Assembly: GCA_964633125.1 (NCBI GenBank)
Contig: CAZWDN010000003.1
Coordinates: 1-57,101, forward strand
DNA length: 57,101 nt
Direction of reading: 5' to 3'
Source: an uncultured Pirellula sp.
Lineage (GTDB): Bacteria > Planctomycetota > Planctomycetia > Pirellulales > PNKZ01
Part shown: positions 1 to 57,101 of the stretch, one piece after another
Layout: each line of letters begins with the position of its first letter
How positions within the stretch are numbered: position 1 is the first letter of the stretch
Made by a program: the position numbers and the translations under genes
Notes under the pieces: generated by a model
The model's database searches: none
What the model saw: the letters and a program-made list of their open reading frames with translations, nothing else
What the model was told of the DNA's origin: nothing

Positions 1-207
1 AAGAACTTCATGCCGCAATTGAAGCGGCTGAAAGACGCCGGCGTGGAGGTGTATATCGGCGGCGGCGAGGGGGGCGCGGCCATGGAGAAGTACGGCAGCA
101 GCGACTGGATCACCCATTGCTTCACGGCCGGCGGCACGGTGCTCAACGCGCTGGGAAGCGCCCCGGTGCCGTACTTGCAAGCGCTCTACATGGCGGCGAA
201 GAAGTAG
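1..207 (+). CDS. pgk: Phosphoglycerate kinase, C-terminal fragment (divergent; 5' end outside window)
   Basis: Frame is open from base 1. YIGGGEGGAA...ITHCFTAGGTVLNALG...VPYLQAL parallels the PGK C-terminal pattern GGGD..A...SHISTGGGA.LE.L.G..LP...AL. Confidence 0.6.
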   Translation, partial: KNFMPQLKRLKDAGVEVYIGGGEGGAAMEKYGSSDWITHCFTAGGTVLNALGSAPVPYLQALYMAAKK

Positions 208-287
208 CGGCCGACGATTGAAGGCAATTGCACGATTGGCGAGCGGCGGGGTTGATCCCCACCGCTCGCTAAGAAATCTGTGATGCC

Positions 288-599
288 CTACACCGTAAGG
301 CGGCCGCAGAGTTCGACGAGTTCGTCGAGGCGCCGCTTGATCTCGTCTTTCGCGCAAGCCGTCATACAGCCGTATTCCACGTACGCGGCGGCGGCGGAAA
401 GCTGCGGATAGCCGTAACTGCCGCCGGCCCCTTTCCATTGATGGGCCACGCGCCGCAATTCACTCCAATTTTCTTGCTCGAACGCCGCGGCCATCGCTCC
501 CAGGCGCTCGGGAACTTCGGACAAGAAGAGTTCGACCAACTCGACCATTTCCGGGTCGGCTGAGAGCGTGGAACCGATCGTAGCGGTTGCGTCGATCAT
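288..599 (-). CDS. Hpt (histidine phosphotransfer) domain protein
   Basis: LVELFLSEVPERL...LRRVAHQWKGAGGSYGYPQLS matches the Hpt H-x-x-KG motif. Start taken at ATG 599. Confidence 0.85.
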   Translation of the reverse strand: MIDATATIGSTLSADPEMVELVELFLSEVPERLGAMAAAFEQENWSELRRVAHQWKGAGGSYGYPQLSAAAAYVEYGCMTACAKDEIKRRLDELVELCGRLTV

Positions 600-832
600 A
601 GAATGTCCTTGATGAGCGTACCCAATACCTCGAAATGAACATGCTGATGTGCAAGGGTAGCTCACTACCCGTCGTTGGCGTAGTTTTTTTGCGGACTGAC
701 TCCTCGGAAATCCGCATCCCTAGACGTTTTACGTGCGGTAAACGTCAGATTCGTTTGCGTATCGAAAGCTGCGCCATAGCGTTGTGAGTAGCCCGAATTC
801 ACTTTAACGCTTCACGAACCCAGGCCTGTCTC

Positions 833-1303
833 ATGTCCGCATCAGGCGTTAACCGCAAGATTCTCCATATCGACGACGATCCGCAACTGACGCGCGTCGT
901 CGGGCATATGTTGCAGCGCAAGGGCTATGAAGTCGTGGCGCTCAATACGCCGGAAGCGGCGCTGGGCGAGATCATCCAGCACGGTTACCGGGTGATCTTA
1001 CTCGACATCGATATGCCGCGCATCGACGGCATCGAGTTGCTACGTCGGGTCAAAGAGTACGACGGCGCAATTCAAGTAATCATGCTCACGGGGTTGGTCA
1101 CCCTCTCGCACGCCATGGCGGCCTTTCGTTGCGGCGCCGAGGCCTGCTTCTTCAAGCCGGTGAACGACCTCTCCCCCCTGACGGCGGCCATCGACGCCTC
1201 GTTTCACAAAATCGAACATTGGTGGAAGGCGCTGCACGATCTGACGATGCAACGCCGCCACGCCGAGGCCTGCGCACACGGGGCTTGCGCCGTAAACGCC
1301 TAG
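833..1303 (+). CDS. Single-domain response regulator (receiver)
   Basis: ILHIDDD, LLDIDMP (phospho-Asp), MLTG and FKP motifs are all present. No DNA-binding output domain. Confidence 0.9.
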   Translation: MSASGVNRKILHIDDDPQLTRVVGHMLQRKGYEVVALNTPEAALGEIIQHGYRVILLDIDMPRIDGIELLRRVKEYDGAIQVIMLTGLVTLSHAMAAFRCGAEACFFKPVNDLSPLTAAIDASFHKIEHWWKALHDLTMQRRHAEACAHGACAVNA

Positions 1304-1709
1304 CGATTCCGATCGGCGCGGGCCGCGGCCGAGAAGTGCCTACGAAATCGCCGGCAAACTTGCGCGGTTGTATCGCCCGGGTAATTGAGGCTCCGTTTTT
1401 CGATGCGCGAAGTCGATTACTTTCTCCTAGTCGTCGGGCCGTGCGGATGCGGCGCATGTGAGCGATGATGTTTCTCGCGACATTCTCAAGCGTCGATGCA
1501 CCATCGACTTACGCATTGCCGGCAGCGCGCCGCCGCAAGACCCGATCTTCTGGCGGACACGGAACATTCGGCAGATCGCGAACTCTAAAAGCAAAGCCAA
1601 GCCGGCTTTGAAATCGCGCCGATAGATTGGCTTAGCTGCAGCCGAGAATTTCATCCAACCATCGGCTTGAGTTAGTGTTCGTTTCCCAATAGGAACAGGA
1701 GTCCTCCCC

Positions 1710-2093
1710 ATGAAGTCGTATTTGTTCTCTTTGGTCGCCGTCGCCACTTTCGTCTGTGGTTCGAGCGCCCAAGCCGGTTTGCTTGATCGCATGATGGGCG
1801 GCAATTGCTGCGCCCCCACGTGCTGTGAAGCGACCTGCGCCGCCGCCGAACCGACCTGCGCTTGTGCCGCTCCCGCTTGCGAACCGTCGTGCGCCGCCGA
1901 ACCCTCGTGCGGTTGCGCTCCGGCTTGCGACAACGGCTGCGGCAAGTGCTGCCGTCCGACGCCGGTCCGCGATTTCCTCGCGAACCTGCACTGCAAGATC
2001 CACAGCCTCTGCCATCGCAACAAGTGCTGCGATAGCGGTTGCTGCGAAGCGACCTGCGCCGCTGCCGAACCGGCTTGCGGTTGCGCTCACTAG
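1710..2093 (+). CDS. Secreted Cys-rich protein (127 aa, 25 Cys)
   Basis: AGGAG SD upstream, signal peptide ending SAQA, CCEATCAAAEP present twice, and its own terminator downstream. Confidence 0.8.
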   Translation: MKSYLFSLVAVATFVCGSSAQAGLLDRMMGGNCCAPTCCEATCAAAEPTCACAAPACEPSCAAEPSCGCAPACDNGCGKCCRPTPVRDFLANLHCKIHSLCHRNKCCDSGCCEATCAAAEPACGCAH

Positions 2094-2208
2094 TTCGAGT
2101 TTGAGTCCGAGTTTGATCTGCGTCTGAATCAGTTTCTCTAACGACCGAACCTTGCCCCGCGGAAGAGCTGCAGCACCCGCCCGCAACCATTCGGCGTAGA
2201 AAATACTG

Positions 2209-2254
2209 AGCGGCCCGTTCGAGACCTCCATCGAACGGGCCGCTTTTCTTTTTT
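2209..2254 (+). terminator. Intrinsic terminator
   Basis: Perfect 14-bp stem agcggcccgttcga/tcgaacgggccgct with an 8-nt loop, followed by tttcttttt. Confidence 0.85.
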
Positions 2255-2458
2255 GACCTCCCGCCAGGCCTTGCCGCGAAGCCGGCAAAAAAATTGCTTC
2301 GCCGCTGTTTCGTTTCGACCGATTCGCGGCGTCCGGAATCTCGAGCCGAGATCGCTTGACGCAACGCACGACAAGCGGCCATTCTAGAAGCGTCGCCGGA
2401 TCGTCGCCGGGCGGGGTTGCCGCCGCGCGATGTTCCGCCGTTTCAGGAGGCTCCCGCG

Positions 2459-4225
2459 ATGTCGGTCGTACGTCGTTACTTCGAAGTCTTCTGTTTGTCG
2501 ATGGTGCTCGCGGGAACGGGCGAAGCGATCGCCTATTCCGCGGAGCCGAGCGACGCGGCCTTTCGCGCGAGCTTGGCGGCCGGCGAGTTTTCGACGGCGC
2601 TCGCCGTCGCCGAAAAGCTTCCGGCAGCCGAACGCGACGCGGCTTTGCGCGATTTGGCGGCCGCGCAGAATCAGGTCGGCGCCGGCGGCGCGTCACTGGC
2701 CACCGTCGCCGCGATTCGCGACGATCGCCTGCGCCAAGACGTACTCGGACAAATGTTCGGCCAGACGTCCGGCACCGGCGGCGGCTTCGCCGGGGATGCG
2801 AACGGGGCGAATCACGGCAACGCGCTCGGAGGAGGCGTGCAGCCCGACTTCGATTCCTTGATCGAACTCATGGAGTCGACCATCGCGCCGGAAACTTGGC
2901 GCACCGCCGGCGGCACGCAAGGCGAGGTGAAATCACATGCCGGCGGCGTATTTGTCGACGCACAAGGCGCGATGCGGCCGATTGTGAACGGCGTCGAACT
3001 CGCCGGGCTGGCGGCGCTACGACGCGACGCGGCCCGCGGCGCGGAGTCCTCGAACGTCCGTCGGCCGTCGCAACTCCGCAAAGTTTCCCTGACGCGGCTG
3101 GAACGCGAGCTACAAATTCGTGCGGCGCGGGGATTGCCGATCGAGGAAGAACTGCAAGCGCTCGCCGGGCTGCAGAAAATCCAATACGTTTTCGTCTACC
3201 CGCAGTCGGGCGACGTGGTGCTCGCCGGCCCCGCGGGCGATTGGTATCTCGGCCGCGAGAACCGCCGCTTGTCCGTGGAAAATGATCGCCCCGTCGTGCT
3301 GCTCGACGATTTGATTACGCTGCTGCGCCGCGAGTTCGCCGCCGGCGGCGAATTCGGCTGCTCGATCGACCCGACCGCCGAGGGTATCCGGCGGCTGACG
3401 GCGTTCGTGACGGAGTCGAACAAGAAGCCGCTCGCGCCCGGCGGCCGCGGCAAATGGACCGACGAACTCGGCAAGCGGCTCGGCACGCAAAACGTCTCGA
3501 TCACGCGCATTGATCCGACTTCGCACGCGGCGCAGGTGCTCGTCGAAGCGGACTACCGCATGAAGCTCCTCGGCATCGGCAAGGAAGAGAGCATCGTGCA
3601 GGTGCCGAGCTATTTGCAGATTGTGGCCGACTCGAAGCCGAAGCAGCCGCCGGCCTTGGACCTGGTGCGCTGGTGGTTCACGATGAATTACGACGCGCTG
3701 TTGACCTCGGCCGAACACGACGTCTACGAGCTGCGAGGTACCGGCGTAAAGCTCTTGGGCGAAAACGAATTCCTCGCGGCCCGAGGAGAGCGCGTCGGCA
3801 CAGGCCAAGCGAACACCGCGAACCAGCTCTTCGCCGCCAACTTCACGACGCACTTCGCCGCGCTGGCCCGGAAGTATCCGATCTACGCGGAGCTGCAAAA
3901 CATCTTCGATTTGGCGCTCGTGGCGGCCGTACTGAAGCACGACGGCGTCTGCGATCGGATCCAATGGCGACGCACCGGGTTGATGAGCCCGGCGGTCTAC
4001 CAAGCCGAGCAATCACCCGCGCCGCGGACCGTGGAAACGGTCGCGGCGAGCCGGGAGTTGTCGCGAACGCTGATCCTCGCCACGGCCAGCGGCGGCGTGA
4101 CCGTCGACGTCGCTTCGATCGCACGGCCGGAAGCCATGCAGATCGACGACCGCGGGCAACTCACGAAAGTGCGACAAAGCCAACGCCCGACGAACGTGCC
4201 CGCACGCGGCTGGTGGTGGGACTAA
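2459..4225 (+). CDS. DUF1598 domain secreted protein (planctomycete-type)
   Basis: AGGAGG SD then ATG 2459 and a signal peptide. Motifs LDDLITLLR, FGCSIDP, EADYRMK, RWWF and YAELQNIFDLALVAA; ends WWD. Confidence 0.7.
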   Translation: MSVVRRYFEVFCLSMVLAGTGEAIAYSAEPSDAAFRASLAAGEFSTALAVAEKLPAAERDAALRDLAAAQNQVGAGGASLATVAAIRDDRLRQDVLGQMFGQTSGTGGGFAGDANGANHGNALGGGVQPDFDSLIELMESTIAPETWRTAGGTQGEVKSHAGGVFVDAQGAMRPIVNGVELAGLAALRRDAARGAESSNVRRPSQLRKVSLTRLERELQIRAARGLPIEEELQALAGLQKIQYVFVYPQSGDVVLAGPAGDWYLGRENRRLSVENDRPVVLLDDLITLLRREFAAGGEFGCSIDPTAEGIRRLTAFVTESNKKPLAPGGRGKWTDELGKRLGTQNVSITRIDPTSHAAQVLVEADYRMKLLGIGKEESIVQVPSYLQIVADSKPKQPPALDLVRWWFTMNYDALLTSAEHDVYELRGTGVKLLGENEFLAARGERVGTGQANTANQLFAANFTTHFAALARKYPIYAELQNIFDLALVAAVLKHDGVCDRIQWRRTGLMSPAVYQAEQSPAPRTVETVAASRELSRTLILATASGGVTVDVASIARPEAMQIDDRGQLTKVRQSQRPTNVPARGWWWD

Positions 4226-4258
4226 AGCCGGGCGCGTCCTTGTCGAACAGGGCCGACC

Positions 4259-5212
4259 TTAGGTGAAGGCGGCCCGTATCTCGGCGAGGAACTTCGGACA
4301 GACTTCGCGCGGGTCTTCATCCTCTTCGTATTCCAATACGATGTAGCCGCGGTAGCCGGCCTCGCGCAGAATCTTCGCCAAACGCGGCATGTCGACCGGC
4401 TCTTTCTTAGCCGTCTTTCGATCGCCGCGTTGCATCACCACCTTGACTTGCGCGTTGATCGCATACGGAGCGATTTGCTCCAACTCGGCGTAGGGATCGT
4501 CGGAATGAAAGTTCCCCGAGTCGAAGTTGATGCCGAGCCAGGGACTTTTTACGTCCTTCACCAGCTTGAGCAAGCCTTGCGGCTCGGCGGTGAGGCCGCC
4601 GTGGTTCTCCAAGGCGAGAAACACGCCGTGCTTGCCGGCGTAGTCACAGCATTCTTCAATGGCCGCGACCGCCAATGCGTGAGCCTGGGCTTCCGTTTGC
4701 CCCTTGTGAACGCTGCCGGAGAAGATGCGTATCACCGGCGCGCCGAGAATTTCGGCGTAGTCGATCCAATTCTTCGTGTAAGCGATTTGCTTGTCACGGT
4801 CCGGACCTTTGTCGTAGGTGAATTCGTTGCCGACGGCGGTGCCCGTCACGTCGAGGCCGAGCTTGAAGCACAGGGCCTTGAGCGAACGCAGATACACGGG
4901 CGTCGGATTTTCCGGAAAATAGTACGACGTCAGCTCGGTGCCGTCGCAGCCGAACTTGGCGCAGTCGGCGACGAAGTCTTCGATGGTCAGCGTCGCTTGC
5001 GGAGCGCCTGCGGGCTTCTTGCCGCGCGAGCTAGGCAAGAAGTTGCGATAACTGTACGCCGCCAAGCTAAATTTAAACTTCGCTTGGCCGTTGCGCGCGA
5101 CGGGTTCGACGGCGTGCGCGGCCCGCGGGGTATCAAACATTCCGGCCAGCGAAAGCCCGGCGGCTGCGGCAGCGGCCGAGGTGAGAAACCCGCGTCGTTC
5201 GATCGAGGCCAT
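4259..5212 (-). CDS. Sugar phosphate isomerase/epimerase (xylose-isomerase-like TIM barrel) with Tat signal
   Basis: RRGFL Tat motif; LALENHGG, NFDSGNF and IVLEYE metal-binding motifs. Confidence 0.85.
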   Translation of the reverse strand: MASIERRGFLTSAAAAAAGLSLAGMFDTPRAAHAVEPVARNGQAKFKFSLAAYSYRNFLPSSRGKKPAGAPQATLTIEDFVADCAKFGCDGTELTSYYFPENPTPVYLRSLKALCFKLGLDVTGTAVGNEFTYDKGPDRDKQIAYTKNWIDYAEILGAPVIRIFSGSVHKGQTEAQAHALAVAAIEECCDYAGKHGVFLALENHGGLTAEPQGLLKLVKDVKSPWLGINFDSGNFHSDDPYAELEQIAPYAINAQVKVVMQRGDRKTAKKEPVDMPRLAKILREAGYRGYIVLEYEEDEDPREVCPKFLAEIRAAFT

Positions 5213-5317
5213 GGCTGCTGCTCCGAGAGTCTACAAGTCGGTGAATGCGCGCATCTGCGACGCCGGGCATTATCGCTCGATTCGCGGAGCCGCTCAAGCG
5301 TCGAAAACGGGATCGGC

Positions 5318-6283
5318 TTAGTGCGCGGCGGCTGCGGAAGCGTCAGCGGTTCGCCGACTTAGAATCGCTTGCCATTGCTCGGCCGAAACGAACGACAGGC
5401 CGCAGCAGAACATCGCGACGCAAAACGGCACGAGGCCCGTCAGCACGGCCGTGCCGATCCAGACCGGGATACTCCAAGCGACGAGCAGCGGCCGCGCGGC
5501 ACGGTTCCAAATCAGAACGGCGAACGCCAGATAAAAGAGAATCAGCGACGCTGTCCAAATGTTGATTACATAAGGAAACTGGTACAGCCACCGCAAGTCG
5601 ATGAGGCACGACTCTGGTCGGGCGATAAGCCACCAGACGGCGGTGCCGTTCCACCACACCGCGTTGTATTGCAACGTAGCGCAGAACATCAAGAAGTAAA
5701 TCAGCGACGTGTGGACCTGGATGAGCCGGGTGCTGACCGTCGCCGCATACGCCGGGCGGGCGACGAGCAACGAAGGGTTCGCCGCGCGACGGCGCCAGGC
5801 ATCAATCGAGAGACACGCGCCGCACGGCCCGAAGCAAAGGTAGAACAGCAGCAGCGCGACGACCGGCTCGCCGACGCTCGTGAGCATCGGCCCGCGATGG
5901 AAGTAGGCGAGAAACACGACCAGCGACAAAACCGACGTGATTCGCGTCCAAAGTCCGAGCGTGAAGGCTGCGAGAATCGCCAAGCCGGCGTAGTGCATGG
6001 CCTGCAGGCTGCCGGAATCGGGCGCAAAATCGAGATACGAGAATCGCGTCGACGTGGCCGACGGATAGAGCCGCTCCAGCATCGAAACGCTGACGATGCC
6101 GCTCGGTCCGAAATAGCGGAGCAGATCAAAGCTAAACGTGAGGATCATCCAAAACGCGACTGAGCCGGCGCCAATCCGGAGCATGGCCAAGGGAAGCGGC
6201 TGCGACGGGGTGAACCAGAACCGATTCCAACCGTCGCCAAAGTTGCGAGCCGTGGTGCCGAGGTACCGTGAAACAGCGCTCAT
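5318..6283 (-). CDS. HTTM-domain membrane protein (vitamin K-dependent carboxylase/SdpB-like)
   Basis: Multi-TM protein with LRI, LGLWTR, LSIDAW, RLIQVH..LIYF and WWNGTA motifs. Confidence 0.75.
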   Translation of the reverse strand: MSAVSRYLGTTARNFGDGWNRFWFTPSQPLPLAMLRIGAGSVAFWMILTFSFDLLRYFGPSGIVSVSMLERLYPSATSTRFSYLDFAPDSGSLQAMHYAGLAILAAFTLGLWTRITSVLSLVVFLAYFHRGPMLTSVGEPVVALLLFYLCFGPCGACLSIDAWRRRAANPSLLVARPAYAATVSTRLIQVHTSLIYFLMFCATLQYNAVWWNGTAVWWLIARPESCLIDLRWLYQFPYVINIWTASLILFYLAFAVLIWNRAARPLLVAWSIPVWIGTAVLTGLVPFCVAMFCCGLSFVSAEQWQAILSRRTADASAAAAH

Positions 6284-7044
6284 GGCGTCCCTCCGGCCGG
6301 AGCAGTTGCCCCGGGAACGGCGGGGGCGGCGACGCTCGGAGCCGCGGAGTTCGAGGCCTCGCCAACCCGCGTCACCACCACGGCCTTGTCTTTCGTCACG
6401 GAAGCCAGCACTTCGTAAACCGTCTGAAAGTTGCTCGGGTCATCCCGTTCGACCTTGAGCACGCCGGTTCGCTCCAGTTCCTCCGGCGTCATCATGTAAT
6501 TCGGAAGCAAGCGGCGGCGAAAGCGGAGCTTCACCGGCATTGTTTGGGCGAGTTCGATGCAGTTGTTTTCGACGATGAGTCGCCGAGCAATTCCCTCGGC
6601 CAGCACGCCGGCGGCGTCGTTCTGGTTTTCCCCCTCCATGCCCGTCACATGCATGAGCCGCTCCAACCGTCGAAATCGCTGGCCGTGCAGATCGTCGCGG
6701 TTCGGCAACACCACGAGTTTTGTCGATCCGTCGGGCTGTGGAATGTCGGCCTCGACGAAGAAATCCGTGTCGGTGAGCGGGTAGGTCGCTACCGGCGACG
6801 GGTCGTAGTAGGTGAAATGGAACATATAGGAAAGATCCATCCCCAAGAGCTGCAGATACGGCCGAAGCCCCGGCACCTTATTTCGCAGGTCCTGCTCTAA
6901 GCCGGAGGAGTCGGTTCGCGACTTGATGCCGATGAGCAAAAAGAAGAAGTGCAGAAAGATTAGGTAGGTAATCACACCTCGCACGCCGGACGACGGCATA
7001 CCGTCAGGCGTCGGGTCGGTTGCCGGGGGTTCGGCGGAAGGCAT
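6280..7044 (-). CDS. Hypothetical membrane-anchored protein, probable HTTM partner (SdpA/DUF5819-like)
   Basis: One N-terminal TM (YLIFLHFFFLLIGI). Its stop overlaps the HTTM start (ATGA). The family assignment comes mainly from context. Confidence 0.55.
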   Translation of the reverse strand: MPSAEPPATDPTPDGMPSSGVRGVITYLIFLHFFFLLIGIKSRTDSSGLEQDLRNKVPGLRPYLQLLGMDLSYMFHFTYYDPSPVATYPLTDTDFFVEADIPQPDGSTKLVVLPNRDDLHGQRFRRLERLMHVTGMEGENQNDAAGVLAEGIARRLIVENNCIELAQTMPVKLRFRRRLLPNYMMTPEELERTGVLKVERDDPSNFQTVYEVLASVTKDKAVVVTRVGEASNSAAPSVAAPAVPGATAPAGGTP

Positions 7045-7156
7045 GGAGAGCGCTACTCGCAATTGAGCGGTTCGAGGTCGTGACGGAACTATCTATCGTA
7101 ATCGCCGGCCGCGAACTGCCGAAGTTTTTCCGCCGCGGAAACAACGTGCAAAACAG

Positions 7157-7190
7157 AAAAAGCCGGGCCTCACGAGGAGACCCGGCTTTT
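7157..7190 (-). terminator. Intrinsic terminator
   Basis: Minus-strand RNA GCCGGGUCUC-CUCGU-GAGGCCCGGC-UUUUU, about 60 nt after the stop at 7253. Confidence 0.8.
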
Positions 7191-7252
7191 CGCGGGAATC
7201 AGGGGCGACCGGCGCTTCAGGGGTGCGCCGATCGCCGTCTTATCAGCAGGGA

Positions 7253-7720
7253 CTACTTAGCCGGAGCGGCAGCGGGAGCGGCCGGCTTCGGGGCCGGGGC
7301 AGCCGGAGCAGCCGGGGCGGCCGGAGCAGCGCCAGCGCAGCTCGGGGCAACCGGGGTGCAGCAAGCCGGTTCGCAGCAGGCCGGAGCACCGCAGCAAGCC
7401 TTTTCACCGCAGCAGCGTTCACGAAGACGAGCGAGCAGGCCCTTGCGGCCGCAGCACGGTTCGTTGCAGCAGGTCGGTTCCGGAGCGCCGCAGCAAGCCT
7501 TTTCGCCGCAGCAACGATCACGCAGACGGCTGAACAAGCCGCCACGGCAACCGCAATCCGAGCAATCCGAACCGCTGCAACCACCATCGCAACCACCGTC
7601 GCAACCGCTGCAACCATGGCAACCGTGACCGGCGACGGCCACATTCTTCTCACCGCCGACGAGGGCGATGCCGACGACCGCGAAGAAAATCGCGATACCA
7701 AAACAAAGAACACGATTCAT
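7253..7720 (-). CDS. Secreted Cys-rich protein with Pro/Ala tail (155 aa, 26 Cys)
   Basis: GGAGG SD before ATG 7720, hydrophobic N-terminus, GC/DGGC repeats, and a duplicated L..RLR.RCCGEKACCGAP unit. Confidence 0.8.
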   Translation of the reverse strand: MNRVLCFGIAIFFAVVGIALVGGEKNVAVAGHGCHGCSGCDGGCDGGCSGSDCSDCGCRGGLFSRLRDRCCGEKACCGAPEPTCCNEPCCGRKGLLARLRERCCGEKACCGAPACCEPACCTPVAPSCAGAAPAAPAAPAAPAPKPAAPAAAPAK

Positions 7721-7918
7721 TCTAAACTCCTCCAACAAAAAACTGGTACGTACCACGCAAATCAATTTGCCGTCTTCTTCCCGCATCCCGCTTTGCGACG
7801 GCAAAACATTCGGGAGCGTAAACGTCTAGCGTTGGTGCAATCGTTGCCGGCAACGAACCCTGATGTGAGCCTTTTCCGATTGCATATTCTGCACCTGAGT
7901 GCACAGGCTAGGATGGAT

Positions 7919-7946
7919 AAGTTAGCATTGAGGGTCGTGTTGTCAA
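7919..7946 (-). promoter_or_regulatory. Sigma70-type promoter
   Basis: Minus strand TTGACA-N16-TAACTT with an extended -10 TG (TGcTAACTT), pointing at the gene starting at 7720. Confidence 0.55.
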
Positions 7947-8056
7947 GAATCAAAAGGCCCGACTGGATGCAATGCGCTGAAAGCGTATTCTGGGGGCAAT
8001 AAGTGAAATTGTCCTACTAGCTTACCACGCCCCTCGTTCGGTGCGGCCCAATGCGC

Positions 8057-8095
8057 AAAAAAAAAGGCGATCCACGAGTACTCGTGGATCGCCTT
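8057..8095 (-). terminator. Intrinsic terminator of the lipoprotein gene
   Basis: Perfect 32-bp palindrome aaggcgatccacgagt|actcgtggatcgcctt ending in a 9-U tract on the minus strand. A second 9-bp hairpin lies at 8109-8133. Confidence 0.85.
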
Positions 8096-8143
8096 CTCGA
8101 ATGCGTCCTAAGCCCTTTAACAACAAGGGCTTATTATACAAAT

Positions 8144-8980
8144 CTACTTAAGCTGTGGAGCGCCGGGAAGCTCCGGCTGTTGTGCTTGAAGCGTGCCGTT
8201 TCCGCTCGTGGCAGTTCCCGAAGAAAACCCAGAAACCGGCTGGACGCTGCCACCCTGCCCACCGGCAGGAATTCCCCCGGCATTTTGCACTGTCCCGCCC
8301 GGAAGCGTCGGTGTGCCGCTCGACATGGCGCCGGGCGTCGGATTCAGCGTCGGCGTCGAACCATTGGTTTGCTGCGTCAATCCGGCGGGGGTCGTTGCTG
8401 TTGTTGTTGCAGTCGTCGCCGTTCCTGCGGTCGCCGTGCCTGCCGGCTGACCGCCGTTCAGGCGACGTTGGTATTCCTGCTCCGCCAACTGCGTCTGCTT
8501 AACCATGTCTTCCGGGTTCTCGAAATCGAGTTGAAGAAAAGGCATATCCGGATACGGTTGCGTGGCGACGCCGCCGATGCGCCATTGCCCCTTGTCGAGC
8601 CGCATGGCCCAAACGAAATCGTTCACTTCCGGCTTGCCGTCCGGGCCGACATCCGTCCAGCGGCTTTCGACGTAAGCGAGTTGTCCTTGCTCGGCGACTT
8701 CCGTGGCCCCCACTTCGAACTTTGCGGTGGGGCTTCCCGGCGGAGCGACCATCAGATCCATGGCCCGCGTCTTCTCGCGAGCTAAGTCGGTGAGCATCGC
8801 TTCGGCTCCCTTATCGTTGCCGGTGCGAACCGACTCCAGGAACTGAAACACCACCGTGTGCGGCGGAACTTGCGGCGCCGCCGGAGCAGCCGGGGCTCCC
8901 GCATTCTCTTCCGACTTACTGCATCCCCAAGCAACGCAAAGCGCTGCCGCCAACATTCCCGTCGTTGCGATCCTTCGCAT
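8144..8980 (-). CDS. Hypothetical lipoprotein with Thr/Gly/Pro-rich tail
   Basis: Signal peptide with lipobox VAWGC, a globular alpha/beta core, and a low-complexity C-terminus. Confidence 0.7.
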   Translation of the reverse strand: MRRIATTGMLAAALCVAWGCSKSEENAGAPAAPAAPQVPPHTVVFQFLESVRTGNDKGAEAMLTDLAREKTRAMDLMVAPPGSPTAKFEVGATEVAEQGQLAYVESRWTDVGPDGKPEVNDFVWAMRLDKGQWRIGGVATQPYPDMPFLQLDFENPEDMVKQTQLAEQEYQRRLNGGQPAGTATAGTATTATTTATTPAGLTQQTNGSTPTLNPTPGAMSSGTPTLPGGTVQNAGGIPAGGQGGSVQPVSGFSSGTATSGNGTLQAQQPELPGAPQLK

Positions 8981-9255
8981 GGTCCCTCTCCTACGATGGC
9001 TTGGCCCCGAGTTCGTCTCGACGCCGCTTCATCCGTGAATCGTATATGACGCGTCGGGCCTTCGAGCCCGCGCCCAGTTCCGTCTAGCCGTCTACCGCAT
9101 ATTCCCGGCTCTTCCCACATCCCGAGCGACAACCGGGCGAGCGACTTCATGTCGCCGTCGCGCGGAAAATAGGAAGATCGTGTCGGAAGTCTGTCAGGAA
9201 CGAAAAATCGGGTCAAGACAAGTTCTGGCCGGCCCGGTTTTCTCGACGAACCGGC

Positions 9256-10725
9256 TTACCCTGCTCCGACGCCCCGATCGAAGGCGTCTTGTTCGCGGCG
9301 GTAGAGTGCTAGCTGCGCTTCAAATTCGGCCGCTGAGATGCGCCAGACCGGGGCGTCGTCCGTGTGGGCGTTACAGTGGGCGGACATCACGCGGTAGAGA
9401 AACTTAAACAGGTGCCGCGGCACCCGCAGGCCGCGAATTCCATCGATCAGCCGTCGGTCGCCGAGCGATTCGTCGAACATATCCTTCAGCGTCGGCTTCT
9501 TCCCGGCGAGCGCGCAGGCCCGCATGCGGGCATTGGCCACGTCGTACAAGGCCTCGCCGGTCCATTCGAGCGTCGGCACAACGTTTTGCTTATCGAGCCG
9601 GGAGCGTTGATAGAAGTCGCGGCTTTCCCGCTCCACGAAGTACGAAAGCTCGATCGGCAGCAGCAGCTTGAACCCTAAGCCCGGGTGCTTGAGGAATTTG
9701 TTGTCGAGCATCGGCCACAGCAGGGCCTTCATCTTATCGGGGGAACCGTTGACCAAGTGCGGCTCGTCCAGCCGATCGACCAGCACGACGATCGCCGGAT
9801 AACCGAGTGTTTGCAGCACGCCTTGGAACTTATGGAGCATTTCAAAGCGATCGTCGGTCCGCTGCTTGTTCGGCAACGGCTGTTGCAGCAGTTCGTCGTT
9901 CGTCAGCCGCATCAGCACTTTGCGTAACAGCCCTGAATTTCGTTCGAGCACGCGCAGGTTCGACGAAATACTCCGGGCCGTCCACCAGCGGCGCGTAAAC
10001 CGCCAAGCCCACGGCAACCATCCGGCCGCCACGACGACGTACGGCCAAACGCTTTCGAGCCAATCCCATTTGCCGAGCGACCCGATGAGCCCGCAAACCA
10101 CGGCCGTCACCAGGACGCCGATCAGCATCGGCTGCCAACTCTTCCAGGTGCGGAACTTGAGCGCCCGGCGGAGCCGATGCCAACGCACGCGAAACGGCTC
10201 GGCCGTCGATTGATCGTAGCAAGCGGCCAGCAGCAACAGATCGCGGGCCTCGTGCCGCGAGAGTTTGGCGACGTCCGGCTTCGCGTCGTCGCCCGCGGGC
10301 TGCACGACGCCGTCGACCAGTTTCGTCACGCCGAGCGCGAGGATCGAATCCATATGGTCCCAGAGCATCCATTGCTCCAACACCTTCTCCGGCGGGCGAT
10401 TGCCCCAGAGCGTATCGCGAAACCGATCGAGAAACGGATTGAAGTCGTCATACTGAATGACGAACGCCCGCTTCAACGGGCTGCGACGGTTGTGCTCGGC
10501 CAAATGCCGGGCGATCTGCAAACGCAGGGCGGTTTTGCCGGAACCCTTCTCGCCAAACACCACCGAAGTCGCCGGCTCCTGCGGGTCGCCGTAGATCTTG
10601 TCCCAACTGGGGTGATACGTACCGGCAATGCAGTGTTCCTTGAACACCGGATCTGTCTGGGCGTCTTCCTCGGCGAACGGATTCTTGCCCACGCCGTGAT
10701 GTTCGAGGAACTGCTGCAGCTTCAT
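9256..10725 (-). CDS. P-loop NTPase with two inserted TM helices (KAP-like architecture)
   Basis: Walker A GEKGSGKT, Walker B AIVVLVDRLDE, with two hydrophobic helices between them. Start taken at ATG 10725. Confidence 0.7.
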   Translation of the reverse strand: MKLQQFLEHHGVGKNPFAEEDAQTDPVFKEHCIAGTYHPSWDKIYGDPQEPATSVVFGEKGSGKTALRLQIARHLAEHNRRSPLKRAFVIQYDDFNPFLDRFRDTLWGNRPPEKVLEQWMLWDHMDSILALGVTKLVDGVVQPAGDDAKPDVAKLSRHEARDLLLLAACYDQSTAEPFRVRWHRLRRALKFRTWKSWQPMLIGVLVTAVVCGLIGSLGKWDWLESVWPYVVVAAGWLPWAWRFTRRWWTARSISSNLRVLERNSGLLRKVLMRLTNDELLQQPLPNKQRTDDRFEMLHKFQGVLQTLGYPAIVVLVDRLDEPHLVNGSPDKMKALLWPMLDNKFLKHPGLGFKLLLPIELSYFVERESRDFYQRSRLDKQNVVPTLEWTGEALYDVANARMRACALAGKKPTLKDMFDESLGDRRLIDGIRGLRVPRHLFKFLYRVMSAHCNAHTDDAPVWRISAAEFEAQLALYRREQDAFDRGVGAG

Positions 10726-10816
10726 GGGTGATCCGTCACGATGGCAGGCACGAAAGTGTGCCACTGCCGGGCAGGCCGGCAGCGGCACACATATTCAGGC
10801 GGCAAACTCCGAGTCG

Positions 10817-11383
10817 CTACTTCGCCTTGAGCCCTTCGACCATCTTCATGAAGCCCGGCTCGGCGGCGGCGATGGTCTTCTCCGGACCATACAGCTTGAC
10901 GAAGTACTGGCCCCCGTCTTTGGTCGAAATAATGGCGCCGAGCATCCGATAGTTGGGACGTTCGGTTCCGGGCCCCGGCACGAACGGGCCCGGTTTATCA
11001 AGGTAAACTCCCTTGATGTTGACGACATGCACCGGCTGGTCCGCGACCTTGAGTTGCTTGACGTCGGCTTTCACTTCGCCGTCGTCCGATTTGAACTGGC
11101 CTTTCCAGCGATCGATGTTGGCTTCGACGCCGCCGCCTGCCCCCATCACCGTCACGCGGCCGGCGAATTCGTCCCCTTCGGCCTTCGGCGTTTCAAATTC
11201 ATATTCGACGATCCGCGACCGGGGCTCTTTCGCTTCCCAATCGGCCGGGGCGACCAGCACGAACTTCTCGCCGATGTTAAACGGCGTCCCTTCCGCGGCC
11301 ACGGCTTGCGACGCGGCGCCGAGCACGACCAGCGCGCCCGCCGCTACCAAACGAAACGAAGTCATCGACGTCAGGCTCTTCAT
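10817..11383 (-). CDS. Hypothetical secreted protein
   Basis: Signal peptide ending AVAA. Contains GGGVEANIDRWKGQF and YFVKLYGP segments; codon usage matches neighbouring genes. Confidence 0.7.
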   Translation of the reverse strand: MKSLTSMTSFRLVAAGALVVLGAASQAVAAEGTPFNIGEKFVLVAPADWEAKEPRSRIVEYEFETPKAEGDEFAGRVTVMGAGGGVEANIDRWKGQFKSDDGEVKADVKQLKVADQPVHVVNIKGVYLDKPGPFVPGPGTERPNYRMLGAIISTKDGGQYFVKLYGPEKTIAAAEPGFMKMVEGLKAK

Positions 11384-11416
11384 CTTCAGCTCCCCTGAGG
11401 AAAGGCTATTCGTTAC

Positions 11417-12145
11417 TTAAAGCGTTTGCATTTCGGTCGAGCGGCGGCTCGTCTCCTCGTCGGCCGGATTCGGGCCGCGCGAGATCACAAAGTACGTCAC
11501 CCAAGCCAAAGCCGCGACCAACAGCACCAGCACGACGACCGTCGCGAGGTACGTGCCGTTAGAACGGCGTTGGTAGTATATCGCCGCCGCCGGCGGGGCG
11601 GAACCGACCGGCGCATGGCCGCCGGGCGTAGCCGTTGGTGCGGGCATCGGCGGCTGCGGGGCTGCGGCGACGGGCGATCCGGCCGACAGGTGCGGCCAGA
11701 CTGAAGCAGCCGGCCGCCACTCCGGCCAGTCCTGTCGCCAAACCATGGACGCCCCGACAATCCGTCCCTCGTGCAGCCATTGAAACATGGTCGCTCCGTC
11801 GGCCGGACCGAACGGCTGCCCGCCGTCGGCTGCGGAAACGTACCAGACCGCGGTCGGGTTCTCCGCCAGCGGGTCGACCGCCGGAGCCGATTGGATCGCG
11901 ACGATCCGCCCGACGGGGGCCGCAACCTCGGTGTAAGCCTGCGCTGCGGAAGGTTGCGCGGAGCCGGCGGGATTCGCGCTCGTCGCCGTTGGCGATTCTT
12001 CCGCCTCCGGCCGGTCGGGCAGCGTACTAGTTAGCGGAATCTGCACCGACGCGCCGCACTTCGGGCAGAGGCCGCGCTTCCCGGCCTGATGCTCTTTGAC
12101 GTTGATCCGCTTCGTGCAGGCCGGGCAAATAAATCGAATACCCAT
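11417..12145 (-). CDS. Zinc-ribbon + GYF_2 (DUF4339) domain membrane protein
   Basis: N-terminal CPAC...CPKC, the segment WYV...GQPFGP...WL.EGRI....VWRQDW.EW, and a C-terminal TM. Confidence 0.8.
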   Translation of the reverse strand: MGIRFICPACTKRINVKEHQAGKRGLCPKCGASVQIPLTSTLPDRPEAEESPTATSANPAGSAQPSAAQAYTEVAAPVGRIVAIQSAPAVDPLAENPTAVWYVSAADGGQPFGPADGATMFQWLHEGRIVGASMVWRQDWPEWRPAASVWPHLSAGSPVAAAPQPPMPAPTATPGGHAPVGSAPPAAAIYYQRRSNGTYLATVVVLVLLVAALAWVTYFVISRGPNPADEETSRRSTEMQTL

Positions 12146-12240
12146 CCGTCGGCGTTCTCGCGTGAGTGGTGCTGAACTGAAGATTATAGCCAAGGGCCGC
12201 AGGTCGGGTCGAACGGCATCAGGCCCGACATGGAAACTCC

Positions 12241-12415
12241 ACTTACGTCGATTGGTCAGACCGCTCACTGCGTACATAACTCGCGTTATGTACGCACCCC
12301 TTGTGGGTTTTGGGGTTGTGCGTACATAAGCCCGAGTTATGTACGCACGGCCGGATCGGCCCGTCGACGTAAGTCTGCAAAGTTGCAGGCACACTCCGTG
12401 TGCCTGCAACTTTGC
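12241..12415. repeat. Cluster of nested perfect inverted repeats (REP/BIME-like)
   Basis: 11-bp IR at 12241-12251/12364-12374 encloses 12-bp stems at 12269-12296 and 12318-12348. An 18-bp stem with a 3-nt loop lies at 12377-12415. Confidence 0.85.
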
Positions 12416-12530
12416 CTGCCATCCCGCAACCTACCGCCTTCCTCGGCAAACCTCCATGTCATTTTTGGCCGGCTGCTATACTGTCGGCGACTCGCCGGAT
12501 CTCGCTAGGTCGCACGCGGAGGAAGCTCCC

Positions 12531-13778
12531 TTGAAATCGTTCCATTGCCGCCGCTCATTCCGTCTTGCGTTGCTCGCAGCGCTGTCCGTTTGCAACGGTG
12601 CACCGCTGATTGCCGCCGAGCCGTCGACTTCGCTCACATCGACAGAGTTCTTCACGCGCCGCATCTTGCCGATCGCGCAGGCGCAGCGAGCTTCCAGTTG
12701 CACCGAGTGTCATTTTTCCGGCGTGGAACTCAAACAATACGTGCTGGCCGACGAAGCCGCGACGTTCGCCGCGCTGCGTCGCGCAGGCTTGATCGACGTC
12801 GCCCGGCCGGAACATTCGAAGCTGTTGCAATTCATTGCAAGGAAGCCGGAGCGCGAAGACCCGACGCTGGCCCGCGTGCGCACAGAAGAGCTCGCGGCCT
12901 TTCAAGGCTGGATCGCGGCGGCCGTTCGCAATCCCGAACTATTGGCAAGTTCACCGTCGCCCCAATCGATCGGCACCGCGTTGCCGCCCGAGGTGATTCG
13001 CCACGCGCGTCGCGACCACGTGCTGAACGCCTTCATCGAGAACGTCTGGGTCGAGATGGAACGCTGCGTCAATTGCCACTCGCCCGAGCGCAATCAGCGT
13101 TTCCGCAAAGAGCACGGCGAGCAAGTTTCTTGGATCACGCCCCGCGATCCCGCGGCCACGCTCCAATTCCTCGCCGATCAAGGACTGATCGACGTGGATG
13201 AACCGGAGAAGAGCTTGTTGCTGCTCAAGCCGCTCGGCGTCGTCGAACATGCGGGCCATGTGAAATTCGTCATCGGCAGCCGGACCGACAGACAGTTTCG
13301 CAGCTTTCTGAACGACTATGCCGCAGCCGTCCAAGGAAAATACCGCACGGCGAGCGAACTACCCAAGCCGCGCGAGCAAATCACGATCGCCACGGGCCAG
13401 CAGCTTCGGGTGACCGATCTACCGCTTGATTACGGCGGCCGCCTGATGCGCGTGCTACTGCACCGCCGGGAAGGAAACGGCTGGAGCAAGCGCCCGATCG
13501 CCACGGGCGACAGCGGCATCAACCCGAAGAACGGCCAATGGCAGAACCCGGTTTGCGAATTGGTCGACCGCCAAGACGCGACGCCGGAGCGACTGACGAA
13601 CCCGCGATTGCTTCCCGGCGAGCGGTACCTCGCCAAGCTCTACATCGACCGCGACAACCGCGCGGCCAAGGATTCGGCCTTTGAGTTCACGGAAAAGGAC
13701 CTCTTCGCCGAAATCGAATTCGCCGGCGAATGGAAGCCGGGCTACCTGACGCCGAAAATCATCTCGGCGAAGGACTAG
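12531..13778 (+). CDS. Secreted di-heme c-type cytochrome (planctomycete cytochrome c-like)
   Basis: GGAGG SD before TTG 12531, a signal peptide, and CTECH and CVNCH heme motifs. Confidence 0.7.
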   Translation: MKSFHCRRSFRLALLAALSVCNGAPLIAAEPSTSLTSTEFFTRRILPIAQAQRASSCTECHFSGVELKQYVLADEAATFAALRRAGLIDVARPEHSKLLQFIARKPEREDPTLARVRTEELAAFQGWIAAAVRNPELLASSPSPQSIGTALPPEVIRHARRDHVLNAFIENVWVEMERCVNCHSPERNQRFRKEHGEQVSWITPRDPAATLQFLADQGLIDVDEPEKSLLLLKPLGVVEHAGHVKFVIGSRTDRQFRSFLNDYAAAVQGKYRTASELPKPREQITIATGQQLRVTDLPLDYGGRLMRVLLHRREGNGWSKRPIATGDSGINPKNGQWQNPVCELVDRQDATPERLTNPRLLPGERYLAKLYIDRDNRAAKDSAFEFTEKDLFAEIEFAGEWKPGYLTPKIISAKD

Positions 13779-13814
13779 GCGAGCGTCGAGCCGTAAGGCC
13801 GACGTGTGCCTGAG

Positions 13815-14042
13815 CTATTTGCCCAGCACTTCTTCCTGCGGCGGCTCTTCTTGTTCCAAGAGCTCTTGGGCTTTGCGGAGCATCCACACCGCGTCGTCCG
13901 ATTCGAGGCACGGGCTGTAGGCGATGAAGCCGTCGTCGGGCACGGCGCCTTTGTAAATCGTGCAAACATGGACAAACTTCACCGGGCGGCGGCCGAGTTC
14001 TTCGAGAATCTGTTCCGTGGTGGCCAGTTCTAGTTCGATCAT
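13815..14042 (-). CDS. Small hypothetical protein (75 aa)
   Basis: AAGGA SD before ATG 14042. Plausible acidic small protein filling the gap between genes. Confidence 0.5.
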   Translation of the reverse strand: MIELELATTEQILEELGRRPVKFVHVCTIYKGAVPDDGFIAYSPCLESDDAVWMLRKAQELLEQEEPPQEEVLGK

Positions 14043-14262
14043 GGGCTCGGTCCTTACACTCGCGCGGTGAATGTCGCAGGTGCTCCGGCGTTCCGACGAC
14101 ACTTCGTCGCACGCCGTCCCTGGTAAACTCTACCACCAACCATAGAGCGCGAATGTGCACAGAGTTTATCGCCGTCGGAAAAACGCCGAGGATCATTCTG
14201 TAACGATTATGACGGCGGTTTTCCCACCCGATGGAGCCGCGGGTAAGCGACGCCGCGCGCCG

Positions 14263-15000
14263 TTACGGCACATTGTGAAACACGAACTGCATGAGGTTCT
14301 TCGTGCCGATCGTGCCGGCGGTCGAGAGCACTTCGCCGGCTTGAAAGCCCGCCGCCTGACCGTAATGCTCGGCCAGCGCGCGAACGCGCGAGAACACATG
14401 CGATTTGGCCGGCGGAAACTGCGTGGCGTAGCAACGAATACTGTCGAGCTTTTGCTCCAACGTTTCGGAGATATCCACGACGACGTGCCCCGCCCCCGGC
14501 GGCAACTCCAGCGAGCTGAAGTTGAGCGTGTAGTACAAGAGCGACGGCACCGTATGCACGGGCAGGCCTTCGAAATGCTCGTCCCATTTCGTGAGCCGCG
14601 AATAGAACACGGCCCCCTCGGTAATCAGCATCGCTTGATGATGGTCGGGCGACGCCAGCGGCGTCTTCTCGCCGAAGCCGATGATCAGCCGCGGCCGGAA
14701 CTTGCGAAACTGCTTCGCCAGCGCCGTACGGGCCTCGAACGAATCGAACAAGCGCCGATTGGGCAAATCGAGTTGCACGCGCGCGTGAACGCCGAGCGTT
14801 GCGGCGGCCGCGCGAGCTTCGGCGGCCCGCACTTCGGGGCCGGGCGAAAGCGGCGTCGGTTCGCCGTCGGTCAGATCGATAATGCCGACCTTGAACCCCT
14901 GCTTTACGAGCGAGGCCAACGTCCCGCCGCAAGCAATCTCCACATCATCGGGATGCGCCCCGACGGCAATCACATCAAGCTTCAAATCATCTTCGGCCAT
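14263..15000 (-). CDS. bshB1: PIG-L family deacetylase, BshB1-like
   Basis: [26 protein letters not shown] and SPDH motifs. Confidence 0.75.
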
Positions 15001-15015
15001 GGAACACATTCGCGG

Positions 15016-15523
15016 ATCAGAGAAGGAGATAGGGAGATCGGAGGAGATATTGGAGACGGGAGATCGAGCTAATATTTCGGTGCGTGAGCTTCCAAGCCGA
15101 CGCGCCGAAAGTCGGCCTTGTCCTTGAAAAAAGTGACGAGCAAACCTGTCTTGAGTCCCGCCGCCTTGAGATACGAACGGAGTTGCGAGTAGTGAGCCTT
15201 CGTCAACTTCTCCACGGCTTTCAATTCCACAATCAGACTGTCGCGAACCACTAGGTCGAGTCGGTGCCTACCGACGAGTTCGCTGTTGTAGCAGATATCA
15301 ATTTCGTATTCGGTTTTGAATGGAATCTCGGAATTCTTCAAATCAACAGCTAATGCCCGATGGCAAATATTTTCCAAAAAGCCGGGACCAAGCGCCTTAT
15401 GGACGCGAATGATGGACGCGATCACCTCCTGCGAAAGCTTGTCGACGGAATAGTCTTTGAGAGGTTCTCGCCCGTCCCGTCTTACCCGATCTCCAGAATC
15501 TCCGGCCATCCCCTTCTCTGAAA
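15016..15523 (-). mobile_element. GxxExxY cassette bounded by imperfect inverted purine/pyrimidine arms
   Basis: tcagagaagg at 15017 and its reverse complement at 15512-15521, with ggagat-periodic arms. The interior is visibly more AT-rich than the flanks. Confidence 0.55.
15069..15509 (-). CDS. GxxExxY protein (PD-(D/E)XK-like)
   Basis: [14 protein letters not shown] (motif Tyr replaced by Cys), RLDLVV...IVELKAV, and QLRSYLK...GLLVTF. Confidence 0.85.
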
Positions 15524-15526
15524 AAG

Positions 15527-16789
15527 CTACGCAGCCGGCTTTACGACGGAAAGGAGAAAGGTCGGGTTGAGGGCGTCGAAGCGGATGCGTTCTAGCTGGT
15601 GGGTGCCGCGGGCCACGTTAAGCATCCAAACGTTCGCATGGCCGGCCTTGCGTTGAAGCGTGGCTTGCAACTCGGCAAGGTTTTCAATGCTGCCGGTATT
15701 GGCGACCAGCCGGCCGCCGGGCTTGAGGCGCTCGTAAGCCAAATCGACCAAACGGCCGATCTCGCGCCCCAGGCCGCCGACGAACACCGCGTCGGGATCA
15801 GGCAACGCGGCCCAAGCTTCGGGCGCTTGGCCGAGTACCGGCTGCAAGTTGCGCACCCCGAAGCGCTCGGCGTTCGATACGATCAGCCCGTGATCGCCGG
15901 GGTCCATTTCAATGGCGTAGGTCGTGCCGCCGGAAGCGATCTTCGCCGCCTCGATCGCCACGGAGCCGCTTCCCGCGCCGATGTCCCACACAATGCTGCG
16001 CGGGCCCAGGTCCATTTCCGCCAAGGCCCAGGTGCGCACTTCGGCCGGCGTGAGCAGCCCCTTCTTCGGCTTGGCTTGCTGGAACATCTCGTCGGGGTTG
16101 CCGAACAGCCGCTGGCCGATCGCTTCCGCCGGCCGATCCGGCACGTTCGGCTTGCGCACCAAGATCATGACGTTCAGCGGACCAAACTCTTCGGCGGCGA
16201 TCTCCTTGAGTTCGCCTTGCGTTACACATTCATCCGGCGAGCCGAGATTTTCGCAGACGTAGGCGGTGAAGTAGTCGATGCCGCGCTCGAGCAGCGCCTT
16301 GGCGACGCCCGCCGGCGAATGTTGCTCGCTCGTAAACAGACCGACTTTCTCCGCCGAGCGAATGCGCTCGACCACATGCTCCAGCGTGTGGCTCGCTAGG
16401 TTCGTAAGATACGCCTCTTCCCAATTCTCCTTTACGCGCGCAAACGCCAACTGCATGCTGCTCACATGCGGCACGACGTCGAACCGATTCTTGCCGAGCT
16501 TTTCGCACAGGAAACGCGAGATGCCGTAGAAGAGCGGATCGCCCGACACAAGCACCACGGCCGTGCCCGACGCGTGCGCCCTCAAGCGGGCGACGACCGG
16601 TTCTAAGTTGGCCCCCAACACGACGCGCTCGGCCGACGACTTCGGAATGAGCCCGAGCGTGTGGTCGCCGCCGACCAAGAGCGAAGCGGACGTGATGAGC
16701 CCTCGAGCGGCGGCGGTGATGCCGTCGAAGCCGTCGTCGCCGATGCCGATGATGTAGATCTTGCCGCCCGCCTGCGAATCGTTAGCCAC
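15527..16789 (-). CDS. cbiET: Bifunctional precorrin-6Y C5,15-methyltransferase (CbiE-CbiT/CobL)
   Basis: IYIIGIG, VLVSGDPLFYG and VSSMQLAFAR (CbiE); VWDIGAGSGSVAIE and PDAVFVGG (CbiT). Confidence 0.9.
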   Translation of the reverse strand: MANDSQAGGKIYIIGIGDDGFDGITAAARGLITSASLLVGGDHTLGLIPKSSAERVVLGANLEPVVARLRAHASGTAVVLVSGDPLFYGISRFLCEKLGKNRFDVVPHVSSMQLAFARVKENWEEAYLTNLASHTLEHVVERIRSAEKVGLFTSEQHSPAGVAKALLERGIDYFTAYVCENLGSPDECVTQGELKEIAAEEFGPLNVMILVRKPNVPDRPAEAIGQRLFGNPDEMFQQAKPKKGLLTPAEVRTWALAEMDLGPRSIVWDIGAGSGSVAIEAAKIASGGTTYAIEMDPGDHGLIVSNAERFGVRNLQPVLGQAPEAWAALPDPDAVFVGGLGREIGRLVDLAYERLKPGGRLVANTGSIENLAELQATLQRKAGHANVWMLNVARGTHQLERIRFDALNPTFLLSVVKPAA

Positions 16790-17001
16790 GGATTGGTCCT
16801 ACGAGTGTGAGTACCGCCGCACGTGTCGGCAGTTGGAAATGGCACGGTGAAAAGGCATGGAATAGCGCATTGTTCCTGCCGGGCTCGGGAAGTGTCAAGC
16901 GCGGCCGGCTTCACCGCTCGGCGCCGTGCATTGAATCACGCCGTCGGGCGCGGTAGAACGACGAACTTCTCCGAACTGAAACCTCGCACCCTCGCCGCCC
17001 G

Positions 17002-17991
17002 ATGAATAAACCTCGCGTACTCATCACGCCGCCGACGCTCGATCGTCACGCCGGTCCGTATTACGACGTCTTGACCGCCGCCGGCTGCGAAGTGATCTAT
17101 CCCGATCTGCAGGCCGATCTGATGCGGCCGGAGGTGCTCGTCGAGCACTTAAAAGGAATCGATGCCGTGCTTTGCAGCGTCGAGCCGTATTCGCGCGACG
17201 TCCTAAATCGCAGCAAACTCCGCTGCGTCGCCCGCGTCGGCGTCGGGTACGACTCGGTCGACGTGGCGGCCGCCACCGACTTCGGCGTGCCGGTTTGCAT
17301 CACGCCGGGCACCAATGAAAACTCCGTGGCCGAACAGGCGTTCGCCTTGATCTTCAGCGTGTTTCGCGAGATCGCCGTGCGCGACGGCGAGATTCGGGCC
17401 GGCGGCTGGCGTCGCAACAGCGTCCGCCGATTGGCCGGCAACACCCTCGGGCTGGTCGGCCTCGGCCGCATCGGCAAGGCGATGGTCCCCCGCGCGCACG
17501 GCCTGGGGCTCAAGGTCGTCGCCTACGATCCCTATGCCGACCAGACGTTTGCCGCGACGCACGACATCCGCCTTTGCACGTTTGAAGAATTGCTCGCCGT
17601 ATCCGACGTCGTGAGCCTGCACATGCCCTGCACCGCCGAAACGACCGACCTCATCAATCGGCGCTCGCTCGGCCTGATGAAGCGCGATGCCGTATTGATC
17701 AACACCTCGCGCGGCGGACTCGTCGATGAAGACGCGCTCTTCGAAGCCCTCGCGGAAGGTCGCATTTTCGGCGCGGGCCTCGACGTGCTCAAGCAAGAAC
17801 CCCCGCCGAAGAACCATCCGTTCTTCGCGTTGAAGAACGTGACGCTTGCGCCGCACATGGGGGGCATCGATCAAACCGCGCTCGACGCCATGGCCAAGCT
17901 CGCGGCCGAGTGTATCGTGAAACTAAGCCAAGGCGAAAACCCCGCGGGGTGCGTCGTCAATTCGCAGATTATGCCCGGTTGGAAGTGGTAG
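17002..17991 (+). CDS. D-isomer-specific 2-hydroxyacid dehydrogenase (phosphoglycerate dehydrogenase family)
   Basis: RVGVGYD, GLVGLGRIG, INTSRGG, GLDV..QEP and PHMGG motifs. Confidence 0.9.
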   Translation: MNKPRVLITPPTLDRHAGPYYDVLTAAGCEVIYPDLQADLMRPEVLVEHLKGIDAVLCSVEPYSRDVLNRSKLRCVARVGVGYDSVDVAAATDFGVPVCITPGTNENSVAEQAFALIFSVFREIAVRDGEIRAGGWRRNSVRRLAGNTLGLVGLGRIGKAMVPRAHGLGLKVVAYDPYADQTFAATHDIRLCTFEELLAVSDVVSLHMPCTAETTDLINRRSLGLMKRDAVLINTSRGGLVDEDALFEALAEGRIFGAGLDVLKQEPPPKNHPFFALKNVTLAPHMGGIDQTALDAMAKLAAECIVKLSQGENPAGCVVNSQIMPGWKW

Positions 17992-18075
17992 ACCGCCGGG
18001 CCGTCGAGTTAGAATGCGAGCCTTCTTCGTAGCCGCGCAGGCACGTTGATTCCCGCCTTCCTCGAGACCCCGCCG

Positions 18076-21000
18076 ATGCAAGTCGTTCGCGTCGCTTGGG
18101 CGACTACGATTCTCGCCGCCCTCGTCACGTTCTCGCTCTCCGACGCGCTCCGTGCCGCGGAACCGGTCGACGATATCGTCTCGGCGCCGCTGTCGCCGGA
18201 AGAATCGCGCCGGGCGATCGTCGTGCGGCCGGGCTTCACGGTCGAACTCGTCGCCCATGAGCCGCTGGTGGTCGATCCCGTGGCCATTGCCTGGGACGCG
18301 CAGGCCCGGCTGTGGGTCGTCGAAATGAACGACTATCCGCTCGGGCTCGACGGCCAAGGCAAGCCCGGCGGCCGCGTGAAGATTCTCACCGACGACGACG
18401 GCGACGGACGTTACGACCGCGCAACGACGTTCTTGGAAGGTCTGAAGTTTCCGACCGCCGTATTTCCCTGGCGCGACGGGGCACTGGTCTGCGCCGTACC
18501 AGAAATCCTTTTTGCGCGCGACACCGACGGCGACGGCCGAGCCGACGAGCGCCGCACGCTCTACACCGGCCTGCATGTCGGCAACCCGCAGCATTTGGCC
18601 AACGGCCTGCGCTGGGGGCTCGACGGCTGGATCCATTGCGCCAACGGCGCGACGAAAACCTCGGTGAAGTCGGTGCTCACGGGCAAGGAAGTCGACGTCG
18701 GCACGCGCGACTTCCGCATCCATCCCGGCACGGGCGATATCGAACCGCTGGCCGGGCGATCGCAATGCCTTCGCGAGAGCGACGATTGGGGCAACTGGTT
18801 CGGCAGTTCCAACAGCAACCCGCTCTACCACTTTCCGCTCGAAGAGCGTTATCTGCGTCGCAATCCGCACGCCGTTTATCCGCAGATTCAACAAGACGTC
18901 TCGGAAACGCCCGGTGCATCGCAGGTGTTTCCGGTGAGTCGCACCGTCGCGCGGTTCAACGATTTGAGCCGAGCCAATCGCTTTACGTCGGCCTGCAGCG
19001 CGACGATCTACCGCGATGAACTTCTGGGACGCGAATTCTACGGCAACTCATTCGTATGCGAACCGGTACACAACTTAATCCATCGCGAAATCCTCACGCC
19101 GGTCGGCGCAACTTTCACCAGCCGCAAGCCTGCCGACGAAGCCCGCACGGAGTTTCTCGCTTCCAGCGACAATTGGTTCCGCCCCTCCATGGTGCGCACC
19201 GGCCCCGACGGCGCTCTGTGGATCACCGACATGTACCGCTTGGTGATCGAGCATCCCGAATGGATTCCGAAAGATTGGCAAGCTAAGCTCGACCTCCGCG
19301 CCGGCAGCGACAAGGGGCGCATCTATCGCGTCTATCCGTCGGCGCTGAAGCCCTGGCCGATCGAAAAGCTTCACGACCTCGGGCCGAAGGAACTCGTCGC
19401 CAAGCTCGCCGGCGGCAACGGCGTCGTGCGCGAACTCGCCATGCAACTCCTCGTCGAGCGTTATACGGGGCACACAACCCGCACGCCGGAAGTCGGGCAG
19501 GTCGCCGATGCTTTGAACGCAGTCTTCCGCGAATCGGCGCGGGCAACGGCCCGGCTCGACGCGCTCTGCACCCTGGCGCTGCTCGACGACGAACTCGACA
19601 CGCTCGTCCTCCGCAAGGCCTTGGCCGACGAACACCCGGCCGTGCGGCGCTGGGCGTTGCGACTCGTCGACGCGGAGTTTCTCAAGCTCGACAAGCAATT
19701 GCTCCCCGCCGTGCTCGCCGCGGCCCGCGATCCGGATGCGGGCGTACGACTCCAAGCGGCCTGCGCGTTGGGCGACATCGACGACGAGCGATGCGCCGAC
19801 GCGTTGGGACGTCTGGCCGTCGTCGACTCCGATCCTTTCCGGACGGCCGCCGTGCAAAGTAGCCTGACGAAGAAGAATATCGCCGTCGCGGCGGCGGCGG
19901 GCCTCGACGAACTCATGCAATCCACCGACAAGCGACCGGCCGTCGCCCCGTTCGTCGACGCCGCGGCGGGCTACCAATCGCCCGAGGCGCTGGCCGTCGT
20001 AATTTCCGCCGCCGTATCGCACCCCGTCGGAGTCAATGTGGAAGGCATCAGTGAACTGTTTGCCGGTCTGACACGGCATCGGCTGACGCCCGAGAAGTTG
20101 CGAGAGTTCAAAAACCCGGCGCTCGACAAGCAACTCGACGGACTAGCGCGCGCGTTTCAAGGGGCGCGCGAGCGGATCGCCGACGAGAATCCTCGCGGCG
20201 ACAACGTCGGGCTTCGTCAGTCGTCGATGCGGCTGCTCGGCTTCGAGCCGGCGCGTCAGGCGGACGACGTGCGACTGCTGGCGAAGTTTCTCACTCCGCA
20301 AACCGCCGATCATCTCCAACAGGAAGCGATTGCCGCTCTCACGAGGTTCTCCACGCCGGAAGCCGCCGAAGCGTTGCTCGGCCGTTGGAGCAGCTTCCCG
20401 CCCGCCCGCAAGGCGCAAGTGCTCGACGCTTGCCTCAGCCGCAAAGATTCGACCAAACAATTGCTTGAAGCCGTCGCCGCGAAGCGCATTCCCGCCGCGG
20501 AGATCGACGTGACCCGTTCGCAACAACTGCTGACGCACGCCGACCCGGGCATTCGCGAACTTGCCGCACGAGCGTTGGCCGCGACCGTCAACAAGGACCG
20601 ACGCCGCGTGATCGACGAATACCAATCGGCGCTGACGCTCGCCGGTGATTCGGCGCGCGGACGGGAAGTGTTTACAAAGTCTTGTGCGACCTGTCACAAG
20701 CTCGGCGAAGTCGGACATGCCGTCGGTCCCGATCTGGCGGCGCTATCCGATCGTCGGCCGGAAACGTTGCTGGTGTCCGTGCTCGATCCCAATCGCGGCG
20801 TCGAATCGAAGTTCTTGGCGTACACCGCCGAAACGTCGGCCGGCCTCACCTTCACCGGCTTGCTCCTCTCCGAAGGAACGAACGACGTAACGCTCGCGCT
20901 AGCCGACGGGCGTAGGCAATCGATTCTCCGCAGCGAACTCGAATCGTTTGCGAGCACGGCCAAGTCGTTCATGCCCGAAGGGCTGGAAAAGGACCTCCCT

Positions 21001-21489
21001 CCGCAAAAGCTGGCGGATGTGCTGGCCTTCGTTGCAGCCACGCGCCCGACGCGTAAGACCTTTGCCGGCAATACGCCGCAGATCGTCAAGCCCGAGGCCT
21101 TGCGGGGCGAGTTTTACCTGCTGCCGGAACACGCCGAAATCTTCGGGCCGTCGCTCGTTTTCGAACCGAAGTTCTCCAACCTCGGCTATTGGCAAAGCGC
21201 CGCCGATCGGGCCGAATGGGAACTGGAAGTCGCGAAGGCCGGCCCCTATGACGTTTGGCTGGAGTATGCGCTGCCGCCAGGCGCCGGAGGAGAATTTGTG
21301 CTGGAGGCGACCGACTCCCGCTTGCGCGGCCGGAGCGCCGCGACCGGTTCCTGGGAGCGCTACAACACCGTCGCACTCGGACCGCTCACGCTCGCTGCGG
21401 GTCGACAACGCTTGGTCGTTCGAGCCGAGGGCGCTCCGAAGGAAGCTCTCTTCGACTTGAAATCAGTGCGGATCAAACCGCGCAATTAA
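18076..21489 (+). CDS. PVC-type heme-binding membrane-bound dehydrogenase-like protein
   Basis: Beta-propeller motifs (DPVAIAWD, GRVKIL.D.DGDG..D, DDWGNWF, GPDGAL), HEAT-like helices, CATCH...VGPDL, and a C-terminal CBM-like beta-sandwich. Confidence 0.85.
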   Translation: MQVVRVAWATTILAALVTFSLSDALRAAEPVDDIVSAPLSPEESRRAIVVRPGFTVELVAHEPLVVDPVAIAWDAQARLWVVEMNDYPLGLDGQGKPGGRVKILTDDDGDGRYDRATTFLEGLKFPTAVFPWRDGALVCAVPEILFARDTDGDGRADERRTLYTGLHVGNPQHLANGLRWGLDGWIHCANGATKTSVKSVLTGKEVDVGTRDFRIHPGTGDIEPLAGRSQCLRESDDWGNWFGSSNSNPLYHFPLEERYLRRNPHAVYPQIQQDVSETPGASQVFPVSRTVARFNDLSRANRFTSACSATIYRDELLGREFYGNSFVCEPVHNLIHREILTPVGATFTSRKPADEARTEFLASSDNWFRPSMVRTGPDGALWITDMYRLVIEHPEWIPKDWQAKLDLRAGSDKGRIYRVYPSALKPWPIEKLHDLGPKELVAKLAGGNGVVRELAMQLLVERYTGHTTRTPEVGQVADALNAVFRESARATARLDALCTLALLDDELDTLVLRKALADEHPAVRRWALRLVDAEFLKLDKQLLPAVLAAARDPDAGVRLQAACALGDIDDERCADALGRLAVVDSDPFRTAAVQSSLTKKNIAVAAAAGLDELMQSTDKRPAVAPFVDAAAGYQSPEALAVVISAAVSHPVGVNVEGISELFAGLTRHRLTPEKLREFKNPALDKQLDGLARAFQGARERIADENPRGDNVGLRQSSMRLLGFEPARQADDVRLLAKFLTPQTADHLQQEAIAALTRFSTPEAAEALLGRWSSFPPARKAQVLDACLSRKDSTKQLLEAVAAKRIPAAEIDVTRSQQLLTHADPGIRELAARALAATVNKDRRRVIDEYQSALTLAGDSARGREVFTKSCATCHKLGEVGHAVGPDLAALSDRRPETLLVSVLDPNRGVESKFLAYTAETSAGLTFTGLLLSEGTNDVTLALADGRRQSILRSELESFASTAKSFMPEGLEKDLPPQKLADVLAFVAATRPTRKTFAGNTPQIVKPEALRGEFYLLPEHAEIFGPSLVFEPKFSNLGYWQSAADRAEWELEVAKAGPYDVWLEYALPPGAGGEFVLEATDSRLRGRSAATGSWERYNTVALGPLTLAAGRQRLVVRAEGAPKEALFDLKSVRIKPRN

Positions 21490-21570
21490 CAATGTGGATT
21501 GGGTTGTGTGCCGCTGCCTGCTTGCCCGGCAGTGCGACCGGAAGTTGGATTTAAACCTTTGAGATATTCC

Positions 21571-24500
21571 ATGATGCTCGTCCGCCGGCGAATCCTGTTC
21601 CTCACCATTTTGGCCGTTGTTTTATGCAACGTCACTTTCGCATTCGCCGCCGACGAAGAGGATGAAGACGAACCGAAGGTCGCGCCGGGCCTCGTCGCTA
21701 CGTTCGCAACACGCGACCTTGCCGCGCCGGTCGCGGCACGCATCGACAACGAAGTGCAATACGTGTGGGGCGCCGCTCGGCCCGATCTGCGTTTGCCCGC
21801 CGGTCCGTTCGTTGCGCGCTGGCAAGGGCTCCTTTTCACGCAAGCAGCGGGCGACTACCGATTCCACATCTATGCCGGCGGAGGGCGCGTCGAACTGAAG
21901 CTGAAGGGGCAACCGCTGCTTGCCGTCGAAGCGGCGGAACCGGCCTGGCATGTCAGCGAGCCGGTCAAGCTCGGCTACGCCCACTCGCCGTTGGAGTTGA
22001 CGTTTCAAAAGACCGGTGCCGACGCCGTACTGAAGCTTGATTGGAGCGGTCCGCAATTCGCCGTCGAACCGATTCCCGATCGGCACCTCTTTCACGACCC
22101 CCAGCAAACGCCAAGTTCGGCGTTCGACGAAGGGCGCTCGCTCGTGCGCATGCTCCGCTGCGCGGCCTGCCACCAAATACCGACGGAGCAAGACCGCCTG
22201 CCGGCCCCGGCGCTGACGCACCTCCGCGGCAACCTGCACCCGGAGTGGATCGTGGACCATTTGACGACCTCCGCCACCCCATACCAGCCCCGACGCGCAA
22301 GCGAGGGGACTTCGGCGGATGACGCGTCGCGAACGCCCCCCTCACCCCCGGCCCCTCTCCCGCAAGGGGCGAGGGGAGATACGGCGCTCACGCGCCGCAT
22401 GCCGCATTTCGCTCTCTCGCAAGTCGACGCCGAGGCCCTCGCCGCCTACCTGCTTGATGCCTCCCAGCCGTCGCCGGAGGTAAAGCTTCCCAAAGTACAG
22501 GCCGACGAACCGAAGCCGGCCGCCGCCGCGCCGGTGCATCTCGATCCGCGCGCCGCGGAGGAAGCCAAACGCGTCAAAGCCAAAGCGAAAGCGCGCACTT
22601 CCGCCAGCGTGCGCGAAGGAGAACTCTTGGCTCGCAGCGTCGGCTGCTTGGCCTGCCATACGATCGGTTCGCTCGGCACGGCGACCCTCTTCACCGGCGG
22701 CGACCTCTCGACCATCGCGCAAAAGCGTCCCGCCGAGTTTTTTCTGCGCTGGCTCGACAATCCGTCGGCGCTCAATGCGCAGCACCGGATGCCGGTCTTC
22801 AAATTGTCAAAGCTGGAACGCGACGATCTGACGGCGTATTTGAGCACGCTAAGAGTCGCCAACGCCCCTGCGACGACACACCAGCCCCGACGCGCAAGCG
22901 AGGGGACTTCGGCGGATGACGCGTCGCGAACGCCCCCCTCACCCCCGGCCCCTCTCCCGCAAGGGGCGAGGGGAGATAAGAAGACGGAACCCAAGAGCGA
23001 CAAGGCGCTCGTCGAGCGCGGGCGCAAACTGTTTGTCTCGCAATCGTGCACGGCCTGCCATCGCGGACCGGTCGAATTGCCGCCGGCTAACGCCGCGCCG
23101 GCCCTGACCGCGTCGCGCATCGCGCAGTTCGGCGACGATCCGGCTTCCTCCTGTTTCGGCGAACCGCGCGCCGAGAAGCCGAGGCCCGGATACCGCCTCG
23201 ATGCGCGACGAAGGCAAGCGATCGTCGAGTACCTCCACATGGCGATGGCGCCCGAGACAAGCGAATCGCTCGCGCTCGACGATCGCTTCGTGCTGCAAGA
23301 GCGTAACTGCACGGCCTGCCATGCCCGCGGCCTGGGGCCAGGGCTCGCCGGCGAAGCGCCGCGCATCACGGCGGCCGAACCGGAACTCTTGGCCGTGCAG
23401 CCGGCGCTGCTGCCGCCGTCGCTCAACGGCGTCGGCGACAAACTCACCGAAGCCGCTCTCGATGACGCCCTCCTCTTAAAGCACAATCCGCTGCGCCCTT
23501 GGCTTCGTGTACGCATGCCGAAGTTCCCGCTGGCCGCGGCAGAACTTGCGTCGCTAAAGGGACATCTCGTCAACCACGATCGCATTCCCGACCTGCCGCC
23601 GCCGCCCGAGGCCGCAACGGCCGGCGACGACGAAACCGCCCAACGTCTCGCGGCCCGCCGTCTGGTGACGGCCGACGGCTTCGGCTGTACGAGTTGCCAT
23701 AAGATCGGCTCGTCGGAACCGGCCGGCATCACGAACATCGCGGCCCACGGCACCGACCTCACGCTCTTGGGCGACCGCATTCGCAAGCCGTGGTTCGACC
23801 GTTGGGTTCGCAATCCCTCGCGTATCATTCCCCGCATGGAGATGCCGGCGATCCAACTACCGGTCAAGGGAGTGATGCACGACGACGTCAACCTGCAACT
23901 GGCGAGCGTTTGGAAAGTGCTCAACGAGCCCGGCTTCACGCCGCCGCTGCCGAACCCCGTGCGGATCGTCCGTTCGCGCAACGTGCCCGGCATTAAGGAA
24001 CGGGCCAACATTCTGACCGACGTGTTCGTAGTCGACGGCAAAACCTACGACAGCGCGATCGTGATCGGCTTGCCGAACCGGCACAACGTGCTGTTCGACT
24101 TGGAAACGAATCACCTCGTCGCGTGGTGGACGGGCGATACGGCGCTGCAACGGACAAAAGGAAAAAGTTGGTACTGGGAAGTCGGCGGAGCGATGGTCCT
24201 TGCCCAGGACAGCGTCATCAAAGACCGATCGATCGCCTCGGAACTGCGCAAGCAAAATCGCGACCCGAACAGCGACGCCGAAGAAGGCCCATTTCCGACG
24301 TCGCAGAATCTTGCGCTGCTGGATCAGTTTGGGCATTCCGAAAATGGAGTCGACCTGAATTATCGCCTGTCGTTCGACGCTTCGTCGGCGAATGCCGAGC
24401 CAAACTTGACGGTACGGCAAAGCTTCGCGCCGATCGCCGGCGGATTCCGACGGCGTTGGGAAGTTCAAGGCAAGACTTCGCTTCCGCAACTCGCCTTGCT

Positions 24501-26187
24501 TGTAGCGGCCGGCAAACTGTTTCAGTTCGGCGACAACGATCGGTCCGTGGTCGCCGCGAGCCTGCCGGGCAAACCTCGCTTGATACTGCGATCGCCGGGA
24601 AATTGGCGCATCGACGCCGATGGCGGCGTTTTCGTCGATCTCGCAACGGCCGAATCGACCGTCATTGAAATCGACTACCTCGTCGACCTCCCCGTCGACA
24701 CGTTTCCCGTGGAAATGCCCGCTGTGCCGAACCCGCCTGCCGTAAAGATCAACGTCGTTCCCGGCTTCGAAGCGGTGCAGCTGCCGCTCGGCATTGCCGA
24801 AATGCCGACGGGCCTCGCTTGGCGCAAAGACGGTTCGCTCGTGCTCACTTCGCTCAAGGGGCGCGTAATCGTAGCGCGCGACACGAACGGCGACGGCCTC
24901 GAGGATCAACTCCAAACCGTCAGCGACGATCTCGCGGCGCCGTACGGGATCGCCGTCGCCGAAGAAGACGGCCGCGAGGTTCTCGACGTCGTCAACAAGT
25001 ATGCCCTACTCCGCCTCTTTGACGACGATGCCGACGGCTACTACGAACGCTCCGTCGTCGCCGCGAGCGGCTGGGGACACACGGAAGACTATCACGATTG
25101 GGCGGTCGGACTGCCGAAGATTCCCGGCGACAAGCTTGGCTATTACGTCGGCCTGCCGTGCCAGCAAGACGATCGCGCGCCGGCCAAGGCGGCGCTGCGC
25201 GGTCAAGGGCTCCGGCTCCTCGCACGTACGCCGACGCTCGATGACCCGCGCCGTTTCACCGTCGAACCGTTCTGTGGCGGCTTGCGCTTCCCGATGGGCC
25301 TGGCCGTGAACAAGGCCGGCGACCTCTTTGCGAGCGACAACCAAGGAAACTACAACCCGTTTAACGAGATCAACCACCTCGTCGACGGCAAGCGCTACGG
25401 CTTCATCAACAAGCTCGAAGCGAAGCCGGGCTTTTCGCCGCCGGTGGAATCGCCGGCCGTCGATCTGCCCCACCCCTGGACTCGCAGCGTGAACGGAATT
25501 TGCTTTCTCGACACTCCGGACAAGGTGCGCGCCGCGCGCAAGGCCGCCGGCGAAAGCGAAGACCTCTTCGGTCCCTTCGAAGGACACATGCTCGGCTGCG
25601 AGTTCAATTACCGCTCGCTGTTTAGGATGGCGCTCGAACAAGTCGACGGGGTCTATCAAGGATCGGCGTTCCCCCTCAACGAGTTCCCCGCAGTAGGCCA
25701 AGCGACCTTTGAAGGCCCGACGGTGTGCGAAGTCGCCCCGGACGGCGACCTCTACATCGGCAATCTCCAAGACAGCGGCTGGGGCGGCGGTCGCAACACA
25801 GGCTCGCTCGTGCGCATGCGACCGAGCGGCGAACTTCCGGCCGGCATGGCCGAGATCCGCGCCGAAACCGACGGCTTCACGATTCTGTTCACGCAACCCG
25901 TCAGCCGCGAAGCGGCGGCCGAGCGCGCCGCCTACACCATCGAAATGTTCCGCCGGATTTCCACGCCGCAGTACGGCGGCAACGACGTCGACCGCCAATC
26001 CGTCAAGGTGTTGCAAGCCCGGGTCGCCGACGACGGCCGGAGCGTGCGTCTCACCGTCGACAAATTGAAGCCCGGCTTCGTCTACGAGTTCCACTTGGCG
26101 AATCTCGCCCCGCGGGCTCCGACGGGGGAAGCGAAATTCTTTCCGGCCGAAGGCTTCTACACGCTGAAACGGCTGATTCTTCGATAA
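21571..26187 (+). CDS. Large penta-heme c-type cytochrome with PA14-like domain and dehydrogenase-like propeller
   Basis: Signal peptide, PA14-like F.ARWQG segment, five CxxCH motifs (CAACH, CLACH, CTACH, CTACH, CTSCH), and a C-terminal propeller (GLRFPMGL, DNQGNY). Confidence 0.8.
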   Translation: MMLVRRRILFLTILAVVLCNVTFAFAADEEDEDEPKVAPGLVATFATRDLAAPVAARIDNEVQYVWGAARPDLRLPAGPFVARWQGLLFTQAAGDYRFHIYAGGGRVELKLKGQPLLAVEAAEPAWHVSEPVKLGYAHSPLELTFQKTGADAVLKLDWSGPQFAVEPIPDRHLFHDPQQTPSSAFDEGRSLVRMLRCAACHQIPTEQDRLPAPALTHLRGNLHPEWIVDHLTTSATPYQPRRASEGTSADDASRTPPSPPAPLPQGARGDTALTRRMPHFALSQVDAEALAAYLLDASQPSPEVKLPKVQADEPKPAAAAPVHLDPRAAEEAKRVKAKAKARTSASVREGELLARSVGCLACHTIGSLGTATLFTGGDLSTIAQKRPAEFFLRWLDNPSALNAQHRMPVFKLSKLERDDLTAYLSTLRVANAPATTHQPRRASEGTSADDASRTPPSPPAPLPQGARGDKKTEPKSDKALVERGRKLFVSQSCTACHRGPVELPPANAAPALTASRIAQFGDDPASSCFGEPRAEKPRPGYRLDARRRQAIVEYLHMAMAPETSESLALDDRFVLQERNCTACHARGLGPGLAGEAPRITAAEPELLAVQPALLPPSLNGVGDKLTEAALDDALLLKHNPLRPWLRVRMPKFPLAAAELASLKGHLVNHDRIPDLPPPPEAATAGDDETAQRLAARRLVTADGFGCTSCHKIGSSEPAGITNIAAHGTDLTLLGDRIRKPWFDRWVRNPSRIIPRMEMPAIQLPVKGVMHDDVNLQLASVWKVLNEPGFTPPLPNPVRIVRSRNVPGIKERANILTDVFVVDGKTYDSAIVIGLPNRHNVLFDLETNHLVAWWTGDTALQRTKGKSWYWEVGGAMVLAQDSVIKDRSIASELRKQNRDPNSDAEEGPFPTSQNLALLDQFGHSENGVDLNYRLSFDASSANAEPNLTVRQSFAPIAGGFRRRWEVQGKTSLPQLALLVAAGKLFQFGDNDRSVVAASLPGKPRLILRSPGNWRIDADGGVFVDLATAESTVIEIDYLVDLPVDTFPVEMPAVPNPPAVKINVVPGFEAVQLPLGIAEMPTGLAWRKDGSLVLTSLKGRVIVARDTNGDGLEDQLQTVSDDLAAPYGIAVAEEDGREVLDVVNKYALLRLFDDDADGYYERSVVAASGWGHTEDYHDWAVGLPKIPGDKLGYYVGLPCQQDDRAPAKAALRGQGLRLLARTPTLDDPRRFTVEPFCGGLRFPMGLAVNKAGDLFASDNQGNYNPFNEINHLVDGKRYGFINKLEAKPGFSPPVESPAVDLPHPWTRSVNGICFLDTPDKVRAARKAAGESEDLFGPFEGHMLGCEFNYRSLFRMALEQVDGVYQGSAFPLNEFPAVGQATFEGPTVCEVAPDGDLYIGNLQDSGWGGGRNTGSLVRMRPSGELPAGMAEIRAETDGFTILFTQPVSREAAAERAAYTIEMFRRISTPQYGGNDVDRQSVKVLQARVADDGRSVRLTVDKLKPGFVYEFHLANLAPRAPTGEAKFFPAEGFYTLKRLILR
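22283..22381 (+). repeat. 99-bp intragenic palindromic element, copy 1
   Basis: Identical to 22880-22978. Read in frame within (Y)QPRRASEGTSADDASRTPPSPPAPLPQGARGD(T). Confidence 0.9.
22880..22978 (+). repeat. 99-bp intragenic palindromic element, copy 2
   Basis: Identical to copy 1 at an offset of 597 bp (199 codons). Confidence 0.9.
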
Positions 26188-26213
26188 ACTCGGCTCATCT
26201 CGGTCTCGGGTAC

Positions 26214-26349
26214 TTTTCAGAAAGGGAGATGTGGGGATGATGGGAGGTAAAGGGGAGGAAAACTATCAAGGGTACCGCCGTACCTAATTGCAGGTTTCTC
26301 TTTCAAATCCCCGACATCTCCGCCGTATCCCCCGATCTCCTTCTCTGAT
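26214..26349 (+). repeat. ORF-less hairpin element related to the GxxExxY cassette arms
   Basis: Ends in atctccttctctgat, an exact 15-nt match to the reverse complement of 15016-15030. The 5' arm ggagatgtggggat pairs with atccccgacatctcc. Confidence 0.7.
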
Positions 26350-26361
26350 TCTCAAGCCGCC

Positions 26362-27591
26362 ATGTCCGACCAGCCGCAGTTCTTGTTCATGACGTGTCAG
26401 GTCGGCGCCGAGCCTACGCTCAAGTCGGAAATGGCTCGCTACCGCCCGAACTTCCGCTTCGCCTATTCGCGGCCGGGTTTTCTCACGTTCAAGCTTCCCG
26501 ACAAGCACCACCTCGCGGACGACTTCGAACTGCATTCGGTCTTTGCCCGCGCATACGGTTTCTCGCTCGGCAAGGTGGCGGTCGCCGACGATCCGGCCTC
26601 GGCCGTGGCCGAAGTTTGGCGTTTAGCGGGCGAGCGCCCGTTCAAGGCTTTGCACGTTTGGCCCCGTGATCGACTCGCGCCCGGCGAACGCGGCTACGAA
26701 GTCGGACAGACCGACGAATCGCGGGCGGCGGAAATCATGTTGCGCTCGGCGGCACCGGCGAAGTTCGACGCGCTCCACAAAAAGCGCATCACGCAACCGG
26801 GCGACCTCGTGCTCGACGTGATCGTGATCGACCCCAAGCTCTGGTGGGTCGGCTACCATCGCGCCGGAAGTCCCGCCTCGCGCCGCGCCGGCGGCTTGTA
26901 CGACGATATCGAGCTGCCGTACGAAGCCGTATCGCGGGCGTATCTCAAGATGGAGGAATCGCTCCGCTGGTCGAAGTTGCCGGTGCGCAAGGGCGACCAC
27001 GCGGCCGAAATCGGCTGTGCCCCCGGCGGCTCGTGCCAAGCGTTGCTCAAACGCGGCCTTCTGGTCACAGGCATCGATCCGGCCGAAATGCATCCGGCGG
27101 TCCTCGATCATCCGAACTTCCGCCACCTGCAAATGCGCGGCGGCGACGTGAAGCGGCGAGAGTTTCGCGACGTCCGCTGGCTCATGACCGACATGAACGT
27201 GACGCCGACTTACACGCTCGACACGGTCGAAGGCATCGTGACGCATCGCGAAGTAAATATCGAAGGACTGCTGCTGACGCTCAAGCTGCTCTCGTGGGAA
27301 TATGCGGAACATGTTCCGGAATTCGTCGCGCGCGTGCAAAGCTGGGGCTACGACCATGTGCAATGCACGCAACTACAGCACAATCGACGAGAATTCTGCT
27401 TGGCGGCCATGCGCGGCGACGGCGCGCCGCCGGTCGCGCCATTACAGGAACGCGCCGAAGAGAAGCTGAAGCGGCTGGTGAAACGAAAGGCGTCGCCGGC
27501 CGACAAACGGGGCAAAGTGAAGAGTCGAGCGGCGGGCGCAAAGCCCGCTGCTCGCCCGAAGCGAACAACGCATAAGCCGCCGGACGAATAG
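26362..27591 (+). CDS. rlmM: RlmM-family (FtsJ-type) rRNA 2'-O-methyltransferase
   Basis: AVSRAYLKMEES, EIGCAPGGS, GIDPAEM and WLMTDMN motifs. Confidence 0.7.
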   Translation: MSDQPQFLFMTCQVGAEPTLKSEMARYRPNFRFAYSRPGFLTFKLPDKHHLADDFELHSVFARAYGFSLGKVAVADDPASAVAEVWRLAGERPFKALHVWPRDRLAPGERGYEVGQTDESRAAEIMLRSAAPAKFDALHKKRITQPGDLVLDVIVIDPKLWWVGYHRAGSPASRRAGGLYDDIELPYEAVSRAYLKMEESLRWSKLPVRKGDHAAEIGCAPGGSCQALLKRGLLVTGIDPAEMHPAVLDHPNFRHLQMRGGDVKRREFRDVRWLMTDMNVTPTYTLDTVEGIVTHREVNIEGLLLTLKLLSWEYAEHVPEFVARVQSWGYDHVQCTQLQHNRREFCLAAMRGDGAPPVAPLQERAEEKLKRLVKRKASPADKRGKVKSRAAGAKPAARPKRTTHKPPDE

Positions 27592-27600
27592 TCCCGAGAA

Positions 27601-28596
27601 CTAGACCATTTCTTCGACTTCTTCGCCCGCGCTGACGGTGATTTCGCCGCCGTCTTCCAATCGGCGTACGATATCGACGACCTGTTGCTGCATCTGCTCG
27701 ACGGCCGAGCGCTTGACCGGGCCGAGATAATCCATTTCTTCCTTGAGCATTTCGGCGGCTCGCGTCGACATGTTGCCGAGCACCTTTTGGCGAAGCTCGT
27801 CGCTCGCGGTTTTGAGAGCCAGAGCCCACTGCGAGTTTTCGACGTTCTTGAGCACCGTCTGGATATCCTTGACGGCGAACTTCGCGATATCTTCGAACAC
27901 GAACATCCGTCGGCGAATCTCCTCGACGAGGTCCGGATCTTCCTGAGCAAGATTTTCGAGCAAGGCCCGCTCCGTGGCACGATCAGCGACGTTGAGAATC
28001 TCGGCGACCGATTCGACTCCGCCGGCCGTTTCGAAGGATTGGCTCGTGATGCTCGACATCCGATGCTCAAGCCCTTTTTCGACCTCCTGAATGATCTCGG
28101 GGCTCGTCTGGCCCATGCGCGCAATGCGTCGCACGACCGCCAACTGTCGATCGCCGGGCAGTCCGGCGATGACTTGCGCCGACTTTTGCGGCGCGAGATG
28201 TGAGAGAATCAATGCGATCGTCTGCGGATGCTCGTCCATAATGAACGTGAGCAAATGCGTGGCGTCTATTTTCTGCAAGAAGGCGAACGGTAACGCCTCG
28301 ATTTGCTGACGGACGTTTTCGAGCGTGCTGTTAGCGTTTTTGCCCAAGGCCTTTTCGACGAGGCTTTTGGCCAGATCAAGGCCGCCGGTGCTGCTACCGT
28401 AGGAATTCGGGTTTACGTCGGCAAACTCGCGAATCATGTTCGCTTGTTCTTCGCCGGCAATATGGCCGAGTCGGGCGATTTCGATCGAGACGAGTTCCAC
28501 TTGCTTGGGGTGGAGCTTCGAAAGGAGTTGCGCCGCTTCTTCTTCGGGCAAGCTGGCCAACAACACGGCGGCTTTGCGAATTTCTGCGGTTGCCAC
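27601..28596 (-). CDS. fliG: Flagellar motor switch protein FliG
   Basis: RKAAVLL.SL, EHPQTIALILSHL, MFVFEDI, ALK.A and NMSTRAAEML.EEMDYLGPV motifs. Confidence 0.97.
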   Translation of the reverse strand: MATAEIRKAAVLLASLPEEEAAQLLSKLHPKQVELVSIEIARLGHIAGEEQANMIREFADVNPNSYGSSTGGLDLAKSLVEKALGKNANSTLENVRQQIEALPFAFLQKIDATHLLTFIMDEHPQTIALILSHLAPQKSAQVIAGLPGDRQLAVVRRIARMGQTSPEIIQEVEKGLEHRMSSITSQSFETAGGVESVAEILNVADRATERALLENLAQEDPDLVEEIRRRMFVFEDIAKFAVKDIQTVLKNVENSQWALALKTASDELRQKVLGNMSTRAAEMLKEEMDYLGPVKRSAVEQMQQQVVDIVRRLEDGGEITVSAGEEVEEMV

Positions 28597-28822
28597 GGCG
28601 ACTCGCTCCCTGAGTTCTGCGGACTTATCGACGTCGGCGGAAGCGCACCGTCAAGCGCAGTCCTTCTCCACGGCTCCCAGCCGTCGCGACCGTCAAAGTC
28701 GCCGTCGTCTCGCGCATGATCGGACGTCGGGCGGTCGCGGCATGAATAATTCGCGGCGGAATCGCGACGTCATGCCGGCGACTTCATTGCCGGCGGGACG
28801 AGCAACCCAATTTATCGAAGAA

Positions 28823-29299
28823 CTAAGCCGTCACCGCGGCCGGAACTTCCGAGAGTCCGACTTCGACCGTAAGCGGTCCCCAATCGGAATCGAACGGAAT
28901 GACGATCGGCGTGACGTTCGACGGGAAGCGAACTTCATGACCAAGCCCGGTGATGACGTTGGGCAGACTGATCGAGAGCTGCATGTGCTCAAGTTGCGCC
29001 TTGGCGCCCCCCGCGACCATATTCGTAAGCTCGCCGACGGCGTCGATGACGTCGCTGTTGATCTCCGTCATATCCGTAAGCAGCATCGTGCCGGCGGCTT
29101 GCAGCGCCACGTTGCTGGAGAAGCTGAGCACCACGGTCCCGACGGCGTTACCCGAAAGACCGATCACGCCGCTAATGTCGAACTGCGGCTTCGTATTGCT
29201 CTTGAGGCTCGGTACGCCGCGTCGAATTTCACAGCCCAACACCGTTTGAAAGGCGTTCACGGCAGAGGTGATGAACGGGTTAATGTATTCGGCCTTCAT
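28823..29299 (-). CDS. cheX: Chemotaxis phosphatase CheX
   Basis: MKAEYINPF, ISGVIGLSG, DAVGELTNMVAG and ISLPNVITG motifs. Confidence 0.93.
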   Translation of the reverse strand: MKAEYINPFITSAVNAFQTVLGCEIRRGVPSLKSNTKPQFDISGVIGLSGNAVGTVVLSFSSNVALQAAGTMLLTDMTEINSDVIDAVGELTNMVAGGAKAQLEHMQLSISLPNVITGLGHEVRFPSNVTPIVIPFDSDWGPLTVEVGLSEVPAAVTA

Positions 29300-29680
29300 G
29301 CAATCCTCTCGGCAACCGCGATTCGTAGAAGGTACTCGGAATTTCGTCGAAGCACGAACGCCCGAATGCCGACACGCGGGCCGGGATAGGGATTCGACCA
29401 CAAACCTACATCACGGCGGTGGGGCGTCAAAATCCAATGTTGTAATCCGCACACGGCGGCAATCCACCGCGGCGCGGACGATGGCCGACGGCGAGGATTG
29501 TAACGGTCATGCCGCACGCAAACCGCGAGCAGTACCGCAGTCCTGTGAGAAGCCGTGGAACGTTCCAGAATCTTGAGCATGCGCTTTAGTGAAAGCTAGA
29601 GTTGACGCGGACGAATTCGCGCCACGCTCCGACGGAGGGTGTCCTGCGGACTTCGCACACTACTATTCAGGTTCAGTTCC

Positions 29681-30751
29681 ATGTTCTCCGAACGTCGCAA
29701 AAACTTTCGTTCGCCGGTCGTCGGCACTCGGGAAGCGAATATCATCTTCGGCAAGACCAATTTGTCCGTGCGACTCATCGACGAGTCGGCCGGCGGACTG
29801 AAGGTCACGTCGGAGGCGATGCCTAGTTTCACCGAAGGCGCGCAGGTGGAACTAGAGACGGACGACGGCGATCTGTACCGGATGGAAGTCATCCATATCG
29901 AACAACGGGGCCTCTGCTCCCAGATCGGCCTACGGCGGCTGCAAACCCTGACGCACAACGGCAAGAACGTCGACGCCGGACCGCAGAGGGAGCCTCGGAA
30001 AGGCCTGCGAGTCGCGTTGTTCGTCGGCATCGGGTTGCTCGTCGGCATGGGTGCTCAAGCGGAGCCGATTCGGCGACAACTCGTCAAAGTGCCGGGCTTT
30101 TCCAAAGTTTTCAGCGCGCCGGACGACAAAGGCGGCCCGGTCGGCCCTAAGATCAGCGCCGGGCTGCGGGATCGCCTTCGTCATAGCTTCGACATCGACT
30201 TGTTCAGCGAACCCGAAATGTCGGTGCTACTGCGGTTACGGCCCGAGCAACAGGGCAAGATCACGAGCGTGATTCAAGCCAAGAACTCGGTGCTGAAGCC
30301 GAGCGTGCCGAAGTCGCAACAAGCGGCCATTTTGTACATTACTCAAATGGCCATGCTCGGCGTGCTCGACACCGAACAAAAGTACCGCCTCGAGTCGTTG
30401 ATGGAGCACACGATCGGCGCGACCGATCTGCTGCAAAAGCTCGTCATGCAGTATTGGCCGACCGCAGACGCCGAAGAGTTGTATCGCCGACTTGGCGCTC
30501 CGGCCCTAGCGCTTCCGCAAATGGCCGAGCATCTCAAGATGGATGAAAAGCAACTTCGCGCCATTCGCACGATCATCGACGAAGCGCTCGACAAATCCGA
30601 GCACCTTTATCGACAAGGGAAGGCGGACAACGCCGACAGTCAACTCCTCATCGAAGCGTTCGGCTATCTCGACGACGCCCAGCAAAAGTGTTTGGCGGTG
30701 CTCAATCCCGAACAACGGTCGATCGTCGAAAGCCTGAGCGAGAAAAAGTAA
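29681..30751 (+). CDS. PilZ-like domain + TM + helical (Spy/CpxP-like) domain protein
   Basis: RKNFR (RxxxR) and DESAGG (DxSxxG), a TM segment, and four L.xEQ/KQ helical repeats. Confidence 0.55.
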   Translation: MFSERRKNFRSPVVGTREANIIFGKTNLSVRLIDESAGGLKVTSEAMPSFTEGAQVELETDDGDLYRMEVIHIEQRGLCSQIGLRRLQTLTHNGKNVDAGPQREPRKGLRVALFVGIGLLVGMGAQAEPIRRQLVKVPGFSKVFSAPDDKGGPVGPKISAGLRDRLRHSFDIDLFSEPEMSVLLRLRPEQQGKITSVIQAKNSVLKPSVPKSQQAAILYITQMAMLGVLDTEQKYRLESLMEHTIGATDLLQKLVMQYWPTADAEELYRRLGAPALALPQMAEHLKMDEKQLRAIRTIIDEALDKSEHLYRQGKADNADSQLLIEAFGYLDDAQQKCLAVLNPEQRSIVESLSEKK

Positions 30752-30773
30752 GCCAAGCGGCTATCGGACGCAT

Positions 30774-31265
30774 TTAAAGCGTGCGATCGTAGACCCCTTC
30801 TTGCCCTTCGCATTCGTCGACGATGACGCGCAGCCGCTCTGGCCGATATCCCGATGCGGCCGCGAGACGAGTGAGCAACGATTCGGCAATGTGCTTTGCC
30901 AACAGTTCCGCCGTGGTTTGCACGAGAGGCAGGAGCACGCAATCTTGTCGGGGAAAAACCCACCGGCGATCTTCGAAACGGACGACGACCTCACGCTCGT
31001 CCGCCTCGACGCGAATCCGCGGATGTTGCGTCGGCAGCAGCATGTGGTGGTCGAGCTCCAATACGATCGCTTTGAGCGTATCGCGCAGCGCAATAAAATC
31101 GACGACGTATTCGTTCTCATCCAGCGGGCCGAATACTTCGACGGCCGTGCGATAGTTATGGCCGTGCAAACGTTCGCAAATATTTCCCGCGAACGTGATG
31201 AAATGCGCCGCCGAAAAGACGAGTTCCGTCTTCCGCAGCCGAACTGAATACGACTCTTGCGGCAT
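30774..31265 (-). CDS. queD: 6-pyruvoyl-tetrahydropterin synthase / QueD family (COG0720), CExxHGH variant
   Basis: FSAAHF, CERLHGHNY, VVDF, LDH and TTAELLA motifs. Confidence 0.85.
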   Translation of the reverse strand: MPQESYSVRLRKTELVFSAAHFITFAGNICERLHGHNYRTAVEVFGPLDENEYVVDFIALRDTLKAIVLELDHHMLLPTQHPRIRVEADEREVVVRFEDRRWVFPRQDCVLLPLVQTTAELLAKHIAESLLTRLAAASGYRPERLRVIVDECEGQEGVYDRTL

Positions 31266-31298
31266 TGCTCACGACTCCCGTGTCAAACTGACTCTCAA

Positions 31299-32192
31299 TT
31301 ATAGCTGAAGCGGTCGCGGAACTCCGCCGGTCAGCAACAAGACAAATAACGCCGCGGCGATTAGATCAGCCGTCGTGCCGGGGTTGCGACGATGCCCGTC
31401 GCTGCGCAGCCAGAAATCAAAGTCGGCAAGCGACTGATGAAACGCCTCTTCGCCGAACTCGGCGGCCTGTAAAACTTGATCGGCTCCCTCGGCGACTTGC
31501 TGCGCCATGCCGGCGCCGCACTTGCGGGCAATGAGCGAGTCGGGTAGCTGCCGCAGTAAGTGGAGTTGCGTACGGATGACGGCGTCCGACAGGCCGCGGC
31601 CCGCGGCGATTTCCTGTTCCAGATACGGCACGACGAGATCAAACAAGTCGGCGAAGCCGTTCACATACTGCCGGGCAATCGCGTCGCGATCCGCGGCCAG
31701 CCGCATGGCGTGCAACAGATCGGCGGGGGGCGATTCGGCGACGTCGGCCTCGTCCACACGCCCCATGCCGCCCGGATTCGCCAACCCGATCGCGGCATAA
31801 ACCTGCGCTGCGTCATCCCGATTCAAATCGGCCAGCACGCTGCGAAGCCCGACTCGAAGCAGATCGGGCGAACGTCCGGCGGTCGTCGCGGCAGCCAACG
31901 GAGCGAACAGCAGCACGATCCCGAGGTTGACGTTAGTCGCCGTGAACCGACGCGTTGCGGCCACGGCGTTGTAAACGGATTGCCCGACGGGCGCGCCGGA
32001 CGCTGCTCGTTGCATGGCCGGCCCGATCGCCACGGCGGCGGCGGCGAAGTCGGCGAAAGTAAGGTCGGCGAAGTCTGCGCCGCGATGCACGTTACCCGGC
32101 TTCGGCACAATCACTTCGAGCAAGCATGCGAGCGTCGCACATTGGCCGACGTCGAGCGGCGAAGTCCCGTCGAGTGCCGTCGCAAGATTCAC
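31299..32192 (-). CDS. citG: Triphosphoribosyl-dephospho-CoA synthase family (CitG-like, methanopterin-cluster type)
   Basis: ACLLEV..PKPGNVH, NVNLGIVLL, DSLIARK.G and NPGTTADL motifs. Confidence 0.85.
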   Translation of the reverse strand: MNLATALDGTSPLDVGQCATLACLLEVIVPKPGNVHRGADFADLTFADFAAAAVAIGPAMQRAASGAPVGQSVYNAVAATRRFTATNVNLGIVLLFAPLAAATTAGRSPDLLRVGLRSVLADLNRDDAAQVYAAIGLANPGGMGRVDEADVAESPPADLLHAMRLAADRDAIARQYVNGFADLFDLVVPYLEQEIAAGRGLSDAVIRTQLHLLRQLPDSLIARKCGAGMAQQVAEGADQVLQAAEFGEEAFHQSLADFDFWLRSDGHRRNPGTTADLIAAALFVLLLTGGVPRPLQL

Positions 32193-33127
32193 TCTCCTAC
32201 CCCCGCCGCCAGACTCCCCACCGGCCCCTTTTCGCGCGCGAGAAACGTGCTCAACAGCGGCACAATTTGCTCATACGCATCTTCAATGACGTAATGTCCG
32301 GCGTCGGCGAACCGGTGGACCTCGGCCTGTGGAAAAAAGCGGCGAAAACGCTCGAGAAACTTCGGCGTGAAGCACCAATCGCGCATGCCCCACGCCAACA
32401 TGACCGGCTTATCCGACAACCGAGCCAACCCCGCTTCAACGCCGGTCAGCGTCGCATAGCTCGGGTGGGTCGGAGCCAGCGGAATGTCCTGCACAAATCG
32501 ATGCACGGCTACGCGATGTTCGTAATTGTCGTACGGCGCTAAGTAGCCGGCCCGCACTGCCGCTGTGAATCGCTCCGGCTTTTCCGTGGCCATCACCAGC
32601 GCCGCACGGGCGAAAAGATTCAACCCGCGCACGCCCCAGGCGCCGAGGCCCGGAATACGGCAAACGCGTATGCGCCACGGACAACGCTCGCCGTGGAATG
32701 CTCCGGTGTTGAATAATGCCAAACGCGTGAACCGCTCCGGCATCTGCCCCGCCGCGCCGAGCCCGATGGCCCCGCCCCAATCGTGGGCCAGCAGCGTGAT
32801 GTTGCGCAAGTCGAGCGTTTCAATCAGTTGTCGCAGGTTCGCGATGTGGTCGGCGAGCCGGTACGCATAGTCTTGCGGCTTTTCTGAAAGTCCACAGCCC
32901 AGATGATCGAGCGCCACGACGCGCGACTGATCGCGAAACTCGGCGATGATCTTGCGCCAATAGAACGACCAAGTCGGGTTGCCGTGGACGCAAAGCAACG
33001 TCGGCGGCGAATCGGAACCGCGGGAGTTCGTCGCAATCGGCCCTTCGTCGAGATAGTGCAGTCGCCCCCCCGGCACATTCAGAAAATGTGAGGTAAAGGG
33101 GTACTCATCTTGCCAGTGGTCGCTCAC
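32189..33127 (-). CDS. Alpha/beta hydrolase, haloalkane dehalogenase/OleB-like
   Basis: HGNPTWSFYW, DHLGCGLS.KP, HDWGG (Asp nucleophile), WGMRD and AGHY motifs. Confidence 0.85.
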   Translation of the reverse strand: MSDHWQDEYPFTSHFLNVPGGRLHYLDEGPIATNSRGSDSPPTLLCVHGNPTWSFYWRKIIAEFRDQSRVVALDHLGCGLSEKPQDYAYRLADHIANLRQLIETLDLRNITLLAHDWGGAIGLGAAGQMPERFTRLALFNTGAFHGERCPWRIRVCRIPGLGAWGVRGLNLFARAALVMATEKPERFTAAVRAGYLAPYDNYEHRVAVHRFVQDIPLAPTHPSYATLTGVEAGLARLSDKPVMLAWGMRDWCFTPKFLERFRRFFPQAEVHRFADAGHYVIEDAYEQIVPLLSTFLAREKGPVGSLAAGVGE

Positions 33128-33356
33128 GTACCGAAATTCCAGCAGTTCTGCGACACTGCCCGCCTTGCCGAAAGCGGCGACCGGTCGTGACGATTGTAGG
33201 TAGACGAAGGGAAAGTTGGTCGATCCGGCTCATCTTCCCGAGGTTGCCCGCTTTTCTTTTCGCAACCATAGCGGAGAATTGACCAAGTCCCCAGTATATC
33301 GACCGGCTAGAACGGCGACCAGCGACGGCTCTGGGCCGTAATTTCGGAGAGCGATC

Positions 33357-35522
33357 GTGAGCGAGCAAGAGTTTCTTCCCGAGCATTTTCTCAACCGCGA
33401 ATTGAGCTGGCTGGAGTTCAACCGGCGCGTTTTGGAAGAAGCAGAATCGCCCGACGTTCCGCTGCTGGAGCGCGTGAAGTTTCTGTCGATCTTTAGTTCC
33501 AACCTCGACGAATTCTTCATGGTGCGCGTCTCCGGCCTGCGCGAACAGGCGTTTGAAGATGGCGCTCCCCAAGACTACTCCCCCGACGGCCTACGACCGT
33601 TGCAACAGTTGGAGCGAATAGCCCAACGCACCAAGGAACTCGTGGCGGCGCAATATCGTTGCTGGAATGAGCAAATCGTTCCGCAACTGGCCGACCAGAA
33701 GATCCGCATTCTGACGCCGAGCCAGCTAGCGCCCGAGCATCATGCGATCCTCGATAAGTTTTTCAACGAGCGGGCCTACCCGATTCTGACGCCGATGGCG
33801 GTCGACCCCGCGCATCCGAGCCCGCGGTTTCATAACCGCGGCTTGTATTTGGCGGCGCGTTTGCGGCGGCACTCCGGCTTAGGACCCAAGAACCTCTTCG
33901 GCGTAGTGCAATTGCCGCAGGTGTTGCCGCGATTGGTGACGCTGAGCCAAGGGGAAGAGCAGCTCTACATTATGCTGGAAGACGCCGTCGGCATGCGACT
34001 GGCGGAACTCTTCGGCGGCGCCGAAGTGGTGAACCACACCTACTTTCGCGCGACGCGCGACAGCGATATCGAACTGCTGGAACAAGAAGCCGACGACATG
34101 TTGCAGGTGATCGAAGATCGCCTCAAGGCGCGGCAGCGCGGGCAGGTCGTGCGATTGGAAGTTTCCGCCGACGGCGACGAGGAGTTGATTCGCGAAATCG
34201 TCGAGCCGGAGAACGTTCGCGAGGGAAACTCCGGCGATGCGTATAGCGAAGTTTATCGCATTCCCGGCCCGCTCGATCTGACGGCGCTCACGGAACTGCT
34301 GAAGATGCCGGGGCGCGAGCATCTGCGCGACGTGCCGTTTACGCCGCAGCAGCCGCGCGGCCGCGGCCAACGTGGCAAAGAAGATTTGTTCACGGCCATT
34401 CGCCGGCACGACGTTCTTCTCCACCATCCGTACGACGCGTTCGATGCCGTCGTCGAGTTCGTCAGCAAGGCGGCGGTCGACCCGAACGTGTTGGCCATCA
34501 AGCAGACGCTCTACCGAACGAGCGGCGATTCACCCGTAACGCGGGCTCTGATCCAGGCCGCGGAGAACGGCAAGCACGTCACGGCGCTCGTGGAACTCAA
34601 AGCCAGGTTTGACGAGGAGAACAACGTCGGCTGGGCACGAAAGCTCGAACGGGCCGGCGTACACGTAGTGTTCGGCTTTCTCGACCTGAAAACACACTGC
34701 AAGCTTTCCCTAATCGTGCGGCAGGAAGGTCAAACGCTGCGGCGCTACGTGCATCTCGGCACGGGCAATTACAACCCCAATACGGCACTCATCTATACCG
34801 ACCTGGGCCTGTTTACCGCCGACGAAGAGACGACGGCCGACGCTTCGGCGCTGTTCAATTTGCTCACGGGATATTCGCAAGGGCACAAGTGGAAAAAACT
34901 CGTCGTCGCCCCGACCGACTTGCATCGGCGCACGGTCGAACTCATTGAGGAGCAAACGCGGCGCGCCAAAGAAGGCTTGCCGGCGCGGATATTGGCGAAG
35001 CTCAATTCACTGGTCGATTATCGCGTGATCGAAGCGTTATATCGTGCGGGCCAAGCCGGCGTGCCCGTCGATCTCATCATCCGCGGAATCTGCGGATTGC
35101 GTCCCGGCATTCCCGGCTTCAGCGAAAACATTCGGGTTCGCAGCGTCGTCGATCGGTTTCTAGAGCACAGCCGTATTTACGTGTTTGGCCCGCAAGAAGA
35201 CTGCCGCATCTACTTGGCCAGCGCCGATTGGATGCCGCGCAATTTCTACCGGCGCGTGGAAGTGATGTTCCCCGTCGAGGCGCCTGATTTGCGAGAGCGC
35301 ATTCTCGGCGAGATCCTACCGGCTTACTTGCGCGATAACGTGAAGGCCCGGATCGTGCAGCCCGACGGCACGCATACCCGCGTGACGATCGGTGAGCATG
35401 AGACGCGACATCGCTGCCAGGAAGAACTGTTGGCGGTTCGCCCCGGCATGCTGCCGATCGAAGCGAACAGCATCGAGTCCAACGGCGCAGCGGCGTTTGC
35501 GGCCGCGATCCGCGACTCCTAA
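33357..35522 (+). CDS. ppk1: Polyphosphate kinase 1
   Basis: NRELSWL.FN.RVL, NLDEFFMVRV, IKQTLYR, ELKARFDE, KTHCK, HLGTGNYN, RFLEHSR and ADWMPRN motifs. Confidence 0.97.
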   Translation: MSEQEFLPEHFLNRELSWLEFNRRVLEEAESPDVPLLERVKFLSIFSSNLDEFFMVRVSGLREQAFEDGAPQDYSPDGLRPLQQLERIAQRTKELVAAQYRCWNEQIVPQLADQKIRILTPSQLAPEHHAILDKFFNERAYPILTPMAVDPAHPSPRFHNRGLYLAARLRRHSGLGPKNLFGVVQLPQVLPRLVTLSQGEEQLYIMLEDAVGMRLAELFGGAEVVNHTYFRATRDSDIELLEQEADDMLQVIEDRLKARQRGQVVRLEVSADGDEELIREIVEPENVREGNSGDAYSEVYRIPGPLDLTALTELLKMPGREHLRDVPFTPQQPRGRGQRGKEDLFTAIRRHDVLLHHPYDAFDAVVEFVSKAAVDPNVLAIKQTLYRTSGDSPVTRALIQAAENGKHVTALVELKARFDEENNVGWARKLERAGVHVVFGFLDLKTHCKLSLIVRQEGQTLRRYVHLGTGNYNPNTALIYTDLGLFTADEETTADASALFNLLTGYSQGHKWKKLVVAPTDLHRRTVELIEEQTRRAKEGLPARILAKLNSLVDYRVIEALYRAGQAGVPVDLIIRGICGLRPGIPGFSENIRVRSVVDRFLEHSRIYVFGPQEDCRIYLASADWMPRNFYRRVEVMFPVEAPDLRERILGEILPAYLRDNVKARIVQPDGTHTRVTIGEHETRHRCQEELLAVRPGMLPIEANSIESNGAAAFAAAIRDS

Positions 35523-35532
35523 CGGCCGTGAG

Positions 35533-36537
35533 TCACACGTTGCGGCGGATCACGCTCTCGGCGAGCCGATGAAGAACGTCGCGCGCCGGTCCCGGCGGCA
35601 AGGCCGTGAGATCGCGCTGCGCGGCGAGCGTGAAACGCTGTGCGGCGGCGCGGGCGTAGTTTAAACCGTCGCTCCGCCGGAGCCATGGGTCAAGCAAAGC
35701 GCGACGGCCCCCTTCGGCGTCGGCCAGTTGCCGTTGCAGCGCAGATCGCTCATCGGGCGGCAACATGCTTAAGAGCCGAATCAAAGGCAACGTCGGTTTC
35801 AGTTGTTCGAGATCGGTGCCTAGCGATTTGCCCGTCAGAGCTTCATCCCCTTCCAGGTCGAGCAAATCGTCGACCACTTGAAACGCCATACCGAGGTTGC
35901 GGCCGTAGCCGTCGAGGGCTGCTTCATGTTCGGGCGAAGCGCCGGCATAATGTCCGCCGAGTCGGCAGCAGCAGGCGCACAATTCGGCCGTCTTAGCGTT
36001 GATAATTTCGTAGTACTCCGTTTCCGGAAGATCAAGCCGGCCACGGCTATTGATCTGCCGCATTTCTCCTTCGCAGACGATGTTCGTCGAGCGGCCGATC
36101 AGCCGACAGGCGTAAGCATCGTCCGTCGTCGCGGCGAGAAAAAATGCGTGACTGAAGAGAAAATCGCCGAGCAATACGCCGGACTTGTTACCCCAGCGGG
36201 CGTTGACGGTGTCCAAATGGCGCCGCAGCGCAGCCTCATCGAGCACGTCGTCGTGAATCAACGTCGCGGTATGAATCATCTCCATCACCACGGCCAGCGT
36301 AATGTGCGCCGAACCGATCGTGCCGATCGCCGAAGCGGCCAATAGCAAGAGCGCCGGGCGCAGACGCTTGCCGCCGAGGCGAAAACCGTGCTTCACCAAT
36401 TGATCGACGTAGGGGTCGGCGCTGCGCAACTGTGCGAGGAGCAACTCTTCGACCTTCGCCATGTCGTCACGAATGCCCTCAAAAAGCGAGCCAAACGCAC
36501 GCTGGGCGCTGTCTTGTCGTTGCACGACGCTGGCCAT
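35533..36537 (-). CDS. Long-chain polyprenyl diphosphate synthase
   Basis: GKRLRP, HTATLIHDDV.D....RR, KTA and FQVVDDLLD motifs. Confidence 0.93.
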   Translation of the reverse strand: MASVVQRQDSAQRAFGSLFEGIRDDMAKVEELLLAQLRSADPYVDQLVKHGFRLGGKRLRPALLLLAASAIGTIGSAHITLAVVMEMIHTATLIHDDVLDEAALRRHLDTVNARWGNKSGVLLGDFLFSHAFFLAATTDDAYACRLIGRSTNIVCEGEMRQINSRGRLDLPETEYYEIINAKTAELCACCCRLGGHYAGASPEHEAALDGYGRNLGMAFQVVDDLLDLEGDEALTGKSLGTDLEQLKPTLPLIRLLSMLPPDERSALQRQLADAEGGRRALLDPWLRRSDGLNYARAAAQRFTLAAQRDLTALPPGPARDVLHRLAESVIRRNV

Positions 36538-36590
36538 TCGATGGTCTTCCTTCCGTTGCTATTGCGCCAACATTGGAGAGATCTCGCTGG

Positions 36591-37082
36591 TCATTTCGAC
36601 GTCCGATCTTCACGTACGAAATGCCCGCTGCGCCCTCCCGACTTCTCTTCCAGCCGAACTGCGTCGATCGTCATCGTACGATCGACGGCCTTGCACATAT
36701 CGTAAACCGTGAGCGCCGCCACGCTCACCGACGTGAGCGCCTCCATTTCCACGCCGGTTCGCCCTGTGCAACGGACCGTTGCCTCGATGCCCAGCGTCGC
36801 GTCGTCGAGAAACGTAAAGTCCAACGTCACTCCGTCCAGCGGCAGCGGATGACAGAGCGGAATCAGGTCGCTCGTCTTCTTCGCGGCCATGATTCCGGCC
36901 AGTCGCGCCACTTCCACGACGTCTCCCTTGCGATGCCCGCGCGTGCGAATTAATTCCAGCGTCGCGGGCTGCATCACCACATGCGCGGAAGCCCGAGCAA
37001 CACGGACGGTAACCGGTTTCTCCGCCACATCGACCATGCGAGCCGCTCCCGAGGCGTCGAAATGCGTGAGCTCGTCAGTCAT
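36591..37082 (-). CDS. moaC: Cyclic pyranopterin monophosphate synthase MoaC
   Basis: [36 protein letters not shown] and KSGGRSG motifs. Confidence 0.97.
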
Positions 37083-37307
37083 AAGGCACATCCGTCGGGC
37101 AAGCTATCTGCACCGGTTATCGTATCGACCACGGAATCCGAATGAGCTTGTGAATTCTTTCACACACCACCCTAAAGGCAAAGGGGGTGCGCCGATGTTT
37201 GTTTGCTCGCCATGACGGAACTCCTAGCCGCAGCGACAGATACGACTTTCGCCAAGCACGGTTTATTGTAACCGTTGCCGGCACGTCGTCGAGTGGACGG
37301 AGGAGCG

Positions 37308-38507
37308 TTAGAAACTCGTTTCGCCGCGGAGCATCAGCGTATCGGCAGGGTCGAAGCCCGGATACCCGCTGCTGAATTCGATCGAACGGTCGAAAACCCA
37401 GCCGAGTTCGAAGCGCGCGTTGAGTCCGTGCGGAACTTTCCGCTCCCAGCCGACGAGCAGCCGAAGATCGGCGTAAGTCATCTTATCGGGAATGTCGCCG
37501 GGACGATCGATGGCCCACGTGTTTCCGCCAAACTCGCCGCCGACGTAGACCCAATGCTCAAGTTCACCATTGACGTACGTACGCAGGTAGGCTCGCGGCC
37601 GCGGAACGAGGATATCGAAGCGTCGATTCTCCGACGGCTTCCAAATGATGCCGCCGACGGGCACCGCGAGAAAATCGCTTCGGCCCAGATAAAGCCCGCC
37701 GACGACGACCTGCACGGTCTCCGTCCAGTTCCACGCCGCCAGGGCGCGCCCGGTGATGCGCCAAGCATCGCTGGAGTCGTTGTTCAAATCGCCGAAGTAA
37801 CTGGGAGCGATGGCCAAGTCGATCCCCAAACGCGGAGTCGCTTGCTTAAGGTAGCGAAACTCCAATTCGTAATCGCGCAGTTCCGACGGCACCGGCGCCT
37901 GCCCCGGTCCGTCGGTGAAATGCGCCGTGAAGGTCGGCGTAAAGAGAATGGGAGAACCTTTGATAAACGGCGGCAACGCAAACGTGAACTGATGCGAAAG
38001 TGAGGTCATGCCGAACCCGTCGGCGCCGAAACGCGGCAGGTAGGTGGCGCGCCCGAGGCTCTGCTGAAAGATGCCCGACTTTGCGCCGGGCGGAATATAG
38101 GTCGGCCGCAAACTGAACAGCGGAGCCGGAGGCGGCTCGGCGAGGAGCGTCGGTCCGGAGGGTTGCGGAACGGCGTAAGGGGGCAGCGGCACCAACTCTT
38201 GCTTGCCTTCGGCCGGCGGATTGAGCGAAATCAGTCGGGGCGTGACTTCCACCGGAGCTAGGCCGAGCAACGACGCGGGAGTTCGCGACGCAATGGCCTG
38301 AGCATCGCGCGGGGCGTCGTACCGGCTCGGCAAATTAAAGAAGGCGGCATCGCCGGCCGCGACGTCTTCGCGCCACGCGGAATGGGTCGGAATGGCCGTC
38401 GGCGGCCCGGAAAGTTGCGCTATTGCGAGGTCGCCGATCGCAATTTCCAAGAAACAGCAAGCCGCGGCAAACCATACTTTCGCCGATCGAAGAACGCCCG
38501 CGTCCAT
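37308..38507 (-). CDS. Planctomycete outer-membrane beta-barrel protein (DUF6268-like)
   Basis: Signal peptide, Pro-rich linker, amphipathic beta-strand pattern, C-terminal Phe. Confidence 0.6.
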   Translation of the reverse strand: MDAGVLRSAKVWFAAACCFLEIAIGDLAIAQLSGPPTAIPTHSAWREDVAAGDAAFFNLPSRYDAPRDAQAIASRTPASLLGLAPVEVTPRLISLNPPAEGKQELVPLPPYAVPQPSGPTLLAEPPPAPLFSLRPTYIPPGAKSGIFQQSLGRATYLPRFGADGFGMTSLSHQFTFALPPFIKGSPILFTPTFTAHFTDGPGQAPVPSELRDYELEFRYLKQATPRLGIDLAIAPSYFGDLNNDSSDAWRITGRALAAWNWTETVQVVVGGLYLGRSDFLAVPVGGIIWKPSENRRFDILVPRPRAYLRTYVNGELEHWVYVGGEFGGNTWAIDRPGDIPDKMTYADLRLLVGWERKVPHGLNARFELGWVFDRSIEFSSGYPGFDPADTLMLRGETSF

Positions 38508-38521
38508 ACTTCACCGCCTGC

Positions 38522-39745
38522 TCAGTAGGTGAAGCCGGTGCGAATCATGACGCTATCGTCGGGAGAGACGGAAGGCTGGCCGCTGAGATACAGAATGTCG
38601 CGGTGGAAAACGTAGCCGATTTCCGCGTGGGCACGGAGCCGAGGCCCCGTTCCTTCGACGCCGATGTAAATCCGGTAATCGTTGTAGTTGATGACGTCGT
38701 GTGCGCCGTTGGAGTGAGCGATGGACCACTGACCGCCGCCGTACTCTGCTCCGAGATAGCCCCAGATATCGTAGTTGTTCCAATTGGCGACACGTTGCGC
38801 CAGCTTCGGCTGGGGAAACAACAGTTCGAAGCGAGCGTCGTCGTGCGGTTTCCAGATGAAGCCGATGGCCGGCAGAATCTTGACGTTGAGCCGATCGAGA
38901 TACACAACGCCCAATACGCCTTGCAACTGCGGACTAAACGTCCATGTGCCGACGCCGCGCCCGAGAATACGCAGGCTCGTATGATCCGTGTAGGAGAAGT
39001 CGGAATAGACGCCGAGGCTCAAGGCAAGATCGGCGCCGAGTCGCTCATTGAACTGCGGCTTCCAGCTGAGTTGGCCGTAAGCGTCGTACACGGTGGGAGG
39101 AATGTCCGACGCGACCGGCCGGTTCGGTCCTTGAAAGAAATGGAAGTTAAAGCCCGGTGTAAAAAGAATCGGCGCCATGTTCGGGTTTCCGAAAAACGGA
39201 AATGCCAACGAGGTCATGAGGTCGAGGTCTTGAACGCCGAACGCATCGTTGCCGCCGCCGCGATTGATCCAGGTATAGCGCATGCCGATATTTTGAAACA
39301 GGCGCGTTTGCGGCGCAGTCCAATCTTGAAACGGATAGCCGAGTTGCGGCTGCGTCGGCTGTGTGCCGTAAGCGGGGAGCGCCGGTGGAGGGGCTGAGGT
39401 CGAACCCGGCAACGCGTAGGGATCCCATGTCGGCGCGAGCGACGGCGGAGCGCTATAGGGGGACGTGCTGAGCGACGGTGCGCCCGTGTTGGGCGCAAAC
39501 GTGCTCGCGGCGGGGGCAGGAGTCGTAAACGGATTCGCGGGTGAGGTCGTCGGAAACTGCACGCGCTGCGCGGCGGCCATGGGACAGATGACGAGCAGAA
39601 CGACCTTCATGATTCCGGCGACGATCGTCGCTCGGCACAACATCGGCGCGCGTCGACGCACGATCAGCTGAACCAGATTGCGTACGGGTACGCGCATGAG
39701 GGTGTCGTGTGCGAAATGGAGAGCCGCCCAAACGGCGTCGCCCAT
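38522..39745 (-). CDS. Planctomycete outer-membrane beta-barrel protein (DUF6268-like), paralogue; true start may be 39697 or 39643
   Basis: Same motif series as its neighbour (G.IWKP....RF....P.P, W.Y.G.E.GG..W.I, Y.D.R...G.E, D..M.R.G..aromatic). Confidence 0.6.
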   Translation of the reverse strand: MGDAVWAALHFAHDTLMRVPVRNLVQLIVRRRAPMLCRATIVAGIMKVVLLVICPMAAAQRVQFPTTSPANPFTTPAPAASTFAPNTGAPSLSTSPYSAPPSLAPTWDPYALPGSTSAPPPALPAYGTQPTQPQLGYPFQDWTAPQTRLFQNIGMRYTWINRGGGNDAFGVQDLDLMTSLAFPFFGNPNMAPILFTPGFNFHFFQGPNRPVASDIPPTVYDAYGQLSWKPQFNERLGADLALSLGVYSDFSYTDHTSLRILGRGVGTWTFSPQLQGVLGVVYLDRLNVKILPAIGFIWKPHDDARFELLFPQPKLAQRVANWNNYDIWGYLGAEYGGGQWSIAHSNGAHDVINYNDYRIYIGVEGTGPRLRAHAEIGYVFHRDILYLSGQPSVSPDDSVMIRTGFTY

Positions 39746-39958
39746 AAACTTTGCGGAGCAGGAAAGTTGGGGCGATTTAGATAATGGCGACGCACGTTTC
39801 GGTCAAGATCGACCGCCCATCACGGCCGGATTTGGCGACCTCGCCAGGGTGCCGTAACCGCGGCAAAACGCTGGCTCGAATCAGTAAGTTCCGTTACGAT
39901 AGCAGGCCTGTGCCGGCACTGACTGCCGCACGAATTCTTACTTACTAAAGGAGCATGG

Positions 39959-40609
39959 ATGACGACGGACCAAATCGCCGCCGATGCCGCTGAAGGGACC
40001 CCGCTCTCCGATATGCAAGCTCGCAAGAAGATCATCCGCGAGCAGGCCCACGCGGCCCGTAATGCCCTGCCGAACAAGGATGAATTGAGCCAGGGGATCT
40101 GCGAAAAGTTCGTCGCCCTGCCCGAATACGCCGCCGCTAAGACGGTGATGTATTACGTCGACGTCCGGAGCGAAGTTCGCACACGGCACTACCTGGCAAC
40201 GGCTCTGACGCACGGCAAGCGGATCGTGGTGCCCTATTGCGTCGACGGGGAGCTGGAACTGTTCCTGTTGGAAGACATGAACGAATTGGCCGTCGGCATG
40301 TACAAGATTCTCGAGCCGCGAGTTGAGCTGCGCGACCTTCCGGCCAAGAAGATTCGGCCCGACGAACTCGATCTGATCATGGTGCCGGGCGTCGCATTCG
40401 ATCGTCGCGGCGCCCGCACGGGTCACGGATTCGGGTACTACGACAAGCTGCTAGAACACTCGCGGATGGATTGTCCGCTCGTGGCCTTGGCATTTGAATG
40501 CCAAATGTTTCCGGAAATCCCGACGATGCCGCACGACATCTTCATGGACAAAATCATTACGGAATCCGCCGTTTACGAACGGCAAATTCCCGGCCGTCGT
40601 GGCGAGTAG
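39959..40609 (+). CDS. 5-formyltetrahydrofolate cyclo-ligase family protein
   Basis: EVRT, YKILEP, DLIMVPGVAFD..G.R.G.G.GYYDKLL and HDIFMD.IITE motifs. Confidence 0.92.
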   Translation: MTTDQIAADAAEGTPLSDMQARKKIIREQAHAARNALPNKDELSQGICEKFVALPEYAAAKTVMYYVDVRSEVRTRHYLATALTHGKRIVVPYCVDGELELFLLEDMNELAVGMYKILEPRVELRDLPAKKIRPDELDLIMVPGVAFDRRGARTGHGFGYYDKLLEHSRMDCPLVALAFECQMFPEIPTMPHDIFMDKIITESAVYERQIPGRRGE

Positions 40610-40692
40610 CGCGGTCGATTGTTCAACAGCCTCGGGTATACGCCCGAGGCTGTCGATAATCCAAGGTTTTCGACGTGGATTGAGGCAGCAAC

Positions 40693-41634
40693 ATGAGCGA
40701 CGAACGCTTCCAACGCTTGGTCGACGACACCTATGCCGAGGCCTTCCGTAGCATCTACGCGGAGGTACTGATCACGGCTCGCGATCGCACCTGGCTCGAC
40801 CACGCGGTACAAGCGGCGACGGGTAACGCCTCGAGCACGATTTTCTGCGACTGCGAAGCGGGGCTCGATCGCTACGTCGGCCCCGGCGGCGATGAATCGT
40901 TCGCCACGCCCGACGGCCGCCCCGGAGCGATCGTGCAATTCCACGTTCCACGCTTTCACAAAGATCGGGCCGCGAGACTCGAGCGTTCGTTGTTGGTGCG
41001 GCTGAGCCAGAACGTGCTCACCTGCCCGACGGCCGCGTGCTTCAACTTGCTCGACACGGAAGAGTATTTCAAGCTCGGTCGCAAGATTGCGTTCTTCGGC
41101 GACGGCCACCAAAAACGAGCCGTACGGCACGGCCGGCGAGTCTGGGTGATTCCGATTCTCGGCGGCGAGTTCATGCTCGACCGGCGCTTCGGCTTTCGCG
41201 ACGGTCTCATGGGAGGCAACGTTTGGTTTTTCGGCGATTCGGTCGATTCGGCCCTGGATGCGGCCTGCCGAGCACGTGATGCTGCGGCAGCAACGCCGGG
41301 CGTCATCCTGCCGTTTCCCGGCGGCATTGCCGGAAGCGGTTCGAAAGCCGGGAGCCGCTATTCGTTTTCTATCGCCAGCACGTACGCCGAATTCTGCCCG
41401 ACGCTGCGGGAAGAACTCGGCGAGCGCTCCAAGCTGCCGGCCGGAGTCGCTAGCGTGATGGAGATCATCCTGAACGGTCGTGATTTACCGACGATTGCCG
41501 AGGCGACGCGCCGCGCCGTGGAAGCGGCCCTCGACGCGCCGGGCCTGGTTCGAATTTCCGCAGGCAATTACAGCGGCCGTCTCGGCAAGAGCTTCATCTA
41601 TCTCTACCCGGAACGCCAACTCGCTGCGACATGA
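40693..41634 (+). CDS. ftr: Formylmethanofuran:tetrahydromethanopterin formyltransferase (Ftr/FhcD)
   Basis: DDTYAEAF, TPDGRPG, QNVLTCPT.A.FN, FGDG, PFPGGI..SGSK.GS.Y, EI..NG and ISAGNY.G.LG motifs. Confidence 0.93.
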   Translation: MSDERFQRLVDDTYAEAFRSIYAEVLITARDRTWLDHAVQAATGNASSTIFCDCEAGLDRYVGPGGDESFATPDGRPGAIVQFHVPRFHKDRAARLERSLLVRLSQNVLTCPTAACFNLLDTEEYFKLGRKIAFFGDGHQKRAVRHGRRVWVIPILGGEFMLDRRFGFRDGLMGGNVWFFGDSVDSALDAACRARDAAAATPGVILPFPGGIAGSGSKAGSRYSFSIASTYAEFCPTLREELGERSKLPAGVASVMEIILNGRDLPTIAEATRRAVEAALDAPGLVRISAGNYSGRLGKSFIYLYPERQLAAT

Positions 41635-41666
41635 CGCGAGAAGCGAGTTTGTCCTCTCGCGATAAG

Positions 41667-41695
41667 AGTCCCTTCGCTTGCGCATCGGGGCTAGT
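41667..41695 (-). repeat. Intergenic REP-like arm related to the 99-bp intragenic element
   Basis: Reverse complement actagccccgatgcgcaagcgaagggact matches the first 29 nt of the element at 26/29 positions. Confidence 0.7.
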
Positions 41696-41763
41696 ATATT
41701 GTTGCCGGCCGTGTCACGTGTTCAGCAGTCCGCAGTCCGCAGTCAGCATTCCACACTTTCTCC

Positions 41764-42531
41764 ATGCTTCTTGAACCGCATCGCCTGCGTCTGCCGGAGT
41801 TCATCTCACGCGTCGAATATGCGCAAACGCTCGATTCGACGAACGATGCGGCCCGACGATTGGCAACGGAGTTACCGCTAGGCACGGCGATGCTCATCGT
41901 CGCCGAAGAGCAAACCGCCGGGCGCGGGCGCGGGGCCAATAGGTGGTGGACCGGTGCGGGCAGCCTGGCCTTCAGCGTGCTTTTCGACCCCGGGCGGTTT
42001 CGTATCGAGCCGCGTTACACGGGCATGGTTCCGCTAGCCGCGGCGCTCGGCATCGTCGACGTCGTCACGCGACGACTCGGCAGCCCGGCCGTCGGAATCC
42101 ATTGGCCGAACGACGTCTTCATCGGGCCGCGCAAGCTGGCCGGCATCCTCGTGGAAGCCTTGAGCGACGGCAGGCAGATCGTCGGCATCGGACTTAATGT
42201 CAACAACTCCGTCGCCGCGGCTCCGTCGGAAGTGTCGCAAATCGCCGCGTCGCTCGCCGACGAACTCGGCGAACTCCTCGACCGCACGGAGTTGCTCGCC
42301 GAGTTGCTCGAAGCGATCGACGTCTACTTCGCAGCGCTCGGCGGCCAGCGCGAACGCTTGGCCGCCGAAGCCGATGAAGTATGCCTGCAAAAAGGCCGGG
42401 CTCTCACGGTACAAGCCGGCGACGATAAGACGACGGGGCTTTGCGCGGGAATCGCCGACGACGGCGCGTTGATTCTGGAAACTCCCGCCGGCACGCGCAC
42501 GATCTATTCCGGCGTCGTACTGAAGACGTAG
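41764..42531 (+). CDS. birA: Biotin-[acetyl-CoA-carboxylase] ligase without N-terminal HTH
   Basis: DSTN, AEEQTAGRGR..N.W, WPND, KLAGILVE, GIGLNV, and C-terminal GIADDGAL motifs. Confidence 0.9.
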   Translation: MLLEPHRLRLPEFISRVEYAQTLDSTNDAARRLATELPLGTAMLIVAEEQTAGRGRGANRWWTGAGSLAFSVLFDPGRFRIEPRYTGMVPLAAALGIVDVVTRRLGSPAVGIHWPNDVFIGPRKLAGILVEALSDGRQIVGIGLNVNNSVAAAPSEVSQIAASLADELGELLDRTELLAELLEAIDVYFAALGGQRERLAAEADEVCLQKGRALTVQAGDDKTTGLCAGIADDGALILETPAGTRTIYSGVVLKT

Positions 42532-42599
42532 CGCCGGGCACACCGGCCGGCTTACGTCGGCCGCTCCAAATTGAGTACTGCCGTACTTTACCGCCGGTA

Positions 42600-43943
42600 C
42601 TACGAAGCCAACAACAGTCGGCCCGGGACCTGGAGGTAGTTCTTCACTTCGTTGAGGAAGCGGGCCGCGGTCGCGCCGTCGATCAGGCGGTGATCGTACG
42701 ACAGGCTCAACGGCATCATCAGGCGAACTTCAATCTTGTCATTGATGACGACCGGCAGGTAACGCGAACGGCCGAGCAGCAAGATCGCGACTTCCGGCAG
42801 GTTGATGATCGGCGTCGAGTAGGTGCCGCCGATGGCACCGAGGTTGCTGATTGTGAACGACGCGCCGGTGTAGTCGGCCAAGCCGAGCTGATTGTTCTTG
42901 GCTCGATCGGCGATCTCGCCGACGGCGGCCGAGATGCCGGGAATCGACATTTGATCAACGTCGCGAATGACCGGAACCACGAGACCACGTTCAGTGTCGA
43001 CGGCGCAACCGAGGTTCACGTAATCCTTGTAGATGATCTCTTCCTTCTCGAGATCAAGCGAGGCATTGAGCGCCGGATGTTGGCGAAGCGACATCGCCAC
43101 GGCCTTCATCACAAACGGCAGCATCGTGAGCTTCACGTCGCCCGCGGCGGCTCCGGTCATGCTCCCCTTGCGCATCCGCTCCAACTCGGTGATGTCTGCG
43201 TCGTCGAAGTTGGTGAGTTGCGGAATCGTGAGGGAGCGGGTCATGCTGCCGACGATCGTCTTACGAACGCGCGACATCGGCTGCACGCGCACCGGACCGA
43301 ACTTGTCCTGGCCCGGCGTTCCTTCGACCGCGCCGCCTTTGCTCGGTTTGCCGGCGGGAGCAGCCTTCGCGGCGGGCGCCGATGTACTCTTGCGCACGGC
43401 GGCCACGATGTCGTCGCGCGTGATACGGCCGCCGGGACCGGTGCCCGTTACGCGACGTAGGTCAACGCCCAACTCACGGGCCAATCGTCGCGTAGCCGGT
43501 CCGGCAGGTGCGGCAAGTTCGGTCGATTCTTCTGCTTCGACGACCGGCGGAGCGACCGGCTTCGGCGGCGCAGCAGGCTCCGCGGCTTTTGCAACGGGCG
43601 CGGGGGGCGAAGCGGGAGCGGCCGACTTCGGTGCGGCGGCGGCAGGCTTGGCGGCCTCGGCCTTCGGCGGAGCGCCGGCGGGCTTCGCAGCCGCAGGAGC
43701 ACCGGCGCCGGCTTCGATCACCGCAATTGTTTCGCCGACCTTCAGCGTCTTACCGGCCGAAGCGAACAACTTAGAGATCTTCCCGGCGTGCGGGCAGGGA
43801 ATCTCTACCGTCGCCTTTCCGGTTTCCACTTCAATCAACGGCGTGTTCGCCGAGATCGTGTCCCCTTCCTTTACCAGCACGTTAACGACGTCGCCGGAGT
43901 CGATGTTTTCGCCGAGGTTGGGAAGCTTAAAGTCTATGGCCAT
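42600..43943 (-). CDS. aceF: Pyruvate dehydrogenase E2, dihydrolipoamide acetyltransferase (one lipoyl domain)
   Basis: Lipoyl motif VETGKATVEIP, E3-binding GTGPGGRITRDD, and catalytic SYDHRLIDG. Confidence 0.93.
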   Translation of the reverse strand: MAIDFKLPNLGENIDSGDVVNVLVKEGDTISANTPLIEVETGKATVEIPCPHAGKISKLFASAGKTLKVGETIAVIEAGAGAPAAAKPAGAPPKAEAAKPAAAAPKSAAPASPPAPVAKAAEPAAPPKPVAPPVVEAEESTELAAPAGPATRRLARELGVDLRRVTGTGPGGRITRDDIVAAVRKSTSAPAAKAAPAGKPSKGGAVEGTPGQDKFGPVRVQPMSRVRKTIVGSMTRSLTIPQLTNFDDADITELERMRKGSMTGAAAGDVKLTMLPFVMKAVAMSLRQHPALNASLDLEKEEIIYKDYVNLGCAVDTERGLVVPVIRDVDQMSIPGISAAVGEIADRAKNNQLGLADYTGASFTISNLGAIGGTYSTPIINLPEVAILLLGRSRYLPVVINDKIEVRLMMPLSLSYDHRLIDGATAARFLNEVKNYLQVPGRLLLAS

Positions 43944-44026
43944 AGGAGGAGGTTGTGAGACTTAAAATGTGAGTTGGGAGGGCGATGCAGAGCGTGACGA
44001 CTTACCTCACGACTCTGACCTCATTG

Positions 44027-46711
44027 CTAGGTCGAAACCGGGTTGGCCTTTTCGGAGTCAATGCCGAGATCCTTGATGACTTGCGGAAGCTTGGCCTTGT
44101 CGAACTTGCCTTGCTTGGCAAGCTGAGTGAGCGCGGCGAGCGTCGTGCATTCGGCATCAACTTCGAAGTGGCGACGCAGGCGGACGCGACGATCACTACG
44201 GCCGACGCCGTCGCAACCGAGCACATAATACTCGCCCGGAACCCACGGCTCGATCTGTTGCGCGACGAGGCGGACGTTGTCGCTTGTGGCGATAAACGGC
44301 CCGTCATGGCCCTCGAGAACCCGCTCGAGGTACGACTTCCGAGGCGTCTCGCCCGGATGCAACAAGTTCCAATGCTCGCACGCGTTGGCTTCGGTCCACA
44401 AGGTCTTGTAGCTCGTGACGCTCCAAACGTTGCTGGAAACGCCGTACTTCTCGGCCAAGATTTTTTGAGCGTCGAGAGCGCAATTCAAAATGGCGCCGGA
44501 ACCGAACAACTGTACCTTCGGCGAGCCGGTGCCGACGTCGACCGTCGAAAGCTTGTACATTCCCTTGATGATGCCTTCCTCGGAGCCGGCGGGCATCGCG
44601 GGCATCTTGTAGTTTTCGTTGTGCAGCGTGATGTAGTACATCACTTCTTGATCGCGCTCGTACATTTCGCGCATGCCTTCCATGACGATCGTCGCCGACT
44701 CATAGGCGTAGGCGGGATCGTAGCAGCGAATGCCGGGGAACGCGTTGGCGATAAGATGGCTGTGGCCGTCTTGATGCTGCAGGCCTTCGCCGTTGAGCGT
44801 CGTGCGACCTGCGGTTCCGCCCAGAAGGAAGCCCTTGCACTTCATGTCCTGAGCGCACCAAATCTCATCGCCGATGCGCTGGAAGCCGAACATCGAGTAG
44901 TAGATGAACATCGGAATCATATTGATTCCGTGCGTCGTATAGGCGGTACCCGCCGCAACGAACGACGACATGGCGCCGGCCTCGGTGATTCCCTCTTCGA
45001 GAATCTGACCGTCTTTGGCTTCCTTGTAGAAGAGGAAGTTGTCGCTGTCGACCGGTTCGTACAACTGCCCGGTGTGGGCATAGATTCCGCATTGACGGAA
45101 CAGCGGATCCATACCGAACGTCCGCGACTCATCCGGGACGATCGGCACGATGTACTTGCCGATGTTCTTATCTTTGAGGAGCCGGCCGAAGTGTTTGACG
45201 AACGCCATCGTCGTCGAAACTTCGCGATCTTCGCTCGACGTAAACGAATCGGCGAAATCGGAATTCGGCGGGATGATCGACTTCGGACGGGCCGTCGAGC
45301 GTGAAGGCACCGGTCCGCCGAGCGCTGCGCGGCGCTCGCGGAGATACTTCATTTCGGCGCTGTCTTCGGCCGGCTTGAAGAACGGCGCTTTGACCACGTC
45401 CTCGTCGGAAATAGGAATGCTGAACCGCGAGCGGAACTCCTTGAGTTCGTTCTCATTGACCTTCTTTTGGTTGTGGGTCGTGTTGCGACCTTCGCCGGCT
45501 TCGCCGAGGCCGTAGCCCTTGATGGTCTTCGCCAGGATGACCGTCGGTTTGCCGTTCTTGTTTTCGGTCGCCCACTTATAGGCGGTGTAAACCTTCTCCG
45601 GATCATGGCCGCCGCGACGCAGCGAGGCGAGCTTTTCGTCGCTCATGTGCGACACCATTTCAAGCAATTCGGGGTTCTTGCCGAAGAACTGCTCGCGAAT
45701 GTAAGCTCCGCCGCTGACGACGTACTTCTGGTACTCGCCGTCGACCACTTCTCCCATGCGCTCGACGAGCGTGCCGTTGACGTCGCGCGCGAGCAGGGCG
45801 TCCCAATCGTCGCCCCAGATCACCTTGATCACGTTCCAACCGGCGCCGCGGAACGCTCCTTCGAGTTCTTGAATGATCTTGCCGTTGCCGCGCACGGGAC
45901 CGTCGAGACGCTGCAGGTTGCAGTTGATGACGAAGATCAGGTTGTCGAGCTTCTCGCGCGAGGCCAGCGTGATGGCGCCGAGCGTTTCAGGCTCGTCGCA
46001 CTCGCCGTCGCCGAGGAAGGCCCATACCTTTTGCCGCGAGGTGTCTTTGATGCCGCGATCGGCCAGGTACTTATTGAAGCGAGCTTGGTAGATCGACATG
46101 ATCGGGCCCAGGCCCATCGACACCGTCGGGAACTCCCAGAAGTCAGGCATGAGCCAAGGGTGCGGATAGCTCGAAAGCCCGCCGCCGGGAGCCATTTCTT
46201 GACGGAAGTTGACGAGCTTCTCTTCGCTCAATCGACCTTCGACGAAGGCGCGGCTATACATGCCGGGCGAGGCATGACCTTGGAAGTAGATTTGGTCGCC
46301 GTCGTACCCGTCTCCCTTGCCGCGAAAAAAGTGGTTGTAGCCCACTTCGTACAGCGTGGCGCTGGAAGCGAACGTGCTGATATGTCCGCCGAGCGAACTA
46401 TCGAATTTGTTGGCGCGCACGACCATGGCCATGGCGTTCCAACGGATGATGCTCTTGATGCGGCGTTCGATTTCGCGATTACCGGGGAACACCGGCTGCT
46501 TATCCGGCGGAATGGTGTTGATGTACGGCGTGGTCGCGGAAAACGGCAGTTCCACCCCCTGCCGATGCGCGGCAACCGCGAGCTTCGACATCAGATACGC
46601 AACGCGCTCCGGTCCCTTGTTTTCCAGGGCATACTGGAGCGACTCCAGCCATTCGGCCGTTTCCGACGGATCGGAATCGCCGCCGACCTGCGTGTCTTCA
46701 ACCTGCGACAT
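44027..46711 (-). CDS. aceE: Pyruvate dehydrogenase E1, homodimeric type
   Basis: RWNA.AMV.RAN, YFQGHASPG, FPTVSMGLG, GDGECDEPE, NCNLQRLDGPV and GEGLQHQDG motifs. Start taken at ATG 46711. Confidence 0.97.
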   Translation of the reverse strand: MSQVEDTQVGGDSDPSETAEWLESLQYALENKGPERVAYLMSKLAVAAHRQGVELPFSATTPYINTIPPDKQPVFPGNREIERRIKSIIRWNAMAMVVRANKFDSSLGGHISTFASSATLYEVGYNHFFRGKGDGYDGDQIYFQGHASPGMYSRAFVEGRLSEEKLVNFRQEMAPGGGLSSYPHPWLMPDFWEFPTVSMGLGPIMSIYQARFNKYLADRGIKDTSRQKVWAFLGDGECDEPETLGAITLASREKLDNLIFVINCNLQRLDGPVRGNGKIIQELEGAFRGAGWNVIKVIWGDDWDALLARDVNGTLVERMGEVVDGEYQKYVVSGGAYIREQFFGKNPELLEMVSHMSDEKLASLRRGGHDPEKVYTAYKWATENKNGKPTVILAKTIKGYGLGEAGEGRNTTHNQKKVNENELKEFRSRFSIPISDEDVVKAPFFKPAEDSAEMKYLRERRAALGGPVPSRSTARPKSIIPPNSDFADSFTSSEDREVSTTMAFVKHFGRLLKDKNIGKYIVPIVPDESRTFGMDPLFRQCGIYAHTGQLYEPVDSDNFLFYKEAKDGQILEEGITEAGAMSSFVAAGTAYTTHGINMIPMFIYYSMFGFQRIGDEIWCAQDMKCKGFLLGGTAGRTTLNGEGLQHQDGHSHLIANAFPGIRCYDPAYAYESATIVMEGMREMYERDQEVMYYITLHNENYKMPAMPAGSEEGIIKGMYKLSTVDVGTGSPKVQLFGSGAILNCALDAQKILAEKYGVSSNVWSVTSYKTLWTEANACEHWNLLHPGETPRKSYLERVLEGHDGPFIATSDNVRLVAQQIEPWVPGEYYVLGCDGVGRSDRRVRLRRHFEVDAECTTLAALTQLAKQGKFDKAKLPQVIKDLGIDSEKANPVST

Positions 46712-46881
46712 CACCAAACTCCCGCTAAGTACTTCGCTCTCAAGCAGATGCTCCTGGTCGAACGACCGGAGCATGCGTCGTCATTATTCTCCGCCGGCAG
46801 GCGTGCGTAAAGGCCCAACTCCCGGATGCCAAGGCATTTACGTCGATTTTGCGGCCCTCAAAGAGCCCGCTTACAAACGTT

Positions 46882-48318
<1,437 letters not shown>

Positions 48319-48487
48319 GAGTTACCTAAACGATGACCACGTTCAAAATGGACCGGACTTACATCGACCGGACGGCCCATCATCTTAATCACTGACGTGA
48401 ACAATCGACCAGGGGGCGAGCGGCGGCGACGAGAAACCGCAGGGGCCGAGCGAATATTGGTATTAGGAGGCCTAATACTAGCGGACT

Positions 48488-49258
48488 TTATGGGGCGGCA
48501 TAGACGCGCGAACCGAGCGCCGTCGCGAGCGGATCGGCATCAGCGGCGCAAAAGCCTAGATGCAAATGCCGTCGCCACCCTTCGGCATATTCGCAGCGCC
48601 CGCCGCTCAACCGCCCGACCTCGCGCATGAGTTCTTGCATCGAGTGGAGATACGAGTCCATGCCTTGGCTTTGGTCGAGCCACAACTTCTGGCTCTTATG
48701 GGCCGCGAGCATTTCGGTCTTCAGGTTCATCTTCGTCCCAACATCAACGAAGATCTTCGGCAAGATCGGGCCGTACAGCGGATCGCAGTTGCCGTGCGGC
48801 TGCGCGTGATAAACCGTAACATCTTCAAAGTAAGCGGGCGTCGCTGGATCGCAAGGATAGTTCGGCATGCAGCGGGAAAAGGCGGCGGTCACCGCAAGTC
48901 GACAGGTATTCGTATGGTCTTCCATGTAGTCGACCGGCGAATGCGTCAAGACGATCTCCGGCCGCACCTCGCGTACAATCGCCGTCAGACGACGAAGCGT
49001 CGGCCGATCGTACATCACCTCCATGTCGTCGGCGATGCTGTCGTGGAAGGCGAACCCAGCGATGCGGCAAGCTTCTATCGCTTCGGCGCGACGCATGGCG
49101 ATGAGTTCGTCGCGGCCGTAAACCGTGGAGCCGCAGCAGCCGTTGGCGACGTTCATGTAGTGGACGTCGTAACCGACGTCTTTGAGCAGAGCGAGCGTGC
49201 CGGCCATGACGATTTCAATGTCGTCGGGATGCGCGGCAATGGCGAAAACGGAAGGCAT
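48488..49258 (-). CDS. PIG-L/LmbE family deacetylase
   Basis: AIAAHPDDIE and THSPVDYMEDH motifs. Start taken at ATG 49258. Confidence 0.88.
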   Translation of the reverse strand: MPSVFAIAAHPDDIEIVMAGTLALLKDVGYDVHYMNVANGCCGSTVYGRDELIAMRRAEAIEACRIAGFAFHDSIADDMEVMYDRPTLRRLTAIVREVRPEIVLTHSPVDYMEDHTNTCRLAVTAAFSRCMPNYPCDPATPAYFEDVTVYHAQPHGNCDPLYGPILPKIFVDVGTKMNLKTEMLAAHKSQKLWLDQSQGMDSYLHSMQELMREVGRLSGGRCEYAEGWRRHLHLGFCAADADPLATALGSRVYAAP

Positions 49259-49323
49259 GGTCAAGCGTGAGGTTGGGGTGAGCGGGCGGCGGAGAACGGA
49301 GCAAAACTGATCGCCTAATACGT

Positions 49324-50715
49324 TTACCGCATCAGCAACCAAACGACGACCCCCACGACTATGACGATCGCCAGACCGCCGCCGCCGTAAACCAGACGCT
49401 TGTCGAGCTTTCGCTTCGTGCCGTCGGACGGCGCCGCCGCTTTCACCGGTTTGGCGCCGGCCGCCGCCTTCACTTTCGCCCCGGCCTTCGCGTCGAGTTG
49501 CAGCGTAAACGGCCCGGCCGGTGCGTCCGTCGCGCCGCCGGCGACAATCCCGCCGAAGCTCAGGCCGGAGTCCTTACTCGCGGGAACCTGTTTTGCCAGC
49601 GCCGCCGTGGGAAGATTCGTCAGTGATTGCTCCCCGATGTCTTCCACCACCGCCACGACCTCTGCTTGGCCTGCGGCACCGGACTCTTTCCCTTCGACCT
49701 TATCCAGAGCTGCGATGACTTCGGCCATCGTTTGAAATCGGTCTTCCGGCTTCTTCGCGACCATCTTCTTGTAGACGTCTTCGAGACCGGCGGGAAGATT
49801 TTTCACGCCGTCCTTCGCCAGCGAAGGGATCGGCGAACCACGATGCATCATGATGCGCTCGACGACTCCCTTCGCGTCGTAAAGCTTCTTGCCCGTCAAG
49901 AGAAACCAGAGCGTGCAACCGAGGCTGTAGATATCGCATCGGGCATCGGCGCGTTTCGTATCGGCCGCCTGCTCGGGGCTCATGTAGTCGATGGTGCCCA
50001 TCACCTGCTGCGTGCCGGTCAGCGCATCGGCGGAGTCTTCGAAACGGACGAGCCCCATATCGAGCAAACGCACGACGCCGGCGGTATCGTACAACAGATT
50101 CCCCGGCTTGATGTCGCGATGCACGACACCCATTTCGTGGGCGAACCGCAAAGCCGAGGCCGCTTGCCGAATACACGAGATGGCCTTCTCGGGCGTCAAC
50201 GGACCTTTCGATTTGACGACGGACGAAAGGTCGGCGCCGTCCACAAACTCCATCACCAGATAGTGCTGATTGTTCAGTTCGCCGGCGTCGATCGATTGCA
50301 CGATATTAGGATGCACCAGTTTCCCGGCGGCTTCCACCTCGCGGCGGAAGCGCTTCACCGCCGTTTCGTCTTTCGCCATCGCGGCCGAAAGCACTTTGAT
50401 GGCGACGGCGCGTCCCGACAATTTATGCCGCGCCTTGAACACCGCGCCCGACGCACCGACTCCCAACTGCGCCTCCAGCACGTAGTTGCCGAAAGCCAGC
50501 GACTGGGCTTTGCCTTGCAACAAAACCTGCGCCTGATACTTGGAAATCTTGCGGTGCTCGACTAACGCATTCGCAAACTTCTCGGCATCGCGCGGTCGCT
50601 CGGCGGCGGGCAAGCTTGTGTACCAGGCCTTGAGTTCATCGCCGGAAAGCAGGCCCGACGTGACGACGCTCTTGCCGAATTGTTCGAAGCTGACGGACGC
50701 TGGTGCTGTACTCAT
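49324..50715 (-). CDS. Ser/Thr protein kinase with C-terminal TM anchor
   Basis: [35 protein letters not shown] and DIYSLGCTL motifs. Confidence 0.93.
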
Positions 50716-50874
50716 AGTGAGGATGATTGTAATCGGGAGGCCGGCCAAAAACGACCTATTCGATCCGTCAAAGCCCCGATTCACCGCTCCTGGCAATAGG
50801 CGCGCGATTGCGGCACAATGGTCGTCGCTTCCAAGCCCCCTTTCCCTCAGGTCAATCGCGAGACGGGCTGTTTC

Positions 50875-51390
50875 ATGAATCTCCCCGATTTCATCCGCTC
50901 TATCCCCGACTTCCCCAAGCCTGGGATTTTATTTCGGGATATCACTCCGCTACTAGGCTCCGCGCCGGCGTTTCGGGAAACCATTCGTCGCTTGGCCGAG
51001 CATTGTCGCGACCGCAAGATCGACGTCGTCGGGGCCGCCGAAGCGCGCGGATTTATCTTTGCCGCTCCCCTGGCCTTGGAACTGGGCGTCGGGTTCGTGC
51101 CGTTTCGCAAGCCGGGCAAACTCCCGTTTGAAACGCACGCCTTCCACTACGACTTGGAATACGGCACCGATTCGTTGGAAGTGCACAAAGACGGCTTTAC
51201 CGTCAACCAAAACGTGCTGCTCGTCGACGATCTGTTGGCGACCGGCGGTACGATGGCCGCCTGCTGCCGACTCGTCGAAAATAGCGGAGCACGCGTCGCC
51301 GGATGTGCGTTCGTCATCGAACTCACCGGCCTGGGCGGCCGCAAGCTCCTCGAACCGCACGAGTCGTTTAGCTTATTGCAGTACGAGTAG
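50875..51390 (+). CDS. apt: Adenine phosphoribosyltransferase
   Basis: [34 protein letters not shown] and [11 protein letters not shown] motifs. Confidence 0.97.
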
Positions 51391-51435
51391 TTCCTTCGGC
51401 GACCTCCGCCGGTGATCCATTTGGGAAGTTGCGAC

Positions 51436-52686
51436 ATGATTCGTATCGGCATCGTCGGCTGCGGCCGAATCCTCGCGGCACATCTACGCGGCTACCGGTT
51501 GCTGCGGGAGGCCGGCATCGACGACTTCCAGATCACCGCGCTTTGTGCCCGTAAATACGACGACGCGGCGATGTACGTGCGGCGCGGCGAGGGCCCTCCG
51601 CAGCGGCCGGCTTGCAGCAACCTTGCCGGCGACCCGCTGGCCATCGGCGACGAATTCCTCAGCGATTTTCAGCCGTGCGTCGACGTGCGTCTCTACACCG
51701 ACTACCGAGAAATGATCGCCGACGGACCAATCGACGCCGTCAACGATTTCTCGACGCATGCCCTACATCATCAGGTGGCCGCGGCCGCCTTCCAAAACGG
51801 CAAACATCTGATGTCGCAGAAGCCGCTCGCGCTGACGGTCGCCGCCGCGCGCCGGATGTGCGCCGAGGCCGAACGCCGAAAACTGACGTTCGGCGTATTC
51901 GAGAACTTTCGCTACGCGCCGATTACGCGTCATTTGCGTTGGGCCTTCGAATCCGGCACGGCCGGCCGATTGCAACTCTTTCTCCTCGGATACGCCGGCG
52001 TGTGGTGGGCGCCGGACCAGATCGTCGCCAACACCCCCTGGCGACACCTGCGCTCGGAAGCCGGCGGCATCAGCCTCGACCTCGGAGTTCATTTCCTGCA
52101 TCAACTTCGCTATGTGGCCGGCGAAATTCGCACGGTTTCGGCTCAGACGTCCGTCGTCGAACCGCGGCGTTACACGCGTGACGAACAAGGACGCGTCATT
52201 CAGGAGCAAACTTGCGACGCCGACGACACGTTTTCGGCCCATCTCGAAACCACCGACGGCATGGTCGGCAGTCTTTACGCCAGTTGGGCCGGTCATGGCG
52301 GACCTACGCGCACCGGCGAAGGAACCGTCTTTTACGGCTCGCGCGGCCGAATCACCGGCAACCAACTCACGCTCGATTCCGGCGCGACAAACTTACTCGA
52401 CGCGCTCTATGCGTCGCACGCTCCACGCGAGCTGCAGTCGCGTCAATTTCCGTTTGGCCTCACCGACAGCTTTGCCCTGGCGCAACTCGATTGGCTCCGC
52501 GCCGTCGCCGCCGGCTCGCAACCGGAAACCAGCGGTCGTGAAGGCCTTGCCGATTTAGCGGCCGCTTACGCGTTGCTGGAGTCCGCTTCTTCCGGTCGTA
52601 CCGTTTGTGTCGACGATGTGGCGTCCGGCAAGATCCGCGCGTATCAGCATTTGCTCGACGAGGAATTCGGCCTCTTGAACGACTAA
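51436..52686 (+). CDS. Gfo/Idh/MocA family oxidoreductase
   Basis: IGIVGCGRI, GKHLMSQKPLA and DLGVH motifs. Confidence 0.9.
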   Translation: MIRIGIVGCGRILAAHLRGYRLLREAGIDDFQITALCARKYDDAAMYVRRGEGPPQRPACSNLAGDPLAIGDEFLSDFQPCVDVRLYTDYREMIADGPIDAVNDFSTHALHHQVAAAAFQNGKHLMSQKPLALTVAAARRMCAEAERRKLTFGVFENFRYAPITRHLRWAFESGTAGRLQLFLLGYAGVWWAPDQIVANTPWRHLRSEAGGISLDLGVHFLHQLRYVAGEIRTVSAQTSVVEPRRYTRDEQGRVIQEQTCDADDTFSAHLETTDGMVGSLYASWAGHGGPTRTGEGTVFYGSRGRITGNQLTLDSGATNLLDALYASHAPRELQSRQFPFGLTDSFALAQLDWLRAVAAGSQPETSGREGLADLAAAYALLESASSGRTVCVDDVASGKIRAYQHLLDEEFGLLND

Positions 52687-52788
52687 CGCCGATTTCCGGG
52701 CATTTTCTTTGGCCTCGCGACGACGGCGACCTACTATGGATTAGCTCGCCAATTTACGCATTTTGCGAAGTCGTAGAGGTCCAGGTCC

Positions 52789-53298
52789 ATGAAGGCTCCA
52801 CTGTTTTCTGCCGCCGTACTCGTACTTTCGGCCGTAGCGTCGCCTCTCGCGGCAGACGATGCAATTCGCAACTACGGCTCGACGCAACTCGAATCGCCGG
52901 TACAAGCCGCCGGTTCGGCCTCGCCCGAGTTCGTCGCGTTCGGTCATCACCGTCGCGGCTGCTGCGGCAACACGGGCGCCGTCTACGGCGGATTGTCGCC
53001 GGCTCTCTATAACGCCTACTCGACATACCAACCGCAAGCCGCATACACGTCGTTCTATCCCGGCTCCGGCGGCGCATATTACTATGCAACGCCGAATCCG
53101 TACGGTTATTATCCGAACGGGCACCTCTGGGGATCGTCGGGCTCGCACTACGGTCGCCCGTTCCCCGTTTGGAATTCGCCGTCGGGAGTCTACGGCTACC
53201 GTTACGGTGGTTGGGGTAGTTACGGTTGGAGCGGTCCGGAAGCTTGGGGCGGTACCGGCCCGGCCGGCTGGGGCTACCAAGGCGGCTTCTACTGGTAA
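52789..53298 (+). CDS. Secreted Tyr/Gly/Trp-rich low-complexity protein
   Basis: Signal peptide ending PLAA, about 20 Tyr and 7 Trp, followed by a terminator. Confidence 0.7.
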   Translation: MKAPLFSAAVLVLSAVASPLAADDAIRNYGSTQLESPVQAAGSASPEFVAFGHHRRGCCGNTGAVYGGLSPALYNAYSTYQPQAAYTSFYPGSGGAYYYATPNPYGYYPNGHLWGSSGSHYGRPFPVWNSPSGVYGYRYGGWGSYGWSGPEAWGGTGPAGWGYQGGFYW

Positions 53299-53343
53299 GC
53301 GCCGATCGCCGCGATGGGCGACGCCGACAATGCAAATCAAGCG

Positions 53344-53377
53344 AACGGCGGGCTTCATGCCCGCCGTTTTCGTTTTT
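53344..53377 (+). terminator. Intrinsic terminator
   Basis: 10-bp stem aacggcgggc/gcccgccgtt with a 5-nt loop, followed by ttcgttttt. Confidence 0.8.
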
Positions 53378-53472
53378 ACTCTTTAGTCGCTTACTCTTTG
53401 GCTCCGATGCCGCGCGATGCCGATAGTACAGAGCAGGGACGTCTCGTACTCATGGGTAGCATGCGTGCCGGC

Positions 53473-53844
53473 ATGATAAAATCAATCCGCCTCTCACTGG
53501 CCCTGGTCGTTGCGAGTTTCAACGTCGCTTCCACCGCCGACGCGAAGTATCCGATTCTCACGCAAATGACCAAGCGTGCCGACGGCCCGTACCAACCGGA
53601 AGTTCGCCGCTACGTCGTGGTCGACCCGATCGCGCCGCGCACCCCCGCTTACGGCGATCTCCATGCAGCCGGGCATCCGCCGCATGGCGCTCCGCACGCG
53701 TCGCAGGAACTGTGGCGCCGCCACGACTTGGCGACCCCCGTCTATCCGTACGGCTGGTTTGGCGCTCGGCCTGCCAACAGCCGCTCGACGCGCGGTAGCT
53801 ACTACGAAGACTACGAGAATGTGACGATCTTCCGCGGCCGTTAA
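53473..53844 (+). CDS. Small secreted hypothetical protein
   Basis: Signal peptide ending ADA and C-terminal YPYGWFGA...GSYYEDY. Start is 53461 or 53473. Confidence 0.55.
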   Translation: MIKSIRLSLALVVASFNVASTADAKYPILTQMTKRADGPYQPEVRRYVVVDPIAPRTPAYGDLHAAGHPPHGAPHASQELWRRHDLATPVYPYGWFGARPANSRSTRGSYYEDYENVTIFRGR

Positions 53845-53856
53845 ACCGGCGATCGA

Positions 53857-56800
53857 CTAGCGACCGAGGCCGAAGTAGAACGCGACGTTCTGGATGTTGT
53901 CGCCGGGAGCATGCGCGACCGGCACGGCGAAGTCGATGGCGATCGGTGCGGGCCCCAGCGCGGGCACCGAAATCCGCAGTCCGAAGCCCGGCGCCACGCG
54001 GAAATTATCGGCGTGCATTTCAATGTTTTCTTCGACGGTACCGAAGTCGCAAAACGCGACGCCGCGAATCATGTCGTCGGCCGTGATCGAAAACATATAC
54101 TCGACCGTGTTCAACCACTGAAACTGGCCGCCGACGTTTACCTGCTGCACGACCGGTCCGACGCCGCGGAAATTGAAACCGCGTAACGAGGAGAAGCCGC
54201 CCGCGAAGTAGTTTTCGTAAATCGGCGTATCGGAACCGGTAAAGCCGACCTGGCTCATCAACGTCAACACTTGGCGACCGGACCCATCAGGCCGTTCGCC
54301 GAGCAGAAAGTGTTGCCGCGCGTCGATCGTACCGCGCGGAAAGCTGTAGGTGCCGAAACCGTAGTCGAACCCGAGCGCAATGCGATGCCCTTGCGTGGCG
54401 ATGAACGTGCTGTCGCGCGTATCGTGAACAATCTGGTTCTCGATCATGAACAGGTCGCTGCCGCCCAGCGCCGCGGCGAGTTGCGGCGGCGTGGGAACCG
54501 TCGGCTGCTCCAGGTTTACGTGCTCCATGCGGATCGCGGTACTGACCGATAAGTCGGGCACGTACGGAAACTGGTATCCCAAACCGATACGTCCGCCGGT
54601 GCGTTCTTCGTACCAATTGCGATAATAGCGTTGGAAGTAGTACGCACTGGCGTTGAAGCTGACGCGTGTGTCGAACAAATACGGTTGGCGGAACGTGAAC
54701 GTGTAGCGCGAAACCTGGCTACCTGGCACCGCTTCAATGCGCACCTGTTGGCCGGCGCCACGGAACGCGCGGCCTTCGATGAAGTCGCGCCACGAGAGCG
54801 GTAGCCGCGTGATGTCGGCGTTTTGTTCGTCGAGCACGATCGACCCCAACACGCCGGCATTCGAGTTGACGCCCACGCCGAGCATAAACTTGCCGGTTTG
54901 TGCCTCGGTGACCTGCGGAATGATCGTGAGATCGCGTGTTGCAGGCTCTTGTGGGCCGAAGACGGGAGGGGGGCTTTGGCCGAAGAGATCGTTGCCGCTG
55001 CCGTAACCGCCGGGTACCTGACCGGGCGCGGCAGGCTGCGAAGCATAAGGAGTTGCCTGGCCTGCATCGCCGAGCGGCGCGACGGGCGTCAGCGGGCCCG
55101 CTACTCCGCCCGACTGCGGCGCCGAGTACGCCGGGGCGCTCGAGTAGGCGGGTGTTCCTTGGGCATACTGCGCAGCCGTCACGGCACCGGGCTGATAACC
55201 GGCGGTAGTCGGCGCGCCTTGTGGACTTACGTTGCCGATCGACACCTGCCCGTATGTCGGCGTCGATCCGTAAAGCGGTGATTGTTGCGGGCTCTGGGCG
55301 CGTACGATGATGCCCTCGGCGGCAAGCGCGTCGAACGGCTTGGGAGCCGGCGGTTCCAGGTTTACCGCAGTCGCAGTCGGCATCGAGGACGATTCTGCCG
55401 CGACGAATTCAACCGGTGCAGCCGCAGTTTCCGTCGGCATCACAAACACGGGAACTTCGGCGGGTGACGTGCGTTGCACGCCCGACCAGAACGGATTGCC
55501 TTCGCGAGCCGCATCGTTGAGCGGCTTAAAGAGCGGCGGCTTTGACGCGGGCGCGGCCGGCTCGGAATCGGGCACGTTGCTCGACGGCGTAGCAAACGGC
55601 AGCGGTCCTCGTTGCCAAAGCGGCGGCGATTGCTCTCCGGCCAACGTACCGCCAATCGTCACATCGACCACCGGCTCGCCTTGCGCGTTAAAGCGCGGCG
55701 ACGAGTAAACCACCGGAGGCGTACCGTCGGGACTTTGGCCGCGGACCGTGTCGCCCGATTTGCCGGCCGTTTTGATGTCGTCCGGTTCGAGAGGCTCGTA
55801 CGTAATCTTCGGCGTCACGCCGGAAGCAGGATCGTTCTTGAACAGCCCGGAACGTTTTAAGCGTTGCTCGCTGTCGCGAATCTTGCGAATGTCGACAATG
55901 TCGCCCGGCCGCAGTTCCACACGATTGAGCACCGTATTGATGCGCGTGTGCGGGTCGTCTCCTTCAATGCGAACATTGACGCGACCGACGCGATAACGAT
56001 CCCCCTCTTCGATCTGATAAACGAGATCGAGTTCACCGGGCTCTTCGAGAAAGCGAGGATCGGCCTGCACGTTGCAGAAGACGTAGCCGATCGTTCCATA
56101 CCGATCTTGCAGCGTCGTCATATCGCGGGTCATCGCCGCTTGATCGAAGTATACGCCCCCCTTGAGCTTGAGATCGGCGTCAAGCGTCGGCGTGTCGAAC
56201 TGCTTGTTTCCGACCAATGAAACTTGGCGAACCTTGTAACGCGGACCTTCGTTGATCACGAATCGCAGCGTCGCCCAGCGGCTTCCTTCGTCGATTTCCA
56301 CTTCGCGACCGATCTTCGCTCCGAAGAAGCCGAGGCCGCGGTAGTAGGCCGTCAGTTTGTTGACGTCTTCGTCGACCTTCTCGTAATCCAATTCGCCCTT
56401 AAACAGATAAGCAATCGGAGGTTTGCTGCTAATCTGCGTCTTCAAACGACTATCGTCGGCGATCGTATTTCCTTCGAATTCGACGTCGTAGATTTTTAGC
56501 TTCGGACCTTCGGTAATTTTGAACACCGCGCCGCGATCGCCGGGCTTGTTACCTTCGAGCGTTACGACGCGAGCCTTCGAGAAGCCCTTCGATTGGTAGT
56601 ACTCCTCGAGCTTGCGACGCGACTCATCAACCATATACGGATCGATCGCGTCGCCCACTTTGATGCCGGAGTTCTTATCGAGCGTGCTGCGCTTGAGCGT
56701 GGCGCCAAGGTATTTCACGTAGCCGAGCGTCGGACGTTCAATCACCTGAAACACCACGACCACGCCTTCGGGAACGCGCTGATACGACGTATTCACGTTG

Positions 56801-57101: not shown

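What the first reader, a model, noticed from the sequence alone, without database searches (positions are those of the whole stretch)
5318..7720. Candidate SdpABC-like peptide maturation system: Cys-rich precursor + SdpA-like + HTTM
Seen: three co-oriented genes, a secreted 26-Cys peptide, a single-TM protein and an HTTM protein, the last two coupled by an ATGA overlap. Established: in Bacillus subtilis the HTTM protein SdpB and its partner SdpA are needed to mature the secreted, disulfide-containing SdpC toxin. Inference: a planctomycete analogue that processes Cys-rich secreted peptides, either as toxins or as envelope structural proteins. The second Cys-rich gene at 1710-2093 could be another substrate. 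Caveat: a terminator at 7157-7190 separates the peptide gene from the pair.
Basis: partly seen in the sequence, partly recalled or inferred. Interest (0 to 1): 0.7.

Follow-up and report, generated by a model that had tools for sequence, protein, structure and literature searches.

The report
Cys-rich protein beside HTTM membrane pair
A wastewater planctomycete carries a conserved gene cluster in which a very highly expressed, secreted, cysteine/histidine-rich protein sits just upstream of a two-protein membrane complex related to the human vitamin-K carboxylase; the link is real and widespread, but nothing points to a Bacillus-style toxin.

Summary
Three minus-strand genes are present: a 155-aa secreted protein with 26 Cys (7253-7720), a single-TM protein (6280-7044), and a 321-aa polytopic protein (5318-6283). 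An ATGA overlap joins the last two, and a strong terminator hairpin (7157-7191) follows the first.

- **HTTM protein.** It has the vitamin-K carboxylase (GGCX) membrane fold (Foldseek probability 1.0). In this window Thr203 replaces the catalytic Lys218 equivalent.
- **Partner.** It lies directly upstream of the HTTM gene in 78/80 species genomes. It sits where DUF5819 sits in Bacillus and Streptomyces HTTM loci. Homology to DUF5819/SdpA is not demonstrable (hhalign probability 8%).
- **Cys-rich gene.** It lies upstream on the same strand in 57/72 genomes. In the reverse test, the partner follows it in 24/32 metagenome contigs. A lipoprotein gene (8144-8980) always travels with it. It is transcribed as an abundant monocistronic mRNA ending at the terminator, and it has a covarying pseudoknot leader absent from Rfam.
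- **Protein character.** It is a hypervariable low-complexity protein rich in Gly, Cys, Ala, Arg, Pro and His, with no hydrophobic toxin domain. No immunity gene is nearby.

Best reading: an abundant envelope or metal/thiol-binding protein, probably handled by the HTTM complex. The SdpABC analogy is partly supported in architecture only.

The parts
8144..8980 (-). Lipoprotein-like 278-aa protein ('p278'; signal + Cys lipobox, weak SnoaL/NTF2-like match, long T/G/P/Q-rich tail). It co-travels with the Cys-rich gene.
   Evidence: Present upstream on the same strand in 49/57 loci that have the Cys-rich gene and in 0/15 that lack it. Present in 32/39 metagenome contigs with room. Pfam SnoaL_2 E=0.009 only.
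7919..7946 (-). Promoter of the Cys-rich gene: TTGACA, 16 nt, TAACTT.
   Evidence: CTTGACAA occurs in 39/56 loci at about -243 from the ATG, followed by the conserved (CA)TGCTAACTT. Transcript contigs reach 7892-7899.
7721..7911 (-). Long (~190 nt) conserved 5' leader of the Cys-rich mRNA, ending in the strong SD GGAGGA.
   Evidence: Alignment A5; k-mer conservation; covered by RNA contigs.
7765..7824 (-). Candidate H-type pseudoknot in the leader: X (8 bp), GCCGTC, X', loop, GACGGC.
   Evidence: 80% of cells paired versus <=51% with slid partners. Covariation 0.251 versus 0.141+-0.014 in shuffles (0/500). All 8 X:X' pairs change on both sides. The covariance model finds it only upstream of this gene family in 947 kb, including two loci outside the training set. 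No Rfam match.
7253..7720 (-). Secreted Cys-rich low-complexity protein (155 aa, 26 Cys). It has a highly conserved signal peptide or anchor, an N-terminal GHGCHGC cap, CC-x-CC repeats separated by GLFxRLR motifs, and an Ala/Pro tail.
   Evidence: Family at the same position in 57/72 genomes. Residues 1-24 are 73% pairwise identical versus ~40% for the rest. Mature composition G18 C17 A15 R9 P9 H6 %, with hydrophobic residues 6%. Monocistronic transcript 7192-7899 in 5 metatranscriptomes.
7157..7191 (-). Intrinsic terminator-like hairpin after the Cys-rich gene.
   Evidence: The equivalent hairpin is present in 41/57 loci versus 26/285 random segments. RNA contigs end at 7191-7197.
6280..7044 (-). 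Single-TM partner protein (254 aa): N-terminal TM helix with an invariant His, ~190-aa alpha/beta domain, and an Ala/Pro tail. It is the positional analogue of DUF5819.
   Evidence: Directly upstream of the HTTM gene in 78/80 genomes, often with a 4-nt overlap. 398 clusters in 1.8 billion representatives. AF2 pLDDT 70 with no PDB fold match. No Pfam/NCBIfam family. hhalign versus DUF5819 gives probability 8%.
5318..6283 (-). HTTM-domain polytopic membrane protein (321 aa) with the GGCX membrane-domain fold; Thr203 sits at the position of GGCX Lys218.
   Evidence: AF2 pLDDT 89; the top 15 PDB hits are all GGCX, probability 1.0, TM 0.60-0.64. 6/27 relatives hit PF05090 and 13/27 hit TIGR04033 SdpB. 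tblastn to annotated HTTM proteins gives E down to 7e-14. Lys218 column: K55, Q16, M6, T4 of 81.

Best explanation
This is a conserved Pirellulales gene neighbourhood made of two modules.

Module 1 is a lipoprotein gene (8144-8980) plus a very highly expressed gene for a secreted protein (7253-7720). That protein is hypervariable, low-complexity and rich in Cys, His and Gly. The gene has its own strong promoter, a structured pseudoknot leader and its own terminator.

Module 2 is a translationally coupled pair: a single-TM partner (6280-7044) and an HTTM protein (5318-6283). Together they most likely form a two-subunit membrane complex built like the vitamin-K-dependent carboxylase. The HTTM protein supplies the membrane domain. 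The partner supplies an extra TM helix and the extracytoplasmic 'clamp'-like domain, as proposed for DUF5819-HTTM pairs.

The most likely mechanism is inferred, not shown. The Cys-rich protein is exported by Sec. At the periplasmic face of the membrane the HTTM-partner complex handles it, by modification, thiol/disulfide handling or processing. Its unusually conserved N-terminal segment would serve as the recognition or docking element. The product would then act as an abundant envelope component, either metal/thiol-binding (metallothionein-like) or disulfide-cross-linked.

Low read-through of the terminator would give much substrate and little enzyme. It is not a toxin-immunity system.
For: Shown:
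- HTTM fold and family.
- Pair conserved in 78/80 genomes with the genes overlapping.
- Cys-rich gene upstream in 57/72 genomes, while the outer flanks vary: XylIso in 34/80 and the ATPase in 20.
- Reverse test: partner downstream in 24/32 contigs and HTTM in 15/22.
- The same order (small secreted protein, DUF5819, HTTM) occurs in Bacillus, Streptomyces and Kitasatospora plasmids. There it often comes with a DCC1/DUF393 thiol-disulfide oxidoreductase. Ralstonia shows the same single-TM partner, HTTM and DCC1-like order.
- A DsbD-like gene directly follows the HTTM gene in L083.
- Abundant monocistronic mRNA ending at the conserved terminator.
- No conserved promoter between the terminator and the partner gene.
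- The signal peptide is 73% identical across the family, more conserved than the enzyme, which is ~45% identical.
- Composition includes members with CCCCC and HHHHHH runs.

From the literature:
- An AF3 model places the DUF5819 TM helix and domain where a GGCX TM helix and the GGCX clamp lie (preprint 10.64898/2026.08.19.745780).
- SdpA and SdpB are required to process secreted SdpC (PMC6818787).
Against: - No experiment or structure links the Cys-rich protein to the pair.
- A strong conserved terminator separates them, and partner/HTTM transcripts were not assembled.
- 15/72 genomes have the pair without the Cys-rich gene, and about 25-30% of Cys-rich genes are not followed by the pair.
- Wider synteny is also partly conserved, so adjacency may be partly inherited.
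- The catalytic Lys218 equivalent is Thr in this window and is not Lys in 26/81 relatives. GGCX-type quinol chemistry is therefore doubtful here.
- Partner homology to DUF5819 is not demonstrated.
Confidence: 0.45

Rival explanations
1. Neighbours without a shared function. The lipoprotein and Cys-rich protein form an independent module: a periplasmic metallothionein-like metal buffer or structural envelope protein under its own riboswitch-like control. The partner-HTTM complex acts on something else, such as another protein, a lipid or the quinone pool. Adjacency would be ancestral synteny of Pirellulales.
For: - Separate promoter, and a strong conserved terminator.
- Monocistronic transcript.
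- The pair occurs without the Cys-rich gene in 15/72 genomes, and the Cys-rich gene occurs without the pair in L081, L084, L104, L163, L170 and others.
- Perfect co-occurrence of the Cys-rich gene with p278 rather than with the pair.
- Other flanking genes are also partly syntenic.
- The second Cys-rich gene is equally highly expressed with no HTTM nearby.
Against: - About 75-80% adjacency on the same strand in both directions, across genomes whose HTTM proteins are only 37-45% identical and whose outer flanks differ.
- The same three-gene order recurs in unrelated phyla.
- No conserved promoter for the pair.
Confidence: 0.35
2. One reading: an SdpABC-like system in which the HTTM protein and an SdpA-like partner process the Cys-rich precursor into a secreted disulfide-containing toxin or bacteriocin.
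For: - HTTM relatives score best against the SdpB family model (13/27, best E 7e-11).
- Three-gene architecture with a secreted small protein.
- Repeated GLFxRLR spacers between Cys clusters could be processing sites.
- Precursor genes followed by leaky terminators are usual in peptide-maturation operons (own knowledge).
Against: - No SdpA/DUF5819 or SdpC family match.
- No hydrophobic C-terminal toxin domain: 6% hydrophobic residues.
- No immunity-like gene among the neighbours scanned.
- The family is vertically conserved across an order rather than patchy.
- The body is hypervariable low complexity with poly-Cys/poly-His members.
- The catalytic Lys is absent here.
Confidence: 0.1
3. The Cys-rich ORF is not a real gene: a chance ORF in GC-rich DNA, or the antisense frame of something else.
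For: Gene callers seem to have missed it, since no 100% hit to the window's own protein appeared in the protein collection. Overlapping ORFs exist on both strands.
Against: - Conserved family with a conserved signal peptide, SD, promoter and terminator.
- Transcript exactly spanning promoter to terminator in five metatranscriptomes.
Confidence: 0.01

Closest known systems
DUF5819-HTTM pairs of Bacillota, Actinomycetota and Pseudomonadota (predicted bacterial GGCX-like two-subunit complexes; fused in MloH)
   Same: - An HTTM protein is immediately preceded by a ~200-aa protein with an N-terminal TM helix carrying a His, then a soluble domain. The two genes often overlap.
- A gene for a small secreted protein lies just upstream.
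- Weak collinear similarity over the first ~70 residues.
   Different: - The partner is not recognised by PF19136 or any model; hhalign probability is only 8%.
- No DCC1/DUF393 thiol-disulfide oxidoreductase is fused or adjacent in the window.
- The conserved Lys is replaced by Thr here.
- The neighbouring secreted protein is a poly-Cys/His low-complexity protein.
Bacillus subtilis SdpABC / YitPOM (PMC6818787)
   Same: An HTTM protein (SdpB), a small partner (SdpA) and a secreted protein with a signal peptide whose maturation needs both. HTTM relatives here score best against TIGR04033.
   Different: - Gene order differs: sdpC is last.
- No SdpA or SdpC family match.
- No hydrophobic toxin core and no SdpI/SdpR-type immunity genes nearby.
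- Distribution is vertical across an order and expression is very high.
[quoted passage not shown]
   Same: Same membrane-domain fold (TM 0.60-0.64, probability 1.0). Collinear alignment over 255 columns with shared SxD and K...W..G motifs in most family members. It acts on secreted proteins recognised through an N-terminal propeptide.
   Different: - Only the membrane domain is present; the luminal domain is absent and may be supplied by the partner.
- Lys218 is Thr in the window and is variable in the family.
- The putative substrate is poor in Glu.
Cysteine-rich envelope proteins of the PVC superphylum (chlamydial OmcA/OmcB) and the cystine/proline-rich planctomycete envelope (own knowledge; PMC2811131 for the chlamydial proteins)
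   Same: Small, abundant, exported, very Cys-rich proteins in a related phylum. Some members have keratin-associated-protein-like CC-x-P-x-CC repeats (a homologue hits PF13885).
   Different: No sequence relationship was tested or shown. Many family members are His/Arg-rich rather than Pro-rich. No localisation data.
Metallothioneins and His/Cys-rich metal-storage proteins (e.g. Hpn-type; own knowledge)
   Same: Low complexity, 10-28% Cys, CxC/CxxC/CC patterns, poly-His runs, few hydrophobic residues.
   Different: Exported with a conserved signal peptide, where bacterial metallothioneins are cytosolic. Has an Ala/Pro tail and a C-terminal ...VSFRR motif. No metal data.

Membership tests
HTTM / vitamin-K carboxylase superfamily (PF05090) | Sequence match to the HTTM model or to annotated HTTM proteins | tested here: met
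   The window protein itself gives no Pfam hit. However, 6/27 close relatives hit PF05090 (best 1e-6). The window protein also gives tblastn E 1e-10 to 7e-14 to annotated HTTM proteins of Bacillus and Ralstonia.
HTTM / vitamin-K carboxylase superfamily (PF05090) | GGCX membrane-domain fold | tested here: met
   AF2 model pLDDT 89. The Foldseek top 15 PDB hits are all GGCX, probability 1.0, TM(query) 0.60-0.64 over ~300 columns; the next hits have E>0.4.
HTTM / vitamin-K carboxylase superfamily (PF05090) | Catalytic base Lys218 of GGCX (Lys189 in the modelled bacterial HTTM) | tested here: not met
   hhalign to GGCX residues 50-324 (sequence verified against PDB) aligns the family Lys with K218. 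The window has Thr203 there. Across 81 proteins the column is K55, Q16, M6, T4.
SdpABC cannibalism-toxin system | SdpB-family HTTM protein (TIGR04033) | tested here: inconclusive
   No hit for the window protein. 13/27 relatives hit TIGR04033 with best E 7e-11.
SdpABC cannibalism-toxin system | SdpA-family partner (TIGR04034 / Pfam SdpA) | tested here: not met
   No hit at E<=1 for the window protein or for 34 + 60 relatives in Pfam and NCBIfam.
SdpABC cannibalism-toxin system | SdpC-type precursor: signal peptide plus a C-terminal hydrophobic domain that becomes the toxin | tested here: not met
   A signal peptide is present. There is no NCBIfam/Pfam hit, and the mature part has 6% hydrophobic residues and no hydrophobic segment.
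SdpABC cannibalism-toxin system | Adjacent immunity/regulator genes (SdpI/SdpR type) | tested here: not met
   Pfam scan of the flanking proteins (2417-4225, 4259-5212, 8144-8980, 9256-10788) shows DUF1598, a xylose-isomerase-like TIM barrel, weak SnoaL, and only weak sub-threshold P-loop ATPase matches (NACHT/AAA-type). None is SdpI-like.
DUF5819-HTTM two-gene module | Partner gene immediately upstream of, and coupled to, the HTTM gene | tested here: met
   78/80 genomes, and the two exceptions have no room on the contig. A 4-nt overlap is frequent, and the window has ATGA.
DUF5819-HTTM two-gene module | Partner architecture: N-terminal TM helix, then a ~150-200-aa soluble domain | tested here: met
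   AF2 secondary structure shows helix 19-43, then an alpha/beta domain from 95 to 226. An invariant His lies in the TM helix, as in the DUF5819 sequences.
DUF5819-HTTM two-gene module | Sequence membership of the partner in PF19136 (DUF5819) | tested here: not met
   No Pfam hit in 94 relatives. hhalign of a 138-sequence partner profile against 8 DUF5819 proteins gives probability 8%, P 0.004, over 71 columns. HMM cross-searches give E>0.09.
DUF5819-HTTM two-gene module | Physical complex resembling whole GGCX | not testable with these tools
   Only monomer predictions were possible. The published AF3 model concerns a Melghirimyces pair (preprint 10.64898/2026.08.19.745780).
Metallothionein-like / metal-binding Cys-His proteins | Metal binding by clustered Cys/His | not testable with these tools
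   Composition only: median 17% Cys, up to 17.5% His, with CCCCC and HHHHHH runs in some members.

The most novel reading that the evidence does not exclude
Pirellulales use a GGCX-like two-subunit membrane machine (a novel partner family plus HTTM) to modify or redox-manage a hypervariable poly-Cys/His protein that is among their most abundant exported products. That protein's synthesis is controlled by a previously undescribed pseudoknot riboswitch-like leader. This would give the first natural protein substrate class for a bacterial HTTM enzyme outside the Sdp toxins. It could also be a molecular handle on the long-known cystine-rich planctomycete envelope, or on periplasmic metal buffering.
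Probability: 0.2. Interest if true: 0.8.

Novelty: new variant of a known kind. Interest (0 to 1): 0.6.

Why it matters
What bacterial HTTM (vitamin-K-carboxylase-like) proteins do is largely unknown beyond SdpB and MloH. This cluster offers three things:

- a large, vertically conserved family with an obvious candidate substrate encoded next door;
- natural variants that lack the catalytic lysine;
- an uncharacterised partner family of about 400 clusters that may replace DUF5819.

The Cys/His-rich proteins are the most strongly expressed genes of the region in wastewater metatranscriptomes. They could be major envelope or metal-handling components of planctomycetes, whose envelopes have long been reported as cystine-rich. 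The covarying pseudoknot leader is a candidate new cis-regulatory RNA, and its ligand would reveal what the protein is for.

Tried and rejected
- **Direct Pfam/NCBIfam scans of the three proteins:** no hits. Relatives and fold had to be used instead.
- **Profile search of the HTTM alignment against PDB sequences:** nothing, even at E<=10. The fold search succeeded instead.
- **Foldseek of the partner model against PDB:** no match, best E 0.5. There is therefore no evidence that it resembles the GGCX luminal domain or any solved fold. The model is only moderate (pLDDT 70).
- **DUF5819/SdpA homology of the partner:** no hits in Pfam or NCBIfam on 94 relatives. hhalign gave probability 2% with 4 DUF5819 sequences and 8% with 8, so it is left as inconclusive.
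- **Known riboswitch upstream of the Cys-rich genes:** none. There were only two sub-threshold Rfam hits, both on terminator hairpins.
- **Conserved promoter between the terminator and the partner gene:** none; only terminator k-mers are enriched.
- **Second Cys-rich gene (1710-2093) as a further substrate:** rejected as unsupported. It is conserved only in L001 and L005 and is never beside a pair.
- **Literature on Cys-rich proteins or metallothioneins of planctomycetes:** nothing relevant found.
- **First attempt at the metagenome scan:** failed because the alignment was too diverse. It was repeated with closer sequences.
Full report
**1. The observation**

The region holds three co-oriented genes on the minus strand.
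- Gene 7253-7720 starts at an ATG preceded by GGAGGAG. It encodes 155 aa with 26 Cys. The N-terminus (MNR, 19 hydrophobic residues, GGEKNVAVA|GHG) reads as a Sec signal peptide with an A-x-A site.
- Gene 6280-7044 encodes 254 aa with one hydrophobic helix.
- Gene 5318-6283 encodes a 321-aa polytopic protein. Its ATG overlaps the partner's TGA as ATGA at 6280-6283.
- A 15-17 bp GC-rich hairpin with a T-run lies at 7157-7191 on the minus strand, between the first gene and the pair.
- The second Cys-rich ORF (1710-2093, +) is 127 aa with 25 Cys and a signal peptide.

In the whole 57-kb window these two are the only credible Cys-rich ORFs. There is one HTTM gene and one partner gene. The description is therefore correct. 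The one unverifiable part was the label 'HTTM', because Pfam and NCBIfam give no hit for any of the three proteins.

**2. The 321-aa protein is an HTTM/GGCX-fold protein**

It has more than 436 relatives, nearly all from Pirellulales or Planctomycetia metagenome-assembled genomes. A few are named 'HTTM domain-containing protein' or carry PF05090.
- Of 27 aligned relatives, 6 hit PF05090 (best E 1e-6).
- 13 hit TIGR04033, the SdpB family model (best E 7e-11).
- The window protein gives tblastn E-values of 1e-10 to 7e-14 against annotated HTTM proteins on Bacillus and Ralstonia replicons.
- The AlphaFold model is confident (pLDDT 89). Its 15 best PDB matches are all human vitamin-K-dependent gamma-carboxylase, with probability 1.0 and TM 0.60-0.64 over about 300 columns. 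The next hits are noise.

Only the membrane domain is present.

A profile alignment to GGCX residues 50-324 is collinear over 255 columns. I recalled that fragment from memory and verified it as 100% identical to the PDB chains. The alignment places the family's common Lys on GGCX Lys218, the catalytic base. In the window that position is Thr203, with no Lys or Arg nearby. Across 81 family members it is K in 55, Q in 16, M in 6 and T in 4. Canonical vitamin-K-hydroquinone chemistry is therefore doubtful for this protein. It is evidently not indispensable for the family.

**3. The partner**

A word-based search found only 35 relatives. A profile search over 1.84 billion representatives found 398 clusters.

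In 80 species genomes fetched around HTTM relatives, the partner profile hits the ORF directly upstream of the HTTM gene in 78. The two exceptions have the HTTM gene at the contig edge. The genes often overlap by 4 nt. The pair is therefore an obligate module.

The family has an invariant His in its TM helix and a strongly conserved juxtamembrane segment. The model (pLDDT 70) shows a TM helix followed by an alpha/beta domain. It matches no solved structure.

None of 34 + 60 relatives hits DUF5819, SdpA or any other Pfam or NCBIfam model at E<=1.

**4. Comparison with DUF5819 loci**

The plasmid and megaplasmid loci hit by the HTTM protein have a recurrent layout. A small secreted hypothetical protein or an ice-binding-family protein comes first. 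DUF5819 and HTTM follow, and often a DCC1/DUF393 thiol-disulfide oxidoreductase, either separate or fused. In Bacillus an S8 peptidase gene lies further upstream.

In Ralstonia an unannotated 190-aa single-TM ORF with the DUF5819 motif overlaps the HTTM start. A DCC-like ORF follows it.

The window's order (small secreted protein, single-TM partner, HTTM) is the same. Profile-profile comparison of 138 partner sequences with 8 DUF5819 proteins always aligns the same 71 columns: the TM helix with its His, the juxtamembrane helix, and the first hairpin with its 'DG'. It reaches only 8% probability, P 0.004. I therefore call the partner a positional and architectural analogue of DUF5819. Homology is unproven.

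A 2026 preprint models a DUF5819-HTTM pair with AF3. It finds that the DUF5819 TM helix and domain occupy the places of a GGCX TM helix and the GGCX clamp, and that MloH is a natural fusion (10.64898/2026.08.19.745780). That model gives the most economical reading of the pair here.

**5. Linkage of the Cys-rich gene**

- Among the 72 genome loci with room upstream, 57 carry a gene of the same family directly upstream of the partner on the same strand.
- The 15 loci without it are the more divergent pairs.
- In the reverse direction I anchored a metagenome scan on the family's signal peptide. The partner lies 550-830 nt downstream in 24 of 32 contigs with room, and the HTTM gene in 15 of 22.
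- Adjacency is therefore about 75-80% both ways. It holds across genomes whose HTTM proteins are 37-45% identical.
- The outer flanks vary. The xylose-isomerase-like gene downstream occurs in 34/80 loci, and the ATPase upstream in 20.

The linkage is not obligatory. In L081/L082, L084, L104, L163, L170 and others the Cys-rich gene has other neighbours.

The tightest companion of the Cys-rich gene is the lipoprotein gene 8144-8980. It is present in 49/57 loci with the Cys-rich gene, 0/15 without it, and 32/39 metagenome contigs. The neighbourhood is best seen as two modules that usually sit together.

**6. Transcription**

The hairpin after the Cys-rich gene is itself conserved: 41/57 loci against 26/285 random segments.

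The organism occurs in wastewater, sludge and bioreactor metagenomes. In five metatranscriptomes a contig runs from 7191-7197 to 7860-7899, that is, from the terminator to just downstream of a conserved promoter. An exception is X35, where two overlapping contigs reach only 7734. The promoter is TTGACA-16-TAACTT at 7946-7919, and CTTGACAA occurs in 39/56 loci. Contig depth is 5-14.

In the first 20 kb of the window, only this gene and the second Cys-rich gene (1648-2204, depth up to 53) are assembled at such depth. The partner and HTTM genes are not assembled, which does not prove they are silent.

No conserved promoter lies between the terminator and the partner. Low-level read-through is the simplest way to express the pair. 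This is an inference.

**7. The protein family**

- Residues 1-24 are 73% identical on average. That is more conserved than the HTTM enzyme and unusual for a signal peptide.
- The rest is hypervariable low complexity. The mature part is G 18%, C 17%, A 15%, R 9%, P 9% and H 6%, with only 6% hydrophobic residues.
- Bodies range from keratin-associated-protein-like CC-x-P-x-CC repeats separated by GLFxRLR motifs (this window) to CHGR repeats and RRHH runs. The extreme is GHGCCCCCGGGCCCGGDCCCGHHHHHHRHHCCCC.
- One homologue hits the high-sulfur keratin model PF13885.
- About half of the proteins end in ...VSFRR.

There is no hydrophobic core that could become an SDP-like membrane toxin, and no immunity-type neighbour. 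The family is inherited vertically. These features favour an abundant envelope component, metal/thiol-binding or cross-linked, over a toxin.

**8. Mechanism and confidence**

Shown:
- the fold of the HTTM protein;
- the obligate pair;
- the frequent conserved adjacency to a highly expressed secreted Cys-rich protein;
- the conserved terminator;
- the loss of the catalytic Lys in this window.

Inferred:
- the pair forms a GGCX-like complex;
- the complex acts on the neighbouring protein at the periplasmic face;
- the conserved N-terminal segment is the docking element.

Thiol/disulfide chemistry is the most plausible theme. HTTM genes elsewhere are fused or adjacent to DCC-type thiol-disulfide oxidoreductases. 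One relative of this cluster is followed by a DsbD-like gene.

| Reading | Confidence |
|---|---|
| Linked reading (HTTM complex handles the Cys-rich protein) | 0.45 |
| Neighbours only | 0.35 |
| Sdp-like toxin | 0.10 |

**9. Seen in passing: the leader RNA**

The ~190-nt leader contains a candidate H-type pseudoknot at 7765-7824. An 8-bp helix X:X' encloses the nearly invariant GCCGTC. That hexamer pairs with GACGGC 11-17 nt beyond X'.

On a 46-sequence alignment, 80% of cells are paired, versus at most 51% with slid partners. The covariation score is 0.251 versus 0.141 in shuffles (0/500). All eight X:X' pairs change on both sides. U:A becomes C:G in the second helix.

A covariance model finds the motif only upstream of this gene family in 947 kb. 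That includes two loci that were not in the training set. Rfam has no match.

**10. Verdict**

The SdpABC analogy holds for architecture, not for family membership or for the toxin function. It is a new variant of the HTTM-plus-partner kind, with an undescribed partner family, an undescribed class of candidate substrate, and a candidate new regulatory RNA.

Noticed in passing
window 7721-7946 (-), core 7765-7824: Conserved promoter (TTGACA-16-TAACTT) and a ~190-nt structured leader upstream of the Cys-rich gene. The leader holds a covarying H-type pseudoknot candidate (X, GCCGTC, X', loop, GACGGC). It is absent from Rfam and is found only upstream of this gene family. A second hairpin with the conserved loop ...ACAGGG lies near the 5' end, and a conserved GGTACCTG lies near the SD; neither was analysed.
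   Followed up: partly
window 1648-2204 (+), CDS 1710-2093: The second Cys-rich secreted protein (127 aa, 25 Cys, KAP-like CC repeats) reaches the highest contig depth in window 1-20000 in two of four metatranscriptomes (up to 53). The population carries a 15-nt insertion variant after position 1858. It is conserved only in the two closest genomes (L001, L005) and is not next to any HTTM pair.
   Followed up: partly
window 8144-8980 (-), terminator hairpin 8055-8097 (-): A lipoprotein-like 278-aa protein (weak SnoaL/NTF2-like match, long T/G/P/Q-rich tail) co-occurs perfectly with the Cys-rich gene (49/57 versus 0/15). It stays with that gene even where the HTTM pair is absent. Its function is unknown.
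   Followed up: partly
window 4259-5212 (-): A TAT-signal xylose-isomerase-like TIM-barrel protein lies 106 nt downstream of the HTTM gene on the same strand, with no terminator-like site between them. The same neighbour occurs in 34/80 related loci. It may be co-transcribed with the pair.
   Followed up: no
window 5318-6283 (-), residue 203; loci L001-L080: The position equivalent to GGCX Lys218 varies in the family: K55, Q16, M6, T4. The Thr variant is confined to the window and its three closest relatives, whose Cys-rich proteins (where the contig shows them) are the His-poor, CC-x-P-x-CC type.
   Followed up: partly
L083 7204-8303; L081 4669-7517: In one related metagenome contig a DsbD-like thiol-disulfide transporter gene directly follows the HTTM gene. 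In another, a pair-less Cys-rich gene lies next to sulfate-assimilation genes (CysNC/CysD-like).
   Followed up: no
L163 4363-4860, L170 4387-4854, L171 2327-2794: Extreme family members carry runs of five Cys and six His (GHGCCCCCGGGCCCGGDCCCGHHHHHHRHHCCCC). This suggests metal chelation.
   Followed up: no
L085, L086, L091, L094 (Bacillus plasmids); L087, L090, L093 (Streptomyces/Kitasatospora): DUF5819-HTTM loci in other phyla are regularly preceded by a gene for a small secreted hypothetical protein (Bacillus, sometimes with an S8 peptidase upstream) or for an ice-binding-family protein (actinomycetes). These are candidate substrates that seem not to have been pointed out.
   Followed up: no
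window 9256-10788 (-), 10817-11383 (-), 11417-12409 (-): Three further upstream genes are syntenic with the cluster in about 20 of the related loci: a weakly P-loop-like 510-aa protein, a 188-aa secreted protein, and a 330-aa protein with a hydrophobic C-terminal segment.
   Followed up: no

Follow-up and report, generated by a model that had tools for sequence, protein, structure and literature searches.

The 99-bp tract that occurs twice in a cytochrome gene of an uncultured Pirellula sp. (Pirellulales), a wastewater planctomycete, is a local composite of two unrelated, dispersed hairpin repeat families, and its two copies probably owe their identity to recent gene conversion. We analyzed a window of 57,101 nucleotides, the whole stretch of DNA under study, in which the 99-mer occurs exactly twice without a mismatch, where chance would give none. 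Copy 1 (22283-22381, + strand) and copy 2 (22880-22978, + strand) lie 597 bp, or 199 codons, apart and each adds 33 codons in frame, exactly as described in the initial annotation. That annotation had read the tract as one palindromic element recently inserted twice and had offered, as a second alternative, that the copies remain identical through local gene conversion; the data favor the latter.

The host gene (21571-26187, + strand) was assigned from the open reading frame list and Pfam matches (PF00034, PF13442, PF07691, and PF23500) as encoding a 1538-aa secreted protein of a Pirellulales type, with PA14, a five-CxxCH cytochrome c and a DUF7133 beta-propeller. It has 315 homologues and is syntenic in relatives. 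Copy 1 encodes residues 238-270, which fall within a haem domain 1 loop between CAACH (residue 197) and RRMPHF (residue 275), ahead of the Met of the latter motif. Copy 2 encodes residues 437-469, in the linker 3' of haem domain 2, between HRMPVF (residue 405) and the third CxxCH (residue 493). The unique segment between the copies (22382-22879, + strand) codes for haem domain 2 (CLACH ... HRMPVF). Both added segments are predicted to be disordered loops, with AlphaFold2 pLDDT values of ~49-61 for copy 1 and 42-54 for copy 2 as compared with >90 in the flanking domains, and the copy 1 site is a loop of variable length in the orthologue alignment. The segments are presumably translated, and ASEGTSADDASR is an example of a predicted tryptic peptide that spans a junction. 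Four RNA-labelled runs yielded no element-skipping joint, and their contigs 22019-22367 (X27) and 22694-22942 (X30) cross the left junctions, at a coverage that is thin and may include DNA carry-over. An intein would be much longer than these 33-aa segments.

The 99-bp unit is made of element A (a ~40-nt REP), a unique 27-nt spacer, and element B (a ~42-nt G/C-rich hairpin repeat). The composite nature proposed initially, a REP-like arm plus a GCAA-loop hairpin, thus holds, whereas the term palindromic applies to the two separate hairpins and not to the full unit that contains them. Element A at site 1 (22271-22310, + strand), a REP singlet, consists of the head ccgccaccccATAC, CAG, and the hairpin CCCC-GA-CGC-GCAA-GCG-A-GGGG-AC, and matches the consensus of 151 genomic copies. 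The singlet at site 2 (22868-22907, + strand) has its own 5' head, ctgcgacgacACAC, which is unlike that of site 1. The spacer TTCGGCGGATGACGCGTCGCGAACGCC (22311-22337, + strand) recurs identically at 22908-22934. Element B at site 1 (22338-22379, + strand) comprises CCCCTCACCCCCGG, the hairpin CCCCTCTCCC-GCAA-GGGGCGAGGGG and AGA, in agreement with the consensus of its dispersed copies, and its second copy lies at 22935-22976. The boundary of identity falls within element A; the 12-14 nt that precede each copy belong to the 5' head of A, in diverged form. The flanks are therefore unrelated, as had been noted, only farther away. A third copy of A in the window (41668-41693, - strand; 3 mismatches, TAG form) is intergenic, 34 nt past the stop codon of the ORF 40693-41634, which is the usual placement for a REP.

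Since repeats longer than k are often misplaced by short-read assemblers, the arrangement could in principle result from a repeat collapsed or duplicated during assembly. Such an artefact is exceedingly improbable. All four junctions are covered by Logan contigs (21900-22312, 22352-22905, and 22949-23400) in four metagenome runs from four studies, and one 554-nt contig bridges copy 1 to copy 2 in four runs. A sister strain, 98% identical, shows the same architecture in two independent assemblies, and its two copies differ at 1 of 99 positions by a SNP in copy 2. In addition, the intervening haem domain 2 is kept in all orthologues of the alignment.

The perfect identity over 99 bp, the unrelated farther flanks, and the in-frame length would also be expected of a single coding-compatible mobile element that had recently transposed into two sites of the gene. 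We consider this highly improbable. An 81-nt unitig (22283-22363) that contains the end of A, the spacer, and the start of B was present at merely ~2x the depth of the flanks, which indicates that the 99-bp unit exists at only two places per genome, and no further copy is found in the 57-kb window. No composite of the form A-N(10-40)-B belonging to this family was found in ~1 Mb of related loci or in metagenome contigs; the latter scan, of little weight because its collection lacks the window strain (whose sequence would match), gave one chance-like match, L122, which is unrelated to the cytochrome gene. Likewise, none of 24 B copies in the ~1 Mb of related loci has an A within 100 nt. The identity starts within A rather than at its border, and MITE features are absent from the unit: there are neither terminal inverted repeats nor a target-site duplication (cat|ACCAG...GATA|cggc as compared with cac|ACCAG...GATA|agaa). 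Thus, an identical 99-bp element inserted twice does not describe the tract, of which the parts A and B are separate, independent families.

Element A is a genuine REP/REPIN family of a REPIN-RAYT system in a group of Pirellulales. Its core was found in at least 107 genome stretches among the matches listed, nearly all of them from four or five MAG species of Pirellulales. The copies are almost all intergenic; when coding status was judged by a whole-ORF GC-frame test, intragenic copies among 168 were confined to the cytochrome orthologues and one radical SAM gene. The consensus of 151 unique copies is conserved over ~40 nt, with TAG in 117 and CAG in 21 of them. The hairpin CCCC-GA-CGC-GCAA-GCG-A-GGGG has a folding energy of -7.1 kcal/mol (z -2.6). 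All 37 pairs of A neighbors <200 nt apart are +/- head-out inverted doublets with a modal spacing of 23-27 nt, and the folding energy of a doublet is -39.7 kcal/mol (z -10). By inspecting the DNA between pairs of A doublets, we found a 154-aa RayT-family gene in three contexts (L014, L117-L120, and L121). It contains the motifs NHIHVVV and DYVLNRQ and has 588 homologues, often named RayT. Its best NCBIfam match is the REP-associated tyrosine transposase (REP_Tyr_transpos; E 6e-6, 26 bits against a curated cut-off of 80), and its Pfam match is Y1_Tnp (E 3.5e-4, 21 bits against a curated cut-off of 23). The L014 gene has a frameshift, and reading through it did not raise the family score. The evidence for this locus comes from relatives, and from a sample in which the sister strain also occurs, rather than from the genome of the window itself. 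A tblastn search with an approximate E. coli RayT query gave a weak C-terminal fragment in L112 alone, with no Pfam match and no homologue by word search. The head of A is AYAC-TAG, with CTAG beside the stem, and the other end is ACAT or GCAT; the consensus lacks the unpaired GTAG or CGTC tag found at one end of the REPs that Di Nocera et al. 2013 grouped into super-families. No clear compensatory changes were observed by eye in the stem of 168 copies.

Element B is far more abundant than A. Its depth reached 700-900x as compared with ~8x in the flanks (~100-fold), and it was present on more than 100 contigs in each run; the sampled loci contained 31 unique copies. None of the sampled loci has a RayT gene flanked by B. 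The B hairpin, which contains a bulge, did not fold better alone than shuffled sequences (z -0.8).

Comparison of orthologues argues against a recent insertion. In syntenic orthologues, which share 69-98% identity with the window protein, A and/or B occupy the same two disordered loops, in different combinations, reading frames, and orientations, and with unrelated spacers. The lowest orthologue with A at both sites is 69% identical (~73% over ungapped columns) and has different spacers. Orthologues with 65% identity or below have neither A nor B. It had been suggested that the same segment in distant orthologues would mark an ancient linker; moderately distant orthologues do carry the repeats, whereas those at or below 65% do not. 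Site 1 contains A and B in the window sequence (W), L001, and L006, A alone in L003 and L004, reversed B alone in L002 and L005, and is empty in L007. The states at site 2 are comparably varied and include A in another frame (TSPEAQARGH, with TAG kept) in L003 and L005. Apart from W and the sister strain, L115, every site and every genome has a spacer of its own. Since both sites were already occupied by A and/or B in orthologues with different spacers, the elements are old residents of this gene rather than recent arrivals, and a recently mobile 99-mer is again disfavored.

The same comparison bears on whether the segments are Pro/Gly/Arg-rich protein linkers selected for cytochrome function. 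They occupy flexible loops, where linkers belong, and persist at both positions in species whose orthologues share 69-98% identity with the window protein. However, the same DNA is read as HQPRRASEG in one frame and as TSPEAQARGH in another, and orthologues also read it in opposite orientations, as PSPPAPLPQGARG and LPSPLAGEGPGVRG, which indicates that the conserved thing is not the peptide. Moreover, the segments are lacking in orthologues at or below 65% identity, and the same sequences are mostly intergenic repeats. A role as selected linkers thus has very little probability, and the segments most likely have no function at the protein level. Five of six frames are open in B and four of six in A. 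In the frame used here, A has CAG in place of the family's TAG, which would be a stop codon.

We therefore favor gene conversion between old resident repeats. Long ago, single copies of A and B would have entered two disordered loops of variable length in the cytochrome and remained there through speciation with ongoing turnover, in which B was gained, lost, or flipped and reading frames shifted. They would simply be translated as part of the cytochrome, with the TAG of the family as CAG in the frame used. In a recent ancestor that this strain shares with the 98% sister strain, ectopic conversion would then have copied the site 1 tract (the 3' part of A, the spacer, and B) onto site 2, with A and B serving as homology anchors. 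Several features point to this event and to its direction. The 99 bp are identical including a spacer that is otherwise unique, as expected if the site 1 tract was converted onto site 2. Compared with the orthologues, the spacer and the terminal AGAT at site 2 of W are of the site 1 type, which suggests copy 2 as the probable recipient. The A head at site 2, in turn, is homologous to the site 2 heads of L006, L002, and L004, which indicates that A was present at site 2 before the conversion. An A-spacer-B order shared by two sites within a gene was not encountered elsewhere, none of the 24 B copies in the related loci having an A within 100 nt, and earlier rounds of intragenic copying may therefore also have occurred.

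Residence alone does not account for all of the data. Between genomes of which the four-fold sites are merely 57-68% identical, conservation of A and B reaches 88-100%, which is beyond pure neutral residence and requires either selection at the nucleotide level or repeated homogenization against the genomic repeat pool. In the former case, the hairpins would be kept in the ORF as RNA or DNA structures or as recombination cassettes. They might form an mRNA structure that pauses translation or export between haem domains or stabilizes the transcript, provide binding sites for RayT or gyrase, or act as cassettes that, lying 597 bp (199 codons) apart, permit haem domain 2 to be lost or gained in frame. 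If so, the identity across species with near-saturated silent sites would be explained, as would the REPIN found in one further gene, which encodes a B12-binding radical SAM protein and has an in-frame A doublet exactly at an interdomain linker in three species. The bracketing of one domain, in frame, by direct repeats is also consistent with this possibility. On the other hand, conversion against more than 100 genomic copies could explain the conservation equally well, and close relatives that retain the gene differ in whether the repeats are present and in which orientation. An Rfam gathering scan of the window gave no match, and an allele with an in-frame deletion of domain 2 had no matches in the metagenome scan, which is uninformative because the collection lacks the window strain. 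Selection on the hairpins as nucleic acids is thus unlikely, though less so than the mobile 99-mer or the selected linker.

The findings matter in several respects. They document for Pirellulales a REPIN-RAYT system whose head, AYAC-TAG, is unusual, and REP singlets can persist in frame in an essential-looking redox protein across many species. The locus illustrates how a repeat becomes coding-compatible, with TAG changed to CAG only in the frame where TAG is a stop codon, and the same DNA can be read in three frames and two orientations at one locus. Conversion among intragenic repeats can give old insertions a recent look. For annotators, PSPPAPLPQGARG, LPSPLAGEGPGVRG, and HQPRRASEG in planctomycete proteins are markers of repeat DNA and not domains.

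Element A resembles known REP/REPIN-RAYT systems (Bertels & Rainey 2011, PMC3116915; PMC3337134) in being an imperfect palindrome of 30-40 nt whose conserved head is unpaired, in its hundreds of mostly extragenic copies (at least 107 stretches among the matches listed for A), in inverted doublets of fixed geometry, in a single small Y1/HUH RayT-family gene between doublets, and in long persistence at orthologous positions. It differs in its head, which is AYAC-TAG and not GTAG or CGTC, and the RayT is a distant member below curated cut-offs. Lineage and host gene are both new, copies within the gene are singlets joined to a second repeat family, and the two sites have probably been homogenized by conversion. 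Ectopic gene conversion is likewise known to copy a tract between short identical anchors, as here between A (~26 nt) and B (~42 nt) over 597 bp, and to erase the divergence between them. Here, both partners lie in one ORF, the tract length keeps the frame, and the event is deduced from comparison. REPs within ORFs, sometimes two per ORF as in uvrA of Opitutus terrae, were reported to code for 20-30 aa (Di Nocera et al. 2013, PMC3733652). In Rickettsia palindromic elements (Ogata et al. 2000, 2002, PMC186582, as cited in PMC10969869), palindromic repeat DNA likewise lies in frame in functional genes and adds a peptide segment to a tolerated surface loop or linker, and the likeness drawn in the initial annotation, that of coding-compatible repeat DNA adding peptide segments to a protein, here in a planctomycete, is borne out. 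Each Rickettsia element is a single unit of ~100-150 bp that is dispersed whole in many unrelated genes with a conserved peptide, whereas the 99-bp unit has two copies in one gene, its parts are scattered independently of each other, and the same DNA is read in several frames and orientations. Proteins decorated with REPs have thus already been described in Rickettsia and O. terrae, and what is new here is the bacterial lineage.

The 99-bp sequence ACCAGCCCCGACGCGCAAGCGAGGGGACTTCGGCGGATGACGCGTCGCGAACGCCCCCCTCACCCCCGGCCCCTCTCCCGCAAGGGGCGAGGGGAGATA occurs exactly twice in the window, at 22283-22381 and 22880-22978, both on the forward strand and with 0 mismatches. No third copy was found in the window when up to three mismatches were allowed; by chance, 0 matches would be expected. 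The copies are 597 bp (199 codons) apart and lie in frame within the ORF 21571-26187, the 1538-aa product of which contains a PA14 domain, five CxxCH motifs, and a DUF7133 propeller. Exact matching and the ORF coordinates bear out the initial annotation, which had reported two identical in-frame copies in a cytochrome gene. Copy 1 (aa 238-270, site 1) is located between CAACH (aa 197) and RRMPHF (aa 275), and copy 2 (aa 437-469, site 2) is located after HRMPVF (aa 405) and before the third CxxCH (aa 493). Orthologue alignment revealed length variability at both sites. Residues 160-560 were modelled with AlphaFold2 from a 61-sequence alignment (mean pLDDT 81); the haem domains scored >90, and the inserted segments came out as coil with pLDDT of 49-61 (copy 1) and 42-54 (copy 2). 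The alignment and the model confirmed that the segments had been placed correctly, one before the RMPHF motif and the other in the linker after haem domain 2, and both positions are predicted to be permissive loops. A third short palindromic repeat, TGTGTGCCGCTGCCTGCTTGCCCGGCAGTG, was present at 21505-21534 (+) and 10762-10791 (-) with two mismatches between the copies, one of which is inside the 81-nt spacer immediately 5' of the cytochrome gene start.

The stretch was found in wastewater and sludge metagenomes of many studies. In four runs of four studies, Logan contigs join the left flank to the element (21900-22312) and the interior of copy 2 to the right flank (22949-23400), and one 554-nt contig in each run (22352-22905) starts within copy 1, spans haem domain 2, and ends within copy 2. 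The layout recurs in a sister strain represented by two independent assemblies (L115, L116) and 98.1% identical to the window in gene DNA; copy 1 is unchanged there, and copy 2 carries a single-base difference. These contigs and assemblies rule out an assembly artefact. A small PDDEXK_3 (GxxExxY-type) gene at 15069-15509 (-), between the PIG-L and TP_methylase genes, is absent in the related locus L001. It looks like a rapidly replaced cassette, because the window and the 98%-identical sister contig L115 align everywhere except here.

The DNA of both sites was read in the fetched syntenic orthologous loci, and the 99 bp is a composite of two independent repeat families. Element A (~40 nt) consists of a head cc.ccacc.cAYAC, C/TAG, and the hairpin CCCC-GA-MGC-GCAA-GCG-A-GGGG-RC, and element B (~42 nt) consists of CCCCTCACCCCCGG followed by CCCCTCTCCC-GCAA-GGGG[C/A]GAGGGG-AGA; the spacer between them is variable. 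Both sites carry A and B in the window, L115, and L006, whereas L001 carries A and B at site 1 and only B at site 2, L004 carries only A at both sites, and L007 carries neither element at either site. L002 has only a reversed B at site 1 and A and B, the latter with an additional small hairpin inside it, at site 2; L003 has only A at site 1 and A and B plus a truncated second B at site 2; and L005 has only a reversed B at site 1 and only A at site 2. The peptide LPSPLAGEGPGVRG of L002 and L005 corresponds to the exact reverse complement of B. Both elements are absent from all orthologues of ≤65% identity in the alignment. In L003 and L005, the site-2 copy of A is read in another frame (TSPEAQARGH) and the family TAG is kept as AC-TAG-C, whereas copies read as H-Q-P-R-R-A-S-E-G carry CAG, since TAG would be a stop in that frame. 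This frame-dependent use of TAG and CAG shows that DNA rather than peptide is conserved. The L006 orthologue (MAG GCA_964267865) was called as two ORFs, 10001-13822 (1273 aa) and 14024-14623 (199 aa), which points to a frameshift or to disruption of the C-terminal part. RNA-labelled contigs continue from flanking sequence across A and the spacer as far as B at the left junction of each copy, and no joints skipping an element were detected in four RNA-labelled runs of thin coverage, which agrees weakly with retention of the elements in the mRNA.

When one genome per species was scanned, the A core turned up in at least 107 stretches, and among the matches listed almost all were in a few Pirellulales MAGs (JAFLCO01 UWPOB_PLAC3, JASGKB01 5N533, PNKZ01 Pirellula sp. 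PB1.007, and JAEUIN01). The consensus is sharp over 151 unique copies (TAG in 117, CAG in 21). All 37 neighbouring A pairs <200 nt apart are head-out inverted doublets with a modal spacing of 23-27 nt, and the doublet folds at -39.7 kcal/mol (z -10). A third A copy of the window (41668-41693, -) is located 34 nt past a stop codon. A small gene between two A doublets in L014 (5783-6525) encodes an HUH-like NHIHVVV motif and a DYVLNRQ tyrosine motif. In NCBIfam it scores best against 'REP-associated tyrosine transposase' (E 6e-6), and in Pfam it matches Y1_Tnp (E 3.5e-4), both under the curated cut-offs. The gene, from a nanopore-based MAG, has a frameshift near 6083, and the nearest of its 588 homologues are intact 154-aa proteins, many of which are named RayT by JGI. 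An intact copy of this RayT-family gene (154 aa) was found in L117-L120 (L117 3890-4576) and, in a different neighbourhood, in L121 (3684-4371), with head-out A doublets ~35 nt 5' of its start and ~34 nt 3' of its stop. L117 derives from a sample shared with the sister-strain contig L116. Several short-read contigs stop directly after the RayT-family gene, as expected at repeats. Dispersed copies, a sharp consensus, inverted doublets, and a RayT-family gene flanked by them are what defines REPIN-RAYT systems (PMC3116915, PMC3337134), and element A is a REP of such a system.

Element B is much more abundant than A. In four DNA runs, B (22338-22379) showed a depth of 700-900 versus ~8 in the flanks and occurred on >100 contigs per run in unrelated contexts. 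B is open in five of six frames, and in the sampled loci it occupies intergenic regions in both orientations. In these loci and many metagenome contigs, B is often in direct tandem with a truncated B after ~13 nt ending in ACACAG, as in L003 (11305-11381), L024, and metagenome contigs bearing 22338-22379. No transposase associated with B was found in the sampled loci; that B is mobile is inferred solely because it is dispersed and has been gained, lost, and inverted at the two sites. A repeat of >400 nt 5' of sulfatase-like genes in the MAG JAFLCO01 (L066 ~3802-4600, -; L105 ~2829-3300, +; L108 ~7400-7998, -) includes one copy of A and, at a distance of 127-300 nt, one of a B subfamily (CCTTCTCCC[G/A]CAAGGGGAGAAGGG); the repeat produces spurious N-terminal ORF extensions.

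An NJ tree from 1079 ungapped columns resolved two clades with L007 outside both: clade I contains ((window, L115), L001), (L006, L004), and L002, and clade II contains (P0008, (L005, L003)) and P0005. Identity across the split is ~73% over these columns. Taken with the site states, the tree places A at both sites in the ancestor of clades I and II. B has undergone several gains or losses, and the elements are old residents with turnover; at site 1, A has given way to a reversed B in L002 and likewise in L005, whose 92%-identical sister L003 keeps A. Copies of A and B share 88-100% identity across genomes in which four-fold degenerate sites are 57-68% identical and the adjoining spacers are unalignable. 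Such conservation requires either constraint at the nucleotide level or recurrent homogenisation against the pool of genomic copies.

The spacers of sites 1 and 2 differ, within and between genomes, in every genome besides the window and L115. The site-2 spacers of L006, L004, and L002 share ...TCGAAG.AGC, which the window lacks; its spacer starts with TTCGGCGG, as in site 1 of L001. Site 2 of the window ends in AGA-T-AAGAAG versus AGA-G-AAGAAG in orthologues, and the T is that of site 1. The 99-bp identity begins within A; the A heads, ccgccaccccATAC and ctgcgacgacACAC, still differ, and the site-2 head is homologous to those of the orthologues. The 81-nt unitig 22283-22363 (A end, spacer, and B start) showed depths of 19.9, 17.6, 9.8, and 14.3 in the four runs versus ~8.7, 8.4, 7.2, and 9.1 in the flanks, indicating about two copies per genome, and thus the spacer occurs only twice per genome. 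The simplest account is one ectopic gene conversion, in which the site-1 tract would have been copied onto site 2 with A as the left and B as the right anchor, after the split from L001 and before that from L115; L115 would have gained its one difference since then. The initial annotation had offered recent mobile DNA or local gene conversion. Composite repeat DNA, inferred to be translated, and gene conversion stand, whereas a recent double insertion of a single 99-bp element does not.

A whole-ORF test based on GC1/GC2/GC3 values of real genes (0.69/0.48/0.77) was applied to ~1 Mb of sampled loci, in which copies of A or B clearly lying within genes occurred only in the orthologues of this cytochrome and in one other gene. 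The latter encodes a B12-binding radical SAM protein (L010 5237-7324; L026; L051), and in three related MAG species the linker that joins its two domains contains an A doublet (REPIN) in frame; in L051, a B-like segment was also observed further downstream. A B copy in a 288-aa ORF without Pfam match (L091) was left out of this set, and other apparent cases were positions 5' of the true starts of sulfatase-like genes. A and B were not found <100 nt apart outside the cytochrome gene in these loci.

The REPs of PMC3733652 have GTAG or CGTC tags, and the AYAC-TAG head of A is the one difference. The same study described numerous repeat-flanked tyrosine transposases in Rhodopirellula baltica, as well as REPs within genes of several species, among them Opitutus terrae, a PVC bacterium with two REP insertions in a single ORF. 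For the Rickettsia RPEs, the presence of palindromic repeats in frame within genes is established (cited in PMC10969869 and PMC3733652). The 99-bp tract is not a MITE, nor is it of the RPE type, which is a single unit. The cytochrome nevertheless works like the RPEs and the intragenic REPs and qualifies as a REP-decorated protein, adding another example to the palindromic repeats already known in frame within genes.

Follow-up and report, generated by a model that had tools for sequence, protein, structure and literature searches.

The window, the whole analysed stretch of 57,101 nucleotides from an uncultured Pirellula sp. (5.9-Mb assembly in 682 contigs, designated G000), harbors a short element without a gene at positions 26214-26349. 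On the plus strand it reads TTTTCAGAAAGGGAGAT ... ATCTCCGCCGTATCCCCCGATCTCCTTCTCTGAT. Its ends are mutually reverse-complementary (CAGAGAAGGRGAT / ATCYCCTTCTCTG), and the entire element folds into one extended hairpin with imperfect pairing (the minimum free energy of the RNA is -64.8 kcal/mol, with z = -4.1 relative to shuffled sequences). It is positioned 27 nt downstream of the stop codon of a cytochrome gene, and the ATG of an rlmM-like gene follows 13 nt downstream of its 3' arm. The features at this position are:

21499-26187, plus strand: upstream gene for a 1562-aa multi-haem cytochrome c protein with five CxxCH motifs
26214-26263, plus strand: 5' purine-rich arm of the gene-less hairpin (nhmmer 23.0 bits; pairs with 26303-26349 in the fold)
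26264-26302, plus strand: loop of 39 nt with a small inner stem, GGGTACCGCCGTACC (from the fold)
26303-26349, plus strand: 3' pyrimidine-rich arm (nhmmer 30.7 bits)
26362-27591, plus strand: downstream gene for an FtsJ-type methyltransferase, with RlmM as top family match below the curated cut-off

In the 5' arm, the terminus TTTTCAGAAAGG is combined with four units of the GGRGAT type (GGGAGAT, GGGGAT, GGGAGGT and GGGGAGG); the 3' arm contains ATCYCC four times together with its terminus CCTTCTCTGAT. The original prediction had placed the element between a penta-heme gene and rlmM, in agreement with the CxxCH motifs upstream and the best family match downstream. It had also assumed about 70 nt between the arms; the arms as defined by the profile leave a loop of only 39 nt. 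This loop has no match in the interior of the second element described below or elsewhere in the genome, and it is unrelated to the loops of other copies, including the orthologous loops in the related genomes G005, G002 and G001. A search of Rfam over positions 14800-26600 gave 0 matches at E <= 1.

A longer element with the same type of ends, the GxxExxY cassette, is located on the opposite strand of the window and encloses a small gene:

14263-15009, minus strand: bshB1-like PIG-L deacetylase gene, whose start lies 7 nt beyond the 3' arm of the cassette
15016-15524, minus strand: GxxExxY cassette, TTTTTCAGAGAAGGGGAT ... ATCTCCTCCGATCTCCCTATCTCCTTCTCTGAT when read from 15524 to 15016
15016-15062, minus strand: 3' arm of the cassette, GATCTCCCGTCTCCAATATCTCCTCCGATCTCCCTATCTCCTTCTCTGAT (nhmmer 27.7 bits)
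15069-15509, minus strand: GxxExxY / PDDEXK_3 open reading frame (ORF), 146 aa from the ATG in the arm (PF13366, 1.9e-34; TIGR04256, 6e-34)
15489-15524, minus strand: 5' arm of the cassette, TTTTCAGAGAAGGGGATGGCCGGAGATTCTGGAGAT (from the sequence and the arm profile)
15527-16789, minus strand: cbiE/cbiT fusion gene upstream of the cassette, with its stop codon 3 nt before the 5' arm

Pairwise alignments confirmed that the short element and the cassette, read on the minus strand, share their termini and that the last 15 nt are identical. This 15-mer, ATCTCCTTCTCTGAT, occurs in two perfect copies in the window (expected 0.04), which are the only two in the assembly. Both arms of the short element match the profile built from family arms, and together they form a stem, which places it in the hairpin family of the GxxExxY cassette. 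That the short element is a sister of the cassette arms without a gene of its own is certain. The pair had been proposed to consist of a cassette and a MITE-like derivative. The relationship holds in that the short element is a sister within a dispersed family, but it is not a deletion derivative, as its loop shares nothing with the interior of the cassette. The common orientation of both elements had been regarded as informative as well. Because the termini are inverted repeats, either strand presents the purine arm first and the pyrimidine arm last, and hence the shared orientation carries no information. A T-run beside the 5' arm was considered as an orientation marker and was consistent in five copies, but it is reversed in the copy on contig C464. 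This marker was dropped, as in many copies the run is part of the inverted terminus (TTTCAG...CTGAAA).

The arm profile was built from an alignment of 18 arms from G000, whose consensus is tTCATCYCCCacATCTCC-N4-6-ATCYCCcnnATCTCCTTCTCTG. A family member consists of two arms of ~50 bp, each with four GGRGAT units (ATCYCC on the other strand) at spacings of about 9, 11 and 9 nt, and the arm terminates in TTCTCTG. Across the family the arm termini read CAGAGAAGG / CCTTCTCTG. The genome-wide search for further copies suggested with the original prediction was productive: nhmmer detected 24 arms in G000, and the family-bearing genomes described below contain 34-87 matches to a unit pattern. Seven clear arm pairs, the cassette included, are found in G000, together with two weaker ones at C467 and C454. 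The solo arms of this genome are mostly located at contig ends, fused to other repeat modules. Paired copies lie 6-27 nt from the adjacent stop and start codons. Sixteen of 19 hairpins are positioned between co-directional genes, and some copies lie between convergent genes. Loop lengths range from 7 to 134 nt, and among 25 loops compared no two match at E <= 0.01. Even the similarity of orthologous loops of G000 and G005 is random or nearly so (z from -0.4 to 2.3). As this is compatible with neutral decay at a dS of ~0.65, hypermutation of the loops is not claimed.

Several hairpins of related genomes contain additional DNA between the arms. At L104 (G004:C8:2500-4000) family arms at about 460-520 and 1005-1047 bracket ~490 bp of AT-richer DNA with a 93-aa ORF on the opposite strand, which encodes two hydrophobic helices (membrane) and has no Pfam match. 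At L105 (G005:C5:234300-235900) a purine arm at ~330-380 and a pyrimidine arm at ~1230-1270 lie ~850 bp apart and enclose a 232-aa ORF, again without a Pfam match; this may be either a true cassette or two solo arms. At L090 (G004:C45:66150-66650) a GGGGAT-type hairpin contains in its loop a further hairpin of a second family, with ATTCACAACGGAG... units, and the units of the nested hairpin are those of the arms of the second GxxExxY cassette of G004, L019. Hairpin loops seem to serve as sites where additional elements land.

The distribution of gene and hairpins was analyzed in six Pirellulales genomes of one genus (G000-G005) and in 25 genomes of other genera. All comparisons involve species representatives and not strains, and the genomes, being related, do not constitute independent samples. 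A species tree from two proteins grouped ((G000,G005) 100/100, (G002,G001) 93/93), with G004 and G003 outside. A cassette with unit-built arms is located at the syntenic site, ~11 kb from rlmM, in G000, G001, G002, G004 and G005. The family was searched with the pattern ATCYCC-N2-6-ATCYCC-N2-7-ATCYCC, and the reversed pattern served as control. Matches numbered 34 in G000 (reversed control 0), 37 in G001, 39 in G002, 87 each in G004 and G005, and 0 in G003, and the reversed pattern gave 0-1 in the six genomes of the genus. The 25 genomes of other genera contained 0-3 matches, which are chance matches. Judged by these counts, the family is confined to five of the six genomes of one Pirellulales genus, namely those with the cassette; within the genus this co-occurrence rests on one phylogenetic contrast, G003 versus the rest. 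G003 belongs to the same genus, is 99% complete and lacks a PF13366 gene. At one of its junctions (L094, G003:C22:27230-27560), which corresponds to the L079 site, it contains a degenerate remnant of a purine arm and a pyrimidine arm (GGAAAGTGGGAGGATGGGAATGAC ... CATTCCCTCGGCCATATCC). This remnant suggests that the family was formerly present in G003 and later decayed.

A survey of 25 related genomes showed that almost all PF13366 genes lie between inverted arms with three or four units of 8-9 nt. The type of unit varies among these cassettes: CACAGAG, CGCAGAG, CACGGAG, CGCAGAT, CACGGAT and CGCAAAG. Pairing of their flanks was determined with a local aligner, as an RNA duplex search on whole flanks over-extended. 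Triplets of a second unit family, CRCRGAG, are absent in five of six genomes without PF13366 (the exception, G011, is 75% complete) and were found in 18 of 25 genomes that have this gene; counts are given here in place of a significance test because the genomes are related. G000 and G005 each contain 23 CRCRGAG arrays without having a cassette of the CRCRGAG type. The correspondence between protein clade and unit type (GFLEKVYENAL with ...GAT, PGLLESAYE with ...GAG) was considered as evidence for recognition of the units by the protein, and was rejected because gene and arms are inherited together.

To locate hairpins gained or lost between species, concatenated flanks from G000 were searched with BLAST against G001-G005 and the junctions were aligned. 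The hairpins were distributed as follows:

rlmM site: filled in G000, G005, G002 and G001; unrelated spacers in G004 and G003
L081 site: filled in G005 only; 0-20 nt from stop to ATG in the other five, with an overlap in G000 (ATAATG)
C98 site: filled in G000 and G005 only; spacers of 30-45 nt in G002, G003 and G004
C101 site: filled in all five cassette genomes (decayed in G004, L109); contiguous in G003
C42 site: filled in all five cassette genomes (G001, G002 and G004 by BLAST gap sizes only); contiguous in G003
L079 site: filled in G005, G004 and G001; empty in G000 and G002; degenerate relic in G003
C467 site: filled in G000, G005 and G001, and probably in G004 (gap size); empty or other in G002

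This pattern indicates that, as the genus evolved, hairpins were both inserted into short spacers between genes and lost from them. L081 represents a clean insertion restricted to G005. Neither a target-site duplication nor a fixed insertion sequence was readable when filled and empty sites were compared, as the spacers have diverged. Target-site duplications, which the original prediction had proposed to tabulate, were thus not visible, and no transposase was found either. Larger differences occur at two further junctions. At the junction C328:2177-2293 of G000, additional DNA of 1.5-1.9 kb in G001, G002 and G004 is missing from G000 and G005, where the junction measures 115 nt and 348 nt, respectively. 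The 348 nt of G005 include a hairpin, and a hairpin is also located within the additional DNA of G004. The junction L091 (G002:C24:357300-357960) contains an unrelated, coding-looking insert of ~470 bp, and the corresponding sites harbor hairpins in G005 and G004 and ~25 nt in G000, G001 and G003.

Sequence changes are shared between the cassette and the hairpins of the same genome. The cassette of G001 contains GGAGAC/GTCTCC units and the termini TTAGGAGAC...GTCTCCTAAT in both arms, and the G001 hairpins at the orthologous C101, C467 and C491 sites show cassette-like GGAGAC units and termini. Triplets of GTCYCC were matched 46 times in G001 and 0-4 times in G002, G003 and G004; the 11 matches in G005 derive mainly from one tandem array. 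A second example is G005, where CAGCAAGGG...CCCTTGCTG is found in both arms of the cassette and of the hairpins orthologous to C98 and C101, at termini which read CAGAGAAGG...CCTTCTCTG in G000, G002, G001 and G004. The copies of G004 have AAGGGGGAT in common in the first unit. Identical multi-base changes at unlinked loci and in both arms are not independent mutations, and thus copy-to-copy correction or replacement is needed. However, G001 retains 37 matches of the ATCYCC type, among them its rlmM hairpin with GGAGAT units. This indicates that some hairpins do not follow the cassette.

Compensatory change between the arms, which the original prediction had asked for, is present. Covariation was analyzed on 29 arm pairs, each joined by an artificial GAAA linker in place of its loop, and was scored on 15 pairs only, because MAFFT misplaces inner units. 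In the arm alignment 88.5% of the cells are paired. Two-sided changed cells numbered 38, compared to 23.8 +/- 6.4 in shuffles (5 of 500 reach 38), and the covariation score was 0.392 versus 0.315 (0 of 500), with slid controls at 0.19-0.25. Selection for an RNA stem is expected to skew the mismatches strongly. In the transcribed sense, the 19 oriented hairpins contain 66 mismatches of the G-U type and 62 of the A-C type, and 30 cassettes of relatives likewise show no clear asymmetry between G-U and A-C. The mismatches are thus strand-symmetric, and a structure at the DNA level is favored. The original prediction had taken the consistent sense orientation as a hint of function or spread at the RNA level. 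This is not supported by the mismatch counts, and the orientation itself follows from the palindromic ends.

The gene within the cassette encodes the only PF13366 protein of the G000 assembly, and PF13366 is the sole Pfam match of the ORF. Its first ATG is located inside the first unit of the 5' arm (AAGGGGATGG, positions 15489-15509 of the window, minus strand). The starts of the orthologues vary and lie further in, which leaves the start assigned in G000 uncertain, and translation might begin at a GTG at QEVIAS instead. The AlphaFold (AF2) model of the protein, calculated from 31 sequences, reached a pLDDT of 93.6. No solved structure was matched by a sequence search of the PDB. A fold search gave Cas4 SSO0001 (E 1e-4), lambda-type exonucleases and the nuclease domain of AddB as top matches, with Hjc lower. 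The predicted fold is therefore Cas4/RecB-like. The catalytic D...ELK (D...E-x-K) is invariant in 31 homologues, and dN/dS values of <= 0.24, where dS was estimable, indicate purifying selection on the gene. Based on the confident model, the fold, the invariant catalytic residues and dN/dS, the gene looks like that of a working nuclease. In G000 alone, the name-giving tyrosine is replaced by a cysteine (GFLENIC, positions 15345-15365, minus strand), whereas the four orthologues keep the tyrosine. This substitution may impair the nuclease of G000. G000 also has the fewest pattern matches among the five cassette genomes and is the most fragmented assembly of the five.

The GxxExxY gene differs from its neighbors in the extent of divergence between G000 and G005. 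Protein identity is 95% for the flanking cbiET and bshB1 and only 55% for the GxxExxY gene, and nucleotide identity is 86.5-88% for the flanks and 56.5% for the gene. The flanks show a dS of 0.58-0.72 and an identity of 65-72% at four-fold sites, whereas dS is saturated in the GxxExxY gene and four-fold site identity amounts to 38% (10/26). GC3 is 0.62 in the gene and 0.78-0.82 in the flanks. The five syntenic GxxExxY proteins form one clade (100/99), in which the groups (G000,G002) with 97/94 and (G005,G001) with 99/95 conflict with the species tree. A grouping of G000 with G005 is rejected for this gene by the AU test (p = 0.0018). The divergence of the gene and the conflict between the trees are taken to mean that old cassette alleles were replaced or sorted at a site that remained fixed.

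The co-occurrence of gene and repeat, their joint changes and the gain and loss at junctions point to a hitherto undescribed DNA element composed of a nuclease and a repeat. We consider the chances slightly better than even that gene and hairpins constitute a DNA-level system of a nuclease and its cognate repeat, with a layout like that of REP/RAYT or NTS/Ssn. In such a system the nuclease would bind the repeated units with several protomers per arm and would cut the extruded hairpin or a single-stranded form. Repair from other copies would then homogenise the arms through copy-to-copy correction, and hairpins would occasionally be placed in, or removed from, short inter-gene spacers. It is conceivable, if doubtful, that this mini-nuclease and its unit-built hairpins go further and represent a new class of self-maintaining DNA element without a transposase or recombinase, which acts by cutting, arm rewriting, seeding and deletion of hairpins and swapping of cargo. 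Host repair would in this case rewrite arms throughout the genome, as the switches of units and termini at orthologous sites might reflect, and the cargo of the loops would be exchanged in situ, for which the discordant nuclease gene with saturated silent sites, the foreign ORFs and the nested hairpins could be examples.

Alternatively, the hairpins may be cis-elements of the host, either binding arrays for a DNA-binding protein of the host or operon punctuation, with GxxExxY as a passenger in one loop and with homologous gene conversion and selection as the cause of the similarity between copies. The loops do accept other inserts (L104 of G004, L105 of G005 and the nested hairpin at L090 of G004), several other families of hairpin repeats occur in mosaics in the same genomes, and the position of 16 of 19 hairpins between co-directional genes, about 6-27 nt from stop and start codons, would suit such a role. 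Retention of the arms at orthologous sites with randomised loops and spacers fits selection on each locus, the rlmM hairpin of G001 did not take part in the unit switch of its cassette, and ordinary RecA-dependent gene conversion could homogenise the arms without a nuclease. However, gene and hairpins have an equally narrow distribution, with G003 lacking both and keeping only the decayed relic, and the unit switches are common to cassette and hairpins. Nearly every GxxExxY gene in 25 related genomes possesses its own unit-built inverted arms, which is unexpected for a random passenger, and a host element of importance to each junction should not be absent at the orthologous junctions of sister species. 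A role as host cis-element is therefore considered unlikely.

The long stable stem predicted for the short element (-64.8 kcal/mol, z = -4.1) and the location of most copies inside co-directional gene pairs could also point to an element of the polycistronic transcript, for example an RNase III site or an mRNA stabiliser, with the cassette as an ORF in the loop. The intervening sequences of 23S rRNA have a long stem and in some cases an ORF in the loop, a layout similar to that of the cassette. Function in the transcript appears quite improbable, as G-U mismatches are not in excess over A-C mismatches in the transcribed sense (66 versus 62), the element is symmetric so that both strands fold alike, the sequence of the GGRGAT unit is itself conserved beyond pairing, Rfam gave no match and some copies lie between convergent genes. 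Least probable, with hardly any likelihood in our view, is an ordinary MITE, that is, a deletion derivative moved by a classical transposase encoded elsewhere, with GxxExxY as the cargo of one copy. Such elements would share with the hairpins the terminal inverted repeats, the small size, the intergenic location, a presence that differs among species and copies at contig ends. No target-site duplication is visible at filled and empty sites, a comparison limited by the divergence of the spacers, and the 25 loops provide no common internal sequence. None of the examined arm pairs encloses a transposase. Furthermore, the arms are built from units whose type differs by GxxExxY clade, and hence they travel with the nuclease gene and not with a transposase.

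A nuclease with its cognate repeat, the reading we prefer, has counterparts in known systems. In REP/REPIN with RAYT, as in the present family, a low-copy gene for a DNA-cutting enzyme (cutting is predicted here) is bracketed by an inverted, hairpin-forming repeat, gene-less extragenic copies of the repeat occur in tens between genes and often in operons, and within a lineage the gene is found together with the repeat and evolves along with it. The enzymes are different: RAYT is an HUH Y1 transposase similar to the TnpA of IS200/IS605, whereas the present protein is a PD-(D/E)XK member (PF13366/TIGR04256) with a Cas4/RecB-like predicted fold. REP is a palindrome of 20-40 nt with a GTAG head, whereas the present arms are ~50 bp long and contain four 6-nt units, and variable loops able to hold cargo are a feature of the present family and not of REP. 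In the NTS/SRM and Ssn system, the gene of a small nuclease has copies of the dispersed hairpin repeat recognised by this nuclease on either side (PMC11893778). Of the ssn homologues, 42% are flanked on both sides, and 81% of the repeat-rich genomes have the gene (PMC11893778). The arrangement of a nuclease gene flanked by a dispersed hairpin-forming repeat is the same here, where the repeat would likewise be recognised. However, Ssn is a GIY-YIG nuclease and the present protein, of the PD-(D/E)XK type, has no GIY-YIG match; NTS/SRM is a single short hairpin and not an array of units; and cleavage and a role in transformation have been demonstrated for Ssn, whereas cutting is a prediction for the present protein.

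Other repeats resemble the family in fewer respects. MITEs, Correia/NEMIS, RPE and ERIC are also short, gene-less, intergenic inverted repeats whose presence varies among relatives. In contrast to MITE-type repeats, the present family revealed no target-site duplication, common interior or transposase parent, and its arms follow a nuclease cassette. The intervening sequences of 23S rRNA share the long imperfect stem whose loop is either short or occupied by a small ORF, but they are located inside rRNA, whereas the present element lies between protein-coding genes and shows no sign of selection on an RNA strand.

PF13366/GxxExxY is a very large family that is still annotated as 'function unknown', as it was in the 2012 survey of PD-(D/E)XK proteins. 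A literature search found nothing on the function of GxxExxY, and the word itself occurs in only three papers of the library searched. The genus described here supplies sister species with gain and loss of hairpins at defined junctions, hairpins that track their own cassette in unit type and terminus, and turnover of the gene inside conserved flanks. The proposed link predicts that the G001 protein prefers GGAGAC units and the proteins of the other genomes GGAGAT. If it is true, an orphan family of widespread nucleases would gain a function, the systems of a nuclease plus cognate repeat would be extended by a third kind of enzyme, and small sequence-programmable nucleases might become possible, as with Ssn.

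Like BIMEs, the arms also occur in mosaics with other repeat modules (G005 and G000). In G005 (L049-L082) about two thirds of the arms are solo and part of fixed mosaics, in which GACTCCGGTCGCTCACGCTCCCGGCTCGCC precedes the arm, GGCCGGCCAAAAATCGCCTGGAAAT follows it, and GGCACACGGAGTGTGCC palindromes and GCGCCAAGACGCAGAGACGC units are close by. As many arms of G005 are solo in such mosaics, the arm itself could be the unit in place of the hairpin. In G000, BIME-like mosaics interrupt the assembly and are found at the ends of the contigs C427, C450, C659, C265, C473, C405, C448 and C130.

Follow-up and report, generated by a model that had tools for sequence, protein, structure and literature searches.

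The three genes described here have their closest described relatives in three different systems. OleB of Xanthomonas campestris (cis-3-alkyl-4-alkyloxetan-2-one decarboxylase, EC 4.1.1.114) and the HLD-III haloalkane dehalogenases (DhmeA, DrbA, DmbC) have an alpha/beta-hydrolase fold and an Asn/Asp/Trp/Asp/His pentad in common with the hydrolase of this locus. HLD-III proteins are weak dehalogenases and their natural role is debated (PMC10503415). In methylotrophs, mch is found together with genes for an alpha-L-glutamate ligase and a protein named 'triphosphoribosyl-dephospho-CoA synthase' (PMC11533326), an order which corresponds to mch-orf5-orf7 (PMC3615186). In the PTPS family (COG0720), a published hybrid form, CExxHGH, combines the motifs of QueD (CxxxHGH) and PTPS-III (ExxHGH), and archaeal PTPS-III proteins which feed methanopterin synthesis have been described (PMC5041015).

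In the window (the whole stretch of DNA that was analysed, 57,101 nucleotides long), genes related to all three systems are found next to each other:

32189..33127, minus strand: oleB, alpha/beta hydrolase of the HLD-III type, predicted to decarboxylate cis-beta-lactones in the olefin (Ole) pathway, 312 aa
31299..32192, minus strand: CitG-family gene of the Orf7 type, linked to tetrahydromethanopterin (H4MPT) synthesis, 297 aa
30774..31265, minus strand: PTPS-III, COG0720 paralogue of the CExxHGH type, 163 aa
32189..32192, minus strand: GTGA stop/start overlap which couples the translation of oleB and the CitG-like gene (sequence inspection)
31158..31178, minus strand: codons of the CERLHGH motif of the PTPS (C30, E31, H34, H36)
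33128..33356: 229-bp gap between oleB and the divergent ppk1, where the promoter of the three-gene operon presumably lies (ORF map and Pfam hits of the flanking genes)

The order hydrolase, citG-like gene, PTPS given in the initial annotation was recovered on the minus strand. The GTGA overlap it reported is also real: the TGA stop of the hydrolase overlaps the GTG start of the CitG-like gene (32192-32189). This GTG is the likely start, since the next in-frame start codon falls within the Pfam CitG domain. The PTPS active site likewise reads CERLHGH (C30-E31-R-L-H34-G-H36). On one side the operon is flanked by ppk1 (33357-35522, divergent), on the other by a PilZ-like gene (29639-30751, convergent), both placed by the ORF map and Pfam, and these immediate flanks contain no oleA, oleC or oleD, as the annotation had stated. 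The operon promoter probably lies upstream of oleB; a consensus promoter and terminator scan of the operon gave no signal over the shuffled background. An ftr gene is located in the window 8 kb from the three-gene unit. We read the locus as a chimeric operon, in which three genes of three separate known pathways are co-transcribed (probability about 0.8).

The hydrolase (Pfam Abhydrolase_1, 112 bits) is the only gene of its kind in the source genome. Its nearest NCBIfam models are haloalkane dehalogenases (HLDs), and every one of them scores below its cut-off (NF002873: 160 against 466; NF002938: 141 against 241; NF002043: 145 against 265). NCBIfam has no OleB model, and a bona fide OleB encoded in an ole cluster gives the same sub-threshold HLD profile. 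Most PDB matches are HLDs too. The top match, and nearest solved structure, is the HLD-III protein DhmeA (8CKP/8OOH, E 5e-46). The residues N50 (HGNP), D116 (HDWGG, codon at 32782-32780), W117, D250 and H278 were mapped by motif onto the HLD-III pentad as defined from DhmeA (PMC10503415), and none of the five varies in alignment A1, which includes hydrolases of canonical oleABCD clusters. The protein thus has what is expected of an OleB: an HLD-type fold, an Asp nucleophile, a His base, an acidic third residue and the Asn/Trp pair. Close homologues carry the JGI label 'cis-3-alkyl-4-acyloxetan-2-one decarboxylase'. In many phyla, hydrolases encoded between oleA and oleC share 43-55% identity with this one, and its likeness to OleB is drawn through these and DhmeA. 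A possible orthologue is DrbA of Rhodopirellula baltica.

The missing ole neighbours had led the initial annotation to doubt that the hydrolase is an olefin enzyme. In a genome-wide check the ole genes proved to be dispersed: oleA is found on contig C147 (NF006720, 431 bits against a cut-off of 285), oleC and oleD on C157, and oleB at the three-gene locus. The C157 proteins do not reach the NCBIfam equivalog cut-offs for OleC and OleD. The best named family is olefin beta-lactone synthetase for OleC (542 bits) and 2-alkyl-3-oxoalkanoate reductase for OleD (365 bits), and identity to the corresponding proteins of a canonical cluster is 46% and 48%. Of the 40 relatives, G031 and G036 lack all three of hydrolase, OleA and OleC; otherwise these are missing only from fragmentary or incomplete assemblies. 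Among 251 planctomycete genomes, 87 have the hydrolase and 87 have OleA, with both present in 84; in 42 genomes the hydrolase gene directly follows oleA. Canonical ole clusters are found, for example, in G124 and G217. At the best 80 hydrolase loci, taken from many phyla, OleA, OleC or OleD is adjacent in 49, where the 43-55% identical relatives lie between oleA and oleC; CitG or PTPS is adjacent in 17, and no locus has both kinds of neighbour. Stand-alone hydrolase genes of the relatives (L017-L024) have no conserved neighbour. The second ole locus of G026 stops at a contig edge.

CitG does not follow the hydrolase in this way. In the same 251 genomes it is absent from 67 of the 87 which have the hydrolase, and 7 of the 27 genomes with CitG lack the hydrolase. 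The proposal that the hydrolase is an unassigned methanopterin or folate step, to be checked by its co-occurrence with citG across the phylum, is therefore not supported: the protein co-occurs with OleA and OleC and has relatives inside oleABCD clusters. On the evidence of its sequence and distribution, the hydrolase is OleB, the predicted beta-lactone decarboxylase of olefin synthesis, and not a pterin enzyme.

The CitG-like gene (Pfam CitG PF01874, 235 bits) is single-copy in the genome. Its scores on the equivalog models TIGR03125 (32.5 bits, cut-off 272) and TIGR03132 (37.3, cut-off 282) are low and the match is limited to the C-terminal 110 residues. A profile search of the genome did not find CitX (PF03802). 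A true CitG/MdcB (triphosphoribosyl-dephospho-CoA synthase, EC 2.4.2.52) was rejected on these two grounds. Among the relatives, CitG, Fae and Mch are jointly missing from G024 and G036, and CitG is absent from exactly those good-quality genomes which lack Fae and Mch. In G031 the gene order is citG-PTPS-mch and fae is 10 kb away. The gene therefore behaves as the CitG homologues of bacterial H4MPT clusters which the annotation had mentioned. Its Pfam domain, together with its co-distribution and clustering with H4MPT genes, indicates that it is an Orf7-type homologue linked to H4MPT biosynthesis. By analogy with CitG, the protein is predicted to be an ATP-dependent triphosphoribosyl transferase. 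The part that Orf7-type CitG homologues play in making H4MPT is a putative one.

The third gene encodes a PTPS-family protein (Pfam PTPS PF01242, 72 bits). Its top PDB match is the Plasmodium falciparum PTPS 1Y13 (E 2e-20, full length; 76 bits, against 34 for QueD), and E31 aligns with the Glu of the Plasmodium motif FRETLHGH. The CExxHGH-type motif is kept in the aligned orthologues. The rule by which the annotation told QueD (CxxxHGH) from PTPS-III (Glu) agrees with the published one (PMC5041015). QueD (PTPS-I) was considered and rejected: CxxxHGH is present, yet the protein scores 66.3 on the QueD model TIGR03367 (cut-off 89.25), and a separate QueD paralogue on C342, next to a queC-like gene, scores higher, just under the cut-off (83.3). 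A search for folB did not find it in the source genome (95.4% complete) or in 39 of the 40 relatives. The only one of the 41 genomes with FolB is G037, which is also the only one without PTPS, so that the complementarity of PTPS and FolB is a single event. With the COG0720/PF01242 fold and the Glu of ExxHGH, the protein is a predicted PTPS-III, which would convert dihydroneopterin triphosphate to 6-hydroxymethyl-dihydropterin and bypass FolB. This part of the initial annotation, which had named folB and the que genes as a check, is supported.

About 24 of the 40 same-order relatives have the three genes side by side and about 12 more have them partly adjacent, so the gene order in this genome is not a chance arrangement. 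The hydrolase and citG are adjacent in about 31 of the 38 relatives which have both, and in 13 of the best 80 wider loci. A linkage unique to this genome would have counted against the annotation's reading; it is instead conserved across the order, yet confined to one lineage, and both genes were lost independently. In G024, which lost Fae and Mch, citG is cleanly gone from between oleB and PTPS (gap of about 12-45 bp) and the hydrolase is kept. G031 retained Fae, Mch, CitG and PTPS and is missing the hydrolase, OleA and OleC. Since oleB-PTPS occurs without citG and citG-PTPS without oleB, the modules are separable. The adjacency of oleB and PTPS survives the absence of citG in L055, L057, L058, L063 and G024. 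Such independent losses within the order are few (two genomes for ole, two for H4MPT, one for FolB), and related genomes are not independent samples. As a neutral-synteny control, ppk1 gives no sign that the block as a whole was simply inherited: it is a neighbour in G021, G024 and G031 only, at none of the 80 wider loci, and at none of the 17 more distant ones which retain the oleB-citG(-PTPS) unit. If anything, the unit outlasts its flanks. A second ole/H4MPT junction, mch-ATP-grasp-oleC-oleD (on C157 in the source genome), is kept in more than 20 relatives.

It would be attractive to place all three genes in one pathway, with the hydrolase acting in methanopterin or folate pterin synthesis, for example by processing the product of the CitG-like enzyme. 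The GTGA coupling and the frequent hydrolase-citG adjacency fit such a role, as does the poor dehalogenase activity and debated function of HLD-III proteins (PMC10503415). Nevertheless, the hydrolase was kept in G024 after the loss of Fae, Mch and CitG, and G031 has Fae, Mch, CitG and PTPS without it. Most hydrolase-bearing planctomycetes have no CitG, the two genes are far apart in the sister family of the same class, and hydrolases 43-55% identical to this one are encoded in canonical oleABCD clusters. We regard a shared pathway as very improbable. Hardly more can be said for a true HLD-III haloalkane dehalogenase accompanied by a second QueD. HLD models do top the NCBIfam list, HLDs dominate the PDB matches and the PTPS has the QueD motif CxxxHGH, but the HLD equivalogs are far from their cut-offs (160 vs 466, 141 vs 241), a bona fide cluster-encoded OleB looks the same to these models, and the hydrolase co-occurs with ole genes. 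The PTPS falls short of the QueD model (66 vs 89) and scores lower than the paralogue beside the queC-like gene, and its nearest solved relative by sequence is the Plasmodium PTPS-III (76 bits vs 34 for QueD).

A third explanation accepts separate pathways and holds that the chimeric operons (oleB-orf7-PTPS and mch-ATP-grasp-oleC-oleD) were selected for the co-regulation of olefin synthesis with C1/pterin metabolism, a regulatory and not a catalytic connection. Two independent ole/H4MPT junctions are kept across the order while the proteins diverged to about 50% identity, the three-gene unit persists as its flanks change, and oleB-PTPS adjacency outlives citG. Because the unit outlasts its flanks and a second junction is conserved, selection for co-expression may have played some part. 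Against this, both junctions could go back to a single old recombination which joined an ole cluster to an mch-orf5-orf7 operon, after which the downstream genes came to depend on the promoter; the arrangement is limited to one lineage, the two pathways are kept separate in the other planctomycetes that have them, and the modules were lost independently. We find such selection unlikely. A stronger version is somewhat less likely again: that the two chimeric operons are no frozen accident and tie the expression of olefin synthesis to C1 metabolism based on methanopterin/pterin, with the OleB-type hydrolase, at the extreme, also acting on an H4MPT intermediate. Under the preferred reading, a chimeric operon of three unrelated steps, the lineage-specific gene order has probably lasted because the genes further down rely on the upstream promoter, and not through a pterin role of the hydrolase.

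In this chimeric operon OleB would decarboxylate the cis-beta-lactone made by OleA, OleD and OleC to a long-chain cis-olefin, with Asp116 as the predicted nucleophile, His278 as the base and Asp250 as the acid, together with Asn50 and Trp117. The Orf7-type enzyme presumably transfers a triphosphoribosyl group of ATP while the methanopterin side chain is being made, if its chemistry follows that of CitG. PTPS-III would make 6-hydroxymethyl-dihydropterin directly from dihydroneopterin triphosphate in place of the missing FolB, and its product is presumably the pterin supply for both folate and H4MPT. The position of the PTPS beside an H4MPT gene suggests that it feeds methanopterin as well, a bacterial counterpart to the archaeal case (PMC5041015). 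The earlier idea that the operon supplies the pterin precursor of methanopterin and folate thus fits the PTPS-III and the CitG-like gene and not the hydrolase, which is assigned to the olefin pathway.

The locus therefore corrects an attractive single-pathway inference: translational coupling and order-wide synteny join unrelated pathways here, which is a caution for annotation based on guilt by association. The natural deletions (G024, G031, G036, G037) lend comparative support to two assignments, a role in H4MPT synthesis for the Orf7-type CitG homologue and the replacement of FolB by PTPS-III in planctomycetes. The results also suggest that the HLD-III 'dehalogenase-like' proteins of Pirellulales-type planctomycetes are the OleB of a dispersed ole pathway. 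The locus does not represent a new kind of system.

Compared with canonical ole clusters, oleB is detached here from oleA, oleC and oleD and is translationally coupled to an H4MPT gene. The CitG-like gene resembles Orf7 of the methylotroph clusters (mch-orf5-orf7-fae), a homologue of CitG/MdcB (COG1767), in its CitG Pfam domain, its co-occurrence with fae and mch and its H4MPT-related surroundings (mch adjacent in G031, ftr in the window); unlike in methylotrophs, it is split from mch-orf5 and sits between oleB and PTPS-III. The PTPS shares with the P. falciparum PTPS-III (1Y13) the aligned Glu of ExxHGH and a long insertion, and with the dual-function PTPS-I/III hybrids (PMC5041015) the additional Cys of CExxHGH. 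In contrast to those hybrids, its genome also contains a dedicated QueD paralogue, so a dual I/III role is not needed. All three genes are of known kinds, and the locus is ordinary save for its mixed gene order.

The three genes share the minus strand of the window and follow one another in the same direction:

33127-32189, minus strand: hydrolase ORF (P0001), 312 aa
32192-31299, minus strand: CitG-like ORF (P0002), 297 aa
31265-30774, minus strand: PTPS ORF (P0003), 163 aa

The stop codon of P0001 overlaps the GTG start of P0002 (GTGA), and 33 nt separate P0002 from P0003. The flanking genes are unrelated: a divergent ppk1 upstream, and a convergent PilZ-like gene followed by fliG downstream. 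The arrangement and the CERLHGH motif of P0003 are confirmed as described in the initial annotation, but its interpretation, that all three genes serve one pterin pathway, is supported only in part. Elsewhere in the window, a 5-formyl-THF cyclo-ligase gene stands directly upstream of a formylmethanofuran:H4MPT (tetrahydromethanopterin) formyltransferase (Ftr) gene (39959-41634); the domain content of this pair was confirmed and it lies 7-8 kb from the operon. moaC (molybdopterin biosynthesis; 36591-37091, minus strand) is 3.5 kb from the PTPS and CitG genes, and the proximity of this other GTP-derived pterin gene is probably coincidental.

With an Abhydrolase_1 match of 112 bits, P0001 belongs to the alpha/beta hydrolases, and it is the sole gene of its type in the source genome. 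The nearest NCBIfam models are haloalkane dehalogenases, every one far below its cut-off. Among solved structures the best match is DhmeA (8CKP/8OOH, E 5e-46). It is one of the haloalkane-dehalogenase-like proteins of subfamily III, which show little dehalogenase activity and count Xanthomonas OleB among their members (PMC10503415). Several homologues 62-65% identical to P0001 carry the OleB enzyme name in JGI. When P0001 is aligned with OleBs encoded in ole clusters, N50, D116, W117, D250, and H278 do not vary. An olefin role had been set aside because no oleA, oleC, or oleD was nearby. None is present at the locus, but all three were found in the genome: OleA on contig C147 (NF006720, 431 bits, cut-off 285) and OleC-OleD, overlapping stop to start, on contig C157. 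The latter two have olefin beta-lactone synthetase and 2-alkyl-3-oxoalkanoate reductase as their best-named families; their counterparts in a canonical planctomycete oleABCD cluster share 46% (oleC) and 48% (oleD) identity with them.

Of 40 same-order relatives, G031 and G036 have neither the hydrolase nor OleA or OleC, and other absences occur only in incomplete assemblies; G031 retains Fae, Mch, CitG, and PTPS without the hydrolase. In 251 evenly drawn planctomycete genomes (each at least 90% complete), the hydrolase and OleA occur in 87 each and together in 84, each alone in 3, and in 42 genomes the two genes are on one strand, with the end of oleA at most ~200 bp ahead of the hydrolase. 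CitG is found in only 27 of the 251. It is missing from 67 of the 87 genomes with the hydrolase, 7 of the 27 CitG genomes lack the hydrolase, and outside the window's order the two were never adjacent in this sample. The hydrolase profile therefore matches OleA and not CitG, and the proposal that it supplies a missing pterin step is not borne out. A wide scan (one genome per species) gave 599 hydrolase relatives. Among the best 80 loci (43-61% identical), the hydrolase neighbours OleA, OleC, or OleD in 49 (Desulfobulbales, Chloroflexota, Verrucomicrobiota, Myxococcota, Acidobacteriota, and others) and 17 carry CitG and/or PTPS, all of the Pirellulales type; none of the 80 combines both. The closest homologues are named as Pirellulales, Planctomycetia, and Thermoguttaceae MAGs, which places the source organism with this group of planctomycetes. 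Because of the ole genes in the genome, the profiles shared with OleA and OleC, the relatives in ole clusters, and the invariant residues, we conclude on sequence grounds that P0001 is most likely OleB.

One relative (G026, contig C82, 4095-6031 of locus L028) has a second, adjacent oleA-oleB pair besides its oleB-citG-PTPS copy. The hydrolase of this pair shares only 37-40% identity with P0001, suggesting an ole cluster acquired separately; the contig ends before oleC. The match at G002:C10:101741-102680 is broken into two pieces that overlap, perhaps through a frameshift or an assembly error. Matches in several other relatives (G008, G028, G029, and G037) contain single in-frame stops in the aligned range (pseudogene or alignment overhang).

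The Pfam CitG domain is full-length in P0002 (235 bits), while the CitG/MdcB equivalogs reach only 32-37 bits in the C-terminal third. Since the gene is single-copy and CitX was not found in the source genome, P0002 is unlikely to serve a canonical citrate lyase or malonate decarboxylase. The predicted chemistry, judged from CitG, is triphosphoribosyl transfer from ATP. Among the 40 relatives, two good-quality genomes (G024, G036) lack the gene and also Fae and Mch; the remaining absences are fragmentary or incomplete assemblies. In G024 it is cleanly removed, with PTPS directly after the hydrolase and ppk1 still adjoining. PTPS-III (43-54% identity) also directly follows the hydrolase in four more distant Pirellulales/Planctomycetaceae/Thermoguttaceae MAG loci (L055, L057, L058, L063). 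G031 shows the order ppk1 / citG-PTPS-mch, and fae follows 10 kb downstream. Methylotrophs have an mch-orf5-orf7-fae cluster (PMC3615186), and in Methylomonas DH-1 the corresponding run of three genes carries the annotations methenyl-H4MPT cyclohydrolase, alpha-L-glutamate ligase, and triphosphoribosyl-dephospho-CoA synthase (PMC11533326). Together, the co-absence, the two variants, and the methylotroph order argue that P0002 is an Orf7-type CitG homologue of H4MPT clusters, and its proposed H4MPT link holds.

P0003 is a PTPS/COG0720 protein with the motif C30-E31-R-L-H34-G-H36. PTPS-I/QueD proteins have CxxxHGH and PTPS-III proteins ExxHGH, and CExxHGH hybrids able to serve both pathways exist (PMC5041015). 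The NCBIfam QueD model scores P0003 below cut-off (66 vs 89 bits). By sequence its best solved relative is the prototype PTPS-III of Plasmodium falciparum (1Y13, E 2e-20): the alignment covers the whole protein including a long insertion and places E31 on the Glu of FRETLHGH, whereas QueD structures reach only 30-34 bits in the N-terminal half. The source assembly (95.4% complete, 682 contigs) has exactly two COG0720 genes and no FolB was found in it; the second gene (contig C342, CKYLHGH) adjoins a queC-like gene and has the higher QueD score. Orthologues of P0003 (51-92% identity) occur in 38 of the 40 relatives; the G036 counterpart is only 39% identical and G037 has none. G037 is also the sole FolB carrier among the 41 genomes and shows FolB to be equally adequate in a relative that has H4MPT. 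Close relatives all carry CERLHGH, whereas G031 has CEPVHGH and G036 AEAVHGH; QueD paralogues have the Cys without the Glu. The PTPS-III assignment thus stands, and in our reading P0003 probably substitutes for FolB. Its neighbours suggest that it may additionally feed methanopterin, but it is not H4MPT-specific, since G024 and G036 retain it without H4MPT genes.

The oleB-citG-PTPS arrangement is limited to one order and is old, as its proteins have diverged to ~50% identity. Contig C157 holds another ole/H4MPT junction (locus L039, 3644-8245): mch (TIGR03120, 388 bits), a RimK/MptN-like ATP-grasp gene (orf5-like), and OleC-like and OleD-like genes, with ends overlapping or abutting. More than 20 relatives from the same taxonomic order keep the sequence mch-x-oleC. 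Judged by the methylotroph order, both chimeric operons (oleB-orf7-PTPS and mch-ATP-grasp-oleC-oleD) may have arisen when an ole cluster recombined with an mch-orf5-orf7(-PTPS) operon. Once fused, the downstream genes would need the upstream promoter, and this alone would tend to preserve the arrangement. Olefin synthesis and C1 metabolism could also be linked through regulation, and the three-gene unit does outlast its flanks; we regard such a link as improbable next to recombination followed by promoter dependence.

Upstream on C157, an NRPS-like adenylation/carrier/thioester-reductase gene (L039, 4-3660), cut by the contig end, shares 17 nt at its 3' end with the start of mch. Downstream of oleD are a KAS-like gene (VITGxGLT motif; broken by a run of N in the source genome) and a CrtI/amine-oxidase-like flavoprotein gene (L039, 8450-11438). 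Both recur downstream of oleD in G124 (L047, 7199-9501), a distantly related planctomycete whose oleABCD cluster is canonical, and they may have accessory roles in planctomycete olefin synthesis clusters.

The families of all three genes are known and had already been reported from this lineage. Planctomycetes are said to be among the phyla without folB but with PTPS-III. They are also listed among the ole-containing phyla (PMC7158056).

Follow-up and report, generated by a model that had tools for sequence, protein, structure and literature searches.

A conserved gene pair encoding 5-formyltetrahydrofolate cyclo-ligase and an Ftr paralogue may connect methanopterin-dependent and folate-dependent C1 metabolism

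A stretch of 57,101 nucleotides from an uncultured Pirellula sp. (contig CAZWDN010000003.1, hereafter the window) encodes a 5-formyltetrahydrofolate cyclo-ligase (5-FCL) directly followed by a non-canonical Ftr/FhcD paralogue, which we refer to as FTR-B. The conservation of this pair suggests an undescribed route by which the methanopterin/methanofuran pathway would feed C1 units to folate metabolism. Our favored reading, to which we give nearly an even chance, is a conserved two-gene operon whose products link the methanofuran/H4MPT and folate branches through a formyl group. In the proposed route, FTR-B would formylate tetrahydrofolate (THF) at N5, with formyl-methanofuran/methylofuran or N5-formyl-H4MPT as the donor. 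The resulting 5-formyl-THF would be a thermodynamic dead end with 5-FCL as the sole way back; 5-FCL would cyclize it with ATP to 5,10-methenyl-THF, and the methylene-THF then formed by FolD or MtdA would supply the synthesis of serine, purines, and related compounds. At equal ATP cost and without free formate, the pair would take the place of formate-THF ligase and Fch. The analysis establishes the gene identities, the paralogy, the conserved adjacency, the need of FTR-B for 5-FCL, the joint phylogeny, and the gene contexts; which substrates are used, in which direction, and to what physiological end is inferred. No paper describing the 5-FCL-FTR-B pair was found in the literature.

The 5-FCL gene (positions 39959..40609, forward strand; 216 aa, ATG start, matches to PF01812 and TIGR02727) is preceded by an SD-like AAGGAG (39948..39953, forward strand) that can be read off the sequence 5 nt ahead of the start codon. 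Between its stop at 40609 and the co-oriented FTR-B start at 40693 lies an 83-bp spacer (40610..40692), with a GAGG 8 nt before the ATG of FTR-B (40693..41634, forward strand; 313 aa, PF01913 plus PF02741, NF002554). The open reading frames and family matches agree with the earlier note, which had described co-oriented 5-FCL and ftr genes 83 bp apart. A birA-like gene lies downstream of the pair in the window.

A scan of positions 39600-41900 for promoters and terminators scored no terminator-like or promoter-like site within the spacer. The spacer does contain a hairpin (40627..40652, forward strand) with a perfect 10-bp stem and a 6-nt loop, and comparison with the nearest relative (positions 3912-4000 of locus L019) revealed a version of it with a compensatory change in both arms. 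This hairpin may have a role in mRNA processing or stabilization. A dispersed REP-like element was ruled out, given that the full hairpin is present only once in the genome. Both genes are matched by contigs from RNA libraries (sludge and biofilm metatranscriptomes; four RNA libraries, in which gene parts without contig cover are uninformative), which is a weak hint of expression. One such contig of 377 nt and ~97% identity covers positions 40359-40735 across the spacer, a weak hint of co-transcription.

The cyclo-ligase itself appears ordinary. It scores 128.8 bits against PF01812 and 142.6 bits against TIGR02727 (MTHFS_bact), well over the equivalog cut-off of 84.9, and its best solved relatives are Bacillus subtilis YqgN (1ydm), the B. 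anthracis enzyme (2jcb), the A. aeolicus enzyme (1sou), and human MTHFS (3hxt). The window protein is colinear with the solved MTHFS structures (EC 6.3.3.2), with which its motif residues align. Across 36 copies from the gene pair, K23, R27, and PGVAFD...GxGxGYYD are invariant, including P143-G144-V145, F147, G155, G157, G159, Y160, Y161, and D162; we take the N-terminal K...R and PGVAFD...GxGxGYYD to be the nucleotide- and folate-site motifs of the active site. A specialized, neofunctionalized 5-FCL clade was ruled out, as the clade of the pair also takes in unlinked Methylococcales 5-FCLs from genomes without FTR-B and an unlinked copy from a further genome (G032). What distinguishes the window-type 5-FCL from known MTHFS is context only: it is locked to FTR-B, and the enzyme is absent altogether in many relatives without FTR-B. 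The earlier note had also raised the presence of a second 5-FCL, but the window copy is the sole PF01812 member of the genome. What is unusual about the pair lies in the Ftr paralogue rather than in the cyclo-ligase.

FTR-B is a genuine member of the Ftr family. Both lobes score above the curated cut-offs (PF01913, 145.1 bits; PF02741, 156.4 bits), as does the full-length protein against NF002554 (318.3 bits, cut-off 297) and, barely, against the TIGR03119 fhcD model (300.2 bits, cut-off 292.6). It aligns end to end with 1m5h, 1m5s, 1ftr, and 6s6y_D. The genome additionally encodes a canonical FhcD on another contig (C357:3341-4234), to which FTR-B is 44% identical, and FhcA (C205) and Mch (C157) are found on further contigs. 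The existence of two Ftr paralogues, with the non-canonical one beside 5-FCL, lay beyond the view of the earlier note, which considered the window only. In public annotation FTR-B is currently labeled as an ordinary Ftr.

Phylogenetically, FTR-B forms a separate and tightly conserved clade (99% SH-aLRT) on a long stem. It falls outside the bacterial FhcD clade (98% support) that holds the planctomycete and gammaproteobacterial FhcD, and the canonical FhcD of the genome groups with proteobacterial FhcD (98% support). Among 1.84 billion clusters at 50% identity, FTR-B has a single full-length representative, and identity to the closest full-length protein outside the clade reaches 48% at most. 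At the catalytic position FTR-B retains a Glu, E257, which is invariant in 36 copies; this residue (MkFtr E245, FhcD E252) stabilizes the oxyanion and is catalytic in Ftr (PMC6926001). Because this Glu is retained and 55 of the 65 columns conserved in canonical Ftr/FhcD are identical, FTR-B still looks like an enzyme. It nonetheless carries clade-specific features: Glu24, present in 98% of FTR-B, replaces an Arg (MkFtr R22) found in 47 of 48 canonical sequences; a conserved insert contributes H84, P86-R87-F88, K90, and R92, and another G63-P64-G65; Arg has become conserved at positions 30, 130, 142, 145, and 164; and C and M are replaced by N107 and T272, respectively.

Among known systems, FTR-B shares with archaeal Ftr (EC 2.3.1.101; 1ftr/2fhj/2fhk, 1m5h, 1m5s) the two-lobe architecture of PF01913 plus PF02741, a full-length alignment at 222-232 bits with E257 in the place of MkFtr E245, and its free-standing nature, being encoded apart from fhcABC. 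It differs in its separate clade, its own inserts and substitutions, and the 5-FCL gene that is always in the genome. With FhcD of the FhcABCD complex (Methylobacterium extorquens, 6s6y) it shares the family and its occurrence in bacteria with the H4MPT-linked formaldehyde oxidation pathway, but its score against 6s6y_D is 174 bits, below those against archaeal Ftr. No fhcA, fhcB, or fhcC was found near FTR-B in 80 public loci, although gene order tells little here, as planctomycete C1 genes are mostly scattered and the canonical FhcD of the genome is also unlinked. A complex prediction with two FTR-B chains and 5-FCL, based on a 36-row alignment for each, returned a score of 0.00 and gives no answer either way. 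No fused 5-FCL-Ftr protein was detected among longer proteins (one unrelated match) or among the best 120 near-length matches, a weak point against the proposed bridge.

The adjacency of the two genes is strongly conserved. In an order-level set of 41 genomes (26 with FTR-B and 15 without), 5-FCL lies immediately upstream of FTR-B and co-oriented in 25 of the 26. The same arrangement occurs at 69 of 80 public loci, gammaproteobacterial ones included, and 2 of the remaining 11 are cut at a contig edge. The pair spans many families of one order, three planctomycete orders, and gammaproteobacteria; the adjacency, which the earlier note took as a sign of linked function and proposed to check for conservation, is meaningful and holds across families, orders, and two phyla. 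Cultured carriers include a Schlesneria strain and Zavarzinella formosa, the latter with the two genes unlinked. P0123 and P0052, two relatives from the group that is placed with weak support as sister to FTR-B, have no 5-FCL neighbor. In both the 5-FCL and the FTR-B trees the gammaproteobacterial copies are nested within planctomycete copies, with matching odd placements, and planctomycete and gammaproteobacterial sequences are 70-72% identical for FTR-B compared to 49-52% for canonical FhcD. Because the two trees nest these copies alike and cross-phylum identity of FTR-B exceeds that of FhcD, the pair appears to have moved horizontally as a unit.

Co-occurrence extends beyond adjacency. All 36 tested genomes with FTR-B encode a 5-FCL (26 relatives, 5 gammaproteobacteria, and 5 genomes in which FTR-B is unlinked), whereas PF01812 is absent from 10 of the 15 relatives without FTR-B, one closed genome among them. 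FTR-B therefore depends one-way on 5-FCL, which fits a product that needs this enzyme. These patterns bear on the strongest alternative, in which the two proteins share no intermediate: 5-FCL would carry out ordinary 5-formyl-THF salvage, FTR-B would be an ordinary free-standing Ftr isoenzyme that works on formyl-MFR and H4MPT, and the genes would be linked by co-regulation of C1 metabolism or by block inheritance or transfer. The position of both proteins over the curated cut-offs of canonical families and the housekeeping appearance of 5-FCL speak for it. 5-formyl-THF is a side product of SHMT and inhibits that enzyme, so that high SHMT flux in serine-cycle bacteria could by itself justify a 5-FCL in the operon, and the planctomycete loci lack folate neighbors. 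However, neutral adjacency would be unlikely to last across families, three planctomycete orders, and a transfer to gammaproteobacteria. The absence of a common intermediate would also leave unexplained why a 5-FCL that is dispensable in two thirds of relatives without FTR-B is present in 36 of 36 tested genomes with it, and why a second Ftr, marked by a conserved insert and changes of its own, is kept beside FhcD. We consider this explanation rather unlikely.

The earlier note had suggested that 5-FCL might act as an ATP-driven formyl-H4MPT cyclase, or that the genes might couple the folate and methanopterin C1 pools. The evidence favors the coupling and not the cyclase. For the latter, FTR-B would use formyl-methanofuran to make N5-formyl-H4MPT, and the ATP-dependent cyclization of that product to methenyl-H4MPT by 5-FCL would circumvent Mch irreversibly and draw flux toward reduction. 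The two enzymes would then take consecutive N5-formyl-pterin intermediates; FTR-B has the catalytic Glu and most conserved positions of Ftr and is seen only in genomes that also carry the H4MPT pathway; and, by inference, ATP could offset the unfavorable formation of formyl-methanofuran from formate. There is also a precedent for the idea: for the 5-FCL homologues of folate-free methanogens, Kaster et al. (2011) offered the speculation that 5-formyl-H4MPT is the substrate (PMC3087415). Nevertheless, Mch is present in 25 of the 26 relatives with FTR-B and in 5 of 5 gammaproteobacterial genomes; the window's own genome has one copy, on another contig, which settles the presence of mch that the earlier note had left for checking. 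Mch interconverts formyl- and methenyl-H4MPT without ATP, so a second cyclization would be redundant and possibly a futile ATP cycle, and N5-formyl-H4MPT as the product of FTR-B would not need 5-FCL. In addition, the 5-FCL is the sole, canonical family member in a clade common to genomes without FTR-B, the gammaproteobacterial contexts are folate-dependent (folD, serine-cycle operon), and bacteria have no evident use for reductively made methylene-H4MPT. With Mch present and an ordinary 5-FCL, we regard formyl-H4MPT cyclization as improbable.

In small gammaproteobacteria, the pair is found either at the start of a serine-cycle operon or ahead of folD. In a closed gammaproteobacterial genome the order is 5FCL - FTR-B - sga-like - mcl-like - mtkA - mtkB - hpr-like - ppc - MtdA-type (mtkA, 687 bits; cut-off 604). 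Of 14 gammaproteobacterial loci, 10-11 carry the sga/mcl/mtkA block downstream of the pair, and folD follows FTR-B in two loci (L080 and L093). Neither FTHFS nor Fch was found in three tested genomes with a serine-cycle or folD context, in each of which the pair is on a chromosome-scale record of 1.9-2.1 Mb; two Methylococcales that carry the pair have both genes. In gammaproteobacteria the pair holds the operon position of the FtfL, Fch, and MtdA system of M. extorquens (sga-hpr-mtdA-fch-mtkAB-ppc-mcl), beside sga, mcl, mtkAB, hpr, ppc, and an MtdA-type gene. The proposed net role is also alike, namely the conversion of formyl-level C1 to methenyl-THF at the cost of one ATP. Unlike FtfL and Fch, to which its enzymes are unrelated, the pair would proceed through 5-formyl-THF instead of 10-formyl-THF and would draw on cofactor-bound formyl groups, not free formate. 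These contexts also make it very unlikely that FTR-B works in reverse, moving formyl groups from 5-formyl-THF to methanofuran or H4MPT for oxidation as a second, ATP-free clearance: although the Ftr reaction is near equilibrium (~4.4 kJ/mol; PMC6926001), two consumers of one metabolite are often co-encoded, and the planctomycete H4MPT pathway is thought to be oxidative (PMC5020050), FTR-B would then be redundant with 5-FCL instead of dependent on it, and its lead position in assimilatory serine-cycle operons of genomes without FTHFS and Fch would be left unexplained.

Other observations weigh against the formyl bridge to folate. No folate or serine-cycle neighbors were found at the planctomycete loci. 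The window's own genome encodes two FTHFS genes, and thus does not need the pair as an FTHFS substitute. An anticorrelation between the pair and FTHFS within the planctomycete order is uninformative, as FTHFS occurs in only 3 of the 41 order-level genomes whether the pair is present or not. To our knowledge, no precedent exists for an enzyme of the Ftr family that accepts THF. As FTR-B occurs solely in genomes with the H4MPT pathway and nearly all canonical conserved positions are retained, it may simply be an ordinary Ftr isoenzyme. Moreover, Fhc of M. extorquens binds its furan cofactor tightly as a prosthetic group (~97% protein-bound; PMC6926001), and it is therefore doubtful whether a free-standing enzyme could draw on an unbound pool of formyl-methylofuran. 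We put forward only tentatively, at somewhat less than an even chance, the specific activity that the bridge would call for: FTR-B as a new formyl-methanofuran (or formyl-H4MPT):tetrahydrofolate N5-formyltransferase that, with 5-FCL, would provide a formate-independent, ATP-driven bridge leading out of H4MPT/methanofuran oxidation to methenyl-THF.

How C1 units cross between the methanopterin/methanofuran and folate branches is a central question of methylotrophy, and the role of H4MPT genes in non-methylotrophic planctomycetes has been a standing question since 2004. In the textbook crossing, C1 units reach the folate branch through free formate and formate-THF ligase. A mobile, conserved pair of a second Ftr and 5-FCL, occupying the usual fch place of serine-cycle bacteria in genomes where ftfL and fch were not found, offers a concrete hypothesis for such a crossing. 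If correct, the hypothesis would extend C1 biochemistry by a new reaction, and 5-formyl-THF would be a true pathway intermediate, not a side product alone. As FTR-B is at present annotated as an ordinary Ftr, metagenomic "ftr/fhcD" matches would have to be reinterpreted. The bridge would replace FtfL and Fch in some serine-cycle bacteria, and the H4MPT genes of planctomycetes would gain an assimilatory outlet.

Two co-oriented forward-strand genes make up the pair: a 5-formyl-THF cyclo-ligase of the MTHFS family (5-FCL; 39959-40609, 216 aa; PF01812, 128.8 bits; equivalog TIGR02727, 142.6 bits against a cut-off of 84.9) and a non-canonical paralogue of formylmethanofuran:H4MPT formyltransferase (Ftr), here FTR-B (40693-41634, 313 aa; both Ftr lobes, PF01913 and PF02741; NF002554, 318 bits, cut-off 297). 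FTR-B also narrowly passes the fhcD profile TIGR03119 (300.2 bits, cut-off 292.6). ORF coordinates and family profile matches thus bear out the earlier note, which had described a co-oriented 5-FCL and ftr 83 bp apart. The 83-bp spacer holds a hairpin (40627-40652; perfect 10-bp stem, 6-nt loop) that occurs once in the genome and is kept in the nearest relative (L019 3912-4000), where both arms are altered in a compensatory way; loci L020 and L021 have different spacers. The hairpin may have a role in mRNA processing or stabilisation. Upstream on the reverse strand lie two tandem outer-membrane-like paralogues (37308-39745) of ~400 aa each with Pro/Ala-rich N-terminal regions, one of which weakly matches DUF6268; downstream are a birA-like biotin ligase gene and then a convergent E2 acyltransferase gene. 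Metagenomes of sludge, wastewater, digesters and bioreactors, produced in at least eight studies, contain DNA near-identical to the locus, and four RNA libraries yielded low-depth contigs on both genes. A single 377-nt RNA-library contig (~97% identical) runs from the end of 5-FCL through the spacer and 43 nt into FTR-B, a hint of co-transcription that is weak because DNA carry-over in RNA libraries is possible.

FTR-B represents a separate class of Ftr. Of 41 genomes searched across 24 families of the order, almost all have the canonical type (41-50% identity to FTR-B of the window) and 26 have the FTR-B type (67-100%). The Ftr tree places FTR-B in a clade of its own (99% SH-aLRT support) with a long stem and short inner branches; the canonical FhcD proteins of planctomycetes and gammaproteobacteria together make up another (98% support). 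Among 1.84 billion cluster representatives (50% identity), just one full-length FTR-B representative was found (69%), the next full-length match being at most 48% identical; public annotations call FTR-B proteins plain Ftr throughout. One relative (G025, 97% complete) has FTR-B, its 5-FCL and Mch, and gave no canonical FhcD match with the query used, which reflects either an assembly gap or the use of FTR-B as sole Ftr. A weakly supported sister group of FTR-B contains the distant homologue P0052 (34% identical; loci L146 4001-4909 and L147 371-1279), followed in both loci by a PfkB-family kinase gene and located in L146 just downstream of purD and a gene without Pfam match; this hints that the Ftr fold may serve a further non-canonical purpose, perhaps purine formylation. 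Two canonical-type FhcD proteins are fusions, P0025 with an Amidohydro_3 (FhcA-like) segment ahead of the Ftr domains and P0055 with a GXGXG (FhcC-like) segment behind them.

Over its full length FTR-B aligns with archaeal Ftr (1m5h, 232 bits), better than with Methylobacterium extorquens FhcD (174 bits), and it retains the catalytic Glu of the family. In a comparison of 82 FTR-B with 48 canonical sequences, 133 of 313 FTR-B positions were at least 95% conserved within the class, and 55 of the 65 columns conserved in canonical proteins were common to FTR-B. The invariant Arg of canonical Ftr/FhcD (MkFtr R22), however, is Glu24 in FTR-B, which has a conserved insert (H84, P86-R87-F88, K90, R92), a second insert (G63-P64-G65) and new conserved Arg residues at 30, 130, 142, 145 and 164. 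We speculate that this added positive charge might fit the polyglutamate tail of folate or methylofuran. The 5-FCL of the pair aligns with solved MTHFS structures and retains the family motifs.

Conservation of the 5-FCL-ftr adjacency, raised as a check in the earlier note, proved extensive. Of the 26 order-level FTR-B genomes, 25 have a co-oriented 5-FCL directly upstream of FTR-B (in G032 the two are on separate contigs). Among the best 80 public FTR-B loci, 70 have a co-oriented 5-FCL upstream, with a gap of 11-479 bp in 69 and 1.5 kb in one. Two of the ten loci without 5-FCL end at a contig edge and most others are from Gemmataceae or Zavarzinella; each of five such genomes searched has one 5-FCL elsewhere. 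Overall, 5-FCL is present in 36/36 tested FTR-B genomes (26 order-level, five gammaproteobacterial and five exceptional), and no PF01812 member was found in 10 of 15 order-level relatives lacking FTR-B (nine at least 94% complete, one closed), so 5-FCL is dispensable in the order unless FTR-B is present; these counts overstate independence as the genomes are related, but the pattern recurs in separate lineages.

The genome of the window (5.9 Mb, 682 contigs, 95% complete, contamination estimate 1.2%) has a single PF01812 member, the 5-FCL of the pair, so the second copy considered in the earlier note is not found there, while the mch sought alongside it is present once, on contig C157. FhcA (contig C205, 718 bits) and FolD (C30) are also encoded. 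The better-scoring of two Ftr-family genes, the canonical one, adjoins an ECF sigma factor gene (C357:3341-4234) and is 44% identical to FTR-B. Two full-length FTHFS (formate-THF ligase, FtfL) genes (C1:31304-32959 and C121:4334-5986) could be a recent acquisition, a duplication or bin contamination; FTHFS was not found in 4/5 congeners and 38/41 order-level genomes. In the mch neighbourhood (L006 3644-5574), a RimK-type ATP-grasp gene comes directly after mch and is a candidate for the glutamate ligase of methanopterin or methylofuran; the next genes encode an AMP-binding enzyme, an epimerase/dehydratase and a ketosynthase.

Outside planctomycetes, gammaproteobacterial MAGs contribute 14 of the best 80 public loci: two are Methylococcales, and several are 1.8-2.7 Mb records filed as chromosomes under the labels Thiotrichales, Chromatiales, 'Ca. 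Porisulfidus' or just 'Gammaproteobacteria bacterium'. The 80 also include one bin each from Methylomirabilis, Vicinamibacteria and Deltaproteobacteria by label, which may be binning errors. Each of the five gammaproteobacterial genomes searched encodes FTR-B alongside canonical FhcD and one Mch, and its sole 5-FCL is that of the pair. Among 61 sampled Methylococcales, FTR-B occurs only in the sample's seeds (G043 and G044) and 5-FCL in 41. We read the pair as probably transferred as one unit, because gammaproteobacterial copies nest within planctomycete diversity in both the 5-FCL and Ftr trees, odd placements match between trees (L078; the pair L085 and L091; L040 and L048 near the base), and cross-phylum identity is higher for FTR-B (70-72%, window against gammaproteobacteria) than for canonical FhcD (49-52%), with the two paralogues diverging at similar rates inside the planctomycete family. 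Seven unlinked Methylococcales 5-FCLs also fall in the 5-FCL clade of the module, so the cyclo-ligase is no specialised lineage.

The M. extorquens serine-cycle cluster reads sga-hpr-mtdA-fch-mtkAB-ppc-mcl. A 2.0-Mb chromosome record of genome G041 carries this cluster, with 5-FCL and FTR-B in the place of fch: between ilvD and argE lie 5-FCL, FTR-B, a BhcA/Sga-like aminotransferase, a CitE/malyl-CoA-lyase-like protein, the beta (687 bits against a cut-off of 604) and alpha subunits of malate-CoA ligase, a glyoxylate/hydroxypyruvate reductase-like protein, PEP carboxylase and an Mpt_N (MtdA/MtdB-type) dehydrogenase. Of the 14 gammaproteobacterial loci, 10-11 have the sga/mcl/mtkA block downstream of the pair; folD follows FTR-B with overlapping stop and start codons in L080 (5-FCL - FTR-B - folD) and separates FTR-B from sga in L093, and one Methylococcaceae MAG has MfnB, a methanofuran biosynthesis enzyme, after FTR-B. 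Searches for FTHFS and Fch (PF04961) found neither in the tested 'Ca. Porisulfidus' genome nor in the two genomes with a serine-cycle row that were tested; the two pair-bearing Methylococcales have both. Several gammaproteobacteria have ABC-transporter genes beside the pair (L048 5012-7597; L079/L081/L084/L089/L095 about 270-1360), encoding a permease, a PBP_like_2 binding protein and a TOBE-domain ATPase, the tungstate/molybdate/phosphate type. Several planctomycete loci have two unrelated ABC exporter genes downstream of FTR-B.

A full-text search (cyclo-ligase with methanopterin, formylmethanofuran or serine cycle) found no published description of the pair, and reviews of planctomycete C1 genes mention neither a second FhcD class nor a cyclo-ligase. 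The conserved adjacency could reflect co-regulation of two enzymes with no intermediate in common, which we consider unlikely. The earlier note's ATP-driven formyl-H4MPT cyclase could work chemically, and PMC3087415 anticipated it for methanogens, but it is improbable, as it would be redundant with Mch and is hard to square with an ordinary 5-FCL and with the folate contexts; salvage in the reverse direction is more doubtful still. The simplest reading, tentative as it is, is that THF is the pterin substrate of FTR-B, because a second Ftr is retained beside FhcD, FTR-B is strictly tied to and dependent on an ordinary, often dispensable 5-FCL, it occurs only in H4MPT-pathway organisms, and, in genomes lacking FtfL and Fch, the pair lies beside folD and genes of the serine cycle. 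To our knowledge, 5-FCL is the only enzyme that metabolises 5-formyl-THF. FTR-B would move a cofactor-bound formyl group onto N5 of THF; since the furan cofactor of M. extorquens is almost wholly Fhc-bound (PMC6926001), it may have to use formyl-H4MPT as donor or dock on Fhc. 5-FCL with ATP would then convert the resulting 5-formyl-THF to methenyl-THF.
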